From Nanobdellota archaeon (GTDB lineage Archaea > Nanobdellota > Nanobdellia > Woesearchaeales > DATDXC01): a stretch of 56,341 nt of DNA. Made by a program: the position numbers and the translations under genes. The stretch covers positions 1 through 56,341 of the forward strand of contig JBDRFR010000061.1 in assembly GCA_043818675.1 (NCBI GenBank). The letters are read 5' to 3'. Shown in pieces: positions 1 to 56,341 of this stretch. Each line of letters opens with the position of its first letter. Position 1 is the first letter of the stretch. The notes below the pieces were generated by a model. The model did not search any database. It was given only the letters and a program-made list of their open reading frames with translations, and had not been told where the DNA came from.

Positions 1-721
1 TACGAAAACAATTGTAAGCGCATTTACACTTAAACATAAAATTAATCCAATTATTTCTTGTATCAATTTTCATAGAAATTCACCTCGAAAGTTTTTTATA
101 GCTAAAGCTAGAAAGAGATAATTGCTAGAAGCCAGATCATATCTGCTTGGCTTTGTCACCTTTGACCGTTAACGCTGTACTAACAGTGTCCAAACGGTGG
201 CTTTATGATTGTGGTCTGCTTCTTGCTTTTTCTTAAAAGCATAGAGCCTAAGAATTCTATTGGATTTCATCTGAGAAAAATCTTACGATTTTTCTAGGCC
301 AATTCATCTGCGGGTCTTTCAGACCGCGCAGTATTCTTGACCGGAAATAATTTATGCTTAAACATATTTTTAAATCCTTTCCTCATCATATAACCCATGT
401 CTGACAGTTAAAAATTAAAGTGTTCTTAATTTGGAATGTTCTACCATGAAACAAACTAAATTAAGAACGAACAAAATAAAATATAATTAGGCATCACCTA
501 TCCCAACCGCAGCAAGCTGCGGGGTATTAAACCCAAATAGGAATAAATTTGTGGGTATTCTGCCTAACTTTTTATGAAAAACAAAACTGTTTCTTATAAC
601 TTTATATTCATAAACTAAAAAAGTGCATTAGAAAGGGATACGATATTCAATTGTGTTTAAGTTCTAAAAAGAGTAGAGTTCAGTTATTACACACAAATAC
701 AAGCAACTTTTCAAATAACAA

Positions 722-1014
722 TCAAGATAACGCTTTACGCACAGCTAAATCTGAAAGGTAAGTAGCAAAAGAAAAATCTGAAATAGACCTCGCGATTCCA
801 ATAAGAAGGCCATCATCCATGCTGTTATTACAAGATTAGCTTCTTTTATCATCTTACTAAAGGTTGGCCTGTCAGATATAGGTCTTCGTTCTCCCAGTCC
901 AGAATCTTTGTAAAGAGCAATTACCTCATCCAATTTCAAATCATTTCCTATTTTATATTTAATCATTTTATTTGCTAAGGTTTGCTTATTAATAAATTTA
1001 ACTGAACTTACCAA
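722..1014 (-). pseudogene. GNAT-family N-acetyltransferase remnant (frameshifted, truncated)
   Basis: ORF 745..1014 reads ...LDEVIALYKDSGLGERRPISDRPTFSKMIKEANLVITAW and then degenerates. Restoring one G in the GG run near 818-820 gives ITAW-DDGLLIGIARSISDFSFATYLSDLAVRKA, a typical GNAT core. That frame stops at 722-724, before the acetyl-CoA-binding loop. Confidence 0.6.
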
Positions 1015-1133
1015 ATATTATTTTAATTGAAGGCAGTTGAAGTTTATATTAAAGAGAAATTTGTGCTTGATAGAATAGGATTAACAGATGTATAAAATAA
1101 ATCCAATATGATAAGGTTTATAATCTCATCAGT

Positions 1134-2261
1134 ATGACCTATCAAGTAATGGAAGAAAAAATAAAAAAGAGGTTTGTGATATATAGTGGAATAGGTGGAA
1201 TTTTCAGCATATTAATTGGGTGTTACTTATGGTTTGGATGCAAGGATTACTGCGTCCATTTATTTATTTCTAATTATTCTTCAATTGTCCAGGGCTTTTT
1301 AACATATATAAAAAAGGCTTTAATAATATTATTCATGTTTGTCTTTTTTAAGACAATTCAGTTGGTGTTTATCAGGAATATTCTAAGAAAAATAATGCAA
1401 AAGATAGGCACTATTGAACGCTACAACAGCATATCCAAAATCACAAATTTTGGCTTATGGACTATTTTTGTGTTCATGGCTTTTTCAACCTTGATTGGGA
1501 ATATTACTGCATTAATAGCATCTTTGGGCCTTGTTGGATTTGGCTTAACTTTTGCATTACAAAAGCCAATCCTAAATTTTGTCGGGTGGCTTACGATCAT
1601 CTTCAAAGATATATATCATGAAGGAGACAGAATTAAGATAAATAATGTAATCGGAGATGTAAAAGAAATACAGATAATGAACACTATTGTCGAAGGCTTA
1701 TTAGAATCATCTGATGTTCTGAGCGGCAAGACAATCTCTTTTCCAAATGAGCTGATATTATCCACAGATGTGCAAAATTACACTAAAGACAGCAACTACA
1801 TAGTTAATGAACTTTCAATATCAATCACCTATGAGAGTGATTATCACAAAGCGATGAATATATTAAGAGAGATAATAATTACCCAGGTGACAAAAAATAA
1901 ACAGAAATATATTAAGAAGCTTACAAAACAAAAGATGCAATTAAATGGGATGATAACTCGATGGCTCGACCCGAATAAGACTTCCAAAGAAGAGGATGAA
2001 AAAAAAGAAGAGCTTGAGATTGAAAGGATTAAACATGAGAAGGAAAGCTTAGAAAATGACCTTAAATCCATAGGAGCAGAGTTCATCCCGCTTATCAGAA
2101 TAGAGATGCTTGACTCAGCAATTCAACTGATTGCACAATTTAAGTCACCGTATAATGAGATTAAGGAAAATAGAACAGTAATCAATATTGCATTTTTGGA
2201 TGCCATTAAGAAAGAAACAAATATTGAAGTAGCTTATCCCCATATGCAGCTTGTGAAATAA
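1134..2261 (+). CDS. Small-conductance mechanosensitive channel (MscS family) protein
   Basis: 375-aa ORF with N-terminal TM helices. The pore-helix/beta-domain signature LGLVGFGLTFALQKPILNFVGWLTIIFKDIYHEGDRIKINNVIGDVKEIQIMNTIVEG is typical of MscS-like channels. Confidence 0.8.
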   Translation: MTYQVMEEKIKKRFVIYSGIGGIFSILIGCYLWFGCKDYCVHLFISNYSSIVQGFLTYIKKALIILFMFVFFKTIQLVFIRNILRKIMQKIGTIERYNSISKITNFGLWTIFVFMAFSTLIGNITALIASLGLVGFGLTFALQKPILNFVGWLTIIFKDIYHEGDRIKINNVIGDVKEIQIMNTIVEGLLESSDVLSGKTISFPNELILSTDVQNYTKDSNYIVNELSISITYESDYHKAMNILREIIITQVTKNKQKYIKKLTKQKMQLNGMITRWLDPNKTSKEEDEKKEELEIERIKHEKESLENDLKSIGAEFIPLIRIEMLDSAIQLIAQFKSPYNEIKENRTVINIAFLDAIKKETNIEVAYPHMQLVK

Positions 2262-2396
2262 TAACACCTGTTTCTCTGCCTATTTTTTATCAGAAGAAGA
2301 AAATTGCCCATGATATCCAGCTGTATTGGACGTAGAAACCGGATAAAACGCCGGAAAATCATATACTAACAACAGGATATGTTGATAAGGATATAA

Positions 2397-2741
2397 ATGC
2401 TTATATATACAGAGTTTCAAATCAATATTAAGGTGGCAAACTTACCAAAACACCCGGTTACTATATTGGAAAATGGAGATATAATCCATATTCACCTTGA
2501 CTCAATTATTTCTTCGGGAAGTACAAATAACGATTTTGTAAGATGCAATAGAACTGATCCTGAAGGGATCCGCTGCACTGGCGTTGTCCGCGTAACTCCA
2601 AGGGATATAGAATATTACAGAAGAGAAAGAGGTGTTCCTTTAGAATGTGGAACCTGCGGCTGGATATCTAATATCATGAATAAAGGAGAAGGTGCGCTGA
2701 TTCCGCCGGTATACCATGATAATCGCGAGTATTATGATTAG
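2397..2741 (+). CDS. Hypothetical protein (114 aa)
   Basis: Intact ORF in an intergenic gap. I recognise no family. It has a Cys pair, CGTCGW. Confidence 0.35.
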   Translation: MLIYTEFQINIKVANLPKHPVTILENGDIIHIHLDSIISSGSTNNDFVRCNRTDPEGIRCTGVVRVTPRDIEYYRRERGVPLECGTCGWISNIMNKGEGALIPPVYHDNREYYD

Positions 2742-2868
2742 GATTCTGCTGATGGCATTTTAGCACTTATGTTTTGGATGGGCTAATTAGATGGATGATC
2801 AATAGTATAATTTGTCTGAGTGAGCGTCAAGCAGTTATTTTAGAAATGATTGAACTACAGACGACTAA

Positions 2869-3984
2869 TCAGGCTGCTTTTTTTACAGGCGCAAACGAGC
2901 CTGTGCCCTGCGATATCTTTTGGTAGGCTTGTGATGAAAGCGCTACTTCACCTGCTTTTTCGCTAGGATTAAACCTGATATTCTGTGATTGATTATCCTG
3001 AACCATAGAAGAGCTTTTTCCTTGTTCGTATTGAACACTGCCGATCACTTTATAGGCACCGCTTCCTGGCACAACTGAAAATAGCAATGAATCTCTTGGC
3101 AGGATTTTTGGGTCGCCCTGAGGCGGCTCAGGACCGCTTTGGTTCAAGATATACTTCTCAACACGCTCCTTATGACCTGTGAAATAATCATTATATGAGT
3201 CACTCTTTGGTTTACTGTTATAGTTGTCCTGTTTTAAAGGCTGTAATATTCCGGGCTTTGACCTCTTGACAACCAGCTCTAACCTGCAGGGGTTTGACGC
3301 TGAGTTTGCATTATTATCCTTAAGATTTTGTTTTTCAAGATAGCAAGCGCCTTGTTTAAGTTCGTTTGCCTGTTTTTTTACTGCCTGAGCTACATAGTTG
3401 CTGTTTAACGGATCAGTTGATGCGGATTTTAAGACGCTGCCGTATTGGTTCACAGTAGCAGCATAACCTCCAGTATCCTGGGTGCTGCTTTGAGCAACAG
3501 CATAACCATTACCAGAAAAGACTGTGTAGCTTTTTTGCCCTTTAGCACCAGCTGACCAATAACTTATATGGAGCTGTTCTGGATCACCTGAATAACTAAT
3601 GGTTAAACTGTAAGGAGTCGTATCTTTTGAATCTTTTTGTTTTCTGATCTGAAAACATTGTCCGCTATCGTAACCGACATTCAATACTTCCTCATGCTCA
3701 TTTTCATGATAATCAATAATAATAGAAGCAGGCTTGTTTTCTTTTCTGTCAGTTACTATATCAAAGGTAAAATTTTGACCATTAAGTTGGAGTTCTGTTA
3801 GTATCTGCTCAAAAAAGTCAAGATTATCTCCCCTATCACTTCTAATTTTTTCCTTATGAATTTTTTCTTCTAGTACATCTGCTTTTTTTTTAGCAGATTT
3901 TCTGACAGTATCCCTAATTAAAACTAATTTCTGGATTATTTTTTTACAGTCTGCTATCCTGGCAATAGTCGATTCTAAGCTCAT
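2869..3984 (-). CDS. Hypothetical protein (371 aa)
   Basis: Long intact ORF with an N-terminal coiled-coil-like region and a Ser/Gln/Asn-rich remainder. No recognisable motif. Confidence 0.5.
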   Translation of the reverse strand: MSLESTIARIADCKKIIQKLVLIRDTVRKSAKKKADVLEEKIHKEKIRSDRGDNLDFFEQILTELQLNGQNFTFDIVTDRKENKPASIIIDYHENEHEEVLNVGYDSGQCFQIRKQKDSKDTTPYSLTISYSGDPEQLHISYWSAGAKGQKSYTVFSGNGYAVAQSSTQDTGGYAATVNQYGSVLKSASTDPLNSNYVAQAVKKQANELKQGACYLEKQNLKDNNANSASNPCRLELVVKRSKPGILQPLKQDNYNSKPKSDSYNDYFTGHKERVEKYILNQSGPEPPQGDPKILPRDSLLFSVVPGSGAYKVIGSVQYEQGKSSSMVQDNQSQNIRFNPSEKAGEVALSSQAYQKISQGTGSFAPVKKAA

Positions 3985-4100
3985 TATGTGAGGATAGATA
4001 GCTGCATCATATATAAAATTTGTGGTTTTGTAACTACCCGTAAGTCAGGATTATATAAAATAATAATGTTTTTAAATAAACTTGGTATTCTCTTCAACTG

Positions 4101-6152
4101 GTGATAAAATTCAAAAAAATCGTAACGTCAGCATTACCGTACGCAAATGGAAGCCTGCACTGCGGACACCTAGTAGAGTATATTCAAACAGATATTTATG
4201 TTAGATTTCTAAGGCTGATCGGAGAAGATGTTGTATATTGCTGCGCAGATGACACGCACGGAGCGCCTATTGCAATAAAAGCTGAACAGCTGAAAATTAA
4301 GCCTGAAGAACTAATCGCCAAGTACAACAAAGAACACCTTGAAGATTTTAGTGACTTTCTGATAAAATTTGATTCTTATTATACAACAAACAGCAAAGAA
4401 AACAAATATTTTTCTGACTTAATATTTGAAAGGCTAAACAAGAAAGGCTATATCTATACTAAAGAGGTAGAGATTACTTTCTGTGAAAAATGCAGCAGAA
4501 GCCTACCTGATCGGTATGTTAAAGGCAAATGCCCTAAATGCAATGAAGCTGACCAGTACGGTGATGTGTGCGAAAAATGCAACGCTACATACAACACAAC
4601 AGACCTTATCAATCCATATTGCATAATCTGCAAGAATGAGCCTGTACGAAAAATGTCTAAGCATTACTTTTTCAGATTGAGCGCGTTTTCTGATAAACTG
4701 AAAAAATGGCTGACGAATAAGAATATGCAGCCGGAAATCGTCAATTATGTTTCAAACTGGATAAAAGAGGGATTACAGGATTGGGACATATCACGTGACG
4801 GGCCTTATTTTGGGTTTAAAATACCTGGAGAAGAAGATAAGTATTATTACGTTTGGCTTGATGCGCCAATAGGGTATATCTCGTCATTCTGCAATACAGT
4901 TAATCTGGACGTTAAAAAAGCAGAGACGGATTGGAACAAAAGCGAGATAGTGCATTTCATAGGAAAAGATATAATATATTTTCATTTTTTGTTCTGGCCT
5001 GCGGTGCTGATTGCGGCAGACTTTAAAGTGCCGGATAAAATCGTGGTGCACGGCTTTTTGACAGTAAGCGGCCAAAAAATGTCAAAATCCAGAGGTACAT
5101 TTTATACTGCCAGAGATTTTATAAAAAAGTTTGAGCCTGAATATCTAAGATATTATTATGCTAAAGTGTTGTCAAAAAAAATGTCAGATATTAACCTGGA
5201 CTTTGATGATTTTTCGGATGGCATTAATAATGAGCTTGTTGCAAACATCGGCAATTTTTGTTATAGGTCAATATCTTTTACAAACAAATTTTTTGATGGA
5301 GAAATCAAAGAAATTGACGATGAATTAATAACTGAGATAAACAGAAGAATAGAAAAAATTAAGGCTTTCTATGAAGATTTTAATAGTAACGATGTTGTAA
5401 GAAATATCCTTATCATATCATCTCTTGGAAATAAATACTTCCAAGACAATGAGCCATGGAAAATTGTCAAAACTGATAAAGAAAAAGCGCATAAAGTGCT
5501 TGGGCTGTGCATCAATATTGTAAAAAACCTGTCAATCCTTATACAGCCGATACTGCCAAGGTTTGCAGAAGAGCTGCAAAAACAGTTAAACTTAAAAAAT
5601 CTTAAATGGAAAGACTTAGGCTTTGATTTTACAGGTAGAATACGCAAAGAAAAGATACTGATACAAAAAATTGAAAAAGAAGAGAAATCCGAAGTAGTCC
5701 CGCTTGACCTGAAAGTGGGAGAAATAATTCAGGTGGATGACCATCCAGATGCTGATAAGCTGTATGTTATGCAAACAGATATTGGAACAGAAAAAAGGCA
5801 GATTGTTGCAGGCATAAAACCATATTATAAAAAGGAAGAACTGCTTGGCAAAAAGGTAATAATTGTCACAAACTTAAAACCTGCAAAGTTAAGAGGAAAA
5901 GAAAGCCAGGGAATGCTGCTTGCAGTGGATTCAGATGATGATTGCGGAGTGTTGTACGCTGAAAAATCAAAACCGGGCGAGCAGGCTGCTTTTGACGGGC
6001 TTACTATAGGAAGGGAACAGATAACATACGAGCAATTCAGTAAAATAAAAATAACAGCTGAAAAAGGCAAGGTTAAGTTTAAAGGCAAAATCTTAAAGAC
6101 TGGTTCTGAGGATGTTTTGATCGATAAGATAAGTTCTGGCAAAGTGTGTTGA
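4101..6152 (+). CDS. metG: Methionine--tRNA ligase with C-terminal Trbp111/EMAP-like tRNA-binding domain
   Basis: HIGH-type motif (LHCGHLVEY), KMSKS motif (GQKMSKSRGTF), Zn knuckles (CEKC...CPKC...CEKC...CIIC) and a C-terminal OB domain (LDLKVGEIIQVDDHPDADKLYVMQTDIG...GMLLA). GTG start. Confidence 0.95.
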   Translation: MIKFKKIVTSALPYANGSLHCGHLVEYIQTDIYVRFLRLIGEDVVYCCADDTHGAPIAIKAEQLKIKPEELIAKYNKEHLEDFSDFLIKFDSYYTTNSKENKYFSDLIFERLNKKGYIYTKEVEITFCEKCSRSLPDRYVKGKCPKCNEADQYGDVCEKCNATYNTTDLINPYCIICKNEPVRKMSKHYFFRLSAFSDKLKKWLTNKNMQPEIVNYVSNWIKEGLQDWDISRDGPYFGFKIPGEEDKYYYVWLDAPIGYISSFCNTVNLDVKKAETDWNKSEIVHFIGKDIIYFHFLFWPAVLIAADFKVPDKIVVHGFLTVSGQKMSKSRGTFYTARDFIKKFEPEYLRYYYAKVLSKKMSDINLDFDDFSDGINNELVANIGNFCYRSISFTNKFFDGEIKEIDDELITEINRRIEKIKAFYEDFNSNDVVRNILIISSLGNKYFQDNEPWKIVKTDKEKAHKVLGLCINIVKNLSILIQPILPRFAEELQKQLNLKNLKWKDLGFDFTGRIRKEKILIQKIEKEEKSEVVPLDLKVGEIIQVDDHPDADKLYVMQTDIGTEKRQIVAGIKPYYKKEELLGKKVIIVTNLKPAKLRGKESQGMLLAVDSDDDCGVLYAEKSKPGEQAAFDGLTIGREQITYEQFSKIKITAEKGKVKFKGKILKTGSEDVLIDKISSGKVC

Positions 6153-6430
6153 GAGGATACATTTGCATATTGAACTGAAGTTATATTCTATTCAAAATTA
6201 CATCAACGATAAGGGACAGATAGACTGCGACAGGTTATTAATAAACAAAAAATCTGATAATTTTCCTTAACTCGGCAATCAAAGAGATAACTAAAAATTA
6301 TACAATTTATCCTTGGTAGCTTGACCCTTACAAGTTATGACTCTTAATCAACTATAAGAGATATGATTCAAAAACAGCCCGATTGGATCACACTGGCTGT
6401 CCAGACATTATAAGGATGGCATTTTATAGA

Positions 6431-6466
6431 AAGCTTTATAAATAACTAATTACTTACATAAGTAAT
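6431..6466 (+). promoter_or_regulatory. BRE/TATA-like box plus 8-bp-arm palindromic operator upstream of the MNT/HEPN pair
   Basis: AAGCTTTATAAATA at 6431-6444, about 25 nt upstream of the ATG at 6467. A perfect palindrome ATTACTTA-ca-TAAGTAAT at 6449-6466 lies between the TATA box and the start codon. Confidence 0.5.
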
Positions 6467-7027
6467 ATGTTACTAGATAAACAGATAAAGATTTTTGAAG
6501 AGTTTTTAAGAGATTACCGTGCTCAGCTAACGGGCAGTTTTATCGCAAAAAAGAAAGGTTTAAACCAAAAAACCGCTGCAAATTACCTAAACAAGCTTGA
6601 AAAAGAAACCATACTCAAAAGCAAAACACAAGGAAAAAATAAGCTGTATACCCTTAATCTGGATAACAAAGAGATAGTCAGAAACTTTATTATTGCTGCA
6701 GAGCATTTTAGAACAATAGATTTCTACAAAAAAAATGTATTGATAAGAGAAATATCAGAAAAAATAATCCTGTTTATCAAAGGATCAGCAATAATTTTTG
6801 GAAGCTATGCAAAAAACATGCAAAAGAGACACTCTGATTTAGATATAATAGTTATCGGAAAGGCGGATGAAGATGAGATAAGCGCCCTTGCAAGGATATA
6901 TAAGATAGAAATTAGCCTTAAAATCTATCCAAAATTCAAAAATGACATATTAATGACAGAAGTTCTAAAAGATCATATAGTCATAAAAAATGCAGAAGAG
7001 TTTATTGGAGATGTACTAAATGGATAA
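6467..7027 (+). CDS. wHTH + minimal nucleotidyltransferase (MNT-type antitoxin-like) protein
   Basis: The N-terminal wHTH-like region (GLNQKTAANYLNKLEKETIL) is followed by the NTase motif GSAIIFGSYAKNMQKRHSDLDIIVIG. It overlaps the downstream HEPN gene by 8 nt. Confidence 0.75.
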   Translation: MLLDKQIKIFEEFLRDYRAQLTGSFIAKKKGLNQKTAANYLNKLEKETILKSKTQGKNKLYTLNLDNKEIVRNFIIAAEHFRTIDFYKKNVLIREISEKIILFIKGSAIIFGSYAKNMQKRHSDLDIIVIGKADEDEISALARIYKIEISLKIYPKFKNDILMTEVLKDHIVIKNAEEFIGDVLNG

Positions 7028-7493
7028 GATTAAATGGTGCTTCCGGGCAAAAAACGGTATAGAACTAATTGAGACAAATGAAAACCTCATAAAAGCATAC
7101 ATAAGAAAGGCAGAAGATTCATTAAGAGCGGCAACATCATTAAAAGATAATAAAGACTGGGAAATATCCTCATCATATTATGCGATGTATTTTTCACTAT
7201 ATGCGATATTAATGAAGGTCGGAATAAAATGCGAGATCCATTCCTGTACAATCAGTTTCATGAAAAATTTCCTAAATGATTACTTTACAGATGAAGAAAC
7301 AAACTTAATTGACAAATCCCAAAAAGCGAGAATAGATGCCCAATACTATTCAGACAGAAATATATCTGACGAGTTGTACAGGAGGATTACAGATAATACT
7401 TCTTTGTTCATAGCAAAGTGTAAGAATATACTAAACGAATTAAACGAAAAAGAGATTGAAAATTTAAGAGAGAGATTAAAGAATTGTAGATAA
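7020..7493 (+). CDS. HEPN domain protein (toxin-like partner of the MNT)
   Basis: 157-aa all-helical ORF with the AYIRKAEDSLRAATSL start typical of HEPN, and an R-x4-Y/H-like region RIDAQYYSDR. It is translationally coupled to the NTase gene. Confidence 0.65.
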   Translation: MDKIKWCFRAKNGIELIETNENLIKAYIRKAEDSLRAATSLKDNKDWEISSSYYAMYFSLYAILMKVGIKCEIHSCTISFMKNFLNDYFTDEETNLIDKSQKARIDAQYYSDRNISDELYRRITDNTSLFIAKCKNILNELNEKEIENLRERLKNCR

Positions 7494-7808
7494 TTACCAA
7501 TTGAAATCTCAGTAAAGGCTTTCTGGACGGGCATTAGTGCAAGCATCAAACAACGTATGGTAATTTCTTTAATGAATATTTAAGATACCCCAATTCGCAG
7601 CTGTTTAAGATTTTGTGTTACAGCAACACCCCAAACATACATGAAAGCAGGATGATTATTTTCTTTGAGAGGTTTATTTAAGAATATAGATGATTGCTTT
7701 GCCATTAATGTTTGCCATCAGAGCAGAAAATCCACTTTCTTTTAATTAAAGAAGATTACAATCTAGGAAAGGATTATCCGAATATACAAATATATGTTGG
7801 CAGAGGAG

Positions 7809-7920
7809 ATTATGTTATTTATTACATAATTATATTATATATAACATATTATCTATTCAATAGATTATTGTTTAGGTAATATATTACATAATTATGTTAT
7901 ATATTACAGAAAAGTTTATA
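7809..7920 (+). promoter_or_regulatory. Promoter/operator region of module A
   Basis: Direct repeats ATTACATAATTAT at 7821-7833 and 7884-7896. ATTATGTTAT at 7809-7818 and 7891-7900. Central perfect palindrome ATCTATT-c-AATAGAT at 7851-7865. AAAGTTTATAAATA box at about 7911-7924, roughly 25 nt before the ATG at 7946. Confidence 0.45.
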
Positions 7921-7945
7921 AATAATAAAACTAAAATGGCTATTA

Positions 7946-8215
7946 ATGCAGGAAGATAAGCTCAAACACTATGTTCTAATCAGTTACAGCCTTGCAAAGC
8001 TATCACAAAAAGAGAAAGTGAAGCATATCAGAAAACTGTTCGGATATAAGAATATAAAATCGAAAACTTATACGCATAAAGGGCTAATAGACGAAACAAA
8101 CGCAAAAAAGATAGCGCAGAATGTCATACTGGTGCCGTTTGAAAACTCGATAGTGATCTCTAATTTTTTCAAGGATATAGATACAGAGGTTAAAGAAGTA
8201 TGGCTAAAGGATTAA
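7946..8215 (+). CDS. Small conserved protein, tandem copy 1 (89 aa)
   Basis: Intact ORF. Its C-terminal roughly 70 aa are nearly identical to copy 2 (QKEKVKHIRKLFGYKNIKSKTYTHKGLIDETNAKKIAQNVILVPFENSIVISNFFKDIDTEVKEVWLK). Confidence 0.6.
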   Translation: MQEDKLKHYVLISYSLAKLSQKEKVKHIRKLFGYKNIKSKTYTHKGLIDETNAKKIAQNVILVPFENSIVISNFFKDIDTEVKEVWLKD

Positions 8216-8466
8216 AACATTATGCAATGTTTGTATACAATTTTTCAAGAAGATCACAGAAAGAGAAAGTGAAGTATATCAGAAAACTGTTAGGATATAA
8301 GAATATAAAATCGAAAACTTATATGCATAAAGGGTTAATAGACGAAACTAACGCGAAAAAAATTGCGCAGAATGTAATACTGGTGCCGTTTGAAAACTCG
8401 ATAGTGATCTCTAATTTTTTCAAGGATATAGATACTGAGGTTAAAGAAGTATGGCTAAAGGAATGA
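8200..8466 (+). CDS. Small conserved protein, tandem copy 2 (88 aa)
   Basis: Paralog of 7946..8215. It starts at the ATGGCTAAAGGA motif embedded in the 3' end of copy 1, and the same motif at 8451 starts the giant gene. Confidence 0.6.
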   Translation: MAKGLKHYAMFVYNFSRRSQKEKVKYIRKLLGYKNIKSKTYMHKGLIDETNAKKIAQNVILVPFENSIVISNFFKDIDTEVKEVWLKE

Positions 8467-11400
8467 AGCTTGCTGCAGTCGTGATGATGGCTTTGATAGT
8501 TACACTGCCATTTTATTCTGCTAATGCCATGGCAGCGCTTTATATTACAAAAGCCTACGGAGATTCCGGCAAAGAGAATTTTATAACAGAGGATGATAGC
8601 CTGACAATTGAGGTTATAGCGACAAAAGGAAACGTGCCGTTGGAAAATGATGATAGGGAACTTTTACGGTACAGTTCAGTGCCAGTGCCTGGCAATTACA
8701 ATTTCCAAAATACTTTGAAGTTTGACAGCTGCGCAAACGGCAATTGCCAGATCAAGTTTGATACGTATAATCCGTCAAAAAACCCGGCAACTGTGTTTGC
8801 ATACCTTTATGACTGCGTGGACTCAAGCAGCTGCGCATTAGTCTCATGGACGTCGCGGAATGTTGTAATAGACAACACGCCGCCTGTCACGTTAATCAGT
8901 ATTGAACAGATCAATACACAAAATGCAGCATTTACCAGTACAGCTAAAATTGGCTTAACATCGATAAGCATCAACTATAATGTTAAAGATTATGCATGCT
9001 CTAACTGCGGCACAAAATGTGTTGGGCTTAACAAAGTCCAGTTTTATGCGCAGAAAGCTAACCAGCCGGAAACCCTGTTAAGGACTATAGAAATCAACAG
9101 TGATACAGATGATTGCAGTAGAACCCAAACAGAAACTTTCAGCACATCACAGATATCAACCCAATCGGGCACAGTAGAGGTCTGGGCAGAATCAACTGAT
9201 AATTTTGGCAATACAGCGATAAGCAATATTCTGCCAATCATTGTAGACCTGGATGCGCCGGCTGTTGACCCGACTAAACTGGTTATTACTGATAGTCTTG
9301 GAGGCGACGGAACGTATGTGCCGCAAAACCCAAAAGACAAAGGGTTTGGGATTAATATCGCGCTTGAGATTGCCGATGCAGGCAAAGCAACATTAGACCT
9401 ATCGGCGCTTAACCCTGAACTAACTGAGACAGAAGGTAATTGCGCTGGAAACGGCAATAGTTATACCTGTTTGTGGAACGATATTTTGCTGGATGTGCCT
9501 GCCACTTCAAGCTCTGTTTCATTATTGTTTAAAGCAGAAGATGATGTTGGCAATACGGCAACAGTTCCTTTAACTTATGCATACACAGTAGTCTCAACAG
9601 AACCGGCTGTGGTGGATATCATAAGTTCCCATAGAGGAGAAGATAATAAGGATTACGCAGGGTATAATGAGAAATTTATCCTGAAACTTAACCAAGGACA
9701 AGGACCTGGATTTTCAAAAAAGAACATCTTTATGGACTTCAGTGAATTGCGGCCCACACTTAATGATAAGCAGGCAGATGCGTGCACGCTTGACAGCGGG
9801 TTTTGGTATTGTGAATTTAATGATATCAATACACTGGATACAACCCAGGAGGGAACGCATTCCATAAGGGTCCTTGAGAACTCAATGGACGATCTTAATG
9901 ATAATCTGGACACAGTATCTTCTGTAATGCAGCAAGATGTTATCGTTGACAAGACAAAGCCCATAATAAAAAGTGTGAGCTATACGCCTGCAAACCCATC
10001 ATCTGCTGAACCGTTGATAATGACAATTAAAGTGCAAGAACGTAACGGCGTAAACGCGACAATCGATGCGTCATCAATAAGCACAGAAGGTACGTTTCCT
10101 AAAAAAGCTGCGTGTACGAGAGTAGATCCTGAGAATTTTGTATGCAGCGTTTCAGTAAATTCTATCATTTCCAGCTATAAAACTGATGCAGTCAAAGTAA
10201 TGGTAGAAGATTTCGCAGGCAATAAAGCAGCACCGCAGGATAAAACTGTTACAATATACTTGTCAGACACTGAACAAACACCTAACTGTTTTACTGTTTC
10301 GGAAAAAGAATCAATACCTTCACAGGTTGACAAGGCGGTCGCTTCAAGGGTGAGCATGAATTTGTTTGCGCATGCAAAACTATCCTCGCATTGCCAGGAT
10401 GTTGATATTATCAGCATGCAGGCTGACTGTACTGCAATGCAAAACCTGCTTGCTGACAAGCCTTATATCATGAACGAAGATTCGTCTGACCCGTATATCG
10501 CATTAAAAACACTAGGCACTGTCGGACTGTCGCCGGATGATACTGTGAAAATTGACTGTGAATTACAGCTGCTTGAGCGGGTAGGCAGTACTGTTTTTGC
10601 ACTGCCTGAAAAAGTGAATGTTGATATTGATGTTCCCATGTACGGCAATTCTCTTGGGGAACTTGATTCTAATATCCAACCTGAGATTACTGCAGTGCAG
10701 GATCAGATAAAAATTTTAACTGAGGATATTGCAGATGAGGAGGAATTACTTGAGATGTTTGGTATGTGGTGCCAGATAGCGCAAAGTATGGCGCAGATTA
10801 ATTCGCTTGCGCAAACACTGAAGTTTGTGCTGTGGGGAGTGTACCAGGTAATTGAAAAAACACCGGCTGCAATAATTGCAGTTTTATTATGGAAGATGAC
10901 ATGTAATATTTTAAGTATGACACACTGGATAACTGAGTTTATTTTCTGGCCGTCAGGAATTCCACCTATTTATCCGCCAAATCCAAGCATAATAGGCATC
11001 ATGTCAAAGTATGGCTGCATGATAAGGGTTAACTGCGCAATATGCGACTTTAGTACGTATATTAACCTTGCAGTGAATGTTGCTGCTGGATATATTGGGA
11101 GTAGCGGATCGGCTGAACCGAGCATTAATTTTGATACAGACTATGATCCCAGTGGACCGTCAACTACTGAAAAATATCTTGGCTGGACATCCTCAGATTT
11201 CCTTGGCAGTACAACAAACGCATGGCTGCGCGGCGGCATGAACACAGATGTACCTGGAGTTACAATCGGAGAGGCTGAAGATGAGGGAGGCAGCGCAAGG
11301 GATGAAGGCACATGGATATTTAATCCGTATAAAAGCAAGCACTATGCAGATGCATGCTTCTGCCTTCCAGCGCAAGTGTATAATCTTAAAAAAGAAAGGC

Positions 11401-11819
11401 AGATTAGGTGCATGCAACTAAACTGTATTCAAAACCAATTACTAGCAGGAATGTCAACAAACACATGTAATCAAGCGTATAATGAAAGGTATTGTCTATA
11501 CATAGAGAGTGCTCAGTACCTGGAACATGGATATTTTGATGATTTTTTTAGTAAACTGGGAGATGCTATCTGGAAAAATCTGCCGTATTTAGTGGCGTCA
11601 TTTGCGTGGATATCGATGTGCTACTATGAATCTTTAGTTACGATAGGAGAACCATGGTGTTCAATTGGACCAACAGGGGGAACGTATAATGTCTGGTGCG
11701 GACTCATCGGTGCGGTTGTTGCAGGACTTGAAATCAAAGGCATGCTTGATAGTGAGTTTAAAACCGGGTATGAGGAGATATTGGGTAAAGTTGATACACC
11801 TGATCATTGCGGAGGATAA
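8451..11819 (+). CDS. Giant secreted Cys-rich surface protein, paralog A (1122 aa)
   Basis: Sec-type signal peptide (MKLAAVVMMALIVTLPFYSANAMA). Repeated Ig-like boundary motifs (VVIDNTPPV, IIVDLDAPAV, VIVDKTKPII). The Cys-rich C-terminal domain (RQIRCMQLNCIQNQ...) is shared with the 29303 and 38952 proteins. Confidence 0.85.
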   Translation: MAKGMKLAAVVMMALIVTLPFYSANAMAALYITKAYGDSGKENFITEDDSLTIEVIATKGNVPLENDDRELLRYSSVPVPGNYNFQNTLKFDSCANGNCQIKFDTYNPSKNPATVFAYLYDCVDSSSCALVSWTSRNVVIDNTPPVTLISIEQINTQNAAFTSTAKIGLTSISINYNVKDYACSNCGTKCVGLNKVQFYAQKANQPETLLRTIEINSDTDDCSRTQTETFSTSQISTQSGTVEVWAESTDNFGNTAISNILPIIVDLDAPAVDPTKLVITDSLGGDGTYVPQNPKDKGFGINIALEIADAGKATLDLSALNPELTETEGNCAGNGNSYTCLWNDILLDVPATSSSVSLLFKAEDDVGNTATVPLTYAYTVVSTEPAVVDIISSHRGEDNKDYAGYNEKFILKLNQGQGPGFSKKNIFMDFSELRPTLNDKQADACTLDSGFWYCEFNDINTLDTTQEGTHSIRVLENSMDDLNDNLDTVSSVMQQDVIVDKTKPIIKSVSYTPANPSSAEPLIMTIKVQERNGVNATIDASSISTEGTFPKKAACTRVDPENFVCSVSVNSIISSYKTDAVKVMVEDFAGNKAAPQDKTVTIYLSDTEQTPNCFTVSEKESIPSQVDKAVASRVSMNLFAHAKLSSHCQDVDIISMQADCTAMQNLLADKPYIMNEDSSDPYIALKTLGTVGLSPDDTVKIDCELQLLERVGSTVFALPEKVNVDIDVPMYGNSLGELDSNIQPEITAVQDQIKILTEDIADEEELLEMFGMWCQIAQSMAQINSLAQTLKFVLWGVYQVIEKTPAAIIAVLLWKMTCNILSMTHWITEFIFWPSGIPPIYPPNPSIIGIMSKYGCMIRVNCAICDFSTYINLAVNVAAGYIGSSGSAEPSINFDTDYDPSGPSTTEKYLGWTSSDFLGSTTNAWLRGGMNTDVPGVTIGEAEDEGGSARDEGTWIFNPYKSKHYADACFCLPAQVYNLKKERQIRCMQLNCIQNQLLAGMSTNTCNQAYNERYCLYIESAQYLEHGYFDDFFSKLGDAIWKNLPYLVASFAWISMCYYESLVTIGEPWCSIGPTGGTYNVWCGLIGAVVAGLEIKGMLDSEFKTGYEEILGKVDTPDHCGG

Positions 11820-11820
11820 A

Positions 11821-12297
11821 ATGAAAAAATATTGGATAATACTAGTTATATTGTGCTCAACAGTGCAGGCGCAGATTATACCAAACTGGTACCCTGTTGA
11901 ACTTTGGGAGCTGAATTACTGCTCAAAGTGGGGCGGCGTGGCAGAATCTACAGCAGGTGTACAATCAAACGAGGCAATATTTCTCTCGCAAACAACGTTT
12001 GCATTGCAAGGGAAAAAAGAGATATACAATGTACCAGACTATAATAAAACATTGTATCAGGCTAGCTGGTACTTTGAACCTTTTGGTGGTTCTACAAGTT
12101 ATATAGTGCACCTTGAAAATGAGACAGGCCAATACAAAATCGGAGAAGGTTCTGCTTCCAGAACATCGCCAGGATATGGGTTTTTTCCTACAATGACAGA
12201 TCCGACAAACGGATACCTGGAAGGAAATTATACTTATGTAAGGATTAGCTACGGCAGCAGTTATCTAAGACTTCCACTAGTTGAGGTTAGACAATGA
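11821..12297 (+). CDS. Small secreted beta-rich protein (158 aa), module A
   Basis: The ATG at 11821 is preceded by GGAGG (11810-11814). Signal peptide MKKYWIILVILCSTVQA. The longer ORF-track version (11665) overlaps the giant gene and is not favoured. Confidence 0.7.
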   Translation: MKKYWIILVILCSTVQAQIIPNWYPVELWELNYCSKWGGVAESTAGVQSNEAIFLSQTTFALQGKKEIYNVPDYNKTLYQASWYFEPFGGSTSYIVHLENETGQYKIGEGSASRTSPGYGFFPTMTDPTNGYLEGNYTYVRISYGSSYLRLPLVEVRQ

Positions 12298-13031
12298 AGA
12301 AAAAGTTATTTATTATTGAGCTTGGATTTGTGGTTGCGTTACTATTAGTATTTTATCTAGCATTTTTGACATATCACCAAAACATGCAGTCGGTCTATAA
12401 CCTGCAAACCCAGATATTTGGCAAGAATATGCCGACCCAGCCGACGCCTGAATTCACACAAAAACTTGCAAATGAAATAGACAGTGTAAAATCTGTCCTT
12501 GGAGATTATATCAACAGACTAATATCCACAACCATACTATACTTCACGATCCTGATAATGATAATTGCCTATTTTAACGGGCTTGCTTTTTCAATAATAA
12601 AAAAAGTGAAGTTTAGGCGGAAAATGTTCATAAATCTATCAGCAGTTTTGTTCATATGGACAATATTTTGGATTTTATTACTGGCAATTATCATTTTTGG
12701 AATAAAAAATCCGATGAATGCATATTTTGCTATCGCATGGCTTATTGCAGCTGTATATTTTAGCCTATTGCTGCTTCCGATATTTATTTTTAATAAGAAA
12801 ATTGTAGGCACTATTAAAGAAACTTTCAGGCTTGGCATTGCTTGTTTTTACAGATATTTAGCTGTTTTAATAGTGGCAGGAATCGTGTTTTTAGCAGTAA
12901 TCATCCTGTCGATAGCTGCAATTAATTATCTTAAAATTGCCGGCGTACTAATAGCGATATCAGGGTTATTATCATACTTGGTGTATCTTAGGATTTATAT
13001 GGTTGAATTTGTGGGAGGATATTATGAATAA
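12294..13031 (+). CDS. Polytopic membrane protein, module A (245 aa)
   Basis: About 6 TM helices. It shares the motifs IKETFRLGIACFYRY and RIYMVEF with the 36235 protein (VKKTLKIGFYKFHK, RIYIAKS) and the 50498 protein (IKKTVIIGFYKAY, RLYFVKL). ATGA overlap with the upstream gene. Confidence 0.75.
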   Translation: MKKKLFIIELGFVVALLLVFYLAFLTYHQNMQSVYNLQTQIFGKNMPTQPTPEFTQKLANEIDSVKSVLGDYINRLISTTILYFTILIMIIAYFNGLAFSIIKKVKFRRKMFINLSAVLFIWTIFWILLLAIIIFGIKNPMNAYFAIAWLIAAVYFSLLLLPIFIFNKKIVGTIKETFRLGIACFYRYLAVLIVAGIVFLAVIILSIAAINYLKIAGVLIAISGLLSYLVYLRIYMVEFVGGYYE

Positions 13032-15900
13032 AAAAGGACAGGTTACAGTTTTCATAATAATCGGGCTTATTATCCTTGCGTCAGCATTCTTGTTTTTTTA
13101 TCTAAGAGACAGAACAGCACAAGAAATTACCCAAGTTGAACAAACACAAACACCTAACTGGGCAGAACCTGTTACTAACTATGTCACAGATTGCATAAGG
13201 AGAATCGCAATCCAGGGGCTTAAAAACATAGGTGAGCATGGAGGATATATCGATCTGGAAGACGAGTATTTAAGCAGCAGAAGGTTTCATTTTGATCCTG
13301 ATCCCACAAACTCAGATACTGTATCACTATCGACTGATCCAAAATCCAGCTCAATACCATACTGGTTCTATTTAATCGAGTCATTAAATTGTGTTGATTG
13401 CACTGTTGGATCTAACAATGTTGCCTTAGATTTATTCCTGCAAAATACACCTAACTATTGGGTGTATGGAATACTGGATATTGAACAGCAATTAAACCGC
13501 TACATGAACAGAGAGTTACCAGGCTGCCTTTCTAATTTTGAGAGTTTTAAAGAATTTGATATCACCAGCGGAAATATTACGACAATATCCAGGATAAGTG
13601 AAAATAATGTTAATTTTCTGGTCCAATATCCTGTGAGCGTTAGCAGCGGACCGTCGCAAACCATAATACCAAACTTTCGATTAGACATTGACTTAAACCT
13701 GTTAAAGATATATGAGCTTGCAATGCAAATAGCGATCTACCAGATTAATAACCAGCAGCTTGAACATATAACCAGGTTTATGATCGAGACATACTCAGGA
13801 CCGCCAAATGGAGAGAATATACCGCCTATGTTCTGGACAGATAATAAATATACAACCACTGTATGGGACTTAAACGAGGTTAAAACAAGATTAAAAAATA
13901 ATATTTTAGGAAGCAATATCCCTTACCTGCAGGTTAACAATACAAGGGATGCGCAACATATCACAATAGATGACACGTACCAACAAGGGGTTTTTGATGT
14001 GTTGTTCTTAGATTTTTTAAACAAAACATATCCTGATCTTAGCGTCAGTTTCTTTTATAATCCAGCATGGAACATCTATCTGGATATTACACCAAAAACC
14101 GGCAATGTGTTAAAACCTACTACATCAAGGTCAGAACCACCGTTTAATCTGGGAACAACAACGCAAACCAACAAGTACGAATTTTTTTATGATATTTCAT
14201 ACCCGGTTATTGTCATCATAAGAGATAACAGATCGCTTAAAACAGAAGGTGAAGAGGGATACACGTTTAGGTTTGCCTTAGAAGTTAATCTAAAAGATAA
14301 TAGAGACCTACTTATGTGGAACCAGGGACAAGGAACTATAGGCCAATCCTCTGGCAGCCGTTATGATGCTACATTTACAGGTGTCACCCAGACAGTGGTA
14401 GAGTGTACGCCAAACAATCCTATCTATTCATGTATGGAGATTCAAGCTGGCACTTTGGTTGGAAATAACGAGTTTGATAATCCCACAGCCTGTAATAGTT
14501 TCTGCCATGTTAATTGCATAATAGCCAAATATGAAGATTGGACATGCCCGATCGACAACGCTAAATATTCAAATGAGGTTATGTGCGGGACCAACTGCTA
14601 CATTGAATCAAACCCAACGTCAGATATTGCTGAAACGCAGACATTGTTCTGTGATCGTGAACAGCGTATAAGCGGCGAGACAACAATAAGTGTCATCGAT
14701 GGAAAAACAGGGCAATCCGTGCCGGATGCTATAATCACACATGGCTGCGGCAATGCATGGAAATGCCCGATGGAAGCAACAGGGCCGAACGGAAAGTTTG
14801 TTTCTAAATTTCCAATATGCATAGGCGATGGAGATTTATTAATAGAAAAAAAGGATTACATGGGGCATTATGAACCGCATGTAAGCACCAATCCAGGTGT
14901 TTCGGAAAGTTATAACTTTGTGTTAGAACCGTTAAGAGAAATCCAGGTAGAAGCAGTCTACATTAACGTTTCAAACCTTTTTAGGGTTAAGCGAAAACTG
15001 TACGCAAAAACCGGCAATAATATACTGGATGATCTATATTATGAGCTAGGATTTGTTCCGGCTGTCACTTCGTATGGAATATTTGCAAATATCCTGTATG
15101 GAGGGGGACTTACCACCGAAGAACAGGCAATAATTAATAGCTATATACAAATGCATGTCAATAAGATTGTGGATTCAAGAGAAAAGCTTAAGCTGATGGA
15201 GTATTATACTGATCTTGATATGCAGGTGGTTGTAGAAGCTGCTTACGCTTCCAAGGATGCAGCAGAGTTTGCGTGGCGAGTAACGCACGATGCGAATTAT
15301 ATCTCAGGACTGATACACAGGCCTTACAGTTATGTGTTTACTTTGGCAGAACCACACTTGTCAAAACTTGAAAGCCACCTTCAGTGGCTAAATAAAGAGA
15401 TGGATAATATCCAGTTTATCGACCTGTATTATCTAAACGAATCAAGCAATATCAATAAATACAAAAGCCAGGCAACTTTTCTATCTTTATCAGAGCATAC
15501 AGAAATCGTTGCCGAGAAAATTAAAAGCGATATTTATGAACAGGATATTATGGCGCCGTTTGTGCAAATTTATGGCAGACAACCGCAGACAATAAGAATT
15601 GTGCCGGGTAATTATTCAGTTACTATCAGATATACAGATGATATGGGGGTTTACATACCAGCGCAAGGGTTCCACCCAGCGTTTAATTATACACCAGCAT
15701 ATTTAGGTGGAGGGTATCTAAACAATAAATCAATTGTGTGGAACGTGCCAAAGTCAAGCTTAGACTCAGCAAGCAAAGTCAGGTTCTATCTTATAAAAGT
15801 TAATGACCCTTCCGATATCCAGGACATGGGAGAACTTGGGCAGCTGGAATACTACTCAAAAAAATTCATCAAGTACCTGGAACCAGAGTTTATACCGTAA
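13024..15900 (+). CDS. Large protein with class III (pilin-like) signal peptide, module A (958 aa from ATG 13024)
   Basis: N-terminus MNKKGQVTVFIIIGLIILASAFLFFYL, with GGAGG upstream. Homologous blocks are shared with the 27151 and 37036 proteins (GLKNIGEHGGYIDL / GLKILGERGGYINP / GLTTLGLNGGYIYF; PYWFYL / PYWWHL / PYWWF; YDISYPVIVIIRD...EGYTFRFALEVN / YDLSFPTMVTIRD...EGYTFNFLLEAN). Confidence 0.85.
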   Translation: MNKKGQVTVFIIIGLIILASAFLFFYLRDRTAQEITQVEQTQTPNWAEPVTNYVTDCIRRIAIQGLKNIGEHGGYIDLEDEYLSSRRFHFDPDPTNSDTVSLSTDPKSSSIPYWFYLIESLNCVDCTVGSNNVALDLFLQNTPNYWVYGILDIEQQLNRYMNRELPGCLSNFESFKEFDITSGNITTISRISENNVNFLVQYPVSVSSGPSQTIIPNFRLDIDLNLLKIYELAMQIAIYQINNQQLEHITRFMIETYSGPPNGENIPPMFWTDNKYTTTVWDLNEVKTRLKNNILGSNIPYLQVNNTRDAQHITIDDTYQQGVFDVLFLDFLNKTYPDLSVSFFYNPAWNIYLDITPKTGNVLKPTTSRSEPPFNLGTTTQTNKYEFFYDISYPVIVIIRDNRSLKTEGEEGYTFRFALEVNLKDNRDLLMWNQGQGTIGQSSGSRYDATFTGVTQTVVECTPNNPIYSCMEIQAGTLVGNNEFDNPTACNSFCHVNCIIAKYEDWTCPIDNAKYSNEVMCGTNCYIESNPTSDIAETQTLFCDREQRISGETTISVIDGKTGQSVPDAIITHGCGNAWKCPMEATGPNGKFVSKFPICIGDGDLLIEKKDYMGHYEPHVSTNPGVSESYNFVLEPLREIQVEAVYINVSNLFRVKRKLYAKTGNNILDDLYYELGFVPAVTSYGIFANILYGGGLTTEEQAIINSYIQMHVNKIVDSREKLKLMEYYTDLDMQVVVEAAYASKDAAEFAWRVTHDANYISGLIHRPYSYVFTLAEPHLSKLESHLQWLNKEMDNIQFIDLYYLNESSNINKYKSQATFLSLSEHTEIVAEKIKSDIYEQDIMAPFVQIYGRQPQTIRIVPGNYSVTIRYTDDMGVYIPAQGFHPAFNYTPAYLGGGYLNNKSIVWNVPKSSLDSASKVRFYLIKVNDPSDIQDMGELGQLEYYSKKFIKYLEPEFIP

Positions 15901-16007
15901 ATTAATAGAACAACAGCCAAATATTTGTGTTATAGATTTAGTCTTAACTGTTTACGCCTGTAACCGTAAATATGTCTAAAGAATGATACAAAAATCATCA
16001 TCGATTA

Positions 16008-17354
16008 TTATTCTTCAGGACCTTTTGGAGATTCTGCCAAAGATTTCATAGAGTTGCATAACTGTAAAAGATAATAATCAGAGACTTCTGAACAGACCGA
16101 ATAATCAATGCCGGCTGTTGCAAAATGCATCAGACAGCGGTCTTTTCTTGTGTCTTTTTCTATCTTTGCACAGATGGCGGTGTCTTTGTTTGCCTTGGCT
16201 GCCACAATGTAGCATTCCTCTTTTGTCCGCACGTCAGAAATCTTGTCGCAGTATTTGTCTTTTCCTGAAGACCGGCCGACATTATCATAACATTTGTCCA
16301 GATGAAGCGGATTCTCAAAACTTTCGCATAAGCCTGCTGCCTGTGAATGGTCAGACTTTGCCAGCTCTTCAATCTGCGCTAATCTTTCCCAGACACTCTG
16401 GCCTGAAAAGGGATCATCACAGTCAGATTCACAGGTTTCGCCTTCCTCACAGACATTGTTGCCGCAGCACGGCTCAATCGGGGTATAGACGCAGTCCTGA
16501 CCGATAAACTCATCTTTTGTGCAGGGGTCATTATCGCTGCAGACTGTTTCCGAGACTGTGCATGGGCTGCATGGGCCGCCGCAGTCAATACCGTCTTCTG
16601 CCTGGTTTTTGATGCTGTCAAAACAAGTTCCGCAAGCAGGACAGGGGCCGCCGCAGTCGATATCAACTTCGCCCTGGTTCTTAATACCGTCGGCGCAGCT
16701 TACGCACGGAAGGCAAGGGCCGCCGCAGTCAATACCCTGTTCACCATTATTTTTTATGCCATCGGCGCAGATTAAGGACTTTTCCCTTATCCTAAAGTTT
16801 GAGGCTGCGCGCGCAATCTTGCCGCTGTACCGGACAGTTGTCCGTAAGATATAATCACCAGGCGCGACATCTTCTGGTATTTCAAAAAATGTTTTGTAGG
16901 ACTTAGAGGTTTCAACACCGATTGTCTCTTCTTTAAAGATAACTTTTTCACCGTCAGTTTCAATATCGTAGCGCACGTCAACATCAAAACGCGCGGCTGA
17001 ACCAAGAGAGGTCAGCTCAATATTAAATTCCAGCTTGTCGCCGGGCGTTATTGTCTGGGTGAGCAATTCAGTCCGGACATCAAGCAGCTGAGCAGGAGCT
17101 TTGGGCGACAAAAAATAAAACAGGCTGCCGCCGATAAGTAAGACTGTAAAAATTAGTGCAACGATAACAGCAATAGTGGATTTTGAGAGATGGATTATGT
17201 GATTTACTTCGCCGGTGTTATATATTACCCTAACTGCTTCATCAATGTCAGACTGCAAGTAGCCATGGTCTAATAAACTCTTTTTTAATGTGTTTAAATC
17301 ATAACCCGCCTTTAAATATCTTTGCAGCCAGTCAATAACACTTTTATTTGCCAA
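16008..17354 (-). CDS. Membrane-anchored Cys-rich protein with three tandem CxDGIKN..IDCGGPCxxC repeats (448 aa)
   Basis: TTG start. N-terminal helical domain, one TM helix (IAVIVALIFTVLLIGGSLFYF) and an Ig-like region. Then the repeats CADGIKNNGEQGIDCGGPCLPC, CADGIKNQGEVDIDCGGPCPAC and CFDSIKNQAEDGIDCGGPCSPC, followed by a further Cys-rich tail. Confidence 0.8.
   Translation of the reverse strand: MANKSVIDWLQRYLKAGYDLNTLKKSLLDHGYLQSDIDEAVRVIYNTGEVNHIIHLSKSTIAVIVALIFTVLLIGGSLFYFLSPKAPAQLLDVRTELLTQTITPGDKLEFNIELTSLGSAARFDVDVRYDIETDGEKVIFKEETIGVETSKSYKTFFEIPEDVAPGDYILRTTVRYSGKIARAASNFRIREKSLICADGIKNNGEQGIDCGGPCLPCVSCADGIKNQGEVDIDCGGPCPACGTCFDSIKNQAEDGIDCGGPCSPCTVSETVCSDNDPCTKDEFIGQDCVYTPIEPCCGNNVCEEGETCESDCDDPFSGQSVWERLAQIEELAKSDHSQAAGLCESFENPLHLDKCYDNVGRSSGKDKYCDKISDVRTKEECYIVAAKANKDTAICAKIEKDTRKDRCLMHFATAGIDYSVCSEVSDYYLLQLCNSMKSLAESPKGPEE
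16560..16769 (-). repeat. Three tandem 22-aa Cys-rich coding repeats
   Basis: aa 196-265 of the 448-aa protein. The repeats are separated by 2-aa spacers (VS, GT). This is locally the most GC-rich stretch of the window by eye. Confidence 0.85.
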
Positions 17355-18183
17355 GATTGCACCCCTTTTTTAGTTATATTCTGTTTCTTTTTATTTAAAT
17401 GTTTAGGTTGAATAATACTAAAAGAGGGTGCTTTTTAGATCGTTGATATATAAGGTTAGCAGACAATTGCCTGTAAAACAGATTATTGGCAGATGCTGCT
17501 GTTTTGGACAAACTGGGGCTTATTAGATCCGAGCAGATGGCTAAATTATTAAATCAACTGACTGAAGGCTAAGTTAAGAGAGGGTTTTTTAGCTTAGGAA
17601 CTAATACATTTAAGTTAACGTTAATCTAATAACTGCCTTTTGCGGACTTGTTATTACTATTAACCAACAAGCTGAGGAATATGGTAAAACAAGAGAATTA
17701 TCAAGATATCTCTCCCAGAATTTTTTTTATTTTGGATAAAGCCTTCTGTAGATCTGTTTCAAGAACAATAACGTCCTTTTTTAAGTTCTCTTCGTCCTGA
17801 AATATCTCATCACAAAGACGACGGATTTGAAGAGCTTTTTCAAGCGCAATTGGTGCAAACTCTGCGTCGTTAGCTGACAGATCATGCCTGCCTTCAATAT
17901 CTCCTGCGATAGTCTTGAAATCTTCACTAATACTGGTTCAATTTTATCTTTTCTTAGCCACATAATAGGTATTTTATTTTAACATTCTATTAGGGAACAA
18001 TTTTTAACTATATTTGATTTTTGTTCATTAGAACAAACAAGGTGAGTTCCTCAAAAATTGAAAATTTTTGGGATACCAGAAATCTTTGATTTATTAGTGA
18101 TTCAAGAACATGAATAAGGGGGCGAGAAAACTAAAAAACAGCAATATTTATAAGTATGTGCAACTATTTGCTTTTAGGTGGGA

Positions 18184-18339
18184 ATGATAGAATCAAAAAA
18201 CATAACATTAAAAGTTAAATCTGAATTATATGAGAAGTATAGAGAACTATGCAAGGAAGAAGGCTGGATTGTGTCTCGTCAATTTGAGAAGTGCATGGAA
18301 AAAGAGTTGAGAAGGAGGGGTTCATTAAAAGATGATTGA
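18184..18339 (+). CDS. Small ribbon-helix-helix (CopG-like) protein, 51 aa (below the ORF-track cutoff)
   Basis: MIESKNITLKVKSELYEKYRELCKEEGWIVSRQFEKCMEKELRRRG has the beta-strand then helix-helix pattern of RHH proteins. It overlaps the next ORF by 8 nt. Confidence 0.45.
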   Translation: MIESKNITLKVKSELYEKYRELCKEEGWIVSRQFEKCMEKELRRRGSLKDD

Positions 18340-18589
18340 TAAGGAAAAAGCAAAAATAGAAATAAAGAAAATAATTGATAATGCACATTCTAACAAAATT
18401 TTAACTCTGGTAGATAAAACAATTTTTCTAAATGAACAGTTTAATGTTATCAGTGAAAAGAAAACCATACAAAGTAGGAAACTAGAAGATGAGATAGAAA
18501 AGATAAGCGGCGAAATTGACCAAGAAGTCTACAAGCTCTATGGACTTAATAACAAAGAAATCAAGATTGTTGAGGAAAGTTTGAAATGA
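18332..18589 (+). CDS. Short ORF resembling the extreme C-terminus of type IIG/Eco57I-like RM or BREX PglX methyltransferases (probable fragment)
   Basis: It ends in IDQEVYKLYGLNNKEIKIVEESLK. The motif ID..VY.LYGL...EI..VE is the characteristic C-terminal tail of those enzymes. There is no catalytic domain upstream. Confidence 0.4.
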   Translation: MIDKEKAKIEIKKIIDNAHSNKILTLVDKTIFLNEQFNVISEKKTIQSRKLEDEIEKISGEIDQEVYKLYGLNNKEIKIVEESLK

Positions 18590-19158
18590 ATAAGAAAGGA
18601 ATAGGAAAAATAATACCTCTTTTTATCGTGATATTGATAATTATCATAGTTATCGGAATAGTTATTGGTGCACAATTCTATAAATCAATTACGACTGCGA
18701 GAACAATTAGCCAAAGAGCTGATGAAATCAAGGAATCTTTAAATGAGTTAGATCAAAAACTTGCATTATTTAACGAATTGCCATCAGAAATAAGCGGTAT
18801 CAAAACAAAGATTGAAGATATTGAACGAAGAACATCAGAGATAGAATTAGAAAGTGGTGAGATTAACACGGCTGAAGCGAAATTGCAAGAGAACATAAAT
18901 CAATTAGATAATATCAAGGTTGAATTAGATTCTATTCAAAAAAAGTTAGGAGAATTGCAAAATAAATATCCACCTGTCCAAACACAGAATATTCTATTTC
19001 AGAATATGAGTAATGAAGAAGCTACAATTTTAATACAAAATGCTATTAATCAAAGAACATGGCATCTTGGATTAAGCTTTGCTTTTGGTTCATTATTCAC
19101 AATTTCCCTTTTATCAGTATATTTCATATTCAAAAAATATGTAATAAAAAAAGAATAA
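18586..19158 (+). CDS. Bitopic coiled-coil membrane protein (190 aa)
   Basis: N-terminal TM helix (IIPLFIVILIIIIVIGIVIG), a long heptad-like middle section and a C-terminal TM helix (LGLSFAFGSLFTISLLSVYFIF). Confidence 0.55.
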   Translation: MNKKGIGKIIPLFIVILIIIIVIGIVIGAQFYKSITTARTISQRADEIKESLNELDQKLALFNELPSEISGIKTKIEDIERRTSEIELESGEINTAEAKLQENINQLDNIKVELDSIQKKLGELQNKYPPVQTQNILFQNMSNEEATILIQNAINQRTWHLGLSFAFGSLFTISLLSVYFIFKKYVIKKE

Positions 19159-19167
19159 ACACAAAAA

Positions 19168-20013
19168 ATGACCAAAGAAAAATCCCTAATTGTCTTCCAA
19201 GACAAGAAAATAAGAAGAATATGGTATAATGAAGAGTGGCATTACTCCGTTTCAGATATTATTGCAGTTTTGACGGACAGTAAAGACGAATTAGCATACT
19301 GGAGGAAGCTGAAACAGAGAGAACCCCAACTCGTGACAATTTGTCACGGTTTGAAAATGCCTGCAAAAGACGGGAAGATGAGGTATGCTGACTGTGTAAA
19401 TACAAAAAATGCCTTTAGGCTTATACAATCAATCCCTTCAAGAAAAGCAGAGCCGTTTAAGCAGTGGCTTGCCCAGGTAGGAAAAGAAAGGATTGATGAG
19501 ATAGAAAATCCAGAATTAGCCCAAGACAGGGTAAAAGAGTATTATGAGCTTAAAGGATATCCTAAAGATTGGATAGATAAAGGGCTTAGAGGCATAGCAA
19601 TAAGGCAGGATTTGACAGATGAATGGGAAATTAGAGGCATTAAAGAGCAAAAAGAGTTTGCTATACTCACAAATGAAATTTCCAAGGCAACATTTGACAA
19701 GACAGTTAAAGAATACAAAAGATTCAAAGACTTGAAAAGAAAAAATCAAAATTTAAGAGACCATATGACCGATTGGGAATTAATCCTGACAATGGTTGGG
19801 GAAAAGGCTACAACAGACATTACTATCTCCAAAGACTCTAAAGGCTTCAACCAATGTAAGCATTCAGCTGTTGAAGGAGGTACAATAGCAAAGAACACCA
19901 GAAAGGAGATTGAGCAAAAAACAGGAAAATCCATTATATCAAAAGACAATTTTCTTTACTTAGAAAATAAAAAGAAGAAGCAGATTGAAAATGATAAAAA
20001 AACCAACAATTAA
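19168..20013 (+). CDS. Bro-N domain / DinD-like (phage antirepressor-type) protein
   Basis: The N-terminus LIVFQDKKIRRIWYNEEWHYSVSDIIAVLTDS...AFRLIQSIPSRKAEPFKQWLAQVGKERIDEIENPELA matches the Bro-N/DNA-damage-inducible protein D pattern. Confidence 0.7.
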   Translation: MTKEKSLIVFQDKKIRRIWYNEEWHYSVSDIIAVLTDSKDELAYWRKLKQREPQLVTICHGLKMPAKDGKMRYADCVNTKNAFRLIQSIPSRKAEPFKQWLAQVGKERIDEIENPELAQDRVKEYYELKGYPKDWIDKGLRGIAIRQDLTDEWEIRGIKEQKEFAILTNEISKATFDKTVKEYKRFKDLKRKNQNLRDHMTDWELILTMVGEKATTDITISKDSKGFNQCKHSAVEGGTIAKNTRKEIEQKTGKSIISKDNFLYLENKKKKQIENDKKTNN

Positions 20014-20315
20014 TCAAAAAGAACTCTATGAAAAGATAATAGAAAAAGCAACCATAGACTGCTATGGTGAATATGAGCAGATATGTGGGTGGGTTGCCCA
20101 TACTAAGTGATAATATAACAGTGCCATGCAAATGCAGGCTGCCTGATGAGGGGGCAGTCCTTGAAAAAATTGATACTGATAAAAATGGCTCCTGTGTTTT
20201 TGGATTGGTTAGATTTGGAAAGTCTAAATTAAGGGTTTTGTTTCAGGACATTGTCCTTGAAGATCTAAAGGCTATGGATTATGTTAATGCTTATAAGTAT
20301 TGGTGCAGGGAATGA
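19991..20315 (+). pseudogene. Frameshifted small gene (CYGEYEQ...Y-x-YW domain)
   Basis: Frame A (19991..20110) reads MIKKPTINQKELYEKIIEKATIDCYGEYEQICGWVAHTK-stop. Frame B (ORF 20064..20315) continues LSDNITVPCKCRLPDEG...VNAYKYWCRE. Together they resemble one domain, which recurs intact at the C-terminus of the 21783 protein. Confidence 0.45.
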
Positions 20316-20370
20316 ATAAAGAAGAAAGGAGATTAGCAAATGAGATAAAAAAACAAATAATGATCAACAG

Positions 20371-21777
20371 GTGATACAAATGCCAAACGTTTTTACAGGA
20401 AAAGTTGCAATTCCCGGAGATAAGATTGATAAATACCTGAAAATTATGGAACAAGCAGAAAAAGATAGAGAGCCTTTTGTTAACAGCCTTAATAAATTGA
20501 ATGAAGAATTTGGAGATTATCTTGATGAAAAAAGCCTATCTGGTAGAACCATATCAAAACATTGCGGAATAATTGACTTGTTTATCGATTTTCTTGCCAG
20601 ATACACTGATATTGAAAAGATAGATGATGTTACAAAAGGGATGGCAAACACTCATTTTAAGAATTGGTACAGAAGGAAGGTATGGGATTCAACTACACCT
20701 GATGAGATAACAACAGCAATAAAGAAATTCTTTACTTTTTTAGCTGAAAATAAAGGTATAGTTAATGAAAAAGTACTTGCCAATCCAAAAGCAAAATCTA
20801 CAGAAAAAAACTTAGGGCAAAAAGATAACATTATCCAGATAATTGATAAATTAAGTGATACTTTGAATTTTACTGTTGAAGATAGAAAGACAATAAGAGT
20901 TATGATTGATGCCTATTTCAGGAAAAGGAAAAGCATTACAAAATCTAATGATGATATAACAGCTGCTGCCTTTCTCTGGCAGTATTCTAAGATAAACTTC
21001 TTATGGGAGCATGATAAGTCGTTGATGAAAAAGAATATAGCAGAATTGCTTAATGTCAGCCCAAGTACAGTAGGGAATAAATCATCTGAAATATCCAAAG
21101 CGTTAAATATTGACTTTTTTGATGAGAGATTCTGCAGAAAAGAAGTATCTGATGAGAATCCATTTAAACAATTTGCCATAACACAGCAAGGTTTTATAGT
21201 AAAAAACAATTTGATTAATGAAAAAAACATACCATCTAAGAAAGATAAAGAAGATTATTTTTATGACGGAACAGACTTTTTGCAGGCAGGAAATAAAAAA
21301 GAAGCTATCGCTTGTTTCAATAAAGCATTAGAAATTGATGAAAATTATGTTGATGCACATAATGGTTTAGGCAATATTTATTTCAATGATGATTTAGAGA
21401 AATCAAAGCAATATTATCAAAAGGCATATGAACTGACTAAAAAACATTTCAACAATCAGTGGCCTATTGCCATAGAATGGGGGGTTATTGAAAACAGGCA
21501 GTATCTAAGGGCTATGCATGGGCTTGGTCTTATTTTCTGGAGAGAAAATAACCTTCAGGAAGCAAAAAGGCTTTTTATGCTGATGTTGAGGCTTAACAAT
21601 AATGACAACCAGGGAGCAAGATATCTTGTTGCTGCTATTCTCGAAGGAATGACGTGGGATCAATATGGGAAGATAGAGGACAAGGCAATGGAATCTTCTA
21701 GTTATAGTGGAGAAGAAAAGCTTTTTGAAAAGCAGAATAAGATTCATAATTTTTACAAGTATCAAGGGGATGTATAA
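20371..21777 (+). CDS. TPR-repeat protein with N-terminal helical (SAM-like/core-binding-like) domain
   Basis: TPR consensus in AIACFNKALEIDENYVDAHNGLGNIYFNDDLEKSKQYYQKAYEL and LQEAKRLFMLMLRLNNNDNQGARYL. The start is GTG at 20371 or ATG at 20380. Confidence 0.6.
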   Translation: MIQMPNVFTGKVAIPGDKIDKYLKIMEQAEKDREPFVNSLNKLNEEFGDYLDEKSLSGRTISKHCGIIDLFIDFLARYTDIEKIDDVTKGMANTHFKNWYRRKVWDSTTPDEITTAIKKFFTFLAENKGIVNEKVLANPKAKSTEKNLGQKDNIIQIIDKLSDTLNFTVEDRKTIRVMIDAYFRKRKSITKSNDDITAAAFLWQYSKINFLWEHDKSLMKKNIAELLNVSPSTVGNKSSEISKALNIDFFDERFCRKEVSDENPFKQFAITQQGFIVKNNLINEKNIPSKKDKEDYFYDGTDFLQAGNKKEAIACFNKALEIDENYVDAHNGLGNIYFNDDLEKSKQYYQKAYELTKKHFNNQWPIAIEWGVIENRQYLRAMHGLGLIFWRENNLQEAKRLFMLMLRLNNNDNQGARYLVAAILEGMTWDQYGKIEDKAMESSSYSGEEKLFEKQNKIHNFYKYQGDV

Positions 21778-21782
21778 GCAAG

Positions 21783-22793
21783 ATGGGTAAATGGTATAAC
21801 GCGTTTAAGAAAAATATGAATACTGTATTTACAGAAGAGGATTTTAATGATTATAAAGAGTTAATAAAGCACGATTTACAGTTCTATAGAAAATATCTAA
21901 AAAAAGAAGATAAAATTCTTGATATTGGATGCGGTTTGGGTGTATTTTCAGTTCCTCTTTCAACATTTGGGTATAAGATTATAGGAATAGACAATGACAA
22001 AAAAGTTCTTGAAGCAGCAATTGAAAATGGAAAAAATTTTGGAAAAGAAATAGAATTTAAATTGGCGGATATTTTTAATATAGATAAAGAGTTTGACAAA
22101 AATTCTTTTGATGTTTGTATATCCGGCGGAGTCCTTGAGCATTTCTCAAAAGATGAGATAAGAGATATAATAGATAAGCAGTTAGTTTTAGCACCCATTG
22201 TGATAGCATCTTTTCCTATCAGAACAAAACGCACTCTCAAGCATTATGATGTTAAGGATATTCGTGAAAAAGAAGTTTGTTGTGATAAGATCCACAGAAA
22301 TCTTTGGACTGAATACCAATGGAGAGAAAATATTTTAGAATTCTATGAAATTGAAGATGTTTTTGTGAATAAATGCCATTCTTTGATTGGCAGATTCGAT
22401 GAAATGCTGGTAGTCATAAAAAGAGATTACAAAGGGGAGGAATTTGAAGGACTAGTTGATAAATCCGATGAAGAAATAAGAATTGCAGAACTGTTTACGG
22501 GATCGTACGGTTGGAGTGAGAAGCTAGCAGCATTTGAGCTTTATTTAATGAATGCATTTGATTTTCCATTTAAAGCAAAGTTTCGTTCAAGCGAATATGG
22601 TGATAAAGATACTGTTTTTAATGTGGTTCGTATTACTTGTTGCAGGGACAAAGGAGGAGTTTTTTGTGAGATAAGGTATAACAATGGCAAGAGGGAAGAG
22701 ATTCCAGTATATTTCATGACCCCAGTTGATAAAAAACATAAGGGAAACATTGCTTTGAAAGATTATATCAAGTGGCTTCCTTTTAAGGTGTAG
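21783..22793 (+). CDS. Class I SAM-dependent methyltransferase fused to a C-terminal FPF-A...Y-x-W domain
   Basis: Motif I ILDIGCGLGVFSVPLSTFGYKIIGIDND and motif post-II DVCISGGVLEHF. The C-terminal roughly 115 aa (GWSEKLAAFELYLMNAFDFPFKAKF...ALKDYIKWLP) resemble the frameshifted gene at 19991..20315. Confidence 0.75.
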   Translation: MGKWYNAFKKNMNTVFTEEDFNDYKELIKHDLQFYRKYLKKEDKILDIGCGLGVFSVPLSTFGYKIIGIDNDKKVLEAAIENGKNFGKEIEFKLADIFNIDKEFDKNSFDVCISGGVLEHFSKDEIRDIIDKQLVLAPIVIASFPIRTKRTLKHYDVKDIREKEVCCDKIHRNLWTEYQWRENILEFYEIEDVFVNKCHSLIGRFDEMLVVIKRDYKGEEFEGLVDKSDEEIRIAELFTGSYGWSEKLAAFELYLMNAFDFPFKAKFRSSEYGDKDTVFNVVRITCCRDKGGVFCEIRYNNGKREEIPVYFMTPVDKKHKGNIALKDYIKWLPFKV

Positions 22794-22801
22794 GCATTAA
22801 A

Positions 22802-23461
22802 ATGAGTGAGGTACTAAAACTTGTAAACACAATAAAAAGCAAAGACAAAAAAGAAAGGTATAAAGCATTAGATAGTATTATGTGGCTGTCGAGGTCAAGA
22901 AAAGCTAAGCAGAAGGCAGAACTCCTAAAAATATTAAATGAGAAATCATTTTCTGATGATTGGGAAAAAAAATATATAGCGATGTATGGCATCTCGAGGG
23001 TCAGATGGAGATTTGGAAAATTTGATGAGTTAAAGAAAGCATACAAAAATGTACTTAGGCTCTTAGAAGATAGTGATGGAAGGGTAAGAGTTGCGGCACT
23101 TAATGCATTAGACAGGAACTTCAAAGGCTTTTTTATAAGCTTTGAACTTGGGGAATGTGAGAAATTTAGTAAAGAAGAAATTGTGAAGCTTTGGATGGAT
23201 TCTCTTTTTTTTCTTTGGGATAAGACAAAAACAGAAACCAATTATAAAATTCAATATCATCTGATGAGATGTGTTGATGTATTATTTCGACCAGATATGA
23301 ATTGCTATTTAAATGCTAAAGAGTATTCTAAATATAAAGAAGTATGGGCTCAAATCCAAGAGCTAAATGAGCTTTACAATGAGTATGGTATGGATGACAA
23401 GCTATTTATGAAGATGCAAAAGGAAGCTTTGGGAAAATGGAACAAACAGATTATAGAATAA
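22802..23461 (+). CDS. Hypothetical helical-repeat (HEAT-like) protein
   Basis: 219-aa ORF. DSDGRVRVAALNALD is a HEAT/PBS-lyase-like repeat signature. The call is weak. Confidence 0.4.
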   Translation: MSEVLKLVNTIKSKDKKERYKALDSIMWLSRSRKAKQKAELLKILNEKSFSDDWEKKYIAMYGISRVRWRFGKFDELKKAYKNVLRLLEDSDGRVRVAALNALDRNFKGFFISFELGECEKFSKEEIVKLWMDSLFFLWDKTKTETNYKIQYHLMRCVDVLFRPDMNCYLNAKEYSKYKEVWAQIQELNELYNEYGMDDKLFMKMQKEALGKWNKQIIE

Positions 23462-23473
23462 AACAAAGAAATC

Positions 23474-24196
23474 TTGATATGTCCTCGAAAAGTCAATCTA
23501 AATTGGAGGTGTAGCAATATGGAAGAAGAAAATGATAAAAATAACTTATGGGCAGAGGGGGCTTTTATCGAATCTGTTGGTCCTGACGATGCTGGAAAAA
23601 TAAGAACATTCCATATGGAGCATGATGAAGAGGTAAATTACAATTGCAAAAGGTGTGATAAAAAGATATCAGCGCATAATAGGGATTGGCATGATGGTAT
23701 GTGTGATAAGTGTTTCAATGATAAACATTTCTCTGGTGAAGATGAAATTCCAGAAGAGATGGAGAAAGAAATTGAAGCAAAGCTTAAGAATTTTAAACCA
23801 GAAGATCATTCTGTATTGGACCTATGTAAAGAAATCGGAACAAGCATAAGTGCCATTAATGACTCAAACACAGAATCTTTTATGCCACTATTAATGGCTA
23901 TTGAAGAAACAATCTGGAGGCATTACTCAGAAGATGACTCTTTAAAGGATACTGATATAATTGAATCATTGAAAAATATAAGAAACAACATATTTTCAAA
24001 TGACACAAAATTCAGTGAAATGGAGAATGAGATCATAACTAGGATAAAAGTAGTTTTGATGGTCAATAACTATGACAAAAGAGACCTTTCTTTATCTATA
24101 TCAAAAGTATTAAAATCAGCAAAAATGCATAAGTCAATGGGTGGAAGCAGAGGATATCTTAATTTTTTATCTAATTTTTTTAAGCAAATGGGATGA
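23474..24196 (+). CDS. Hypothetical protein with CxxC...CxxC knuckle
   Basis: 240-aa ORF (the likely true start is the ATG at 23519, MEEENDK). Contains CKRCDKKISAHNRDWHDGMCDKC. Confidence 0.45.
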   Translation: MICPRKVNLNWRCSNMEEENDKNNLWAEGAFIESVGPDDAGKIRTFHMEHDEEVNYNCKRCDKKISAHNRDWHDGMCDKCFNDKHFSGEDEIPEEMEKEIEAKLKNFKPEDHSVLDLCKEIGTSISAINDSNTESFMPLLMAIEETIWRHYSEDDSLKDTDIIESLKNIRNNIFSNDTKFSEMENEIITRIKVVLMVNNYDKRDLSLSISKVLKSAKMHKSMGGSRGYLNFLSNFFKQMG

Positions 24197-24549
24197 AATG
24201 TAAGATGAAAAATCAGATAGACAGAACACTGATTAATACAATTTCGGAAATGGCTCGGAAAGAAAAAAAGATTAAGGAATTCAAAAGCAGAGTAAGGGTC
24301 AAAGGAAAGCTCATCAAAAAGGGAAAGACTAAGAAAGGAAGCATCAAACTGATTATACAGGAAGATGATGATAAATATAATTTTGTTGTTATAAAGACAC
24401 ATAAGGAAAATTTTGCTCTTGCAGAACAGCTAAAAACAGGTTCTTTTGTTTCTGCTGTAGGTATAAATAAGTTTAGGGCAATAATATGCACACAATTAAA
24501 GAAACTGCCTAAGATGGATGAAAGCAAACAAACCAAACTGATTGAGTAG
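24193..24549 (+). CDS. Hypothetical basic protein (118 aa), possibly an OB-fold
   Basis: Intact ORF with an ATGA overlap to the upstream gene. No family recognised. Confidence 0.4.
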   Translation: MKCKMKNQIDRTLINTISEMARKEKKIKEFKSRVRVKGKLIKKGKTKKGSIKLIIQEDDDKYNFVVIKTHKENFALAEQLKTGSFVSAVGINKFRAIICTQLKKLPKMDESKQTKLIE

Positions 24550-24600
24550 TACTGTTAGATAAGTTTTCTCTCCCCCTCATATTAAAAATTGTTCCCTAAT

Positions 24601-25301
24601 GAGATTTCACTTTGTGAAATCTCCTATCTTAAGTTGTCCTTTTAACTTTTCTGGACAACCGTAAATGTCATACTCAAACACATCTTTACCTTCTTGCTCA
24701 AGAATGTATCTTTTTACCTGTTCTTGAGATACATGTCCTGCAGAACCGCAGTAATAACCTCTAGCCCAGAGGTTATCAAATTTCTAGTAAGGAAATTTGT
24801 AACCAAGATATTTCAATTGTATGAAACATCTTCTCAGCTGGATTGAGGCATTACCTTTTAGTCTCTTGACTATATCTGCAGGATGATGTGTTGGTCTTGC
24901 TCCAACAAATAAATGAAGATGATCCGGCATTATCTCTAATGCTAGCATATTCAATCTAATGTCATAGCAGATTCCTTTAATAATTGTACTCAGAACATCT
25001 TTAACCTTTCCTTTTAGGATAGGTTTTCTGTACTTTGGTATCCAGATAATGTGATAATTAATGTTAAATTTGCAGTGATGTCCTGCTCGGACAGTCGCAA
25101 TTTTACTTTCAATCTTATGCACATTTGGATCAAAGTGAGGATATTTGAATTTAACCATAGCAATCACCTCATGCTTAAAGGTGATTGCTGGTTGAGGGAG
25201 TTTCTTCCGTTAGAGCAGAGCCACTCTTAAAATTTTAATGTGAATGACTTCTGAAAGAAGGGAAAGTTTAAGTTGATAGTTCTGCGTGAGAAACCCCCAT
25301 C
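24601..25301 (-). mobile_element. IS200/IS605-family element (tnpA only), probably inactive
   Basis: A Y1/HUH transposase gene flanked by subterminal hairpins: GAGATTTCAC-ttt-GTGAAATCTC (24601-24623), GCAATCACCT-n9-AGGTGATTGC (25160-25188) and CCATCT-tc-AGATGG (25288-25301). No tnpB is present. Confidence 0.6.
24607..25158 (-). pseudogene. tnpA: IS200-type Y1 transposase TnpA interrupted by an in-frame TAG
   Basis: YHIIWIPKYRKPIL and MPDHLHLFV (the HUH motif) are present. An in-frame TAG at 24784-24786 is followed in the same frame by KFDNLWARGYYCGSAGHVSQEQVKRYILEQ, the segment that normally carries the catalytic Tyr. Confidence 0.7.
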
Positions 25302-25380
25302 TTCAGATGGATTTAATTTGGGAGTATGTCATTTTTTAAAAAAAGGCATTAGAAATATGATGAAGACTGATTTCCATCTT

Positions 25381-26742
25381 TTATTTTTTTTCAGCCTGAG
25401 GGGATAAATTTAGCCTGTCAATACCCTGCTCTGCCAGCTTAAAGTAAGTATTATGCAGGATGCTTAAGGTCGGATCACCCATCGCTGCTGACCGGCCCAG
25501 ATTAGAACTGATCCTTGCAGCAACATCCCTGATAGGCACTGTTGTTTCAATAAAGGCTTTCCTTCTTGCTAAAGCCACATCAGCTGCTTCTGCCTTATGA
25601 TAATCAAGAACTGATCTTATAGCTGCTGGATTATAAGCAAACTGAGCCGCAGGCTCTTTACCATAATGCTTAACATCGGCCTTCATCTTGATAAAATCGA
25701 ATGTGTACGTAGCTCCAGCGGAATATACGATAGCTTGCGACGGAAAAGCACGGCCGCCTAAAACCTTGTAATGGATTTCTACCGGCTTATCGGTTTTGAT
25801 CGGGCCAACATTATTTAGTTTTAATACCCTATGAATATTATCCCCGGAAACAGATGAATCCTGCATATCAGGCGCCAGCTGTTTATCGATTGAAGAGTGG
25901 AGCCTGTCTAGATTCATCGCTGCACTATAGTCCTGCCCAAAGCCTTGTTTCTGGCTATGATAAAGAGCTGCAAGAGCTTCAAAATGCCGGCAATATTTTT
26001 GATATATTTTAGGAGTGAATGCCGGATTTTCTGATTGGAATCTTTTCGCTTTTGCATTATGAGCGCTAATCTTTGATGCAAGATCAGATGCATTGCCGCT
26101 TTTAACCCAATTTTCCAAAAATTTTTCATATCCAACACCTTTAATATCCATCACTGCTTTAGCATTATCAGCTTCTGTTACGGATCTTTTTGCTAAGCTG
26201 TCCTTATATCTAATCGGAATAAACAGCCTGGTGCCCTTTTTTTGCAGGGTACGATCATCAATATGAGCAGTGATAGTGGTATTACCGGAAGTAAATGCTG
26301 CTGTATGAGCGCTGTAATCAAATACAAAATTTTGACCGCCTAAATTAGCTTTAACTATCAGCGCGCCGACGCTATTCTTCCTCACTGTAAGATCATACTG
26401 TGTCTTGCCGCTAGCATAGGCAAATTCAAAATGTTCCATGGCCGGATTAACCATAAGAGCTGCTTTAGTGCCATTATTGGCCATAGTATATTCAGGCCGT
26501 TCAATGCAGGTTAAGCTAATATCATCAAACTGCGAAAGAATACCCTGAAGCCTTGGGAATTCAGTTGTATTGTCTTTCTCAGATATTATACCAGCTGCTC
26601 CAGGCAACCTTTTTACAGCTGCTGAAGCTGCCGAAGACCCTGATAACTTTAAGAAAAATCTTCTGGTCATTTCACCTAATCCAGCTGCTAGTTCTGCCAT
26701 GTTTGTAGTATTAGATCTTAGGTAGTATATAAAGTTTTCCAT
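25381..26742 (-). CDS. Exported hypothetical protein with twin-arginine (Tat) signal
   Basis: The N-terminal MTRRFFLKLSGSSAASAAV matches the Tat consensus S/T-R-R-x-F-L-K followed by an h-region. The true start may be an internal Met (M15 or M25 of the ORF). Confidence 0.6.
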   Translation of the reverse strand: MENFIYYLRSNTTNMAELAAGLGEMTRRFFLKLSGSSAASAAVKRLPGAAGIISEKDNTTEFPRLQGILSQFDDISLTCIERPEYTMANNGTKAALMVNPAMEHFEFAYASGKTQYDLTVRKNSVGALIVKANLGGQNFVFDYSAHTAAFTSGNTTITAHIDDRTLQKKGTRLFIPIRYKDSLAKRSVTEADNAKAVMDIKGVGYEKFLENWVKSGNASDLASKISAHNAKAKRFQSENPAFTPKIYQKYCRHFEALAALYHSQKQGFGQDYSAAMNLDRLHSSIDKQLAPDMQDSSVSGDNIHRVLKLNNVGPIKTDKPVEIHYKVLGGRAFPSQAIVYSAGATYTFDFIKMKADVKHYGKEPAAQFAYNPAAIRSVLDYHKAEAADVALARRKAFIETTVPIRDVAARISSNLGRSAAMGDPTLSILHNTYFKLAEQGIDRLNLSPQAEKK

Positions 26743-26904
26743 TTTTTAACTACTTATAAGTAGTTATTGAAATAAAATGGTTAGCTCTTTAAGTTAAATA
26801 AACAACTTGATTAGTATATTAAATATCCTTAATTAAGGCTAAATAAAGTATAAATATACTTGATTATGGCTAAATAATGTATAAAATAAGCATTAATAAA
26901 ACCA

Positions 26905-26977
26905 AAAAGTTTAAATAGATAGAAAAAAATAAGCTTGTTACCATAGTTTTACAGCAGTCCGCCAAATTTTGGCGGAC
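26905..26977 (+). promoter_or_regulatory. Promoter plus GC-rich palindrome upstream of module B
   Basis: AAAAGTTTAAATA box at 26905-26917. A perfect 10-bp-arm palindrome GTCCGCCAAA-t-TTTGGCGGAC at 26957-26977 ends 10 nt before the ATG at 26987. Confidence 0.5.
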
Positions 26978-26986
26978 ATTTTTAAG

Positions 26987-27154
26987 ATGAGCAAGCAAAT
27001 CAGAATCACTGTCAGCAATGAGATAGACAAGATGCTTTCTAAAGTTGCCAAAAAACTGGGCAAGAAAAAATCAATGCTTGCAAGAGAGCTGATGGAACAA
27101 AAGATGTATGACCTTAAACTTATCCAGAAGGGTCTCGAGGATATCGAACTATGA
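26987..27154 (+). CDS. Ribbon-helix-helix (CopG/MetJ-like) protein, first gene of module B
   Basis: MSKQIRITVSNEIDKMLSKVAKKLGKKKSMLARELMEQ shows the RHH pattern. ATGA overlap with the 27151 gene. Confidence 0.6.
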   Translation: MSKQIRITVSNEIDKMLSKVAKKLGKKKSMLARELMEQKMYDLKLIQKGLEDIEL

Positions 27155-29310
27155 AAAAAGCGCAGGTTACAATATTCATCATCCTGGGTATAATCATCCT
27201 AGCTACAGGGGTTGTCTATTTTGCGATGAGAACTGATATTGCTGCCCAAGAAACTGAAGAACAATCAATCTTATCAGAACAGATACCAATAGAGTTTGAC
27301 CCTGTGCAGATGTATGTTGAAAACTGCCTGACAGAAATTGCCATGAAAGGGCTGAAAATACTGGGAGAAAGAGGAGGATATATCAACCCGGCAGCGATGG
27401 GATATGAGCTGAATAGATACGGCACAGAAGGCAATGCAATAACATGGGCAGCAAACTGGGTGATGCCGTACTGGTGGCATCTAAAATCAGCTAATACATG
27501 CGACGGTGACTGCGTGTTCGATACGCCGGTGCCTGAAGGCAAGCTGTTTTTGTACAAAACCAGCGGGTCGCCAAGCATACAGGCGCAGCTTGAAGAGTAT
27601 GTTAATTCCAACATCAAAGAGTGCCTGTTTAATTTTATGAGGCTTAGAGATGAAGGGTATAAGATCAGAGAGCTTGACACGCCGCAGACAACTGTAAGGA
27701 TCATCGATGATGAGGTGTTGTTTGGGCTAAGGTATCCGATAGAAGCTACAAAAATCTCAACAAAGACGATATCGCAGTTTTCGACAAAGATAGATGTGGA
27801 CCTAAAAGGCATCTATGAGTTTGCTTCGTTAGTCACATCTTATGAGATACAAGGGCATTTCCTTGAAAATTATATAACAGACATGATCGTTGCATTTTCA
27901 GGGGCTGATGCAGAACTGCCTCCAATGTCAGAGACACTATTTAGGCTTGGCGGCGGAAAAATCTGGAGCAAAAACAGGATTGAACAGCATATCCACCAAA
28001 ACATACTGCCAAACTATATACAGGCGCTTAGGGTGTTTGGCACGCAAAATTATGAGGCGTTCAATGTGGCAGATGATCCGATAAGCTCGGGATTTTATAA
28101 TAATAATATGGTGCTTCCGGGAAACAGAAGCTTTACGCATCTTACAGCAGATTTTTTCTATGACGGGCTTAGGTGGAAGCCGTACTTTGACCTAAACTGC
28201 AACGGGGACGAGTGCAGGCCGACATCCATTCTGGGCGAGGTCATGCAACTGATAGGGCTGCAACGGTACAATTTCCTGTATGACCTAAGCTTTCCGACAA
28301 TGGTGACGATACGAGACCCAAGGGCGTTTTTGTTCAATGAGGAAGAGGGATATACGTTTAATTTCCTGCTTGAAGCTAATATACGGAACAACAAGCCGCT
28401 AAAGGCTGATTATACATCGCCGCCTGTGATGGAGGATGCAGGCAATTCAATGGTATGCGACTCTAACAAAAGATTATCAGGCAATATTACGATACATATC
28501 AAAGATTCATTAACACAAAAGAATGTGCCGGATGCGCAGGTATTATACACAATTGCCGGAGAGTCGTGCTATATCGGCAGCACTGATATGGACGGAAACC
28601 TTGCTGCCAAGTTTCCGATAGGGTTTAACGGCATAATATCTTTTATGAAGCAGGATTATATCACCTATTCAGGGATAGCCACAACTCAGATGGATAAAGA
28701 ACAGGAGCTGGACGTATCACTTACACCGATAATCACAAAGCCGTTTACTGTAGGAAAGGTTATATTTGATAAGCACGGTGCAGACGATTACAGGGTAAGA
28801 TATTCGACAATGCTCAACCCTGTAAACCTATCAGAAGGGGAGCGGGCGATGATAACCCTTACACGAAAACCGAACAGAAACGAAGCTGAGTTTTCAACTT
28901 ATGCAGAGTTATGGGGCAACAGGAGCTTTGGGTCTATACGTATCGCGCCGGGCGAGTATGAGATGCGCATCGATCTTTTTTACCATAAAGAGCTGACAAT
29001 ACCGGAGCGGACTCTAAACTATGACGGACAGGCTGTCATCTTCCCAGGATTTGCATTCAATGACAGCGACCCGATGCCAAACGGCGGACTGCATTGCGAT
29101 GAAGACACATCGACCGGGCAGGCGTTTTTGGAGTCCAACCCTAACTTTAATGCAACCAATATAATCCTGTTCAAAACAGTATCGCTTGACCTGCAGAACT
29201 GGAACCCAAGCTCGATACTGCCGGAAGAAGACCTTGTGGAAACGTCCAACTATGATAAATATAAACAGTACTGCTTCCAGCTAGCTCCGCACATATATAA
29301 AAATGGCTAA
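27151..29310 (+). CDS. Large protein with class III (pilin-like) signal peptide, module B (719 aa)
   Basis: N-terminus MKKAQVTIFIILGIIILATGVVYF. Paralog of the 13024 and 37036 proteins (blocks listed under 13024). Confidence 0.85.
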   Translation: MKKAQVTIFIILGIIILATGVVYFAMRTDIAAQETEEQSILSEQIPIEFDPVQMYVENCLTEIAMKGLKILGERGGYINPAAMGYELNRYGTEGNAITWAANWVMPYWWHLKSANTCDGDCVFDTPVPEGKLFLYKTSGSPSIQAQLEEYVNSNIKECLFNFMRLRDEGYKIRELDTPQTTVRIIDDEVLFGLRYPIEATKISTKTISQFSTKIDVDLKGIYEFASLVTSYEIQGHFLENYITDMIVAFSGADAELPPMSETLFRLGGGKIWSKNRIEQHIHQNILPNYIQALRVFGTQNYEAFNVADDPISSGFYNNNMVLPGNRSFTHLTADFFYDGLRWKPYFDLNCNGDECRPTSILGEVMQLIGLQRYNFLYDLSFPTMVTIRDPRAFLFNEEEGYTFNFLLEANIRNNKPLKADYTSPPVMEDAGNSMVCDSNKRLSGNITIHIKDSLTQKNVPDAQVLYTIAGESCYIGSTDMDGNLAAKFPIGFNGIISFMKQDYITYSGIATTQMDKEQELDVSLTPIITKPFTVGKVIFDKHGADDYRVRYSTMLNPVNLSEGERAMITLTRKPNRNEAEFSTYAELWGNRSFGSIRIAPGEYEMRIDLFYHKELTIPERTLNYDGQAVIFPGFAFNDSDPMPNGGLHCDEDTSTGQAFLESNPNFNATNIILFKTVSLDLQNWNPSSILPEEDLVETSNYDKYKQYCFQLAPHIYKNG

Positions 29311-32300
29311 ACAACTATCAGCAATATTTGTAATGATTTTAATAGTCAGCATGCCGATAGCGTTTGCTGACTTTCTACAGGTAAGCTCTGTGCACGGCGC
29401 AACAGATAATATTGAAGGTTTTCTGACAGACACTGATGATACGCTTGTTGTCGAGCTTTATGCATACGTATCAGGAGATGATATTATTGAAACTGACCAG
29501 GTACGGTACGGCGGGTCAGGAGCGTCGCCCTTGAACCCGAGCAACGCCGGGCTGAAGTTTAATACGTGCGAGCCTGTAGAGGGCCAGGCCTACAGCCTAT
29601 GCACCTTTACGTTTACGCCGCTGATATATTTCTCAAACCCGCAAAGCATGCACTTTTATCTGTATGATGATTCAAACCTGAAAGTGGCCCAATCAGGCTA
29701 TACTGTTTTCTTTGATGAACTACCGCCTATTGTCAATTCGTTTACTGCGCAGCCAGCTATTGTCAGCAGCGGTGATATAAGCTTCAAGTTGGATGTTACT
29801 GATGCTGCATGCACGTCCACAAAGTGCAACGGTAAATGCACAGGCATCGACAGGATAGAAATCAGCGCATTGACATATACGCACACAATAGATGTTGATT
29901 CTACAAAATGCAACAATAAAAGCGTCATCAAGGCGCCGCTTGCAGCGATAATAGGCGCTGCTGCAACAGTGCAGACTGTTAGCGCAACAGCTACCATATA
30001 CGACGTTATGGGCAATTCTATCACTGCAACCCAGGATATCCTAATCGATACAAAAGACCCGGTAATAACTCACCTTAATGTTACGCAGCTTGAGCAAGAG
30101 GTGCACCATGTAGGCCGCGGCGGGAAGATAGTGACTGTGGGCGCAACCATAGCCGATGAGAACCTGGTTAGTACCAGTGTTAATGCTGACCTAAGGGAGC
30201 TTAATAATAAAACGCTGGACTATGGCAATAAGCCTGCGATATGCACGCTTGTATCAGACAATACTTATGACTGCAAATGGCATAATATTGAGATATATCT
30301 TGACGATACGATAACTGCCAAGATCCGGATCAATGCGTCTGATTCGGCGGGCAACAACGCATCAACAGTGCTTAACTGGAACATTGAATATGACCCTTAC
30401 AGCCCGGAGATCAGTTCGATCAAAACGAACAGGCAATACAAAGGAATAAGCTATATGGGCATAGGGTATAATAAGATCGAGGTATCTTTAACAGAAGATG
30501 GGTCAGGATTTAATAATAATAAGCTGTATATGGACCTAAGCCAGGTGGGAAAAGGTGCGTCTGTGCAGACAGACGGATGCACAGGGTCATGGACATGCAC
30601 ATTTGATAATATCGATGCAGGCTCGATAAGCGAAGGCAAAAAAACAGTTAAGATACTGCCTGCGTCAGTGGATGACCTTGGCAATCCGGCTTTGGGAGTG
30701 CTTGAGGAAACATTAATCTTTGATAAGACACCGCCGTCATACCTTGCGCACTCAATAAAAAATGTAGGGGCTAATATTTTCAGCGGGATAATAAAAACAG
30801 GCGATGCGCTTAATATTGAGATCAATGTATCTGAGCCGCATGAGATCATCAATGCGTACGCTAACCTGTCGATGATCATAGAGGATGCTGATGTTGTCTC
30901 TAACGATGGATGCGTCAATAAATCAGACCTGTGGACATGCAGATGGGAGCTGTCACCCATAGACATAACAGGCCATATAGAAGATAAACTACTGTTTTAT
31001 TTTACAGATGCTGCTAATAATACCTTATCAAAAGAGATCGAGATCGAAGTGCTGGAAACCAATGATTCCACAACACCAAATTTCTGGAAAAAGCCAACTG
31101 TAGAGTGCAGCCCGACCAGGATCGATAGAGAGATTACAACACTGATAGAGACAAGGTCGTTTTGCAAACTCACATTGCAGCAACAAAACGCTGCATCTGA
31201 CCAGGAGGCTCTTGAATTCAGCCTGGGAACGTGCGTCAATAACAGCATAATGCCAGGCGGCACAACCTTTCTTTCCAAGCAGCCTGTATTAAGGAATGAT
31301 ATCCAGGGAAGCGACGAGATATTTATGGAGTTGACGCTCAACAAGGCCGACACCTCAGCGTTAAGCTATATCGATATCAAATGCCCGCTTAATATCGTAT
31401 CAAGGGTGGAAAATACTGTTTATGACCAGGGCGAGACAGAGGATGTGGCTGTCAAGCTTGTATTTTATAATAATCCTTTGGGCACTGCCTCTACCAGCCT
31501 AAAAGAGAAGGTCAAAGATGTTGAGAAGATGACAGACGGAGCATGGGATCTTGTCGGGTCGCTTAGAGAGTTTCTGGGCATGGCAGAGGCTGCGTGCAAA
31601 ATATGGGGCGGGCTGCAGCATCTTGCGGCTGCATGGAACGGGCTAAAAATAATCTTTGGCACTGCTGAAGAAAAAGCCAAATGGATGGGTTCGCCTGCAT
31701 CTGCCAAGCTGCAGGAAGCAAGGGTTATCAACTGCGAGGCTGCGCAAAAAACAGGAGATCTCGCGCATAAGCTTTACAAAGGCGAAAACGGGATCAATAA
31801 GTTCTGTAATTTTGTCAACTGTAAGATGGCATGGAGCAAAGACTGCAATGACGTGAAAGGATTCGAAGGATGGGGCCAGGCGCTTGGCGGCGGGTGCGGT
31901 TGGTTTAATCCGGAAACTGACAATTATTTTGGGATAGGAGACTGGGCAAAAAACAACCTTGGAAAAAATCCTAATGATTATATGAGCGTCAAAGACAGCT
32001 TTTTTTTAAGCCTTGCGACATGGTGCATCCCAGGACTTATTTACAACATTGATAAATACAGGCAGATCGAATGCAATTACGGAACATGCCTGCTTGCGAT
32101 ATCAGAAACACCAGGCATAAACCAGCAAAATGAACAGCATCAGAGCATACCGTTAACAATGTGCGAAAAGCAGAAAGACTACATGGAATGCAGGTTTTTT
32201 GCGGGAGAGGTTTTTGAACTTTTGTCGCCTTTAAAACTGCTGAATTACTATACAGACATGATAAAAAACGGGATCGCAGACCCAGGAGCTGCGCTTGGGA

Positions 32301-32524
32301 CAGCGTTTTCGATGCTTTCACAGTGCAAGCCGGCATGCAAAGAGAATCTTGTCTGGCCGCACCAGAGATGCTATTGGCTGAAACTTTTGTCAACCATAGG
32401 GGAAGCTGTCAAAGATATCTATGTGGCAAAAGAGCTCAGCGACAATGACTGGGAGGTATATGATAATTACTGCGAGAGGTTTGAAGAGATGAAGACTGAG
32501 GTTGGATGGGTGTCAGACCCATGA
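29303..32524 (+). CDS. Giant secreted Cys-rich surface protein, paralog B (1073 aa)
   Basis: Signal peptide MAKQLSAIFVMILIVSMPIAFA. Ig-like boundary motifs (VFFDELPPIV, ILIDTKDPVI, IEYDPYSPEI, LIFDKTPPSY). Cys-rich C-terminal domain (YRQIECNYGTCLLAIS...CEKQKDYMECRFF). Confidence 0.85.
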   Translation: MAKQLSAIFVMILIVSMPIAFADFLQVSSVHGATDNIEGFLTDTDDTLVVELYAYVSGDDIIETDQVRYGGSGASPLNPSNAGLKFNTCEPVEGQAYSLCTFTFTPLIYFSNPQSMHFYLYDDSNLKVAQSGYTVFFDELPPIVNSFTAQPAIVSSGDISFKLDVTDAACTSTKCNGKCTGIDRIEISALTYTHTIDVDSTKCNNKSVIKAPLAAIIGAAATVQTVSATATIYDVMGNSITATQDILIDTKDPVITHLNVTQLEQEVHHVGRGGKIVTVGATIADENLVSTSVNADLRELNNKTLDYGNKPAICTLVSDNTYDCKWHNIEIYLDDTITAKIRINASDSAGNNASTVLNWNIEYDPYSPEISSIKTNRQYKGISYMGIGYNKIEVSLTEDGSGFNNNKLYMDLSQVGKGASVQTDGCTGSWTCTFDNIDAGSISEGKKTVKILPASVDDLGNPALGVLEETLIFDKTPPSYLAHSIKNVGANIFSGIIKTGDALNIEINVSEPHEIINAYANLSMIIEDADVVSNDGCVNKSDLWTCRWELSPIDITGHIEDKLLFYFTDAANNTLSKEIEIEVLETNDSTTPNFWKKPTVECSPTRIDREITTLIETRSFCKLTLQQQNAASDQEALEFSLGTCVNNSIMPGGTTFLSKQPVLRNDIQGSDEIFMELTLNKADTSALSYIDIKCPLNIVSRVENTVYDQGETEDVAVKLVFYNNPLGTASTSLKEKVKDVEKMTDGAWDLVGSLREFLGMAEAACKIWGGLQHLAAAWNGLKIIFGTAEEKAKWMGSPASAKLQEARVINCEAAQKTGDLAHKLYKGENGINKFCNFVNCKMAWSKDCNDVKGFEGWGQALGGGCGWFNPETDNYFGIGDWAKNNLGKNPNDYMSVKDSFFLSLATWCIPGLIYNIDKYRQIECNYGTCLLAISETPGINQQNEQHQSIPLTMCEKQKDYMECRFFAGEVFELLSPLKLLNYYTDMIKNGIADPGAALGTAFSMLSQCKPACKENLVWPHQRCYWLKLLSTIGEAVKDIYVAKELSDNDWEVYDNYCERFEEMKTEVGWVSDP

Positions 32525-32667
32525 TAGAGAAACTTGTTTGAGAAAATGGAACAGAATGAAAAAAGCAAAATTGTCAAACCCAAAAGAGGGACAAAGCATG
32601 GATGAGACAAAAATTACTCAATTGAGTAAAAAAATAGTCAATATTGATGAATGGAAAATGTTTTAAT

Positions 32668-33003
32668 ATGAAAAAAGCGCAATTGTCAAACCCGAGATTG
32701 GGAATGGTCGTAATACTACTAGTCATCTGTATAGTGATGATAGCGTTTACAACTTCAAAAGTTTATATGGCGACGGGCAATGCGGCATGCTTTCTTCCGT
32801 TAACAAACATCACGCTTTTTGATAATGCAACAAAGGAGATACAGGATATCAATATTGGAGATGAGGTGTTATCTTATGATTTTGAAAATGAACAGAATGT
32901 TAAAGTTGAGGTTATGAATGTTTTTTCACACCAAGAAAACAGGTATATGATAATTAATGGCAATATGAAAGTTACGCCAAACCATATGGTGTATGCAAAA
33001 TGA
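32668..33003 (+). CDS. Pilin-like leader + 28-aa linker + N-terminal split Hint/intein half (111 aa)
   Basis: MKKAQLSNPRLGMVVILLVICIVMIAF...ATGNAA is followed by CFLPLTNITLFDNATKEIQDINIGDEVLSYDF...NMKVTPNHMVYAK-stop. Intein block A (Cys1) and block B (TPNH) are present and blocks F/G are absent. Confidence 0.8.
   Translation: MKKAQLSNPRLGMVVILLVICIVMIAFTTSKVYMATGNAACFLPLTNITLFDNATKEIQDINIGDEVLSYDFENEQNVKVEVMNVFSHQENRYMIINGNMKVTPNHMVYAK
32788..33000 (+). other. Split Hint/intein N-half IntN1 (71 aa)
   Basis: It starts at TGC 32788 (Cys1) and contains the TxxH motif TPNH. It ends at the gene stop, at the position where the contiguous copy (34475..34861) continues with EGQWVPIG. Confidence 0.8.
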
Positions 33004-33941
33004 ACAATACAGCATACCTAACAAATCTGAATGCAGGACTTTGGTTAATAGTCATTATTACATGTATAGTGATGGTTGGATTTATCGGTTCGAAAAAATC
33101 GGTGAATCTAATATCTGTGAATTCAGGAATTGAAGGGATAAGCGGGAATGTAATCCAAACCAACCAAGAAGGTATTAGTAATCAAGAATATGTTGCAAAG
33201 AACTCAGACCAGATAACTACAATAGCTAATAGCCATAATGTACCTCCTGCTGAACTTGCAGCAATAATTATTGCAGAAAGAAATCCTACTGGCCCGCAAT
33301 CGCATGATACCGGAACAAACTTAGGAGTAACCGCAATGAGTGTTAGTCAAGCAAAAACATATAGTGGTGCTGCTGGAATGACTGATCAGGCAATTGCGAA
33401 TAAATTACAAAATGATGATAATTTTGCGATAGAAGCTACCGCTAGTAGAATGGCGTATATACGCAGTCTTAATAGCTATGATAAGTATTATTCAGACCCT
33501 AGAATATCAGGAGATCCAGTAAAGACAGGACAATTAACATTAGCTATATGGCGTGGAGATATTAATGGAGCACGAGAGGAAAATTTTAATAGGATAGTTA
33601 ATGGAAAATTTGCGGAAATGTATACTAGTGGTCAAGCAACAAATCATCTCTCCGAACAAGCTGCTGAAAACAGAGTTGATTCGTTCAATCGTGCAAGAGA
33701 GGCTATTGGAAGCGATGAATCAGCAGCGTGCTTCCTTCCGTCCACTCAAATAACATTATCTGATGGATATAAAGAAATTCAAGATGTAAAAGTTGGAGAT
33801 CAAGTATTATCATATGATCTTGACAATAAGCAAAATGTTAAGGCTGAGGTTGTGAATGTTTTTTCGCATAAAGAAAACAAGTATATGATAATAAATGGCA
33901 ATATGAAAGTTACGCCAAACCATATAGTTTACGCAAAATGA
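33000..33941 (+). CDS. Membrane-anchored lysozyme/lytic-transglycosylase-like protein ending in an N-terminal split Hint/intein half (313 aa)
   Basis: TM helix LWLIVIITCIVMVGFIG. Candidate SLT-like region at aa 72-160 (PPAELAAIIIAERNP...TNLGVTAMSVSQAKTY...NDDNFAIEATASRMAYIRSL). The C-terminal 70 aa are CFLPSTQITLSDGYKEIQDVKVGDQVLSYDL...VTPNHIVYAK-stop. Confidence 0.75.
   Translation: MNNTAYLTNLNAGLWLIVIITCIVMVGFIGSKKSVNLISVNSGIEGISGNVIQTNQEGISNQEYVAKNSDQITTIANSHNVPPAELAAIIIAERNPTGPQSHDTGTNLGVTAMSVSQAKTYSGAAGMTDQAIANKLQNDDNFAIEATASRMAYIRSLNSYDKYYSDPRISGDPVKTGQLTLAIWRGDINGAREENFNRIVNGKFAEMYTSGQATNHLSEQAAENRVDSFNRAREAIGSDESAACFLPSTQITLSDGYKEIQDVKVGDQVLSYDLDNKQNVKAEVVNVFSHKENKYMIINGNMKVTPNHIVYAK
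33729..33938 (+). other. Split Hint/intein N-half IntN2 (70 aa)
   Basis: Cys1 at 33729 and a TPNH motif. It is about 90 percent identical at nucleotide level to the 3' part of IntN1 and ends at the gene stop. Confidence 0.8.
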
Positions 33942-36235
33942 AAAAAATAATATCAATACTGATGATCGTGCTGTTAGCCAGTTTTGCATCTGCATGGAAC
34001 TGGGTGCCAATCGGGTCGCTAAAGCCAGGCAATGTATTGATGGACAAGGACGGCAACGAGATCGTGATAGAAACCATCGAAGAGGCCTATGACCCAGAGG
34101 GTGTTACAGTGTATGACCTGGAAGTTAAAGACTACCATTATTATTACGCGCAGGGGGCGCTTGTGCATAATAGTCAGACAGATTTAACTTTTGGCGGATT
34201 ATATTCTGCTGATCACATCAGTTCGATAGCTGGAAATGCTGATGCGATCAGGGCTGAAATTAACAAACTGGACACGACTGATAGTGGAACTACAGTTGGT
34301 ACAGATGTTCATAATGCCCGAACCTATTTGCAGAATATGCTCGCTGAGGCGGAGCGTTATAGGTTACAGAGTCCATACGGTAACCCTAACGGATTGCAGG
34401 GTACCCTATCAGAAGAGGAGCCACAATATACCTTATTGAGTAGTCATGAAACTCAATCATTGAATTCACCAGTCTGCTTCCTATCCGGAACAATGATAAC
34501 ATTAGCCCACAGCACAAAACCTATAGAAGATATCAGACCAGGCGATAAAGTGTTAACTTATGATTTTGATAATGGAAAAACTGTTGTGTCAGAGGTTGTT
34601 GATACATATCAAAGATTAACCAATAAATATTTAGTCATTAATAATAAGATCAAGGTTACACCAGACCATATATTTTATATTGAAGGACAGTGGGTGCCGA
34701 TAGGCGAAGCGCAGATTGGCGATAAGATGGTAGATAATAAAGGTAATTATGTTACAATAGAATCTATAGAAAAGATTGCTGTGCCGGAAGGTGTGAAGGT
34801 CTATAATTTTAAGGTTAAAGGTTACCCGTACTATTATGCAGAGGGAATACTGGTGCATAATGAATATGAGACAGTTAAGATAGGTGATATAAATTTTCAG
34901 GTCACTCGCAATGCTGATACAAATGCTATCACTGGTTTTACAGGAGGAGAATATAATGGTGGTCCAATGGATCAGGCTACGCTTGACCAGATGCAGGCAT
35001 ACAGCGGTACAGGGTATACGACTGATACATCAAGTGATACGATTACAATCAGAAACTCAGACAATAAGCAAGTATTTTCAACAAGCTCCAGTGGGACAAC
35101 TACAGCAACGATAAATGGTCAATCCACAGATGTTATACCCCGCACAACAACTGTAAATAGCTTTGAACAAGTACCTATTGACAGTAATAACGATGGAAAA
35201 ATAGATGATGAGGATAAGGGTAAAATGAGTAGACCAAGACCTTCAACAACCACTGTCATCCACACCAATGTGGTCAAAGGAGGTGATAATGCGGGTGATC
35301 ACCATTTTACTGGAACTGAGAGGACACAGTATCATTATAACCTGCGAGGTGTACAAACTTATTCAGATACTGCAAACTATAATGCAAAAGGGGAAATGAC
35401 AAGTTACACTTATAAAAATAATGGAGGTGGAGAATGGACCACGGTAAATGGTAACATGCCTTCAGGCGCACCACAGTCTGCTAAGACCGCATGGTCTCAG
35501 GCGCAGTGGAGAAACAGGATGGCAAGCTTTGAATCGTGGTTTACAGCATACCAGGGCTTTTCAGGATATTCAAGCCTTCTCTGGGATGAGGAAGATACAT
35601 GGGTGCAAAACTGGAAAGATGATGTCAATGATTTCTTCTGCTCGACTGTTATCGGCGGAGGGGTGGACTGCTTTACGTCAGCTGTGTGCTCGTCAGGAAT
35701 TGATGATTCAGACATACCTGCTAATGTTGCGTTTGTCACAACGCCAAACGGGCTTACTATGACAGCTGCGCATGTAGAAGCAGAAATGTCCGGACCGCTT
35801 ACGTCTATTGATGAGACAGGAGCAGAATACACTGAATACCTGTACAAGATAACCTATGTTGTCAATAATATGCAGGGCAGCGGGTATGATGACCTAAAAG
35901 TATACTTACAGCTGACAGGCGGACGGACTTATACCTTCCCGCAGGAGACTATAGAGGAAGGAAAAATGGTAAGGCATACAGGAGCTAATGCTATAGTAGA
36001 TTACAGCTACTATAGGTATACCACAGCCTGCCTGTATTTTGATAAGGAACTGTCGTCTGTATCAGATTTTGAGCCGTTTGGAAGCAACTCTAAGATGACC
36101 AGTATCTGCACACCGATAGCGCAATCAAATGCGCCAGCTTCAAGCGGAACAAGCTCAGGCAGCAGTTCAAGTGCAGCAAGCTCAGCAGCGCCTGCAGCGC
36201 CTGCGTGCACTGTTGTGACGGATTGTGATATCTAA
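33938..36235 (+). CDS. Leader + C-terminal split Hint/intein half + 101-aa segment + complete Hint domain + Ser/Thr-rich and beta-rich C-terminal region (765 aa)
   Basis: MKKIISILMIVLLASFASA is followed by WNWVPIGSLKPGNVLMDKDGNEIVIETIEEAYDPEGVTVYDLEVKDYHYYYAQGALVHN|S (blocks F and G). A contiguous Hint spans aa 180-308. The tail is ...SGTSSGSSSSAASSAAPAAPACTVVTDCDI. Confidence 0.8.
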   Translation: MKKIISILMIVLLASFASAWNWVPIGSLKPGNVLMDKDGNEIVIETIEEAYDPEGVTVYDLEVKDYHYYYAQGALVHNSQTDLTFGGLYSADHISSIAGNADAIRAEINKLDTTDSGTTVGTDVHNARTYLQNMLAEAERYRLQSPYGNPNGLQGTLSEEEPQYTLLSSHETQSLNSPVCFLSGTMITLAHSTKPIEDIRPGDKVLTYDFDNGKTVVSEVVDTYQRLTNKYLVINNKIKVTPDHIFYIEGQWVPIGEAQIGDKMVDNKGNYVTIESIEKIAVPEGVKVYNFKVKGYPYYYAEGILVHNEYETVKIGDINFQVTRNADTNAITGFTGGEYNGGPMDQATLDQMQAYSGTGYTTDTSSDTITIRNSDNKQVFSTSSSGTTTATINGQSTDVIPRTTTVNSFEQVPIDSNNDGKIDDEDKGKMSRPRPSTTTVIHTNVVKGGDNAGDHHFTGTERTQYHYNLRGVQTYSDTANYNAKGEMTSYTYKNNGGGEWTTVNGNMPSGAPQSAKTAWSQAQWRNRMASFESWFTAYQGFSGYSSLLWDEEDTWVQNWKDDVNDFFCSTVIGGGVDCFTSAVCSSGIDDSDIPANVAFVTTPNGLTMTAAHVEAEMSGPLTSIDETGAEYTEYLYKITYVVNNMQGSGYDDLKVYLQLTGGRTYTFPQETIEEGKMVRHTGANAIVDYSYYRYTTACLYFDKELSSVSDFEPFGSNSKMTSICTPIAQSNAPASSGTSSGSSSSAASSAAPAAPACTVVTDCDI
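33995..34171 (+). other. Split Hint/intein C-half IntC1 (59 aa, +1 Ser)
   Basis: Block F-like VYDLEVKDYHYYYA and block G LVHN, followed by Ser79 (AGT 34172-34174). Confidence 0.8.
34475..34861 (+). other. Contiguous mini Hint/BIL-like domain (129 aa) with Glu at +1
   Basis: CFLSGTMITLAHSTKPIEDIRPGDKVLTYDF...KVTPDHIFYIEGQWVPIGEAQIGDKMVDNKGNYVTIESIEKIAVPEGVKVYNFKVKGYPYYYAEGILVHN|E. It aligns end to end with IntN plus IntC and so defines the split point. Confidence 0.8.
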
Positions 36236-36915
36236 TGAAACTAAAAAAATTATCAGAGATCGTATTATTAGACGTGGTGTTTGTCAGCATAAGCTATATC
36301 CTTGGACTGATAGCGACTAAAATGATCAGGACAGAGTACAACAAACTGCTGGAGATAGATATAGAAAGTGTCATACAAAAAACAAATACAGAGATCAACA
36401 GAGTGTCTGAAAGCATGAGCCACCATCTATCTGCGATTGTTACTGTGGCAATCATATTTGCTATAATAATAATAACTAACTGGTCTTTTTTTCAATATAT
36501 GGTGTATTCAAAAATATTAGATAAAAAGCATAATTCAAAGCAGTTCTTTAAATTTTTAGGGCTGAACTTTGCATGGGCAGCGGGATTTGCATCAATCATG
36601 TTTGTAATACAAAAAGGCGCGCAGATCTACCTATTGTATACGCTAAACATCACAATGATATTACTGTTTGCGTATTATACCAATATATTGTACATATCAT
36701 TTTTCAGGAAATCTGTGAAAAAAACGCTAAAGATTGGCTTTTACAAATTTCATAAACAGGCGATACCGTACATCATCATGGCAGCAATATTGTACAGCCT
36801 GGTAAAAATAAGCAGCATTTTTCCATACAGCCATTTTTTGATAAAAGCACTGATGCTGATAATAGCGATAACAGCAATAGACTTTACAAGGATATATATA
36901 GCAAAAAGCATATAA
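36235..36915 (+). CDS. Polytopic membrane protein, module B (226 aa)
   Basis: Paralog of the 12294 and 50498 proteins (VKKTLKIGFYKFHK, TRIYIAKS). TAATG overlap with the upstream gene. Confidence 0.75.
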   Translation: MKLKKLSEIVLLDVVFVSISYILGLIATKMIRTEYNKLLEIDIESVIQKTNTEINRVSESMSHHLSAIVTVAIIFAIIIITNWSFFQYMVYSKILDKKHNSKQFFKFLGLNFAWAAGFASIMFVIQKGAQIYLLYTLNITMILLFAYYTNILYISFFRKSVKKTLKIGFYKFHKQAIPYIIMAAILYSLVKISSIFPYSHFLIKALMLIIAITAIDFTRIYIAKSI

Positions 36916-37035
36916 AAAAAGTATACAATGACCGAAACAATAATAAAAACAATCATAGAAAAAACAGACATCAACACTTTGCGGATAACAGACGTGACAA
37001 ATACTATCAGTCAATTTTTTAGGGTATAAAAAAAA

Positions 37036-38955
37036 ATGAAAAGAGGACAGATCACCATATTTATAATAATGGGACTTGTGATAATGCTTGCAGTCTCGTA
37101 TTTTATCTTTATCAGGGAGAAGTCCATTATACAGCTGGAGCAGATCAACCCGGAACTGCTGCCTGTCCAAAGCTTTATTGAAACATGCATAATCAACACA
37201 GGCAAAGAAGGGCTTACCACGTTAGGGCTTAACGGCGGCTATATCTATTTCCCGCCGTATATCGAAGAAAACCCGGACAGCTATATATCAAGGTCGCCGA
37301 CGCCTGAGCTAAAAAATCCGTACTGGTGGTTCGACGGGATATCGCGTGTGCCGACAAAAGAGTTCATGCAGGACCAGATATCAAGGTATGTTACTGAAAA
37401 CCTGCCGGAATGCTTAAACAGCTTTGATGTTTTCAGCAATAAATATGAGGTTATCGAGCATGGCGATATGGGCACAATAACAGAAATCGGCAATTCGATG
37501 GAGTCGCTTGTAAAGATAGAGACAATGTATCCGCTTGAGATCAAAGATAAGTTTAATAAGACGCTTGCAGAGATAGACAGGTTCAGGGTAGAGGTGCCGG
37601 TGCGGCTTAATGCTGCGCATACGCTTGCAAGACGTATCATGGAATCAGAAAATGCTGGCGGGTTTATGGAAAAGAAAGTGATAGACCTTATAGCGATGGA
37701 CGATGATATACCAGATACTGGCGGGCCGAAGTTTCAGTGCAATAAGCTTCAATGGCAGGTGGAGCCGATCAAAAATAAATTAAAGATGCTCATGACAGAA
37801 AATTTCCCGTATATAAAGATCAGGGGGTCAAACTTTACACCTGACCGGTATGTGCCGCTGCCGGATATTGCGCCGTGGGCAAGCCTGCCTGAAACTTATA
37901 ATGCGTCATATTATTGGCACCATTATATATGGGAAGTGGGAGATGAAGACTATTCTAACATGAAAGTGGGGTTTACGTATGATAATTATGAGCTTGAATG
38001 GCTAAACGATTTCTATATACGGCCTAATAACTATCCGATAATCGAATCTAACTCACAGCGGGGCAACCAGATGCTGTCGTTCTTCTGCATGCATATATGG
38101 CATTTTACATACGATGTGAAGTTCCCGGTCAAGGTTACGATCGTTGACCAGGATACCAGAAAAAATGATGAGTTTTCGTTCATATTTGCGTTCCAGGGCA
38201 GTATTGACCATAATGAGCCAAGGAGGGATACGTTTGCTATAACTGATTATCAGACAAGCAATATTATCCGGGATGATGAGTTTTGCAGCAGTGAACTGGA
38301 TAATACAATGAGGTTCTATGCAATAGAAAACACTACGACAGGATATGAGCTTAAAGGCGTGAATCTAAGCTTTGTATGCGGCAGGTATGAGTGCCCTCTT
38401 GGCCTAACAACACCTGATTATTCAATGTACGGGACACCGTACTGGCAGGGAGTTATGCCTCGATGCACGCTTGGGATATTGAGGGCTAAAAAAGAGGGGT
38501 ATGCTGATTCGCAGCGGTTCATCTCGTCAGAAACCGAGGGCGCGTTTTATATCTATATGCGGCCTGTCAAAGAGATCAATTACAGTGTTGTTAAGCATGA
38601 ATATATGGGATCAGGCATCCCTAACGCGCCGGCGCAGAAACTAAAAGATGATGAGTCAGCGATAGTCATCATCAAAAAGCCAGGGTTTGAAGAGACAGCA
38701 ACATACAGGACAGACCAAAAGATCGAACTGCTGGACCGGGATGATTATGATTATGATGTGGAAGTGTACATAATGACAAACGAGTCAATGATTGGCGGGT
38801 ATAAAGGGAAGTGGCATGCGTCAGAAATAGAGATGGAGAATGCTAAAGAGGTTGTATTTCATGCTGTGTATAAGCCGTTTTCAGACGATACTGAGATGAT
38901 GATGTTTTTTGCAGGGCTGCCGAGCTATTCAAATAGGGAGCCGGAATTCAGATGA
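37036..38955 (+). CDS. Large protein with class III (pilin-like) signal peptide, module C (639 aa)
   Basis: N-terminus MKRGQITIFIIMGLVIMLAVSYF. Paralog of the 13024 and 27151 proteins. Confidence 0.85.
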   Translation: MKRGQITIFIIMGLVIMLAVSYFIFIREKSIIQLEQINPELLPVQSFIETCIINTGKEGLTTLGLNGGYIYFPPYIEENPDSYISRSPTPELKNPYWWFDGISRVPTKEFMQDQISRYVTENLPECLNSFDVFSNKYEVIEHGDMGTITEIGNSMESLVKIETMYPLEIKDKFNKTLAEIDRFRVEVPVRLNAAHTLARRIMESENAGGFMEKKVIDLIAMDDDIPDTGGPKFQCNKLQWQVEPIKNKLKMLMTENFPYIKIRGSNFTPDRYVPLPDIAPWASLPETYNASYYWHHYIWEVGDEDYSNMKVGFTYDNYELEWLNDFYIRPNNYPIIESNSQRGNQMLSFFCMHIWHFTYDVKFPVKVTIVDQDTRKNDEFSFIFAFQGSIDHNEPRRDTFAITDYQTSNIIRDDEFCSSELDNTMRFYAIENTTTGYELKGVNLSFVCGRYECPLGLTTPDYSMYGTPYWQGVMPRCTLGILRAKKEGYADSQRFISSETEGAFYIYMRPVKEINYSVVKHEYMGSGIPNAPAQKLKDDESAIVIIKKPGFEETATYRTDQKIELLDRDDYDYDVEVYIMTNESMIGGYKGKWHASEIEMENAKEVVFHAVYKPFSDDTEMMMFFAGLPSYSNREPEFR

Positions 38956-41900
38956 TAAATAAAGAATTAATCGCATTAACACTTATCTGGCTAGTTATAC
39001 TAATGCCGATCACATCGGCAGAGATTGTTATACGGGATGTTACAGTTGAAGATGTTACAGACAGCGGCTCCAATATCACATGGAACACTGACATATCATC
39101 AACAGCAAGAGTAACATACGGGAAAACTGTACCGTTATCAGAAAACGCATATGGAGCAGGCCTTAGCAAAAACCATTCTGTCATCGTAGAGGATCTTGAC
39201 GAGTCAACTCCGTACTTGTTTGAAGTATACTCGCTTGCAGGCTCTAATTCAGGAACAGACAATAACAACGGACAATATTACCAGTTTACAACACTACCGG
39301 ATGTTACGCCAAATATTAAAACTTTTATCAATAGATATCAGCAGACAAGAACTAAACAGATAGAGCTATGGACAGACCCTAACAGCGAAGTTGAGATATC
39401 TGTCAATAACGGAGCAACAGACCTGCAAAGAAGCTATGCAGACCCTAAAGGGTTTTTTTCTGCTACTGTTGACCTCTTGGACGGAGACAATACTCTCAAG
39501 GTCAAGGTTGAAGACCCAAGAGGGCATAAGAATGAAACAGAATTTATCATTACAGTTGACCAGATAATACCCAGCTTTAATATCAGGCCGCTGATACCGC
39601 CACTTACTGCCAAGAATAAGATCCTTGTAAACGGGACAGTTGATGAGAATGTTACAATGAATTTAACTTTGGAGTACCAAAAAACTGATACAACACCGCC
39701 TGCCAAAGTAATCAACCTCACAAATGTTACTATCGACAGCAACTCAGTTGAGCTTGAATGGAACAAGATTACTGATGCTGAAAAGTACCTGGTTTACCGG
39801 GATAATTATTTACTTTCGGTACGAACTACTAACCAGTTTACTGATCAGGTTAATACAAGCACTGAATATACATATTCTGTTTCTGCTGTGGATGCATCGT
39901 GCAACCAAGGTGAAGGTTCTGATGAATTGGTTATAAAAACTCAATCAGGCGCAAATAATGTTACAGCAACTGTTACACCACCACAATCTGAGTGCGGCTT
40001 TGTGCAAGAAGTTATAATAAATACTAAAGATTTTTTTAAGCAGGAATTTACGCTCAAAGATGAAGGGTTTTATATGTTAACTGTCGAAGCAAAAGACCCT
40101 GCTGGGAATATGAACAAAACAGAATTCAATATATATTATGATGTTAACCCGCCGGAAATAACTGATATTGAGCCGCCGGACGGGACAGACTTTTTTGAGC
40201 AGTTTGCTGACGATGTGGACATTACAGGCAAAACTGACCCGGGAGCTAAAGTGTACCTGTATGTTAAAAGGACGCCGATGGGTGAATGGAACACGACAAT
40301 GTTTGAGAGGATTGCAGATCAGATCAACACGATAGCAGAAGAAGACCTGTCAACTGATAGTGATAGAAACTCAAGAGCGGATTATATGACGCTTGCTGAT
40401 GCGAACGGCAATTTTCTTTTTCCTAAAGTTGACATCAGGTCAAGTGTGGCGCTGGGCGGGAGGGTGCAGCAAATCAATTATGAGGATCTGCATGATCTTA
40501 CAAACCAATATAAAGAGATTCAAAAATCTAACTTATTATTCATAGCAACAGACGCGTTCCAAAAAAGAGGGTATGAGCCGATAGAATACGATGTTAAGAC
40601 GTGCTGGTCAGGCGATATGTTATGGGATGCTACGCCGCTTCTGCCCTACCAAAGCCCTGCGTTCATCTCAACTGAGCGGCTTGCAGAAGGGCTGGAGACA
40701 TTATACTTTTATTTTAATTTTACATATTATGGTGATGCAGTAAAAGACCAGGCAGAGATCACAAGCGTCACTGTTGAGCGGGCGTGCGATGAGTATATAG
40801 TAAGAGACCCTAATTATAATCACAGCTGCAATGTAATGGGATCGTCGGCTGCGACTGTAAGGATAATCAATGGAAAAACTGCTTATGTAGTGTATAGGCT
40901 TTCTGCTTATAAAGTGATGGACCAGTGGAGCAGCGGCGACTGGAACAATTTTTTTAAAGGATTAACAGATAACCAGATGCTGTTTCCACTGAGGTTTACT
41001 ATCCAGTATAAATATAAAAAACGAATCCAGGAATATGATACAAACGGCATTGTTAGGGCATGGAGCGGGCAGGATGCTTCTGGAAATTTCTATTATACAA
41101 CCGGGACACAGAGGTTTTGTGAAAGTGTAGGGTATTATGTTGATATGGGGAGGATTGACCCGCGGGATGTCCTGCCTGACTGGCTGCTGTATGATTTTGT
41201 CGATATCTTAGAAGATATAATAGAAAAGACCACTGAATGGATCGACGACCTGGGTAAGATACTTGAACAGGTCGCTATGGGGTGCATGATATCGTACTTT
41301 GGCAAATTTTTTATCAAGGTCTATCGGAATTTTAACTGCCGGATCGAAGGGATAAAAAATGTGGGAGCGGCTGTTACAGGCGGAGGCGCTGCGACTGCTA
41401 AATGCAAGCAGTGCATCCAGGATTTTGATTATAAGGGAAGTGTACCCAAGGGAATGAACATTGATGTTATGAAGCCTGATGATATTTCAGATACCTGCTT
41501 AAAAGAATGCTACCCTGGATGTTACAGCGCGTGGCAGACAGAGGCAACATGGCATACATTTTTCAGGTATACCTGTGATCGGCTGTTTGGGCATTCGTCG
41601 CCTGCGGGCTGGACTGAGGACAAATCTAATAATGAAATACTTAAGAAAATTAAGGGCGGGTCGCAGTGCGACAGCGACCAGTCTACAAAAGGAAGGAGGC
41701 TGACTGTTGTTAATTGCAGGGAAGCCTACAGAAGGCTAAGCGGTGGCAGTGCAGCAGGCGGGTTTGGAACTAATGATGAATGCGTTGAAATGACTGGTGT
41801 ATCGACTGGTGTATCCGGAGCGGTCAACACAATTCAATTGTATAAAATTGGCAACGCACAGAGCAGTGGAAGCAGCATATACAACTTAATTTATCAACAA

Positions 41901-44900
41901 ACAGATTTAAGCAGGACCTTTTCGACTGAGTATGCAATCAAACAGTCTAACAATTATTATTTAACATACCAACCAAAAACGTGCGCTGAAATATGCGGCG
42001 CGCCAGGATCGACTGTATCAACTGGACCTGCTAAAACTGTATCAGTCGGCACAAAAAAAATTAATATTTACCCTATCAAGCCGCCAACAACTGGAAGTGT
42101 GGCTAAAACTAAAGACCCTTATTATACCTGCACAATCGCTGACTCATGCAAAAGCCTGAACAAAAATACGGATGATCAACATAAAAGTACAATCAATGAT
42201 GCGTTTACAGCCGGATATACAAATGATTGTTTCTATAAAAAAATATTTGCAAAGGATCAGGAAGTAACAAATGCATTAGATAAACCACAATCTGTGAGCG
42301 GCAAATCAAGTGAACGGTACGAATGCTGCTGTATCAGCGCTGGTGAGAATAGCGCTGCAGACCAATACTACCAGCCGCAGGATGTTGAATCAAAAACTAA
42401 GAAAAAGGCGCCTTATGGAGTGGATCATGCAGGAGGCAATGGAATAACAGACCCAAAAGAATACGCAGATATGGAATGGAGTTATAGGTATTTTAAGATC
42501 AATTGGGCAGCGCCAGCAAGTAGAACAGGCACGGTGGTGCGTGATCAATATAACCCTGACAGGTACACATCCGGAAGGGATGCGCCTGCTTGTTTTGGGC
42601 AGGACCATCTATGGGGTGGAGAAGAGGTAGTGAAACTTGACCCTGCAAGGGATTTTCTTGCGGCATTCCAATGCGCTGATGTAGGAGGTATCCTAAACAG
42701 GCTGTATCTTGTAAGAAACCTGGCAACTGCGCTTAAAACCTGCCTGATGCAGGTACGGACAACCGGGAGAGCAGATTCAGGGATGTGCAAGGAGATGTTT
42801 ACACAGTACATATGCTCGTTTATATGGAAGGTTATAGTCTGGGTGCGCGACGGGTGCAGCCCGATGGGGTCGCTATTGGATGCAGACGGTGAAGCTGGAT
42901 GGTCGCAGTATATTGTTGCGGGGGTTGGGTCGATGGTGGATTCTGTCCAGGATTCACAACTAGAGATGGCGCAGGAGTACGGCAATGCTGACATCAACAG
43001 CCTGTTTGGGATGGGAGAAGAGGCTGTTGCAAGGAAAGTTTGCCTGGCTGCGTTTGGGTATGACTGGGATATAGGTGTCCAGAATTTTGTCGATGCTGCG
43101 TACGCTGCGCCGTATGAGACGCTTGTAATGGCGCCGAACATACTTCAGGGCAGGGAATACCTGACGTTTGACCCGACAACGTCACCGTCGCAGTCTGTCT
43201 ATGAATATAAAAATACATGGACCATCAATCCGGGGTGTAATTTTGACGGGTATAGAGTTTATCTAACATGCATAGGAAGCGAAGAGTTTGCAACGCAACA
43301 GGATGTACGATGCGACAAGGTTGAAAGCCCGCAAAAGCCTGACTGCCCGTGCGCTAACGGAGCGTCGCAGTCGCGGCTGCTGTATACAGGCGGAGCGCTA
43401 ACCAAGAATGTTCTGGAGGATATTGACCATACGATGATCCCTGCAGCCAATAGGATCGTTACGTCACCGTATCGGTATGACCATATAAAAATCGAGATTG
43501 ACGCTAAAAATATTGCGGCAGCGCAGGGAGATGTCAACAGGTGTTTTGGCGAGGGGCATGTGCAGGGCACAAAAGGCGTGTATTATTTCCCTATCAAAGA
43601 TTATACACCTTCGGATTTTGTGGCGTGCGAAGTTGATGCGGCTTCAGGCACGTTCTACTGCAATAAAGGGGCTGCGTTTTTGAACCCGTACGGGACAACG
43701 TATCTTACTTCGCTTAAGGTTAACAATAAGCAGGTGTATCCGCCTACTGCTGTAGGTACGTTTACTGTAGAACCACTGGTATTATATGCAAAGGATGATA
43801 GGACTATAAGCGGGACTGTTAATTATTATAAGGATGATAAGGCAAAATGCTTGGTAGTCAGATTGACGGATAGCATGGGCCAGCTCATAGGACAACAGCA
43901 TAATTTCAAACTTACAGGATCTGCCGGAGACCAGACAAGGTCAATACCGACGATTAATATTGGCGACCAGTACACACCGAGCCTTGCGGCGGGTGTAACT
44001 TATAGTGTTACGTCAAGCCCCGCAGGTTTAAACGGAGAGGTTGTTAATCCTGTTGGGTTCACTACAGTTATAACAAAATCAAAATCGATAACATTCCAGG
44101 ATGGAAACAGTGATAATAAGATTGAATTAAAAGACGGATCAGTTGATAAATTCAAGATAGACGGATCGTTCGTGCCCTTATCAACGGTTTGTGCGAGCAA
44201 TATTTGCACGTTTGCCTTAAATTGGAATGATGGTAATAAAGCAGACGTAAAGTTGATTTATACTGAGATTGCTATTACTCAACCTGAAACTGAAAAGGTA
44301 TATAGTTTAACCATTACAAAACAACCTATGTCTTCTACCACACCTGGCGCACGTTTTGGGCTGCATATTGACCTTAGAAATCCGGTGACGGAAAACGGGG
44401 ACTGCGCGCAGGCTGCAGCGTCTATCTATGATGATAGCCTGGTTGTTGTAAATAACGGGATAAGGCAGTGGTATGATGTGCCTATCCAAGTTCTTGCTGG
44501 GAGTGGGTATGATAGTCAAAGATGCGCGCCAAATATGCCTATTTCAAATGATTGTTATTGCGCGCCTACCACTATTACAAGCACTACACAGCTGGACTGC
44601 CCTAAAGCAACTCTGGGTTATTATTACTGCGTTGATAGTAAATGCAGGCGGTATAATAAATGCACAATGGATACAAACGGCGAAGTTAACAACGGGCCTT
44701 GTGTTTGCGGTGTTGTAAATGATGTGAATAAATTTGATTGCGGGTATACAACTGGCGCTGCTGATAATGACTATGCCGGAACTGATCCAACTAATAAAGC
44801 GGAATATCAGTATTGTTCTGCTACTACGACGGGTGGTTCTTTATCATGCAAAAAAGCGGCCAGTGCTGCTGTAGTGAGATCCCTAAGTACTACTGCTGAT

Positions 44901-45818
44901 ACGACTATGTTTAATACACTATCTTCGAAGATTTCAATATCAACTACATTAACAGATGCTATTGCGGTATTGAAATCTGATTATAATGAATTCAATACAC
45001 CTGTAAAATTTTTAAAAACTGATACTGGTGCAAAATTGACTATATTCAATAAATTAATTGAATTGATCAGAGAAGAATCAACACTTACTTCACTGACATA
45101 TTTAAAATTGGATAAGATCAACAAAATTTATTACTGGAAAGGCGGAGATGATATCCGATTGTTTATTGATGAAAGCATTAGGTTCAAATCTGATTGGAAC
45201 ACTTATACTTATGAGGAGTATTGGATTGATTATCCGATAATAGATGCATATAAAGATAAACCGTATAACGTAGCTGCTGCTGGCATAATTCGCTTTGGAG
45301 ATGCAGAGGTTACTGCTGCAAGTACGAGCACAACTGGCGAATTAATTGAAAATACTGATGTGGAAGGAAAATTGAAAGCAGGGATAACATTATACTATTA
45401 TGATGTGGGTTTCCGGACTGTAAAAGGAACTGAAGTAGATTATGAAGAATGGACTTATGATAGCCATAGTACTACATACAAAGGTAAAAAATATAAGAAT
45501 ATTGTTCTATTCAAAACTGTTTGTACCAAAAACATTAACGATGTACTCTATGAGTCGATTAGTGAGTTACCCGATTGTACAACCACACCAGCCTGCTTCT
45601 TACCCCAGACAAAGATCACGATGGCTGATAATTCCAAGAAGGAGATACAGGACATCATACCTGGCGATAGGGTTATATCGTATGACCTGGAGAATAACAT
45701 GCCTGTGGAATCTGAAGTGTTGAACACATTTGTGCATCCGGAATATGAGTACTTGGTCATCAATGATAATATCAAGGTCACGCCGTACCATTATGTGTAT
45801 GCTAAAAGGAACAGGTGA
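38952..45818 (+). CDS. Giant secreted surface protein, paralog C (2288 aa), with FN3/Ig-like repeats and a Cys-rich domain, ending in an N-terminal split Hint/intein half
   Basis: Signal peptide LIALTLIWLVILMPITSA. FN3-like segments (VTDSGSNITWNTDISSTARVTYG...STPYLFEVYS; DSNSVELEWNKITDAEKYLVYRDN...EYTYSVSAVDASCNQG). Cys-rich domain homologous to paralogs A and B. The last 74 aa are CFLPQTKITMADNSKKEIQDIIPGDRVISYDL...KVTPYHYVYAKRNR-stop. Confidence 0.9.
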   Translation: MINKELIALTLIWLVILMPITSAEIVIRDVTVEDVTDSGSNITWNTDISSTARVTYGKTVPLSENAYGAGLSKNHSVIVEDLDESTPYLFEVYSLAGSNSGTDNNNGQYYQFTTLPDVTPNIKTFINRYQQTRTKQIELWTDPNSEVEISVNNGATDLQRSYADPKGFFSATVDLLDGDNTLKVKVEDPRGHKNETEFIITVDQIIPSFNIRPLIPPLTAKNKILVNGTVDENVTMNLTLEYQKTDTTPPAKVINLTNVTIDSNSVELEWNKITDAEKYLVYRDNYLLSVRTTNQFTDQVNTSTEYTYSVSAVDASCNQGEGSDELVIKTQSGANNVTATVTPPQSECGFVQEVIINTKDFFKQEFTLKDEGFYMLTVEAKDPAGNMNKTEFNIYYDVNPPEITDIEPPDGTDFFEQFADDVDITGKTDPGAKVYLYVKRTPMGEWNTTMFERIADQINTIAEEDLSTDSDRNSRADYMTLADANGNFLFPKVDIRSSVALGGRVQQINYEDLHDLTNQYKEIQKSNLLFIATDAFQKRGYEPIEYDVKTCWSGDMLWDATPLLPYQSPAFISTERLAEGLETLYFYFNFTYYGDAVKDQAEITSVTVERACDEYIVRDPNYNHSCNVMGSSAATVRIINGKTAYVVYRLSAYKVMDQWSSGDWNNFFKGLTDNQMLFPLRFTIQYKYKKRIQEYDTNGIVRAWSGQDASGNFYYTTGTQRFCESVGYYVDMGRIDPRDVLPDWLLYDFVDILEDIIEKTTEWIDDLGKILEQVAMGCMISYFGKFFIKVYRNFNCRIEGIKNVGAAVTGGGAATAKCKQCIQDFDYKGSVPKGMNIDVMKPDDISDTCLKECYPGCYSAWQTEATWHTFFRYTCDRLFGHSSPAGWTEDKSNNEILKKIKGGSQCDSDQSTKGRRLTVVNCREAYRRLSGGSAAGGFGTNDECVEMTGVSTGVSGAVNTIQLYKIGNAQSSGSSIYNLIYQQTDLSRTFSTEYAIKQSNNYYLTYQPKTCAEICGAPGSTVSTGPAKTVSVGTKKINIYPIKPPTTGSVAKTKDPYYTCTIADSCKSLNKNTDDQHKSTINDAFTAGYTNDCFYKKIFAKDQEVTNALDKPQSVSGKSSERYECCCISAGENSAADQYYQPQDVESKTKKKAPYGVDHAGGNGITDPKEYADMEWSYRYFKINWAAPASRTGTVVRDQYNPDRYTSGRDAPACFGQDHLWGGEEVVKLDPARDFLAAFQCADVGGILNRLYLVRNLATALKTCLMQVRTTGRADSGMCKEMFTQYICSFIWKVIVWVRDGCSPMGSLLDADGEAGWSQYIVAGVGSMVDSVQDSQLEMAQEYGNADINSLFGMGEEAVARKVCLAAFGYDWDIGVQNFVDAAYAAPYETLVMAPNILQGREYLTFDPTTSPSQSVYEYKNTWTINPGCNFDGYRVYLTCIGSEEFATQQDVRCDKVESPQKPDCPCANGASQSRLLYTGGALTKNVLEDIDHTMIPAANRIVTSPYRYDHIKIEIDAKNIAAAQGDVNRCFGEGHVQGTKGVYYFPIKDYTPSDFVACEVDAASGTFYCNKGAAFLNPYGTTYLTSLKVNNKQVYPPTAVGTFTVEPLVLYAKDDRTISGTVNYYKDDKAKCLVVRLTDSMGQLIGQQHNFKLTGSAGDQTRSIPTINIGDQYTPSLAAGVTYSVTSSPAGLNGEVVNPVGFTTVITKSKSITFQDGNSDNKIELKDGSVDKFKIDGSFVPLSTVCASNICTFALNWNDGNKADVKLIYTEIAITQPETEKVYSLTITKQPMSSTTPGARFGLHIDLRNPVTENGDCAQAAASIYDDSLVVVNNGIRQWYDVPIQVLAGSGYDSQRCAPNMPISNDCYCAPTTITSTTQLDCPKATLGYYYCVDSKCRRYNKCTMDTNGEVNNGPCVCGVVNDVNKFDCGYTTGAADNDYAGTDPTNKAEYQYCSATTTGGSLSCKKAASAAVVRSLSTTADTTMFNTLSSKISISTTLTDAIAVLKSDYNEFNTPVKFLKTDTGAKLTIFNKLIELIREESTLTSLTYLKLDKINKIYYWKGGDDIRLFIDESIRFKSDWNTYTYEEYWIDYPIIDAYKDKPYNVAAAGIIRFGDAEVTAASTSTTGELIENTDVEGKLKAGITLYYYDVGFRTVKGTEVDYEEWTYDSHSTTYKGKKYKNIVLFKTVCTKNINDVLYESISELPDCTTTPACFLPQTKITMADNSKKEIQDIIPGDRVISYDLENNMPVESEVLNTFVHPEYEYLVINDNIKVTPYHYVYAKRNR
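45594..45815 (+). other. Split Hint/intein N-half IntN3 (74 aa) at the C-terminus of the giant protein
   Basis: Cys1 at TGC 45594 and a TxxH motif TPYH. It stops at the same structural position as IntN1 and IntN2, plus a 3-aa RNR extension. Confidence 0.8.
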
Positions 45819-45841
45819 TATTTTGGACTTAAGTACAAAAA

Positions 45842-46015
45842 ATGGGACAACGAATTGAAAAGATAGCTGAAGTGTTCTTTGAAAATCCAGGCAGCCGGTT
45901 TACTGTAAGAAGGCTGGAAAAATTATCAAAAATATCAAAATCAACAGTGAAAAACTATCTGGACTTATTGAAAAAGGTAAGAGATTTTCGTTTTAATAAT
46001 AGTAGGTTAACATGA
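45842..46015 (+). CDS. Small wHTH protein, 57 aa (below the ORF-track cutoff)
   Basis: MGQRIEKIAEVFFENPGSRFTVRRLEKLSKISKSTVKNYLDLLKK resembles the wHTH N-termini of the 6467 and 52908 proteins. ATGA overlap with the 46012 gene. Confidence 0.45.
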   Translation: MGQRIEKIAEVFFENPGSRFTVRRLEKLSKISKSTVKNYLDLLKKVRDFRFNNSRLT

Positions 46016-47358
46016 AAAAAAAAGAGCTGGAGTTTATACTGCAGGACGGAGAAGGGTTAAAAATTGAGTTTAAGGAAAGCTTAAAGAATGTTGATAAGGA
46101 GATGGCTGCGTTTGCTAACGGCTCTGGCGGCAGGATTTTTCTTGGAGTTAGTGACCAGGGAAAAATAAAAGGTGTTAATATTAGTAATCATCTAAAATCG
46201 CAGATACAGGATACTGCAAATAACTGTGACCCGCCGGTTAAGATAAAACTTGAGAAGCTGGAGAATATCCTGATAATCAGTATAGAAGAAGGAATTGATA
46301 AGCCTTATAGGTGTTCATCCGGATTTTATATCAGGCAGGGGCCAAACTCGCAAAAGATGAAGACAGAAGACATCAAAAGCATGGTTTTTGCTCAGGGTAA
46401 AATAAAATTTGATGAGCAGACTAACAGTGATTTTGACTTTGATGATTTTGACCATAAAACATTTGATAATTATCTTAGTAGGGCAGGAATAGAGATGAGT
46501 TCAAACAGAAAAAACACATTATTTAATTTAGGCGTTACTGATAAGAATAATAAGATGAAGAATGCAGGCATATTGGCCTTCTCAAAAAATCCTAAAAAGT
46601 ATTTCATCAATGCATATATAACATGCGCAAGGTATGCTGGAACAGAAAAAGTTGACGTTCTTGACAGATTAGACCTAGAATCGAGTATTGTGGCTTCGGT
46701 TGAGGGTGCAATAAGGTTTATCAGAAGGAACACAAGGACAGGATATAAGATCAAAGGCATTGAAAGAGAAGAGATACCTGAATACCCAGTAGAGGCGCTG
46801 AGAGAGGCGATAATCAATGCAGTAATGCACCGGGACTATTTTGAAAAAGGAGCAAATGTTCAGATAGATATTTTCGAGAATCGCATTCAAATCTCGAATA
46901 TTGGATCTTTAATACCCCCTTTGAATAAGGATAATCTGGGCGAGATAGCTGTTAGGAGAAATCCACTTATAGCAGACCTTCTTCACAGGGTGCATCTAGT
47001 CGAAAAGATGGGAACCGGGCTTAAGAGAATAGAAGAAGAATGCAAAAAGCACGGACAGATAGGGTTTGAGATAAAGACTAACGGCTATTTTATTGCAATA
47101 TTTAGAGTAAAAGACATAAGAAGGGTCGGTGAAAAGGTCGGTGAAAAGGTCGGTGAAAAGGTCGGTGAAAAACTGACTGAAAACCAAAGTAGGATTATTG
47201 AGCAGATTATGCAGAATAATAAAATTTCTGCAAGAGAGTTGTCCACTATCGTAGGAATATCTCAAAGAAAGATAGAAGAAAATTTATCAAAACTAAGACA
47301 AAAAGGACTTTTGAGAAGGATAGGCCCTGCTAAAGGAGGGTATTGGGAAGTAAGATGA
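46012..47358 (+). CDS. AlbA_2 (Schlafen/divergent AAA_4) + HATPase_c_4-like + C-terminal wHTH putative regulator, copy 1
   Basis: GEGLKIEFKESL...EMAAFANGSGGRIFLGVSDQGKIKGV is the AlbA_2 signature. REAIINAVMHRDYFEKGANVQIDIF...RRNPLIADLLHRVHLVEKMGTGLKRI is the RecG-C-terminal-like domain. wHTH tail ISARELSTIVGISQRKIEENLSKLRQKGLLRRIG. Confidence 0.8.
   Translation: MKKKELEFILQDGEGLKIEFKESLKNVDKEMAAFANGSGGRIFLGVSDQGKIKGVNISNHLKSQIQDTANNCDPPVKIKLEKLENILIISIEEGIDKPYRCSSGFYIRQGPNSQKMKTEDIKSMVFAQGKIKFDEQTNSDFDFDDFDHKTFDNYLSRAGIEMSSNRKNTLFNLGVTDKNNKMKNAGILAFSKNPKKYFINAYITCARYAGTEKVDVLDRLDLESSIVASVEGAIRFIRRNTRTGYKIKGIEREEIPEYPVEALREAIINAVMHRDYFEKGANVQIDIFENRIQISNIGSLIPPLNKDNLGEIAVRRNPLIADLLHRVHLVEKMGTGLKRIEEECKKHGQIGFEIKTNGYFIAIFRVKDIRRVGEKVGEKVGEKVGEKLTENQSRIIEQIMQNNKISARELSTIVGISQRKIEENLSKLRQKGLLRRIGPAKGGYWEVR
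47124..47171 (+). repeat. Perfect 12-nt tandem repeat x4 (GGTCGGTGAAAA), coding (VGEK)4
   Basis: Four exact copies lie between the HATPase_c_4-like domain and the wHTH of copy 1. The repeat is absent from copy 2. Confidence 0.95.

Positions 47359-56341: not shown

Follow-up and report, generated by a model that had tools for sequence, protein, structure and literature searches.

Gene arrangement at locus 1

Three consecutive genes on the forward strand make up locus 1 of the window, i.e., of the whole 56,341-nt stretch of DNA that was analysed. The ORF listing and its translation show that the first gene, g1 (32668..33003, 111 aa), ends in CFLPLTNITL...KVTPNHMVYAK*, the second, g2 (33000..33941, 313 aa), ends in CFLPSTQITL...KVTPNHIVYAK*, and the third, g3 (33938..36235, 765 aa), opens with MKKIISILMIVLLASFASA|WNWVPIG...GALVHN|S. 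The ends of g1 and g2 are N-halves (IntN) of a Hint domain, 70-71 residues long, that contain Cys1 and the TxxH block and stop 5 residues past the His: IntN1 (32788..33003, 71 aa, with TPNH) and IntN2 (33729..33941, 70 aa). They share 75% protein identity and 83% nucleotide identity across 175 nt, rising to 90% in the last third. The opening of g3 consists of a Sec-type signal peptide (33938..33994), whose small-x-small site lies directly ahead of the first residue of the C-half (IntC, 59 aa, WNWVPIG...ALVHN, plus the +1 Ser; 33995..34174). In Pfam/NCBIfam searches, residues 37-110 of g1 (E = 8e-8) and 240-312 of g2 (E = 7e-7) match the same positions of a Hint model (9-88 of 213), residues 40-78 of g3 match positions 119-155 of 155 of Intein_splicing (E = 1e-10), and residues 58-79 of g3 match TIGR01443 intein_Cterm (E = 2e-8). 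The half-domain matches in the three genes are far beyond chance. The order of two handle-IntN genes followed by a leader-IntC-cargo gene, proposed in a preliminary description of this DNA, is thus borne out by the ORFs, their coordinates and the profile matches, and the leader proves to be a Sec-type signal peptide; the end of the locus given there, 34174, falls on the +1 Ser codon. Both junctions, g1/g2 and g2/g3, read GCAAAATGA, with the 4-nt ATGA stop/start overlap that had been noted, and from this we infer that translation may be coupled across them.

The N-extein of g1 (aa 1-40, 32668..32787) consists of MKKAQLSNPR, a 20-residue hydrophobic helix and TTSKVYMATGNAA. It was initially taken for a K-A-Q pilin-type signal, and MKKAQ does recur in the class III-signal protein encoded at 27151 (MKKA|QVTIF), yet three neighbouring proteins pass the class III motif and g1 fails it, because a polar, Pro-containing spacer (LSNPRLG) precedes the hydrophobic helix. 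The N-extein is thus not a canonical class III (pilin) signal and rather resembles an ordinary signal-anchor or signal peptide. Its length is at most 40 aa, and maybe 5-12 aa only if the leader is cut at AFT|T or ATG|N. Upstream, in 32542..32666 of the forward strand, the 5' end of g1 is duplicated as a 50-nt direct repeat (32542-32591, 76% identical to 32654-32703), which opens a 36-aa ORF (MKKAKLSNPKEGQS...WKMF*, 32556..32666) and is probably a remnant. The N-terminus of the g2 N-extein (aa 1-243, 33000..33728) carries no charge; a single TM helix and a domain of ~200 aa follow, in which an SLT-like motif (AIIIAERNP...NLGVTAMS) is only weakly recognisable. There is no positive charge ahead of the helix, and SKKS follows it, so by the positive-inside rule the IntN of g2 would be cytoplasmic, apart from the exported IntC.

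In g3, a linker of ~100 aa (34175..34474) leads from the +1 Ser to an internal, contiguous BIL/PT-HINT domain (C180..N308, 34475..34864; PT-HINT, 96 bits), which is expected to cleave and not to splice by the standard route because its +1 residue is Glu. The remaining ~456 aa (34865..36235) form a C-terminal cargo without a Pfam or PDB match in domain and structure searches, the C-terminal domain of which is common to the proteins P0008 and P0011 and to a 1018-aa protein of the related contig L110. This second Hint and the 50-nt duplicate are additions to the preliminary description of the locus.

A second locus and related contigs

A further N-half in the window forms the C-terminus of a 2288-aa surface protein. 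Its N-extein (38952..45593, forward strand) combines a signal peptide and Cys-rich regions with weak matches to fn3 and Big_13, and its IntN (45594..45818) reads CFLPQTKITM...VTPYHYVYAKRNR*. Two orphan cargo genes on the same strand, c2 (48668..49486) and c3 (49483..50409), open with a signal peptide and a C-half (IntC at 48731..48907 and 49543..49719, respectively, both VHN|S) and overlap by ATGA; c2 continues with Amidase_3, a MurNAc-L-Ala amidase domain (E = 5e-40), and c3 with a 229-aa domain. Peptidoglycan hydrolases are common in Nanoarchaeota and Woesearchaeota (PMC12352652, PMC9723730). Remnants and insertions surround the loci, namely a truncated wHTH gene at 45843, an IS200 transposase and the duplicated 5' end of g1.

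In all C-half proteins, a rough script based on hydrophobicity and the -3/-1 residues finds a K/KK n-region, an h-region of 15-19 aa and a small-x-small site. This site lies 0-3 residues ahead of the conserved W-x-(W/F) with which the C-half begins, except in the SP-IntC protein of L110, where ~10 residues separate the two. Engineered split inteins function after Sec export, according to a review (PMC7765530).

The gene order of locus 1 recurs in Woesearchaeota UBA9638 (L110) as SLT-IntN*, M23-IntN* and SP-IntC-cargo, in a syntenic locus whose flanking genes are homologous to the neighbours in the window. In L105, a SP-linker-IntN* gene is followed, after an ATGA overlap, by a truncated, 41-aa SP-IntC remnant and then by P0008, a SP-IntC-cargo protein; in L107, an IntN* gene is followed by a signal-peptide start; and L146 follows this pattern too but is split elsewhere, ahead of block B. 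The ATGA overlap is seen in the window and L105 and is absent from L110 and L107. Toxin-antitoxin pairs are present in L105 and L110. Members of this rare family turned up on a handful of contigs, and only in an exhaustive profile search; comparative support therefore comes from few, related genomes. The earlier suggestion that two alternative N-partners serve one C-partner gains support from the UBA9638 arrangement and from the tandem IntN copies, which, genome by genome, are homogenised over their 3' thirds (90% and 96% nucleotide identity vs 57-81% further upstream).

Catalytic residues, selection and fold compatibility

No copy deviates at Cys1, T-P-x-H or H-N, and each of the three split C-halves of the window has Ser immediately after H-N. 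Ser is the +1 residue of 13 of 16 signal-peptide-led C-halves vs 6 of the wider family's 134 contiguous domains (Fisher p = 7e-12, the proteins being phylogenetically non-independent); 82 of these 134 are followed by Lys. The Hint halves are under purifying selection: dN/dS is 0.13 between IntN1 and IntN2, at dS ~1.0, and 0.13 between the IntC of c2 and c3. Sequencing errors at the stop codons, which had been named as the observation that would undo the proposed gene structure, are countered by these values and by the presence of the split in at least four independent contigs.

Contiguous domains of the same subfamily exist in g3 itself, P0015, P0016 and L119 (...VTPYHNMFING|EWKQIG...), so the split removes nothing from the domain. 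When IntN2 and the IntC of g3 were fused in silico, AF2 returned one Hint domain (pLDDT 96.2, pTM 0.89) with the split point, K70|W71, in a 2-residue hairpin turn; the input was an artificial fusion with an alignment of contiguous homologues, and the model speaks for compatibility of the halves, not for binding. Its best PDB matches are the BIL domains 6y75, 6tmm and 2lwy (TM 0.91, rmsd 1.6-2.4 A), as compared to TM 0.72-0.81 for classical inteins.

A proposed split Hint between exported modules and its alternatives

We lean, with a little better than even confidence, towards the reading that the window of this DPANN (Woesearchaeota-type) archaeon encodes a naturally split type A BIL/PT-HINT Hint, which would reassemble after export and ligate, or at least process, handle and cargo. 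The handles bearing an N-half are a bare membrane anchor or signal (g1), an anchor with a ~200-aa domain (g2) and the 2288-aa surface protein; the cargoes, in which the C-half immediately follows a cleavable Sec signal peptide, are g3 (an effector with an internal Hint that would cleave itself), the peptidoglycan amidase c2, and c3. We infer from this anatomy that the halves associate, that they react outside the cell and that the reaction goes beyond cleavage to ligation; the cytoplasmic placement that the positive-inside rule gives for the IntN of g2 counts against this. The genes g1, g2 and g3, with their 4-nt overlaps, would be co-transcribed and each partner would be exported on its own, after which an N-half and a C-half would dock outside the membrane and rebuild one Hint fold. 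A thioester would form at Cys1, with subsequent transfer to Ser+1; alternatively, as in BILs, Asn cyclisation may release a new amino terminus that attacks the Cys1 thioester. Handle and cargo would end up covalently joined and the Hint halves would be discarded. At locus 1, two N-partners would compete for one C-partner, and at locus 2 the 2288-aa protein could serve both c2 and c3, giving alternative anchored or enzyme-fused forms; the contiguous Hint of g3, with its +1 Glu, might later free the distal effector. Because each Hint half belongs to a protein with an export of its own, anchors, cell-wall-degrading enzymes and effectors are probably joined extracellularly. To our knowledge, no natural split intein joins exported modules outside the cell, and we found no description of such a secreted split Hint system in the literature.

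Type A BILs (Amitai 2003; Dassa 2004) share with the window domains the Hint fold, Cys1, TxxH and the C-terminal His-Asn, as well as a location in secreted or surface proteins that are variable and not conserved, instead of conserved housekeeping genes; they also provide the best structural matches (C. thermocellum 2LWY; Tetrahymena BUBL BIL2 6Y75/6TMM), and the wider family of the window domain resembles them in its mostly non-nucleophilic +1 residue (Lys). However, known BILs are single contiguous domains, whereas the window Hint is made of two genes, has a C-half gene with its own signal peptide, carries in its split copies the Ser+1 that BILs by definition miss, and belongs to an archaeon. 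Split BILs have so far been artificial only (Aranko 2013, as cited in PMC4031507). Among Pfam models, PT-HINT (PF07591) of polymorphic toxins fits the contiguous g3 copy best, and c2 and c3 score above its threshold. In these toxins, too, the domain separates a variable effector at the C-terminus from the part that serves for delivery or anchoring, and downstream "orphan" effector genes have a conserved junction sequence in common. The polymorphic-toxin Hint, in contrast, is contiguous and thought only to free the toxin, new tips being installed through DNA recombination, whereas each window orphan brings an export signal and a Hint C-half of its own and could therefore be attached at the protein level. 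Unlike in polymorphic toxin systems, no conserved immunity gene was seen. In outcome, the proposed reaction is like those of sortases, archaeosortases and Hedgehog, where an exported protein is covalently attached outside the cytoplasm via an acyl-(thio)ester intermediate. The window system, however, is without a separate enzyme or sorting motif, the chemistry lying inside both substrates; sortases have no homology to the Hint halves, and the acceptor of Hedgehog transfer is cholesterol, not protein.

It is possible, if rather unlikely, that the halves reassemble outside the cell as a split autoprotease that only cleaves and makes no new peptide bond: Asn cyclisation would free the cargo from its IntC tag, thioester hydrolysis would free or activate the handle, and g1, which is little more than an IntN, would be a "maturase" dedicated to triggering cargo release. 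Type A BILs ligate as well as cleave, with cleavage products predominating (PMC4031507), so cleavage could dominate in the split Hint too; the nearest solved structures are BILs, PT-HINT is read as a toxin-releasing autopeptidase, the internal g3 Hint could only cleave by the standard route, and the N-extein of g1 is very short. Cleavage alone, however, does not need the Ser+1 enriched in the split copies, the N-exteins include full enzymes (SLT and M23, in relatives) and a 2210-aa surface protein that would be sensible fusion partners, and freeing a cargo from a 59-aa tag behind a cleaved signal peptide is a seemingly needless detour.

Less likely by far is a non-covalent docking module in which the halves, like cohesin and dockerin, tether cargo to surface handles by high affinity and do no chemistry. 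Split intein halves do bind each other tightly, and a tether would account for the pairing of anchors with enzymes, but a pure adaptor would not need the catalytic residues (Cys1, Thr and His of block B, His-Asn, Ser+1) that are invariant across paralogues at dS ~1 or saturation.

That g2 (or g1) and g3 go back to a single ancestral host protein, whose halves would rejoin in the cytoplasm like those of DnaE or Nanoarchaeum PolB, is very improbable and already contradicted by the anatomy. The halves, initially named as intein halves, are not halves of one host protein, since the Hint, of BIL/PT-HINT type, lies between unrelated modules. DPANN archaea are known for split genes, the NCBIfam intein_Nterm and intein_Cterm models match, and, as in naturally split inteins (DnaE, gp41-1, NrdJ-1, IMPDH-1, Nanoarchaeum PolB), two genes carry an N-fragment at the end of one and a C-fragment in the other, with the complete class 1 residue set (Cys1, TxxH, HN and, as in gp41-1, Ser+1) and an expectation of trans-splicing chemistry. 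Those inteins, however, rejoin halves of one conserved cytoplasmic protein of replication or nucleotide metabolism and are broken at the endonuclease-insertion site into ~88-123 aa plus 35-40 aa, whereas the window Hint is split away from that site, in a hairpin 5 residues past block B, into 70 + 59 aa, has a fold nearer to BILs, and pairs its partners two-to-one and one-to-two. Both partners have export signals, with a Sec signal peptide between the halves in 3 of 3 window proteins and at least 13 database proteins; the exteins are interchangeable and unrelated on the N-side (TM only, unknown, SLT, M23, giant) and on the C-side (amidase, SLT, unknown), and different flanks again are seen in P0015 and P0016, the contiguous relatives.

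Equally hard to credit is that a contiguous Hint surface-protein gene was broken by nonsense mutation, frameshift or misassembly into non-functional pieces, as the remnants and insertions of the region, the toxin-antitoxin pairs and the truncated SP-IntC of L105 might suggest, since both duplicated halves are under purifying selection, independent NCBI, JGI, ENA and Logan assemblies show the same stop (...VYAK(R..)*) and, at that junction, again a well-formed signal peptide, and the second subgroup, in L146, is split by the same logic at another position.

Split Hint genes of locus 1 and locus 2

The three genes of locus 1 lie on one strand: g1 (32668..33003, + strand, 111 aa) and g2 (33000..33941, + strand, 313 aa) end in the N-half of a Hint domain (IntN1 and IntN2, respectively), and g3 (33938..36235, + strand, 765 aa) carries a signal peptide (SP), the C-half (IntC) and a cargo, the C-extein side. 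The gene order claimed in the preliminary description is thus supported, and the stop/start overlaps that it reported are present, four bases each, with GCAAAATGA at both the g1/g2 and the g2/g3 junction. Before their stop codons, g1 reads CFLPLTNITL...KVTPNHMVYAK and g2 reads CFLPSTQITL...KVTPNHIVYAK, and these ends match approximately the first 80 positions of the Pfam Hint model (E = 8e-8 and 7e-7, respectively). The complementary part is found in g3, which opens with MKKIISILMIVLLASFASA followed by WNWVPIG and whose C-half terminates in ALVHN followed by Ser, the residue at which the originally reported finding ends; over g3 residues 40-78, the C-half corresponds to the final 37 positions of Intein_splicing (E = 1e-10), and it also matches TIGR01443 intein_Cterm (E = 2e-8). 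Judging from this arrangement, translational coupling of g1, g2 and g3 is plausible; the ATGA-type overlap of locus 1 is not conserved in the related loci L110 or L107. Fusion of the products by read-through or frameshift across the ATGA junctions was rejected because the SP would land inside the Hint fold.

A second, complete Hint domain is present inside g3 (34475..34864, + strand; g3 aa 180-309): it runs from C180 to N308, scores 96 bits (96.2; cut-off 27.7) with the pre-toxin Hint model (PT-HINT, PF07591) and has Glu at +1, i.e., as the first residue after His-Asn. In the related proteins P0045, P0066, P0072 and P0138, the C-half after the SP is likewise followed by a full Hint domain within a few residues. 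The N-extein of g2 has no match in Pfam, PDB or BLAST, and its alignment with SLT domains by hhalign is weak (the catalytic-Glu motif is aligned at a probability of 6%), so "SLT-like" stays a suggestion. The gene following g3 (36235..36915) starts on the last base of the g3 stop codon (1-nt overlap) and encodes a 226-aa protein with multiple transmembrane segments, perhaps an immunity protein or a partner of the g3 effector; it has no family match, and at the equivalent position in L105 and L110, after the SP-IntC gene, no counterpart was seen. On the other side of the locus (32542..32666), 112 nt upstream of g1, 50 nt of the g1 5' end recur as a direct repeat (76% identical); this repeat opens a 36-aa ORF (MKKAKLSNPKEGQS...WKMF), probably a remnant of another gene for a handle, the N-extein side.

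Locus 2 comprises a giant surface protein (38952..45818, 2288 aa) with an SP, weak fn3 and Big_13 matches and an N-half at its C-terminus (CFLPQTKITM...VTPYHYVYAKRNR before the stop), and the genes c2 (48668..49486) and c3 (49483..50409), in both of which an SP, a C-half and Ser precede the cargo. The cargo of c2 is an Amidase_3 MurNAc-L-Ala amidase (E = 5e-40) and that of c3 is a 229-aa domain with no assigned function; the cargos of g3 and c3 have no PDB match by sequence. In total, the window contains three N-half-terminated genes, three SP-C-half genes and one contiguous Hint copy.

Proposed reconstitution of the Hint domain and joining of the exteins

In the AF2 model of IntN2 fused to the IntC of g3, an artificial fusion modelled from an alignment of 36 contiguous homologues, the halves combine into a single, complete Hint fold at a pLDDT of 96.2 (38 when the same fusion is modelled from the single sequence). 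The chain is split between K70 and W71, within a hairpin turn of two residues and five residues past the block B His. The fused model has 57 Hint-fold matches in the PDB at E <= 1e-3, the top ones being the Tetrahymena BUBL BIL2 (6y75, 6tmm) and the C. thermocellum BIL (2lwy), both bacterial intein-like (BIL) domains, at a TM of 0.91 (TMq); classical inteins follow at 0.72-0.81. The Cys/Ser nucleophile and block B TxxH of the Hint superfamily are found in the N-part, with Pfam Hint and Vint matches, and none of the four N-parts departs from CFLP and VTPNH, VTPYH or VTPDH. All residues of the class 1 splicing route are invariant: Cys1, the Thr and His of block B, His-Asn and Ser+1.

The pieces appear to be exported separately. 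All C-half proteins have a predicted tripartite leader of the Sec type, whose small-x-small site lies 0-3 residues ahead of the conserved W-x-(W/F) with which the C-half opens, the exception being the C-half protein of L110, where approximately 10 residues intervene. Ordinary SPs are predicted for the giant protein and for the N-partners of L110 and L105; in g1, an n-region of +3 is combined with a helix of 20 residues. The topology of g2 is uncertain because its N-terminus carries no charge and SKKS lies beyond the helix, a charge pattern that predicts the wrong topology. Engineered split inteins exported through Sec are functional (PMC7765530).

On the likeliest reading, the Hint domain would be rebuilt outside the membrane, where it would ligate handle to cargo. 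Joining via g1 would yield an anchored g3, with VYMATGNAA-SQTDLTFGGLYSADHISSIAGNADAIR as the predicted g1-g3 splice junction peptide, joining via g2 would yield an enzyme-g3 fusion, and the giant surface protein would be armed with the amidase of c2 or the c3 domain. The internal Hint domain of g3, with Glu at +1, might then free a distal effector of approximately 456 aa, by analogy with what was proposed for PT-HINT of polymorphic toxins. As a tentative reading, quite possible but short of probable, we envisage a polymorphic effector system acting at the protein level, in which separately exported handles (a membrane anchor, enzyme-bearing anchors, the giant surface protein) and effectors (peptidoglycan amidase, transglycosylase, toxin-like domains with no assigned function) would be joined covalently and combinatorially outside the archaeal cell. 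The joining would proceed by trans-splicing of a split Hint domain of the BIL type, and "orphan" effector cassettes would be swapped post-translationally and not via DNA recombination. The ligation of handle to cargo would fit reports that peptidoglycan hydrolases are numerous in Nanoarchaeota and Woesearchaeota and that these archaea may attack bacteria (PMC12352652, PMC9723730).

Alternatively, the rebuilt domain may only cleave in trans. This is the most serious of the alternatives, albeit an unlikely one. Ser is at +1 in 13 of 16 SP-led C-halves versus 6 of 134 contiguous domains, 82 of which have Lys (Fisher p = 7e-12, indicative only, since the counts are from representative matches and the proteins are related), and this contrast, read with the same caution, favours ligation over mere cleavage in the split copies. 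BILs reportedly ligate even when a +1 nucleophile is lacking (PMC4031507). Non-covalent docking of the halves is improbable given the invariant residues of the splicing route.

Trans-splicing as we envisage it would include a choice of partner. The tandem N-halves are 90% identical in nucleotide sequence over their 3' thirds in the window and 96% in L110 (57-81% upstream), a homogenisation within each genome, as would be expected of copies that both have to fit a single C-half. Together with the same gene order in L110, it supports the earlier idea of two N-partners for one C-partner. In identity matrices, the N-half of g1 groups with that of g2 (75%) and the giant protein's with those of L105 and P0015 (65-66%), and the C-halves of c2 and c3 group with that of P0008 (72-77%), apart from g3, which hints at two cognate sets, one for each locus.

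Kind of Hint domain and conservation of the split

The domain is a Hint of the BIL/PT-HINT type that became split. With class 1 and natural split inteins it shares His-Asn and the Ser nucleophile (VHN followed by S in g3, c2 and c3). A classical split intein, however, is broken at the homing-endonuclease insertion site into a long N-fragment and a C-fragment of approximately 35 aa, whereas the split here gives 70-71 aa and 59 aa, outside that site, and no single conserved host protein supplies both exteins. The N-side exteins consist of a transmembrane segment only, an unassigned domain, SLT, M23 or the giant surface protein, and the C-side ones are Amidase_3, SLT or unassigned domains, with other flanks in the contiguous relatives. 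By their sequences, the exteins are unrelated, interchangeable modules; the domain is therefore not an intein interrupting a host gene, and a classical split intein is highly improbable.

Type A BILs are Hint domains with a C-terminal His-Asn in variable parts of non-conserved secreted or surface proteins (PMC4031507, PMC7765530), as is the case here, and the structure is closest to solved BIL domains, ahead of all inteins. They differ in being one contiguous domain, the halves here being parted by a stop codon, a new start and an SP, and in lacking a +1 nucleophile, a criterion that only the internal copy of g3 (Glu) and most members of the wider family (Lys) fit, the split copies having Ser. 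PT-HINT is matched above the gathering score (27.7 bits) in g3 (96.2), c2 (36.5) and c3 (30.9); compared with the C-terminal toxins of polymorphic toxins, the cargos are an amidase and domains with no assigned function.

An exhaustive C-half profile search gave 4517 relatives, most of them contiguous Hint domains and often several per protein. P0005, P0025 and P0059 each have 8-9 matched Hint stretches, P0005 containing at least five tandem contiguous domains with mostly Lys at +1. The contiguous relatives P0015, P0016, L119 and the internal copy of g3 show no gap across the split (...VTPYHNMFING before it and EWKQIG... after it). A distinct set has the C-half directly after an N-terminal SP (P0008, P0010, P0011, P0029, P0152, P0153 and fragments). 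In L110 (Woesearchaeota UBA9638), a homologue of the window's 1073-aa gene is followed by SP-SLT-IntN, SP-Peptidase_M23-IntN, SP-IntC-cargo (1018 aa) and homologues of the window's 639-aa gene. In L105, SP-linker-IntN has an ATGA overlap with a truncated SP-IntC remnant, then come an inserted NTase/HEPN pair and P0008; in L107, P0015 has a contiguous copy and a terminal IntN, with an SP start approximately 60 nt downstream. L146 (GCA_053534395.1 JAIYLG010000038.1, 1363..6906) represents a second subgroup split approximately 12 residues earlier, ahead of block B: the last 60 aa of its 1540-aa secreted protein form an N-piece without TxxH (...RYRIIEYEIIG), and the next gene, fifteen bases on, encodes SP-...LKVTLEHPFYLNGEW...VVVHN followed by S and the cargo, with LKVTLEHPF between the SP and HN. 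IntN1 and IntN2 have diverged to a dS of approximately 1.0 with a dN/dS of 0.13, the value also found for the C-halves of c2 and c3. These ratios and the recurring layouts exclude sequencing error and recent decay; the Hint split is real, old and conserved, and decay or artefact as an explanation is scarcely credible.

Other searches were less productive. The k-mer-indexed searches with C-half and N-half profiles returned mostly short fragments, and the one with g1 matched only g1 itself; pattern scans of GTDB genomes and JGI metagenomes with the window-only C-half alignment gave no matches. Viral contigs contained phage split inteins of the ordinary kind, along with contiguous BIL-like Hints, and no members of the split family, and the metagenome N-half scan gave contiguous Hints, phage split inteins, an aRF1 intein and Hedgehog-like C-terminal Hints with no new split members. 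Neither g3 nor P0029 has a record in the exact-sequence look-up. The palindromic motif TGGACAATTGTCCA occurs in L105 and L107 in the interval separating IntN from the gene that follows; the window shows no enrichment of it.

To our knowledge, natural split inteins all reunite two halves of one cytoplasmic housekeeping protein, and we know of BIL and PT-HINT domains solely as contiguous self-cleaving modules. In full-text literature searches, neither a BIL or Hint split by nature nor split intein halves with export signals were found described. The parts are of known kinds (Hint fold, BIL, PT-HINT, the split-intein principle) and their combination is not: it comprises a natural split whose point is unusual, a predicted Sec signal of its own for the C-half, exteins unrelated to each other, and both two-to-one and one-to-two partners. 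The polymorphic effector system, if true, would be without natural precedent, both as protein trans-splicing outside the cell and as a split-Hint set in which many partners can choose one. A naturally split, exported Hint pair joining unrelated modules would offer a new route to surface proteins, assembled after export from interchangeable partners without a ligase, and could account in part for the way in which DPANN archaea, poor in genes as they are, equip giant surface proteins with hydrolases of the bacterial cell wall. Protein engineers would gain split pairs of small size (70 + 59 aa) that evolved to act extracellularly and may be orthogonal.

Handle 1 and the genomic surroundings

The description of handle 1 as pilin-type is not supported. 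The class III (archaeal type IV pilin) motif, [KRDE][GA][ALIFQMVED][ILMVTAS]x3 with a hydrophobic helix directly after it, is mismatched by the KAQLSN of g1 at position +4, and seven polar residues precede the helix. The MKKAQ start is common to g1 and the class III-signal protein at 27151, and the sole pilin-model match of g1 (UpsA, 16 bits versus a cut-off of 130) is on the Hint part. The only window proteins that pass are those at 13003, 27151 and 37036, i.e., the large paralogues 13003..15900, 27151..29310 and 37036..38955, with the cleavage contexts KKG/QVTVF, KKA/QVTIF and KRG/QITIF; such a signal is uncommon at a length of 639-965 aa. Within the window, none of the proteins was recognised as a prepilin peptidase.

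The host belongs to the DPANN archaea, and its GMP synthase shares 73% identity with that of Candidatus Nanoarchaeia and Woesearchaeota MAGs. The window has two paralogous clusters of giant surface-protein genes (8451..15900 and 27151..45818), between which a 1122-aa protein corresponds to a 1073-aa one (24% identity, E = 2e-34) and a 965-aa protein matches those of 719 and 639 aa. The split-Hint genes are confined to the second cluster, homologues of which border split-Hint genes in L110 and L105. Two tandem Schlafen AlbA_2/HATPase_c_4/wHTH genes (46012..48671), sharing 51% identity, lie immediately ahead of the orphan SP-IntC genes, and the second of them overlaps the ORF of c2; in L108 a wHTH gene (2..208) overlaps P0011 by ATGA in the same way, an association that may be regulatory or of the defence-island type. 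Pairs of NTP_transf_2/HEPN type lie between the IntN and SP-IntC genes in L105 (2294..3228) and just upstream of the IntN genes in L110 (3427..5665); all that is left in the window is a truncated wHTH N-terminus (45843..45980) directly behind the IntN stop of the giant protein, and the position by the IntN genes looks like a recurrent insertion site. An IS200-type Y1 transposase (24784..25167, - strand) and a further NTP_transf_2/HEPN pair (6467..7493) are also present, which, together with the other insertions and remnants, indicates that the region is rich in mobile elements.

Follow-up and report, generated by a model that had tools for sequence, protein, structure and literature searches.

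The window, that is, the whole stretch of 56,341 nucleotides analysed here, contains on its forward strand an open reading frame of 2288 codons (38952..45818) for a giant secreted surface protein of 2288 aa. The protein starts with a Sec-type signal (MINKELIALTLIWLVILMPITSA/E, by inspection) and combines fn3/Big_13 domains with a Cys-rich core. This core is conserved with DPANN orthologs up to about residue 2000 and is followed by a unique tail of ~210 aa and, at the very C-terminus, by the N-terminal half of a Hint domain (IntN). The final 74 codons (45594..45815, CFLPQTKITM...KVTPYHYVYAKRNR) hold Hint blocks A and B: Cys1, which is Cys2215 of the giant (codon 45594-45596), opens the module (CFLPQT), the block B motif TPYH lies at 45780-45791, and the stop codon TGA occupies 45816-45818. 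In Pfam, residues 2211-2286 match the 213-position Hint model over its positions 9-90 with E 2.3e-5 and 24.5 bits, a score that falls under the gathering score because only half a domain is present. For the giant IntN alone, Pfam matches are limited to the generic Hint and Vint models, both sub-threshold, and a family-specific IntN HMM scores it at 131.7 bits. No C-terminal half (IntC) follows the TGA in any frame, which rules out an IntC reached by readthrough or frameshifting; readthrough would append 15 unrelated codons. The features of the locus are as follows.

32644..33003, forward strand: carrier with N-terminal transmembrane (TM) anchor, ~10-aa linker and IntN (32788-33000); its stop overlaps the next gene's start
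33000..33941, forward strand: carrier with TM anchor, ~200-aa domain and IntN (33729-33938); its stop codon and the start codon of the following IntC gene share ATGA
33938..36235, forward strand: cargo 3, with signal peptide, IntC (33995-34171, VHN/S), 100-aa linker, intact PT-HINT and C-domain
38952..45818, forward strand: giant secreted surface protein (from ORF, Pfam domains and ortholog comparison)
45594..45815, forward strand: IntN of the giant, half of a split BIL/PT-HINT, 71-aa core plus basic RNR tail
45842..46009, forward strand: 55-codon fragment resembling the N-terminus of an MNT-like HTH-nucleotidyltransferase (by eye, against a 169-aa protein of locus L001)
46012..48671, forward strand: two paralogous genes in tandem for AlbA_2 (Schlafen-like)/HATPase_c_4/winged-helix proteins (Pfam)
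48668..49486, forward strand: cargo 1, IntC plus Amidase_3 N-acetylmuramoyl-L-alanine amidase (Amidase_3 E 4.6e-40)
49483..50409, forward strand: cargo 2, with signal peptide, IntC (49543-49719), Ser+1 (49720-49722) and 229-aa domain
50498..51313, forward strand: multi-pass membrane protein, 271 aa (synteny with orthologous loci)

The preliminary description of this DNA had the giant ending in an N-half without an adjoining C-half, followed by genes other than IntC, with IntC-starting genes at 48668, 49483 and 33938. The ORF, Cys1, block B and stop have all been verified, the next genes (46012..47358 and 47343..48671) encode the AlbA_2/HATPase_c_4/winged-helix proteins, and the three IntC genes lie where they had been placed. 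The giant is one of three exported proteins in the window that end in an IntN (export signals by inspection), and three further proteins start with a signal peptide, a 59-aa IntC and Ser+1. Signal peptides have been called by eye; an MKK-hydrophobic-AxA-type sequence precedes every IntC, and every IntN protein carries an N-terminal signal or TM segment. In cargo 1, the signal peptide spans 48668-48730, the 59-aa IntC 48731-48907 with VHN at its end, and Ser+1 48908-48910. Cargo 3, a 765-aa protein, additionally contains an intact 129-aa PT-HINT (34475-34861, E 2.5e-27) that ends in VHN/E and has its block F Asp and His replaced, and its C-domain is conserved in Hint-less orthologs. Neither this C-domain nor the 308-aa cargo has PDB or Pfam matches, and an exact-sequence look-up of the window's amidase protein has returned no record. 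IntN-119 and IntN-313, which both adjoin IntC-765, are 76% identical, and IntC-276 and IntC-308, which are both near the giant, are 82% identical; similarity among the halves thus tracks gene position, which we count in favor of the trans-splicing reading developed below, and would predict two pairing groups, 119/313 with 765 and the giant with 276/308.

The two halves add up to one domain, as an IntN of 70-71 aa and an IntC of 59 aa together have the length of the intact 129-aa Hint in ORF 33938..36235, and the break point YAK/WEW aligns with YIEGQW of that copy. This anatomy, the split point and the catalytic residues are observed directly. The three IntN halves of the window each have Cys1 and TxxH, the three IntC halves each have block F D...H, the terminal HN and Ser+1, and VHN terminates the latter as well as the intact copy. 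Cys1 is invariant in the four window copies and in 109/109 intact relatives examined, as are T63, P64 and H66 in the IntN alignment A1, and the giant retains each of the 27 positions, Cys1 and TPxH among them, at which the four IntN copies of the window do not vary. Classical split inteins show strong charge complementarity between their halves; electrostatic complementarity has been considered here as well and is unconvincing, with net charges of -7 to -12 for IntC and about neutral for IntN. The +1 residue is Ser in 6/6 split IntCs, whereas of the 109 intact relatives 53 have Lys and just 7 have Ser at this position, and five of the six Ser+1 intact relatives among those listed fall in the close subfamily (by inspection). 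On these alignments, Ser+1 appears to be specific to this subfamily. As a rule, BIL domains have no +1 nucleophile and in most cases cleave, but one mutation suffices to make them splice efficiently (PMC7664689).

Sequence matches firmly place the domain in the A-type bacterial intein-like (BIL)/PT-HINT family (PF07591): with the cutoff at 27.7, the intact paralog reaches 96.2 bits, one IntC half 36.5 bits (that of cargo 1, covering PT-HINT positions 73-136/137) and another 30.9 bits, and the BIL structure 2LWY is matched with E 1.8e-19. The earlier identification as a classical intein has accordingly been replaced by that of a split A-type BIL/PT-HINT, on the grounds of Pfam, the 2LWY match and Foldseek. 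A chimera of the giant IntN and the amidase IntC has reached a pLDDT of only 40 in AF2 when modelled from a single sequence, and the run based on a 55-sequence alignment has been used instead (pLDDT 94.7, pTM 0.88). The model puts the split into a beta-turn that links strands 70-73 and 76-79. Foldseek has retrieved 6Y75 (TM 0.91) and 2LWY (TM 0.88, rmsd 1.6), with the BUBL BIL2 domain as the best structural match, and lower values for DnaB and gp41-1 inteins (TM 0.77-0.81). As modelled, a single horseshoe Hint fold can accommodate both halves.

The same break point, a signal peptide on the IntC and Ser+1 have been found in at least three other Woesearchaeota/Nanoarchaeota loci, in which the carriers paired with IntC cargo are a lytic transglycosylase and an M23 peptidase. 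In L001, L018 and L025, genes encoding a signal peptide, an IntC and Ser+1 lie at most 1.2 kb downstream of IntN genes. Split halves in other loci come in sets of 2 + 1, compared to 3 + 3 in the window. IntN-ended proteins stop 3-6 residues past VYA (P0001, P0022, P0058, P0068, P0074, P0079, P0106/P0170, P0117 and the second giant P0162), and the short basic tail of the giant IntN is common to at least eight independent IntN-ended clusters. The preliminary description had named substitutions at Cys1 or TxxH as signs of decay; both motifs are intact, and the termination point is kept in at least eight other protein clusters, which favors function. The IntC alignment A2 has found no match in a 5.8-billion protein index, in GTDB genomes or in JGI metagenomes, and as IntC-only searches in these three large collections came back empty, the known distribution amounts to a few loci. 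Searches with the IntN have returned no match in JGI metagenomes (alignment A1), only weak generic Hint matches in IMG/VR, and only intact Hints with Lys+1, with zero split, in GTDB genomes.

The orthologous giants contain no Hint domain. One of them (P0004) ends in a Trypsin_2 domain, the C-terminus of another (P0009) resembles a lytic transglycosylase by eye while having no listed SLT Pfam hit, the remaining ones have Ig-like ends, and neither the amidase nor the 308-aa cargo occurs within any of them. Judged from this comparison, the C-terminus of the giant appears to be a variable effector slot. An ancestral giant with a complete Hint and effector, which had been suggested as the original state, has not been found among these orthologs; a fused state exists solely for the upstream 313+765 gene pair, the conserved C-domain of which occurs in single-gene relatives that are Hint-less (L022, L023) or carry intact Hints (L021). 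The observed synteny further delimits a 4.7-kb block (45819-50497) that is inserted exactly at the 3' end of the giant and holds two IntC-cargo genes; its far edge is set by the 271-aa gene because this gene directly follows the giant in orthologous loci. MNT-like HTH-nucleotidyltransferase genes flank IntN genes in related loci, and the 55-codon fragment at 45842..46009 seems to mark a rearrangement at the giant's 3' end. The tandem AlbA_2 paralogs (46012..47358 and 47343..48671) are 94% identical over their first 300 nt, and ATGA overlaps of stop and start codons link them to one another and to the IntC-amidase gene. No direct repeats or tRNA have been found to bound the 4.7-kb insertion, and its GC content has given a mixed result as a marker of foreign origin. 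The designation of the giant IntN as an orphan consequently stands by adjacency only; functionally it does not, since the two downstream IntC genes share the inserted 3' block. The earlier proposal that the IntN end receives alternative C-terminal effectors has emerged as the best-supported reading on comparative evidence, because cargos with signal peptide, IntC and Ser+1 exist, the C-termini of the orthologs vary and the 3' insertion contains IntC cassettes.

We regard it as moderately probable that extracellular protein trans-splicing swaps effector domains on the giant and on anchored carriers. Export of both partners, their pairing, and splicing rather than cleavage are what we infer here from sequence. 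A DPANN archaeon of the Woesearchaeota/Nanoarchaeota group would export the giant and two smaller membrane-anchored carriers with an IntN at their C-termini and, separately, cargos that, once mature, would begin with the matching 59-aa IntC and Ser+1. IntN and IntC would then associate extracellularly to the complete Hint fold and run through the class-1 pathway, i.e., an N-S acyl shift at Cys1, trans-esterification to Ser+1, Asn cyclisation and an O-N shift that leaves the cargo ligated to the C-terminus of the carrier. The predicted junction is ...CTTTPA/SGKKVIV... for the giant and the amidase (...DCTTTPA-SGKKVIVIDPGHGGK) and ...CTTTPA/SQIESPV... for the giant and the 308-aa cargo (...DCTTTPA-SQIESPVDK). 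Two further junction peptides, ...ATGNAA-SQTDLTFGG and ...SDESAA-SQTDLTFGG, would be expected as well. One fixed giant carrier could thereby gain alternative enzyme heads, and soluble secreted hydrolases could become tethered to the cell, in a post-translational version of polymorphic-toxin cassette swapping. Against trans-splicing count the few known loci and the unconvincing charges noted above, the IntN-ended gene of L010 and the nonsense mutation of L021 described below, the rearranged DNA (HTH fragment, duplicated regulators) that separates the giant IntN from the IntCs, and the reducing setting that Cys1 chemistry requires outside the cell.

A reconstituted Hint might instead mainly cleave or transfer, with the IntC acting as a trigger or docking partner, the cargo freed by Asn cyclisation and the C-terminal thioester of the giant hydrolysed or attacked by a lipid, a cell-wall amine or a lysine, by analogy with Hedgehog or the Tetrahymena BUBL BIL domains. 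The second option of the preliminary description, a thioester for cleavage or for ligation to another molecule, is thus kept as a less likely reading. A-type BIL domains do predominantly cleave (PMC7664689, PMC7765530), the nearest structural match is BUBL BIL2, and in L007 and L008 large surface proteins end in an intact Hint that is followed by no more than a 7-8 aa tail with Lys+1, which fits C-terminal processing and not ligation; the intact Hint in the 765-aa cargo also has Glu instead of a nucleophilic +1 residue. We nevertheless consider this outcome unlikely for the split pairs, in which Ser+1 is universal as opposed to the mostly Lys+1 intact relatives, and which retain the block F Asp and His that the Glu+1 copy has lost; moreover, cleavage alone leaves unexplained why an IntC is placed on soluble enzymes. 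A non-covalent docking pair similar to cohesin and dockerin, in which IntN and IntC hold the cargo without bond rearrangement, would draw on the tight binding that is typical of split-intein halves, on the confident AF2 model of the chimera as a single domain and on many-to-many sets of carriers and cargos that, as we read them, resemble cellulosome logic. Such a structural role would not need Cys1, TxxH, the terminal His-Asn and Ser+1 to be as strictly conserved as they are in the split members, and we hold it to be very improbable.

It is also quite improbable that the giant's IntN is an inert, tolerated remnant of a Hint-toxin module that was truncated by the HTH/AlbA_2 insertion or rearrangement, although several observations speak for it. 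A gene fragment and duplicated regulators lie immediately past the stop codon, orthologous giants do without any Hint, and neither the second IntN-ended giant (L009) nor, within 8 kb, the IntN-ended gene of L010 has an IntC nearby. In addition, the apparent split in L021 (P0066) is a GAA to TAA nonsense mutation within an intact Hint that yields an IntN end at exactly the same position, and an IntN-like truncation at this point can hence arise trivially. A fresh truncation would however leave an IntC remnant, as in L021, and none is present in any frame behind the giant. The giant's copy has kept 27/27 invariant IntN positions and shares its tail with the independent clusters mentioned above, and the same inserted block holds two signal-peptide IntC cargo genes. 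By its sequence context, the giant IntN is to be seen not as a decayed orphan but as one of three IntN-ended exported proteins.

Trans-splicing, to return to the preferred reading, is best viewed against known systems. With BIL/PT-HINT domains such as the Clostridium thermocellum BIL (2LWY), the window shares family, fold, Cys1, TxxH and the C-terminal His-Asn, and both occupy variable regions of secreted or surface proteins beside effector domains. Known members are contiguous, bacterial, usually without a +1 nucleophile and mainly cleaving, whereas here the domain is divided over two genes in an archaeal host, with a signal peptide before the C-half and a conserved Ser+1. Natural split inteins (cyanobacterial DnaE, the metagenomic gp41-1, NrdJ-1 and IMPDH-1, and AceL-TerL) also have separately encoded halves with the full class-1 catalytic set and +1 nucleophile, for which trans-splicing is the expected chemistry. 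They are, in contrast, cytoplasmic and one-to-one, sit at a conserved site in a single conserved protein of replication or nucleotide metabolism, which they interrupt, and break at or near the homing-endonuclease loop (~100/35 aa) or very early (25/104 aa). The window has export signals on both partners, unrelated exteins (giant, anchors, hydrolases), a many-to-many set of 3 IntN and 3 IntC, and a mid-domain break (~70/59 aa) at the junction of the pseudo-symmetric halves. This break lies 5 residues after TxxH, not in the canonical endonuclease-insertion loop, and presumably ~25 residues ahead of the DnaE-equivalent split position. In the case of the giant, the exteins are not halves of one host protein; the 313+765 pair alone comes partly close to this. 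Polymorphic toxin systems (Zhang et al., 2012, PMC3482391) likewise comprise a giant secreted carrier with variable C-terminus, a PT-HINT at the carrier/effector boundary and extra downstream effector cassettes, but their cassettes are exchanged through recombination of DNA, and the role of the HINT is confined to toxin release. Each cassette of the window is an entire secreted protein equipped with a signal peptide and an IntC of its own, so that the exchange implied is one between proteins. Pfam scans have recognised no immunity families among neighbouring genes, the overlapping cargo genes leave zero room for an intervening immunity gene, and a murein-less archaeon may need no immunity against murein hydrolases.

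The adaptive use of protein splicing is a long-standing question, and to our knowledge, the natural split inteins described so far are all cytoplasmic and repair the gene that the intein had interrupted. The exported halves described here join unrelated modules, occur in sets and carry the Ser+1 that would turn a cleaving BIL into a splicing one, and by this route exchangeable enzyme heads are probably fused extracellularly to the surface proteins of the cell. In the literature consulted, which does not extend to Makarova et al. (2019, mBio) on archaeal polymorphic toxins, we have found neither such a use of protein splicing nor a natural split Hint/BIL that bears a signal peptide. The broader proposition, a natural many-to-many ligation outside the cell in DPANN archaea by a split BIL broken at the Hint pseudo-twofold axis, with carriers ranging from the 2288-aa giant and bare membrane anchors to SLT or M23 hydrolases and with the amidase and other domains as cargos, we put forward tentatively, at slightly less than even chances. 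If true, it would be the first natural split Hint to act outside the cytoplasm and the first one whose splicing serves the host beyond the mere repair of a gene that had been interrupted, and it would provide combinatorial cell-wall-attacking surface proteins without DNA recombination. An active system would be a natural case of module shuffling at the protein level, and its compact split pair of ~70/59 aa, which breaks at a new point and would have evolved for work after secretion, would be of direct interest to protein engineering. It would also help to explain by what means episymbiotic archaea with reduced genomes equip their giant adhesins with murein hydrolases. Secreted DPANN giants of ~2000 aa or more have been implicated in the binding or degradation of bacterial cell walls (2021, PMC8204110); lineage and protein type are similar to those considered here, as is the transglycosylase-like end of ortholog P0009, whereas in the published giants the enzyme domain sits inside the giant polypeptide, and Hint halves or separate IntC-tagged hydrolases do not feature. 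The syntenic giant of locus L001 has a length of 1999 aa.

The giant surface protein (ORF 38952..45818, + strand) comprises 2288 open codons, the final 74 of which start with a Cys codon at 45594-45596 and encode CFLPQTKITMADNSKKEIQDIIPGDRVISYDLENNMPVESEVLNTFVHPEYEYLVINDNIKVTPYHYVYAKRNR, followed by TGA. Residues 2211-2286 align to positions 9-90 of the 213-position Pfam Hint model with an E-value of 2.3e-5, a score that stays below threshold because only half of the domain is present. By a six-frame motif scan combined with family-specific HMMs, three N-terminal halves (IntN), three C-terminal halves (IntC) and one intact Hint domain have been found in the window:

32644..33003 (IntN-119): IntN module at the C-terminus
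33000..33941 (IntN-313): IntN module at the C-terminus
38952..45818, + strand (giant): IntN module at the C-terminus
33938..36235 (IntC-765): IntC module right behind the N-terminal signal sequence, and an intact Hint of 129 aa within the ORF
48668..49486 (IntC-276, amidase): IntC module right behind the N-terminal signal sequence
49483..50409 (IntC-308): IntC module right behind the N-terminal signal sequence

This inventory bears out the positions and distances that the preliminary description had assigned to the IntN end and the IntC genes, and regulators rather than an IntC indeed follow the giant directly, the next genes encoding AlbA_2/HATPase_c_4/winged-helix proteins (Pfam). The unique ~210-aa tail ahead of the IntN (44951-45593) has a GC content of 0.33 versus 0.435 in the conserved core, and no homolog of it has been found in the searches run.

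The IntN modules span 70-71 aa, with an additional 3-aa RNR tail in the giant, and the IntC modules 59 aa, which together sum to the length of the intact copy (129 aa); the split ...VYAK / WEWVQ... aligns to ...FYIEGQWVP... of this copy. Cys1 and TPxH are retained in all window IntN copies, and VYDLE..DYHYY (with Asp and His of block F), His-Asn at the end and a Ser as the first residue thereafter (Ser+1) in all window IntC copies; in the intact copy, the +1 residue is Glu, and the block F Asp and His are lost. The intact copy matches PF07591 PT-HINT (E 2.5e-27) and 2LWY, the solved bacterial intein-like (BIL) domain of Clostridium thermocellum (E 1.8e-19). A chimera of giant IntN and amidase IntC, modelled with a 55-sequence alignment (pLDDT 94.7, pTM 0.88), superposes on Tetrahymena BUBL BIL2 (TM 0.91) and on 2LWY (TM 0.88, rmsd 1.6), followed by the DnaB, gp41-1 and NrdJ-1 inteins. 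In this model, the split point falls into the turn that connects strand 70-73 to strand 76-79, and as the order of secondary structure repeats on both sides, the break marks where the two pseudo-symmetric Hint subdomains meet. Presumably, it lies ~25 residues ahead of the DnaE-type split position.

By sequence, the domain belongs to the Hint superfamily and the A-type BIL/PT-HINT family, but it departs from two features usual in the latter, being non-contiguous and having a +1 nucleophile. The predicted mode of working is that of split inteins, which, however, are defined by another context, a single conserved cytoplasmic host protein that is interrupted and a canonical split site. No description of natural split Hint domains bearing signal peptides has been found in the literature searched.

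An IntN profile search of 1.84 billion representative proteins yielded 5556 matches, and intact Hints, often arrayed in tandem, make up the majority of the best 150. A distinct set (P0001, P0022, P0058, P0068, P0074, P0079, P0106/P0170, P0117, P0162) stops at the end point of the giant, 3-6 residues past VYA, in most cases ending in a basic tail; every member carries an N-terminal signal or TM segment, and P0162 is a second, unrelated giant of 2168 aa. The IntN end of the giant is thus no one-off truncation. DNA was obtained for nearly all members (except P0079 and P0117).

Split Hint loci of relatives (SP, signal peptide; the slash precedes the +1 residue)
L001 (ENA): IntN gene, TM-SLT-IntN; IntC partner, SP-IntC(VHN/S)-981 aa, 1.2 kb downstream, beyond an inserted YhcG-like gene
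L018/L019 (JGI): IntN gene, TM-IntN; IntC partner, SP-IntC(VHN/S), >2000 aa, beyond an inserted nucleotidyltransferase pair
L025-L027 (Woesearchaeota, groundwater; NCBI HII17120.1): IntN genes, TM-SLT-IntN and SP-Peptidase_M23-IntN; IntC partner, SP-IntC(VHN/S)-1018 aa

Two loci are counter-examples: L010 has no IntC within 8 kb of its IntN gene, and the apparent IntN end of L021 results from a GAA->TAA change within an intact Hint. L021 (117-3005, JGI 3300033064) encodes a relative in one piece, built of a TM anchor, a Hint, 190 aa, a second Hint and the C-domain. Its in-frame TAA sits exactly at the natural split position of the first Hint (YINN*WKQIG); it may be a nonsense mutation, stem from a sequencing error or capture a split as it arises. 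In L001, a short degenerate IntC-like fragment (11005-11097; HMM positions 30-54, 21.7 bits) between the SLT-IntN gene and the inserted YhcG/DUF1016 nuclease gene suggests a destroyed IntC cassette.

Homologs of the giant in Nanoarchaeia/Woesearchaeota MAGs share 31-46% identity across most of its length, and its family, very large extracellular murein-hydrolase-bearing proteins, has been noted before in Woese- and Pacearchaeota (PMC8204110). A Hint domain has been found in none of these homologs, so that the ancestral fused state envisaged earlier, orthologous giants with a complete Hint plus effector, has not emerged. Homology stops near residue 2000, beyond which the ortholog ends diverge: Trypsin_2 in P0004, a part of P0009 that is lytic transglycosylase-like by eye with no SLT Pfam match listed, and Ig-like ends in P0005, P0007 and P0008. 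The window shares the gene order of L022 and L023, [C-domain protein][226-like][639-like][giant][271-like][418-like, minus strand]...[GMP synthase], plus 4.7 kb (45819-50497) holding an HTH-nucleotidyltransferase fragment, two AlbA_2 regulators and the two IntC-cargo genes, with all genes from 46012 to 50409 overlapping by ATGA. As this block separates the stop codon of the giant from the 271-aa gene, the cargo cassettes occupy the variable 3' slot of the giant. IntC-276 and IntC-308 are mutual closest relatives (82%), IntN-119 and IntN-313 share 76% and both adjoin IntC-765; two cognate IntN/IntC groups, set by gene position, are weakly indicated.

The two AlbA_2/wHTH genes are 94% identical over a 300-nt 5' segment (46008-46307 / 47351-47650) and only ~64% over their whole length, pointing to gene conversion or a recent duplication of part of the gene; the first carries a 12-nt repeat four times (47121-47180), encoding VGEKVGEKVGEKVGEK. 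At every related locus, nucleotidyltransferase (MNT-like) genes lie next to an IntN or IntC gene (window 45842-46009, 52902-53519; L001:9037-10004; L018:1778-2745; L025:7838-10004), some with a small helical partner and then possibly a HEPN/MNT toxin-antitoxin pair; behind the giant, only a 55-codon fragment (45842-46009) is present. Directly upstream of the giant (37036-38955), a conserved gene encodes a 639-aa protein, 52% identical to its orthologs (L001:16773-18713, L022:8025-10004, L023:8046-10004), whose sequence opens with a prepilin-type signal of the archaeal kind (MKRGQITIFIIMGLVIM). A paralog is encoded at 27151-29310, and the 639-aa protein may be part of the apparatus displaying the giant.

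Homologs of the 765-aa protein's C-domain form the C-termini of Hint-less single proteins at the same syntenic position (L022, 1350 aa; L023, 972 aa), of the L001 and L018 IntC proteins, and of the L021 protein, which is a single piece with two Hints. One protein family thus occurs without a Hint, with Hints in cis and with a split Hint. Inteins show a comparable presence/absence pattern, an analogy that argues for the joined product as the functional form.

We favor, with some reserve, a mechanism in which carriers (ending in IntN) and cargos (beginning with IntC) would leave the cell separately, the halves would meet and associate extracellularly, and class-1 splicing would ligate cargo to carrier. 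An unlikely alternative course is that the halves cleave or transfer a thioester without ligation. According to the literature, BIL domains have no +1 nucleophile and mostly cleave, and one mutation makes them efficient splicers (PMC7664689; PMC7765530). Of 109 intact relatives, 53 carry Lys at +1, 14 Ala and only 7 Ser, and most of the Ser+1 cases (five of the six listed) fall, by inspection, in the close subfamily (...YDLEI..YHYYFAEGVLVHN/S); Ser+1 is shared by all six split IntCs. Since BILs gain splicing by a single mutation, the split subfamily carries the change expected to enable it.

That the giant's IntN is an inert remnant appears improbable: although L021 shows how an IntN-like end can arise by mutation, the giant's copy keeps Cys1 and TPxH. 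Non-covalent docking of the halves, which their complementary fit would also allow, is given very little credence next to the conserved catalytic residues. Under extracellular splicing, ligation would tether the cargos, as these have no anchor of their own, and an archaeon, lacking murein, should be able to do without immunity to amidase, SLT and M23 enzymes. Within the 765-aa cargo, the intact Hint with Glu at +1 could later free the C-domain by cleavage.

Many relatives (P0142, P0021, P0024, P0020 and others) contain 2-8 complete Hint domains in tandem, in some cases back-to-back with linkers of only 3 residues, as in P0142, a signal peptide and three Hints joined by KGW. A separate family of ~350-aa secreted proteins (P0071, P0087-P0089, P0091, P0099, P0115, P0122, P0152, P0156) has one intact Hint and then, as its end, an IntN-like module without Cys (G-x-K-I/V in place of C-F-L) and with a Lys-rich tail, which seems to represent another half-Hint architecture, possibly a degenerate one. 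In GTDB MAGs, one bacterial and one of Woesearchaeota, large surface proteins (L007:6149-10408, L008:5240-9427) carry a terminal intact Hint followed by only 7-8 residues with Lys at +1, which suggests Hedgehog-like C-terminal autoprocessing of surface proteins.
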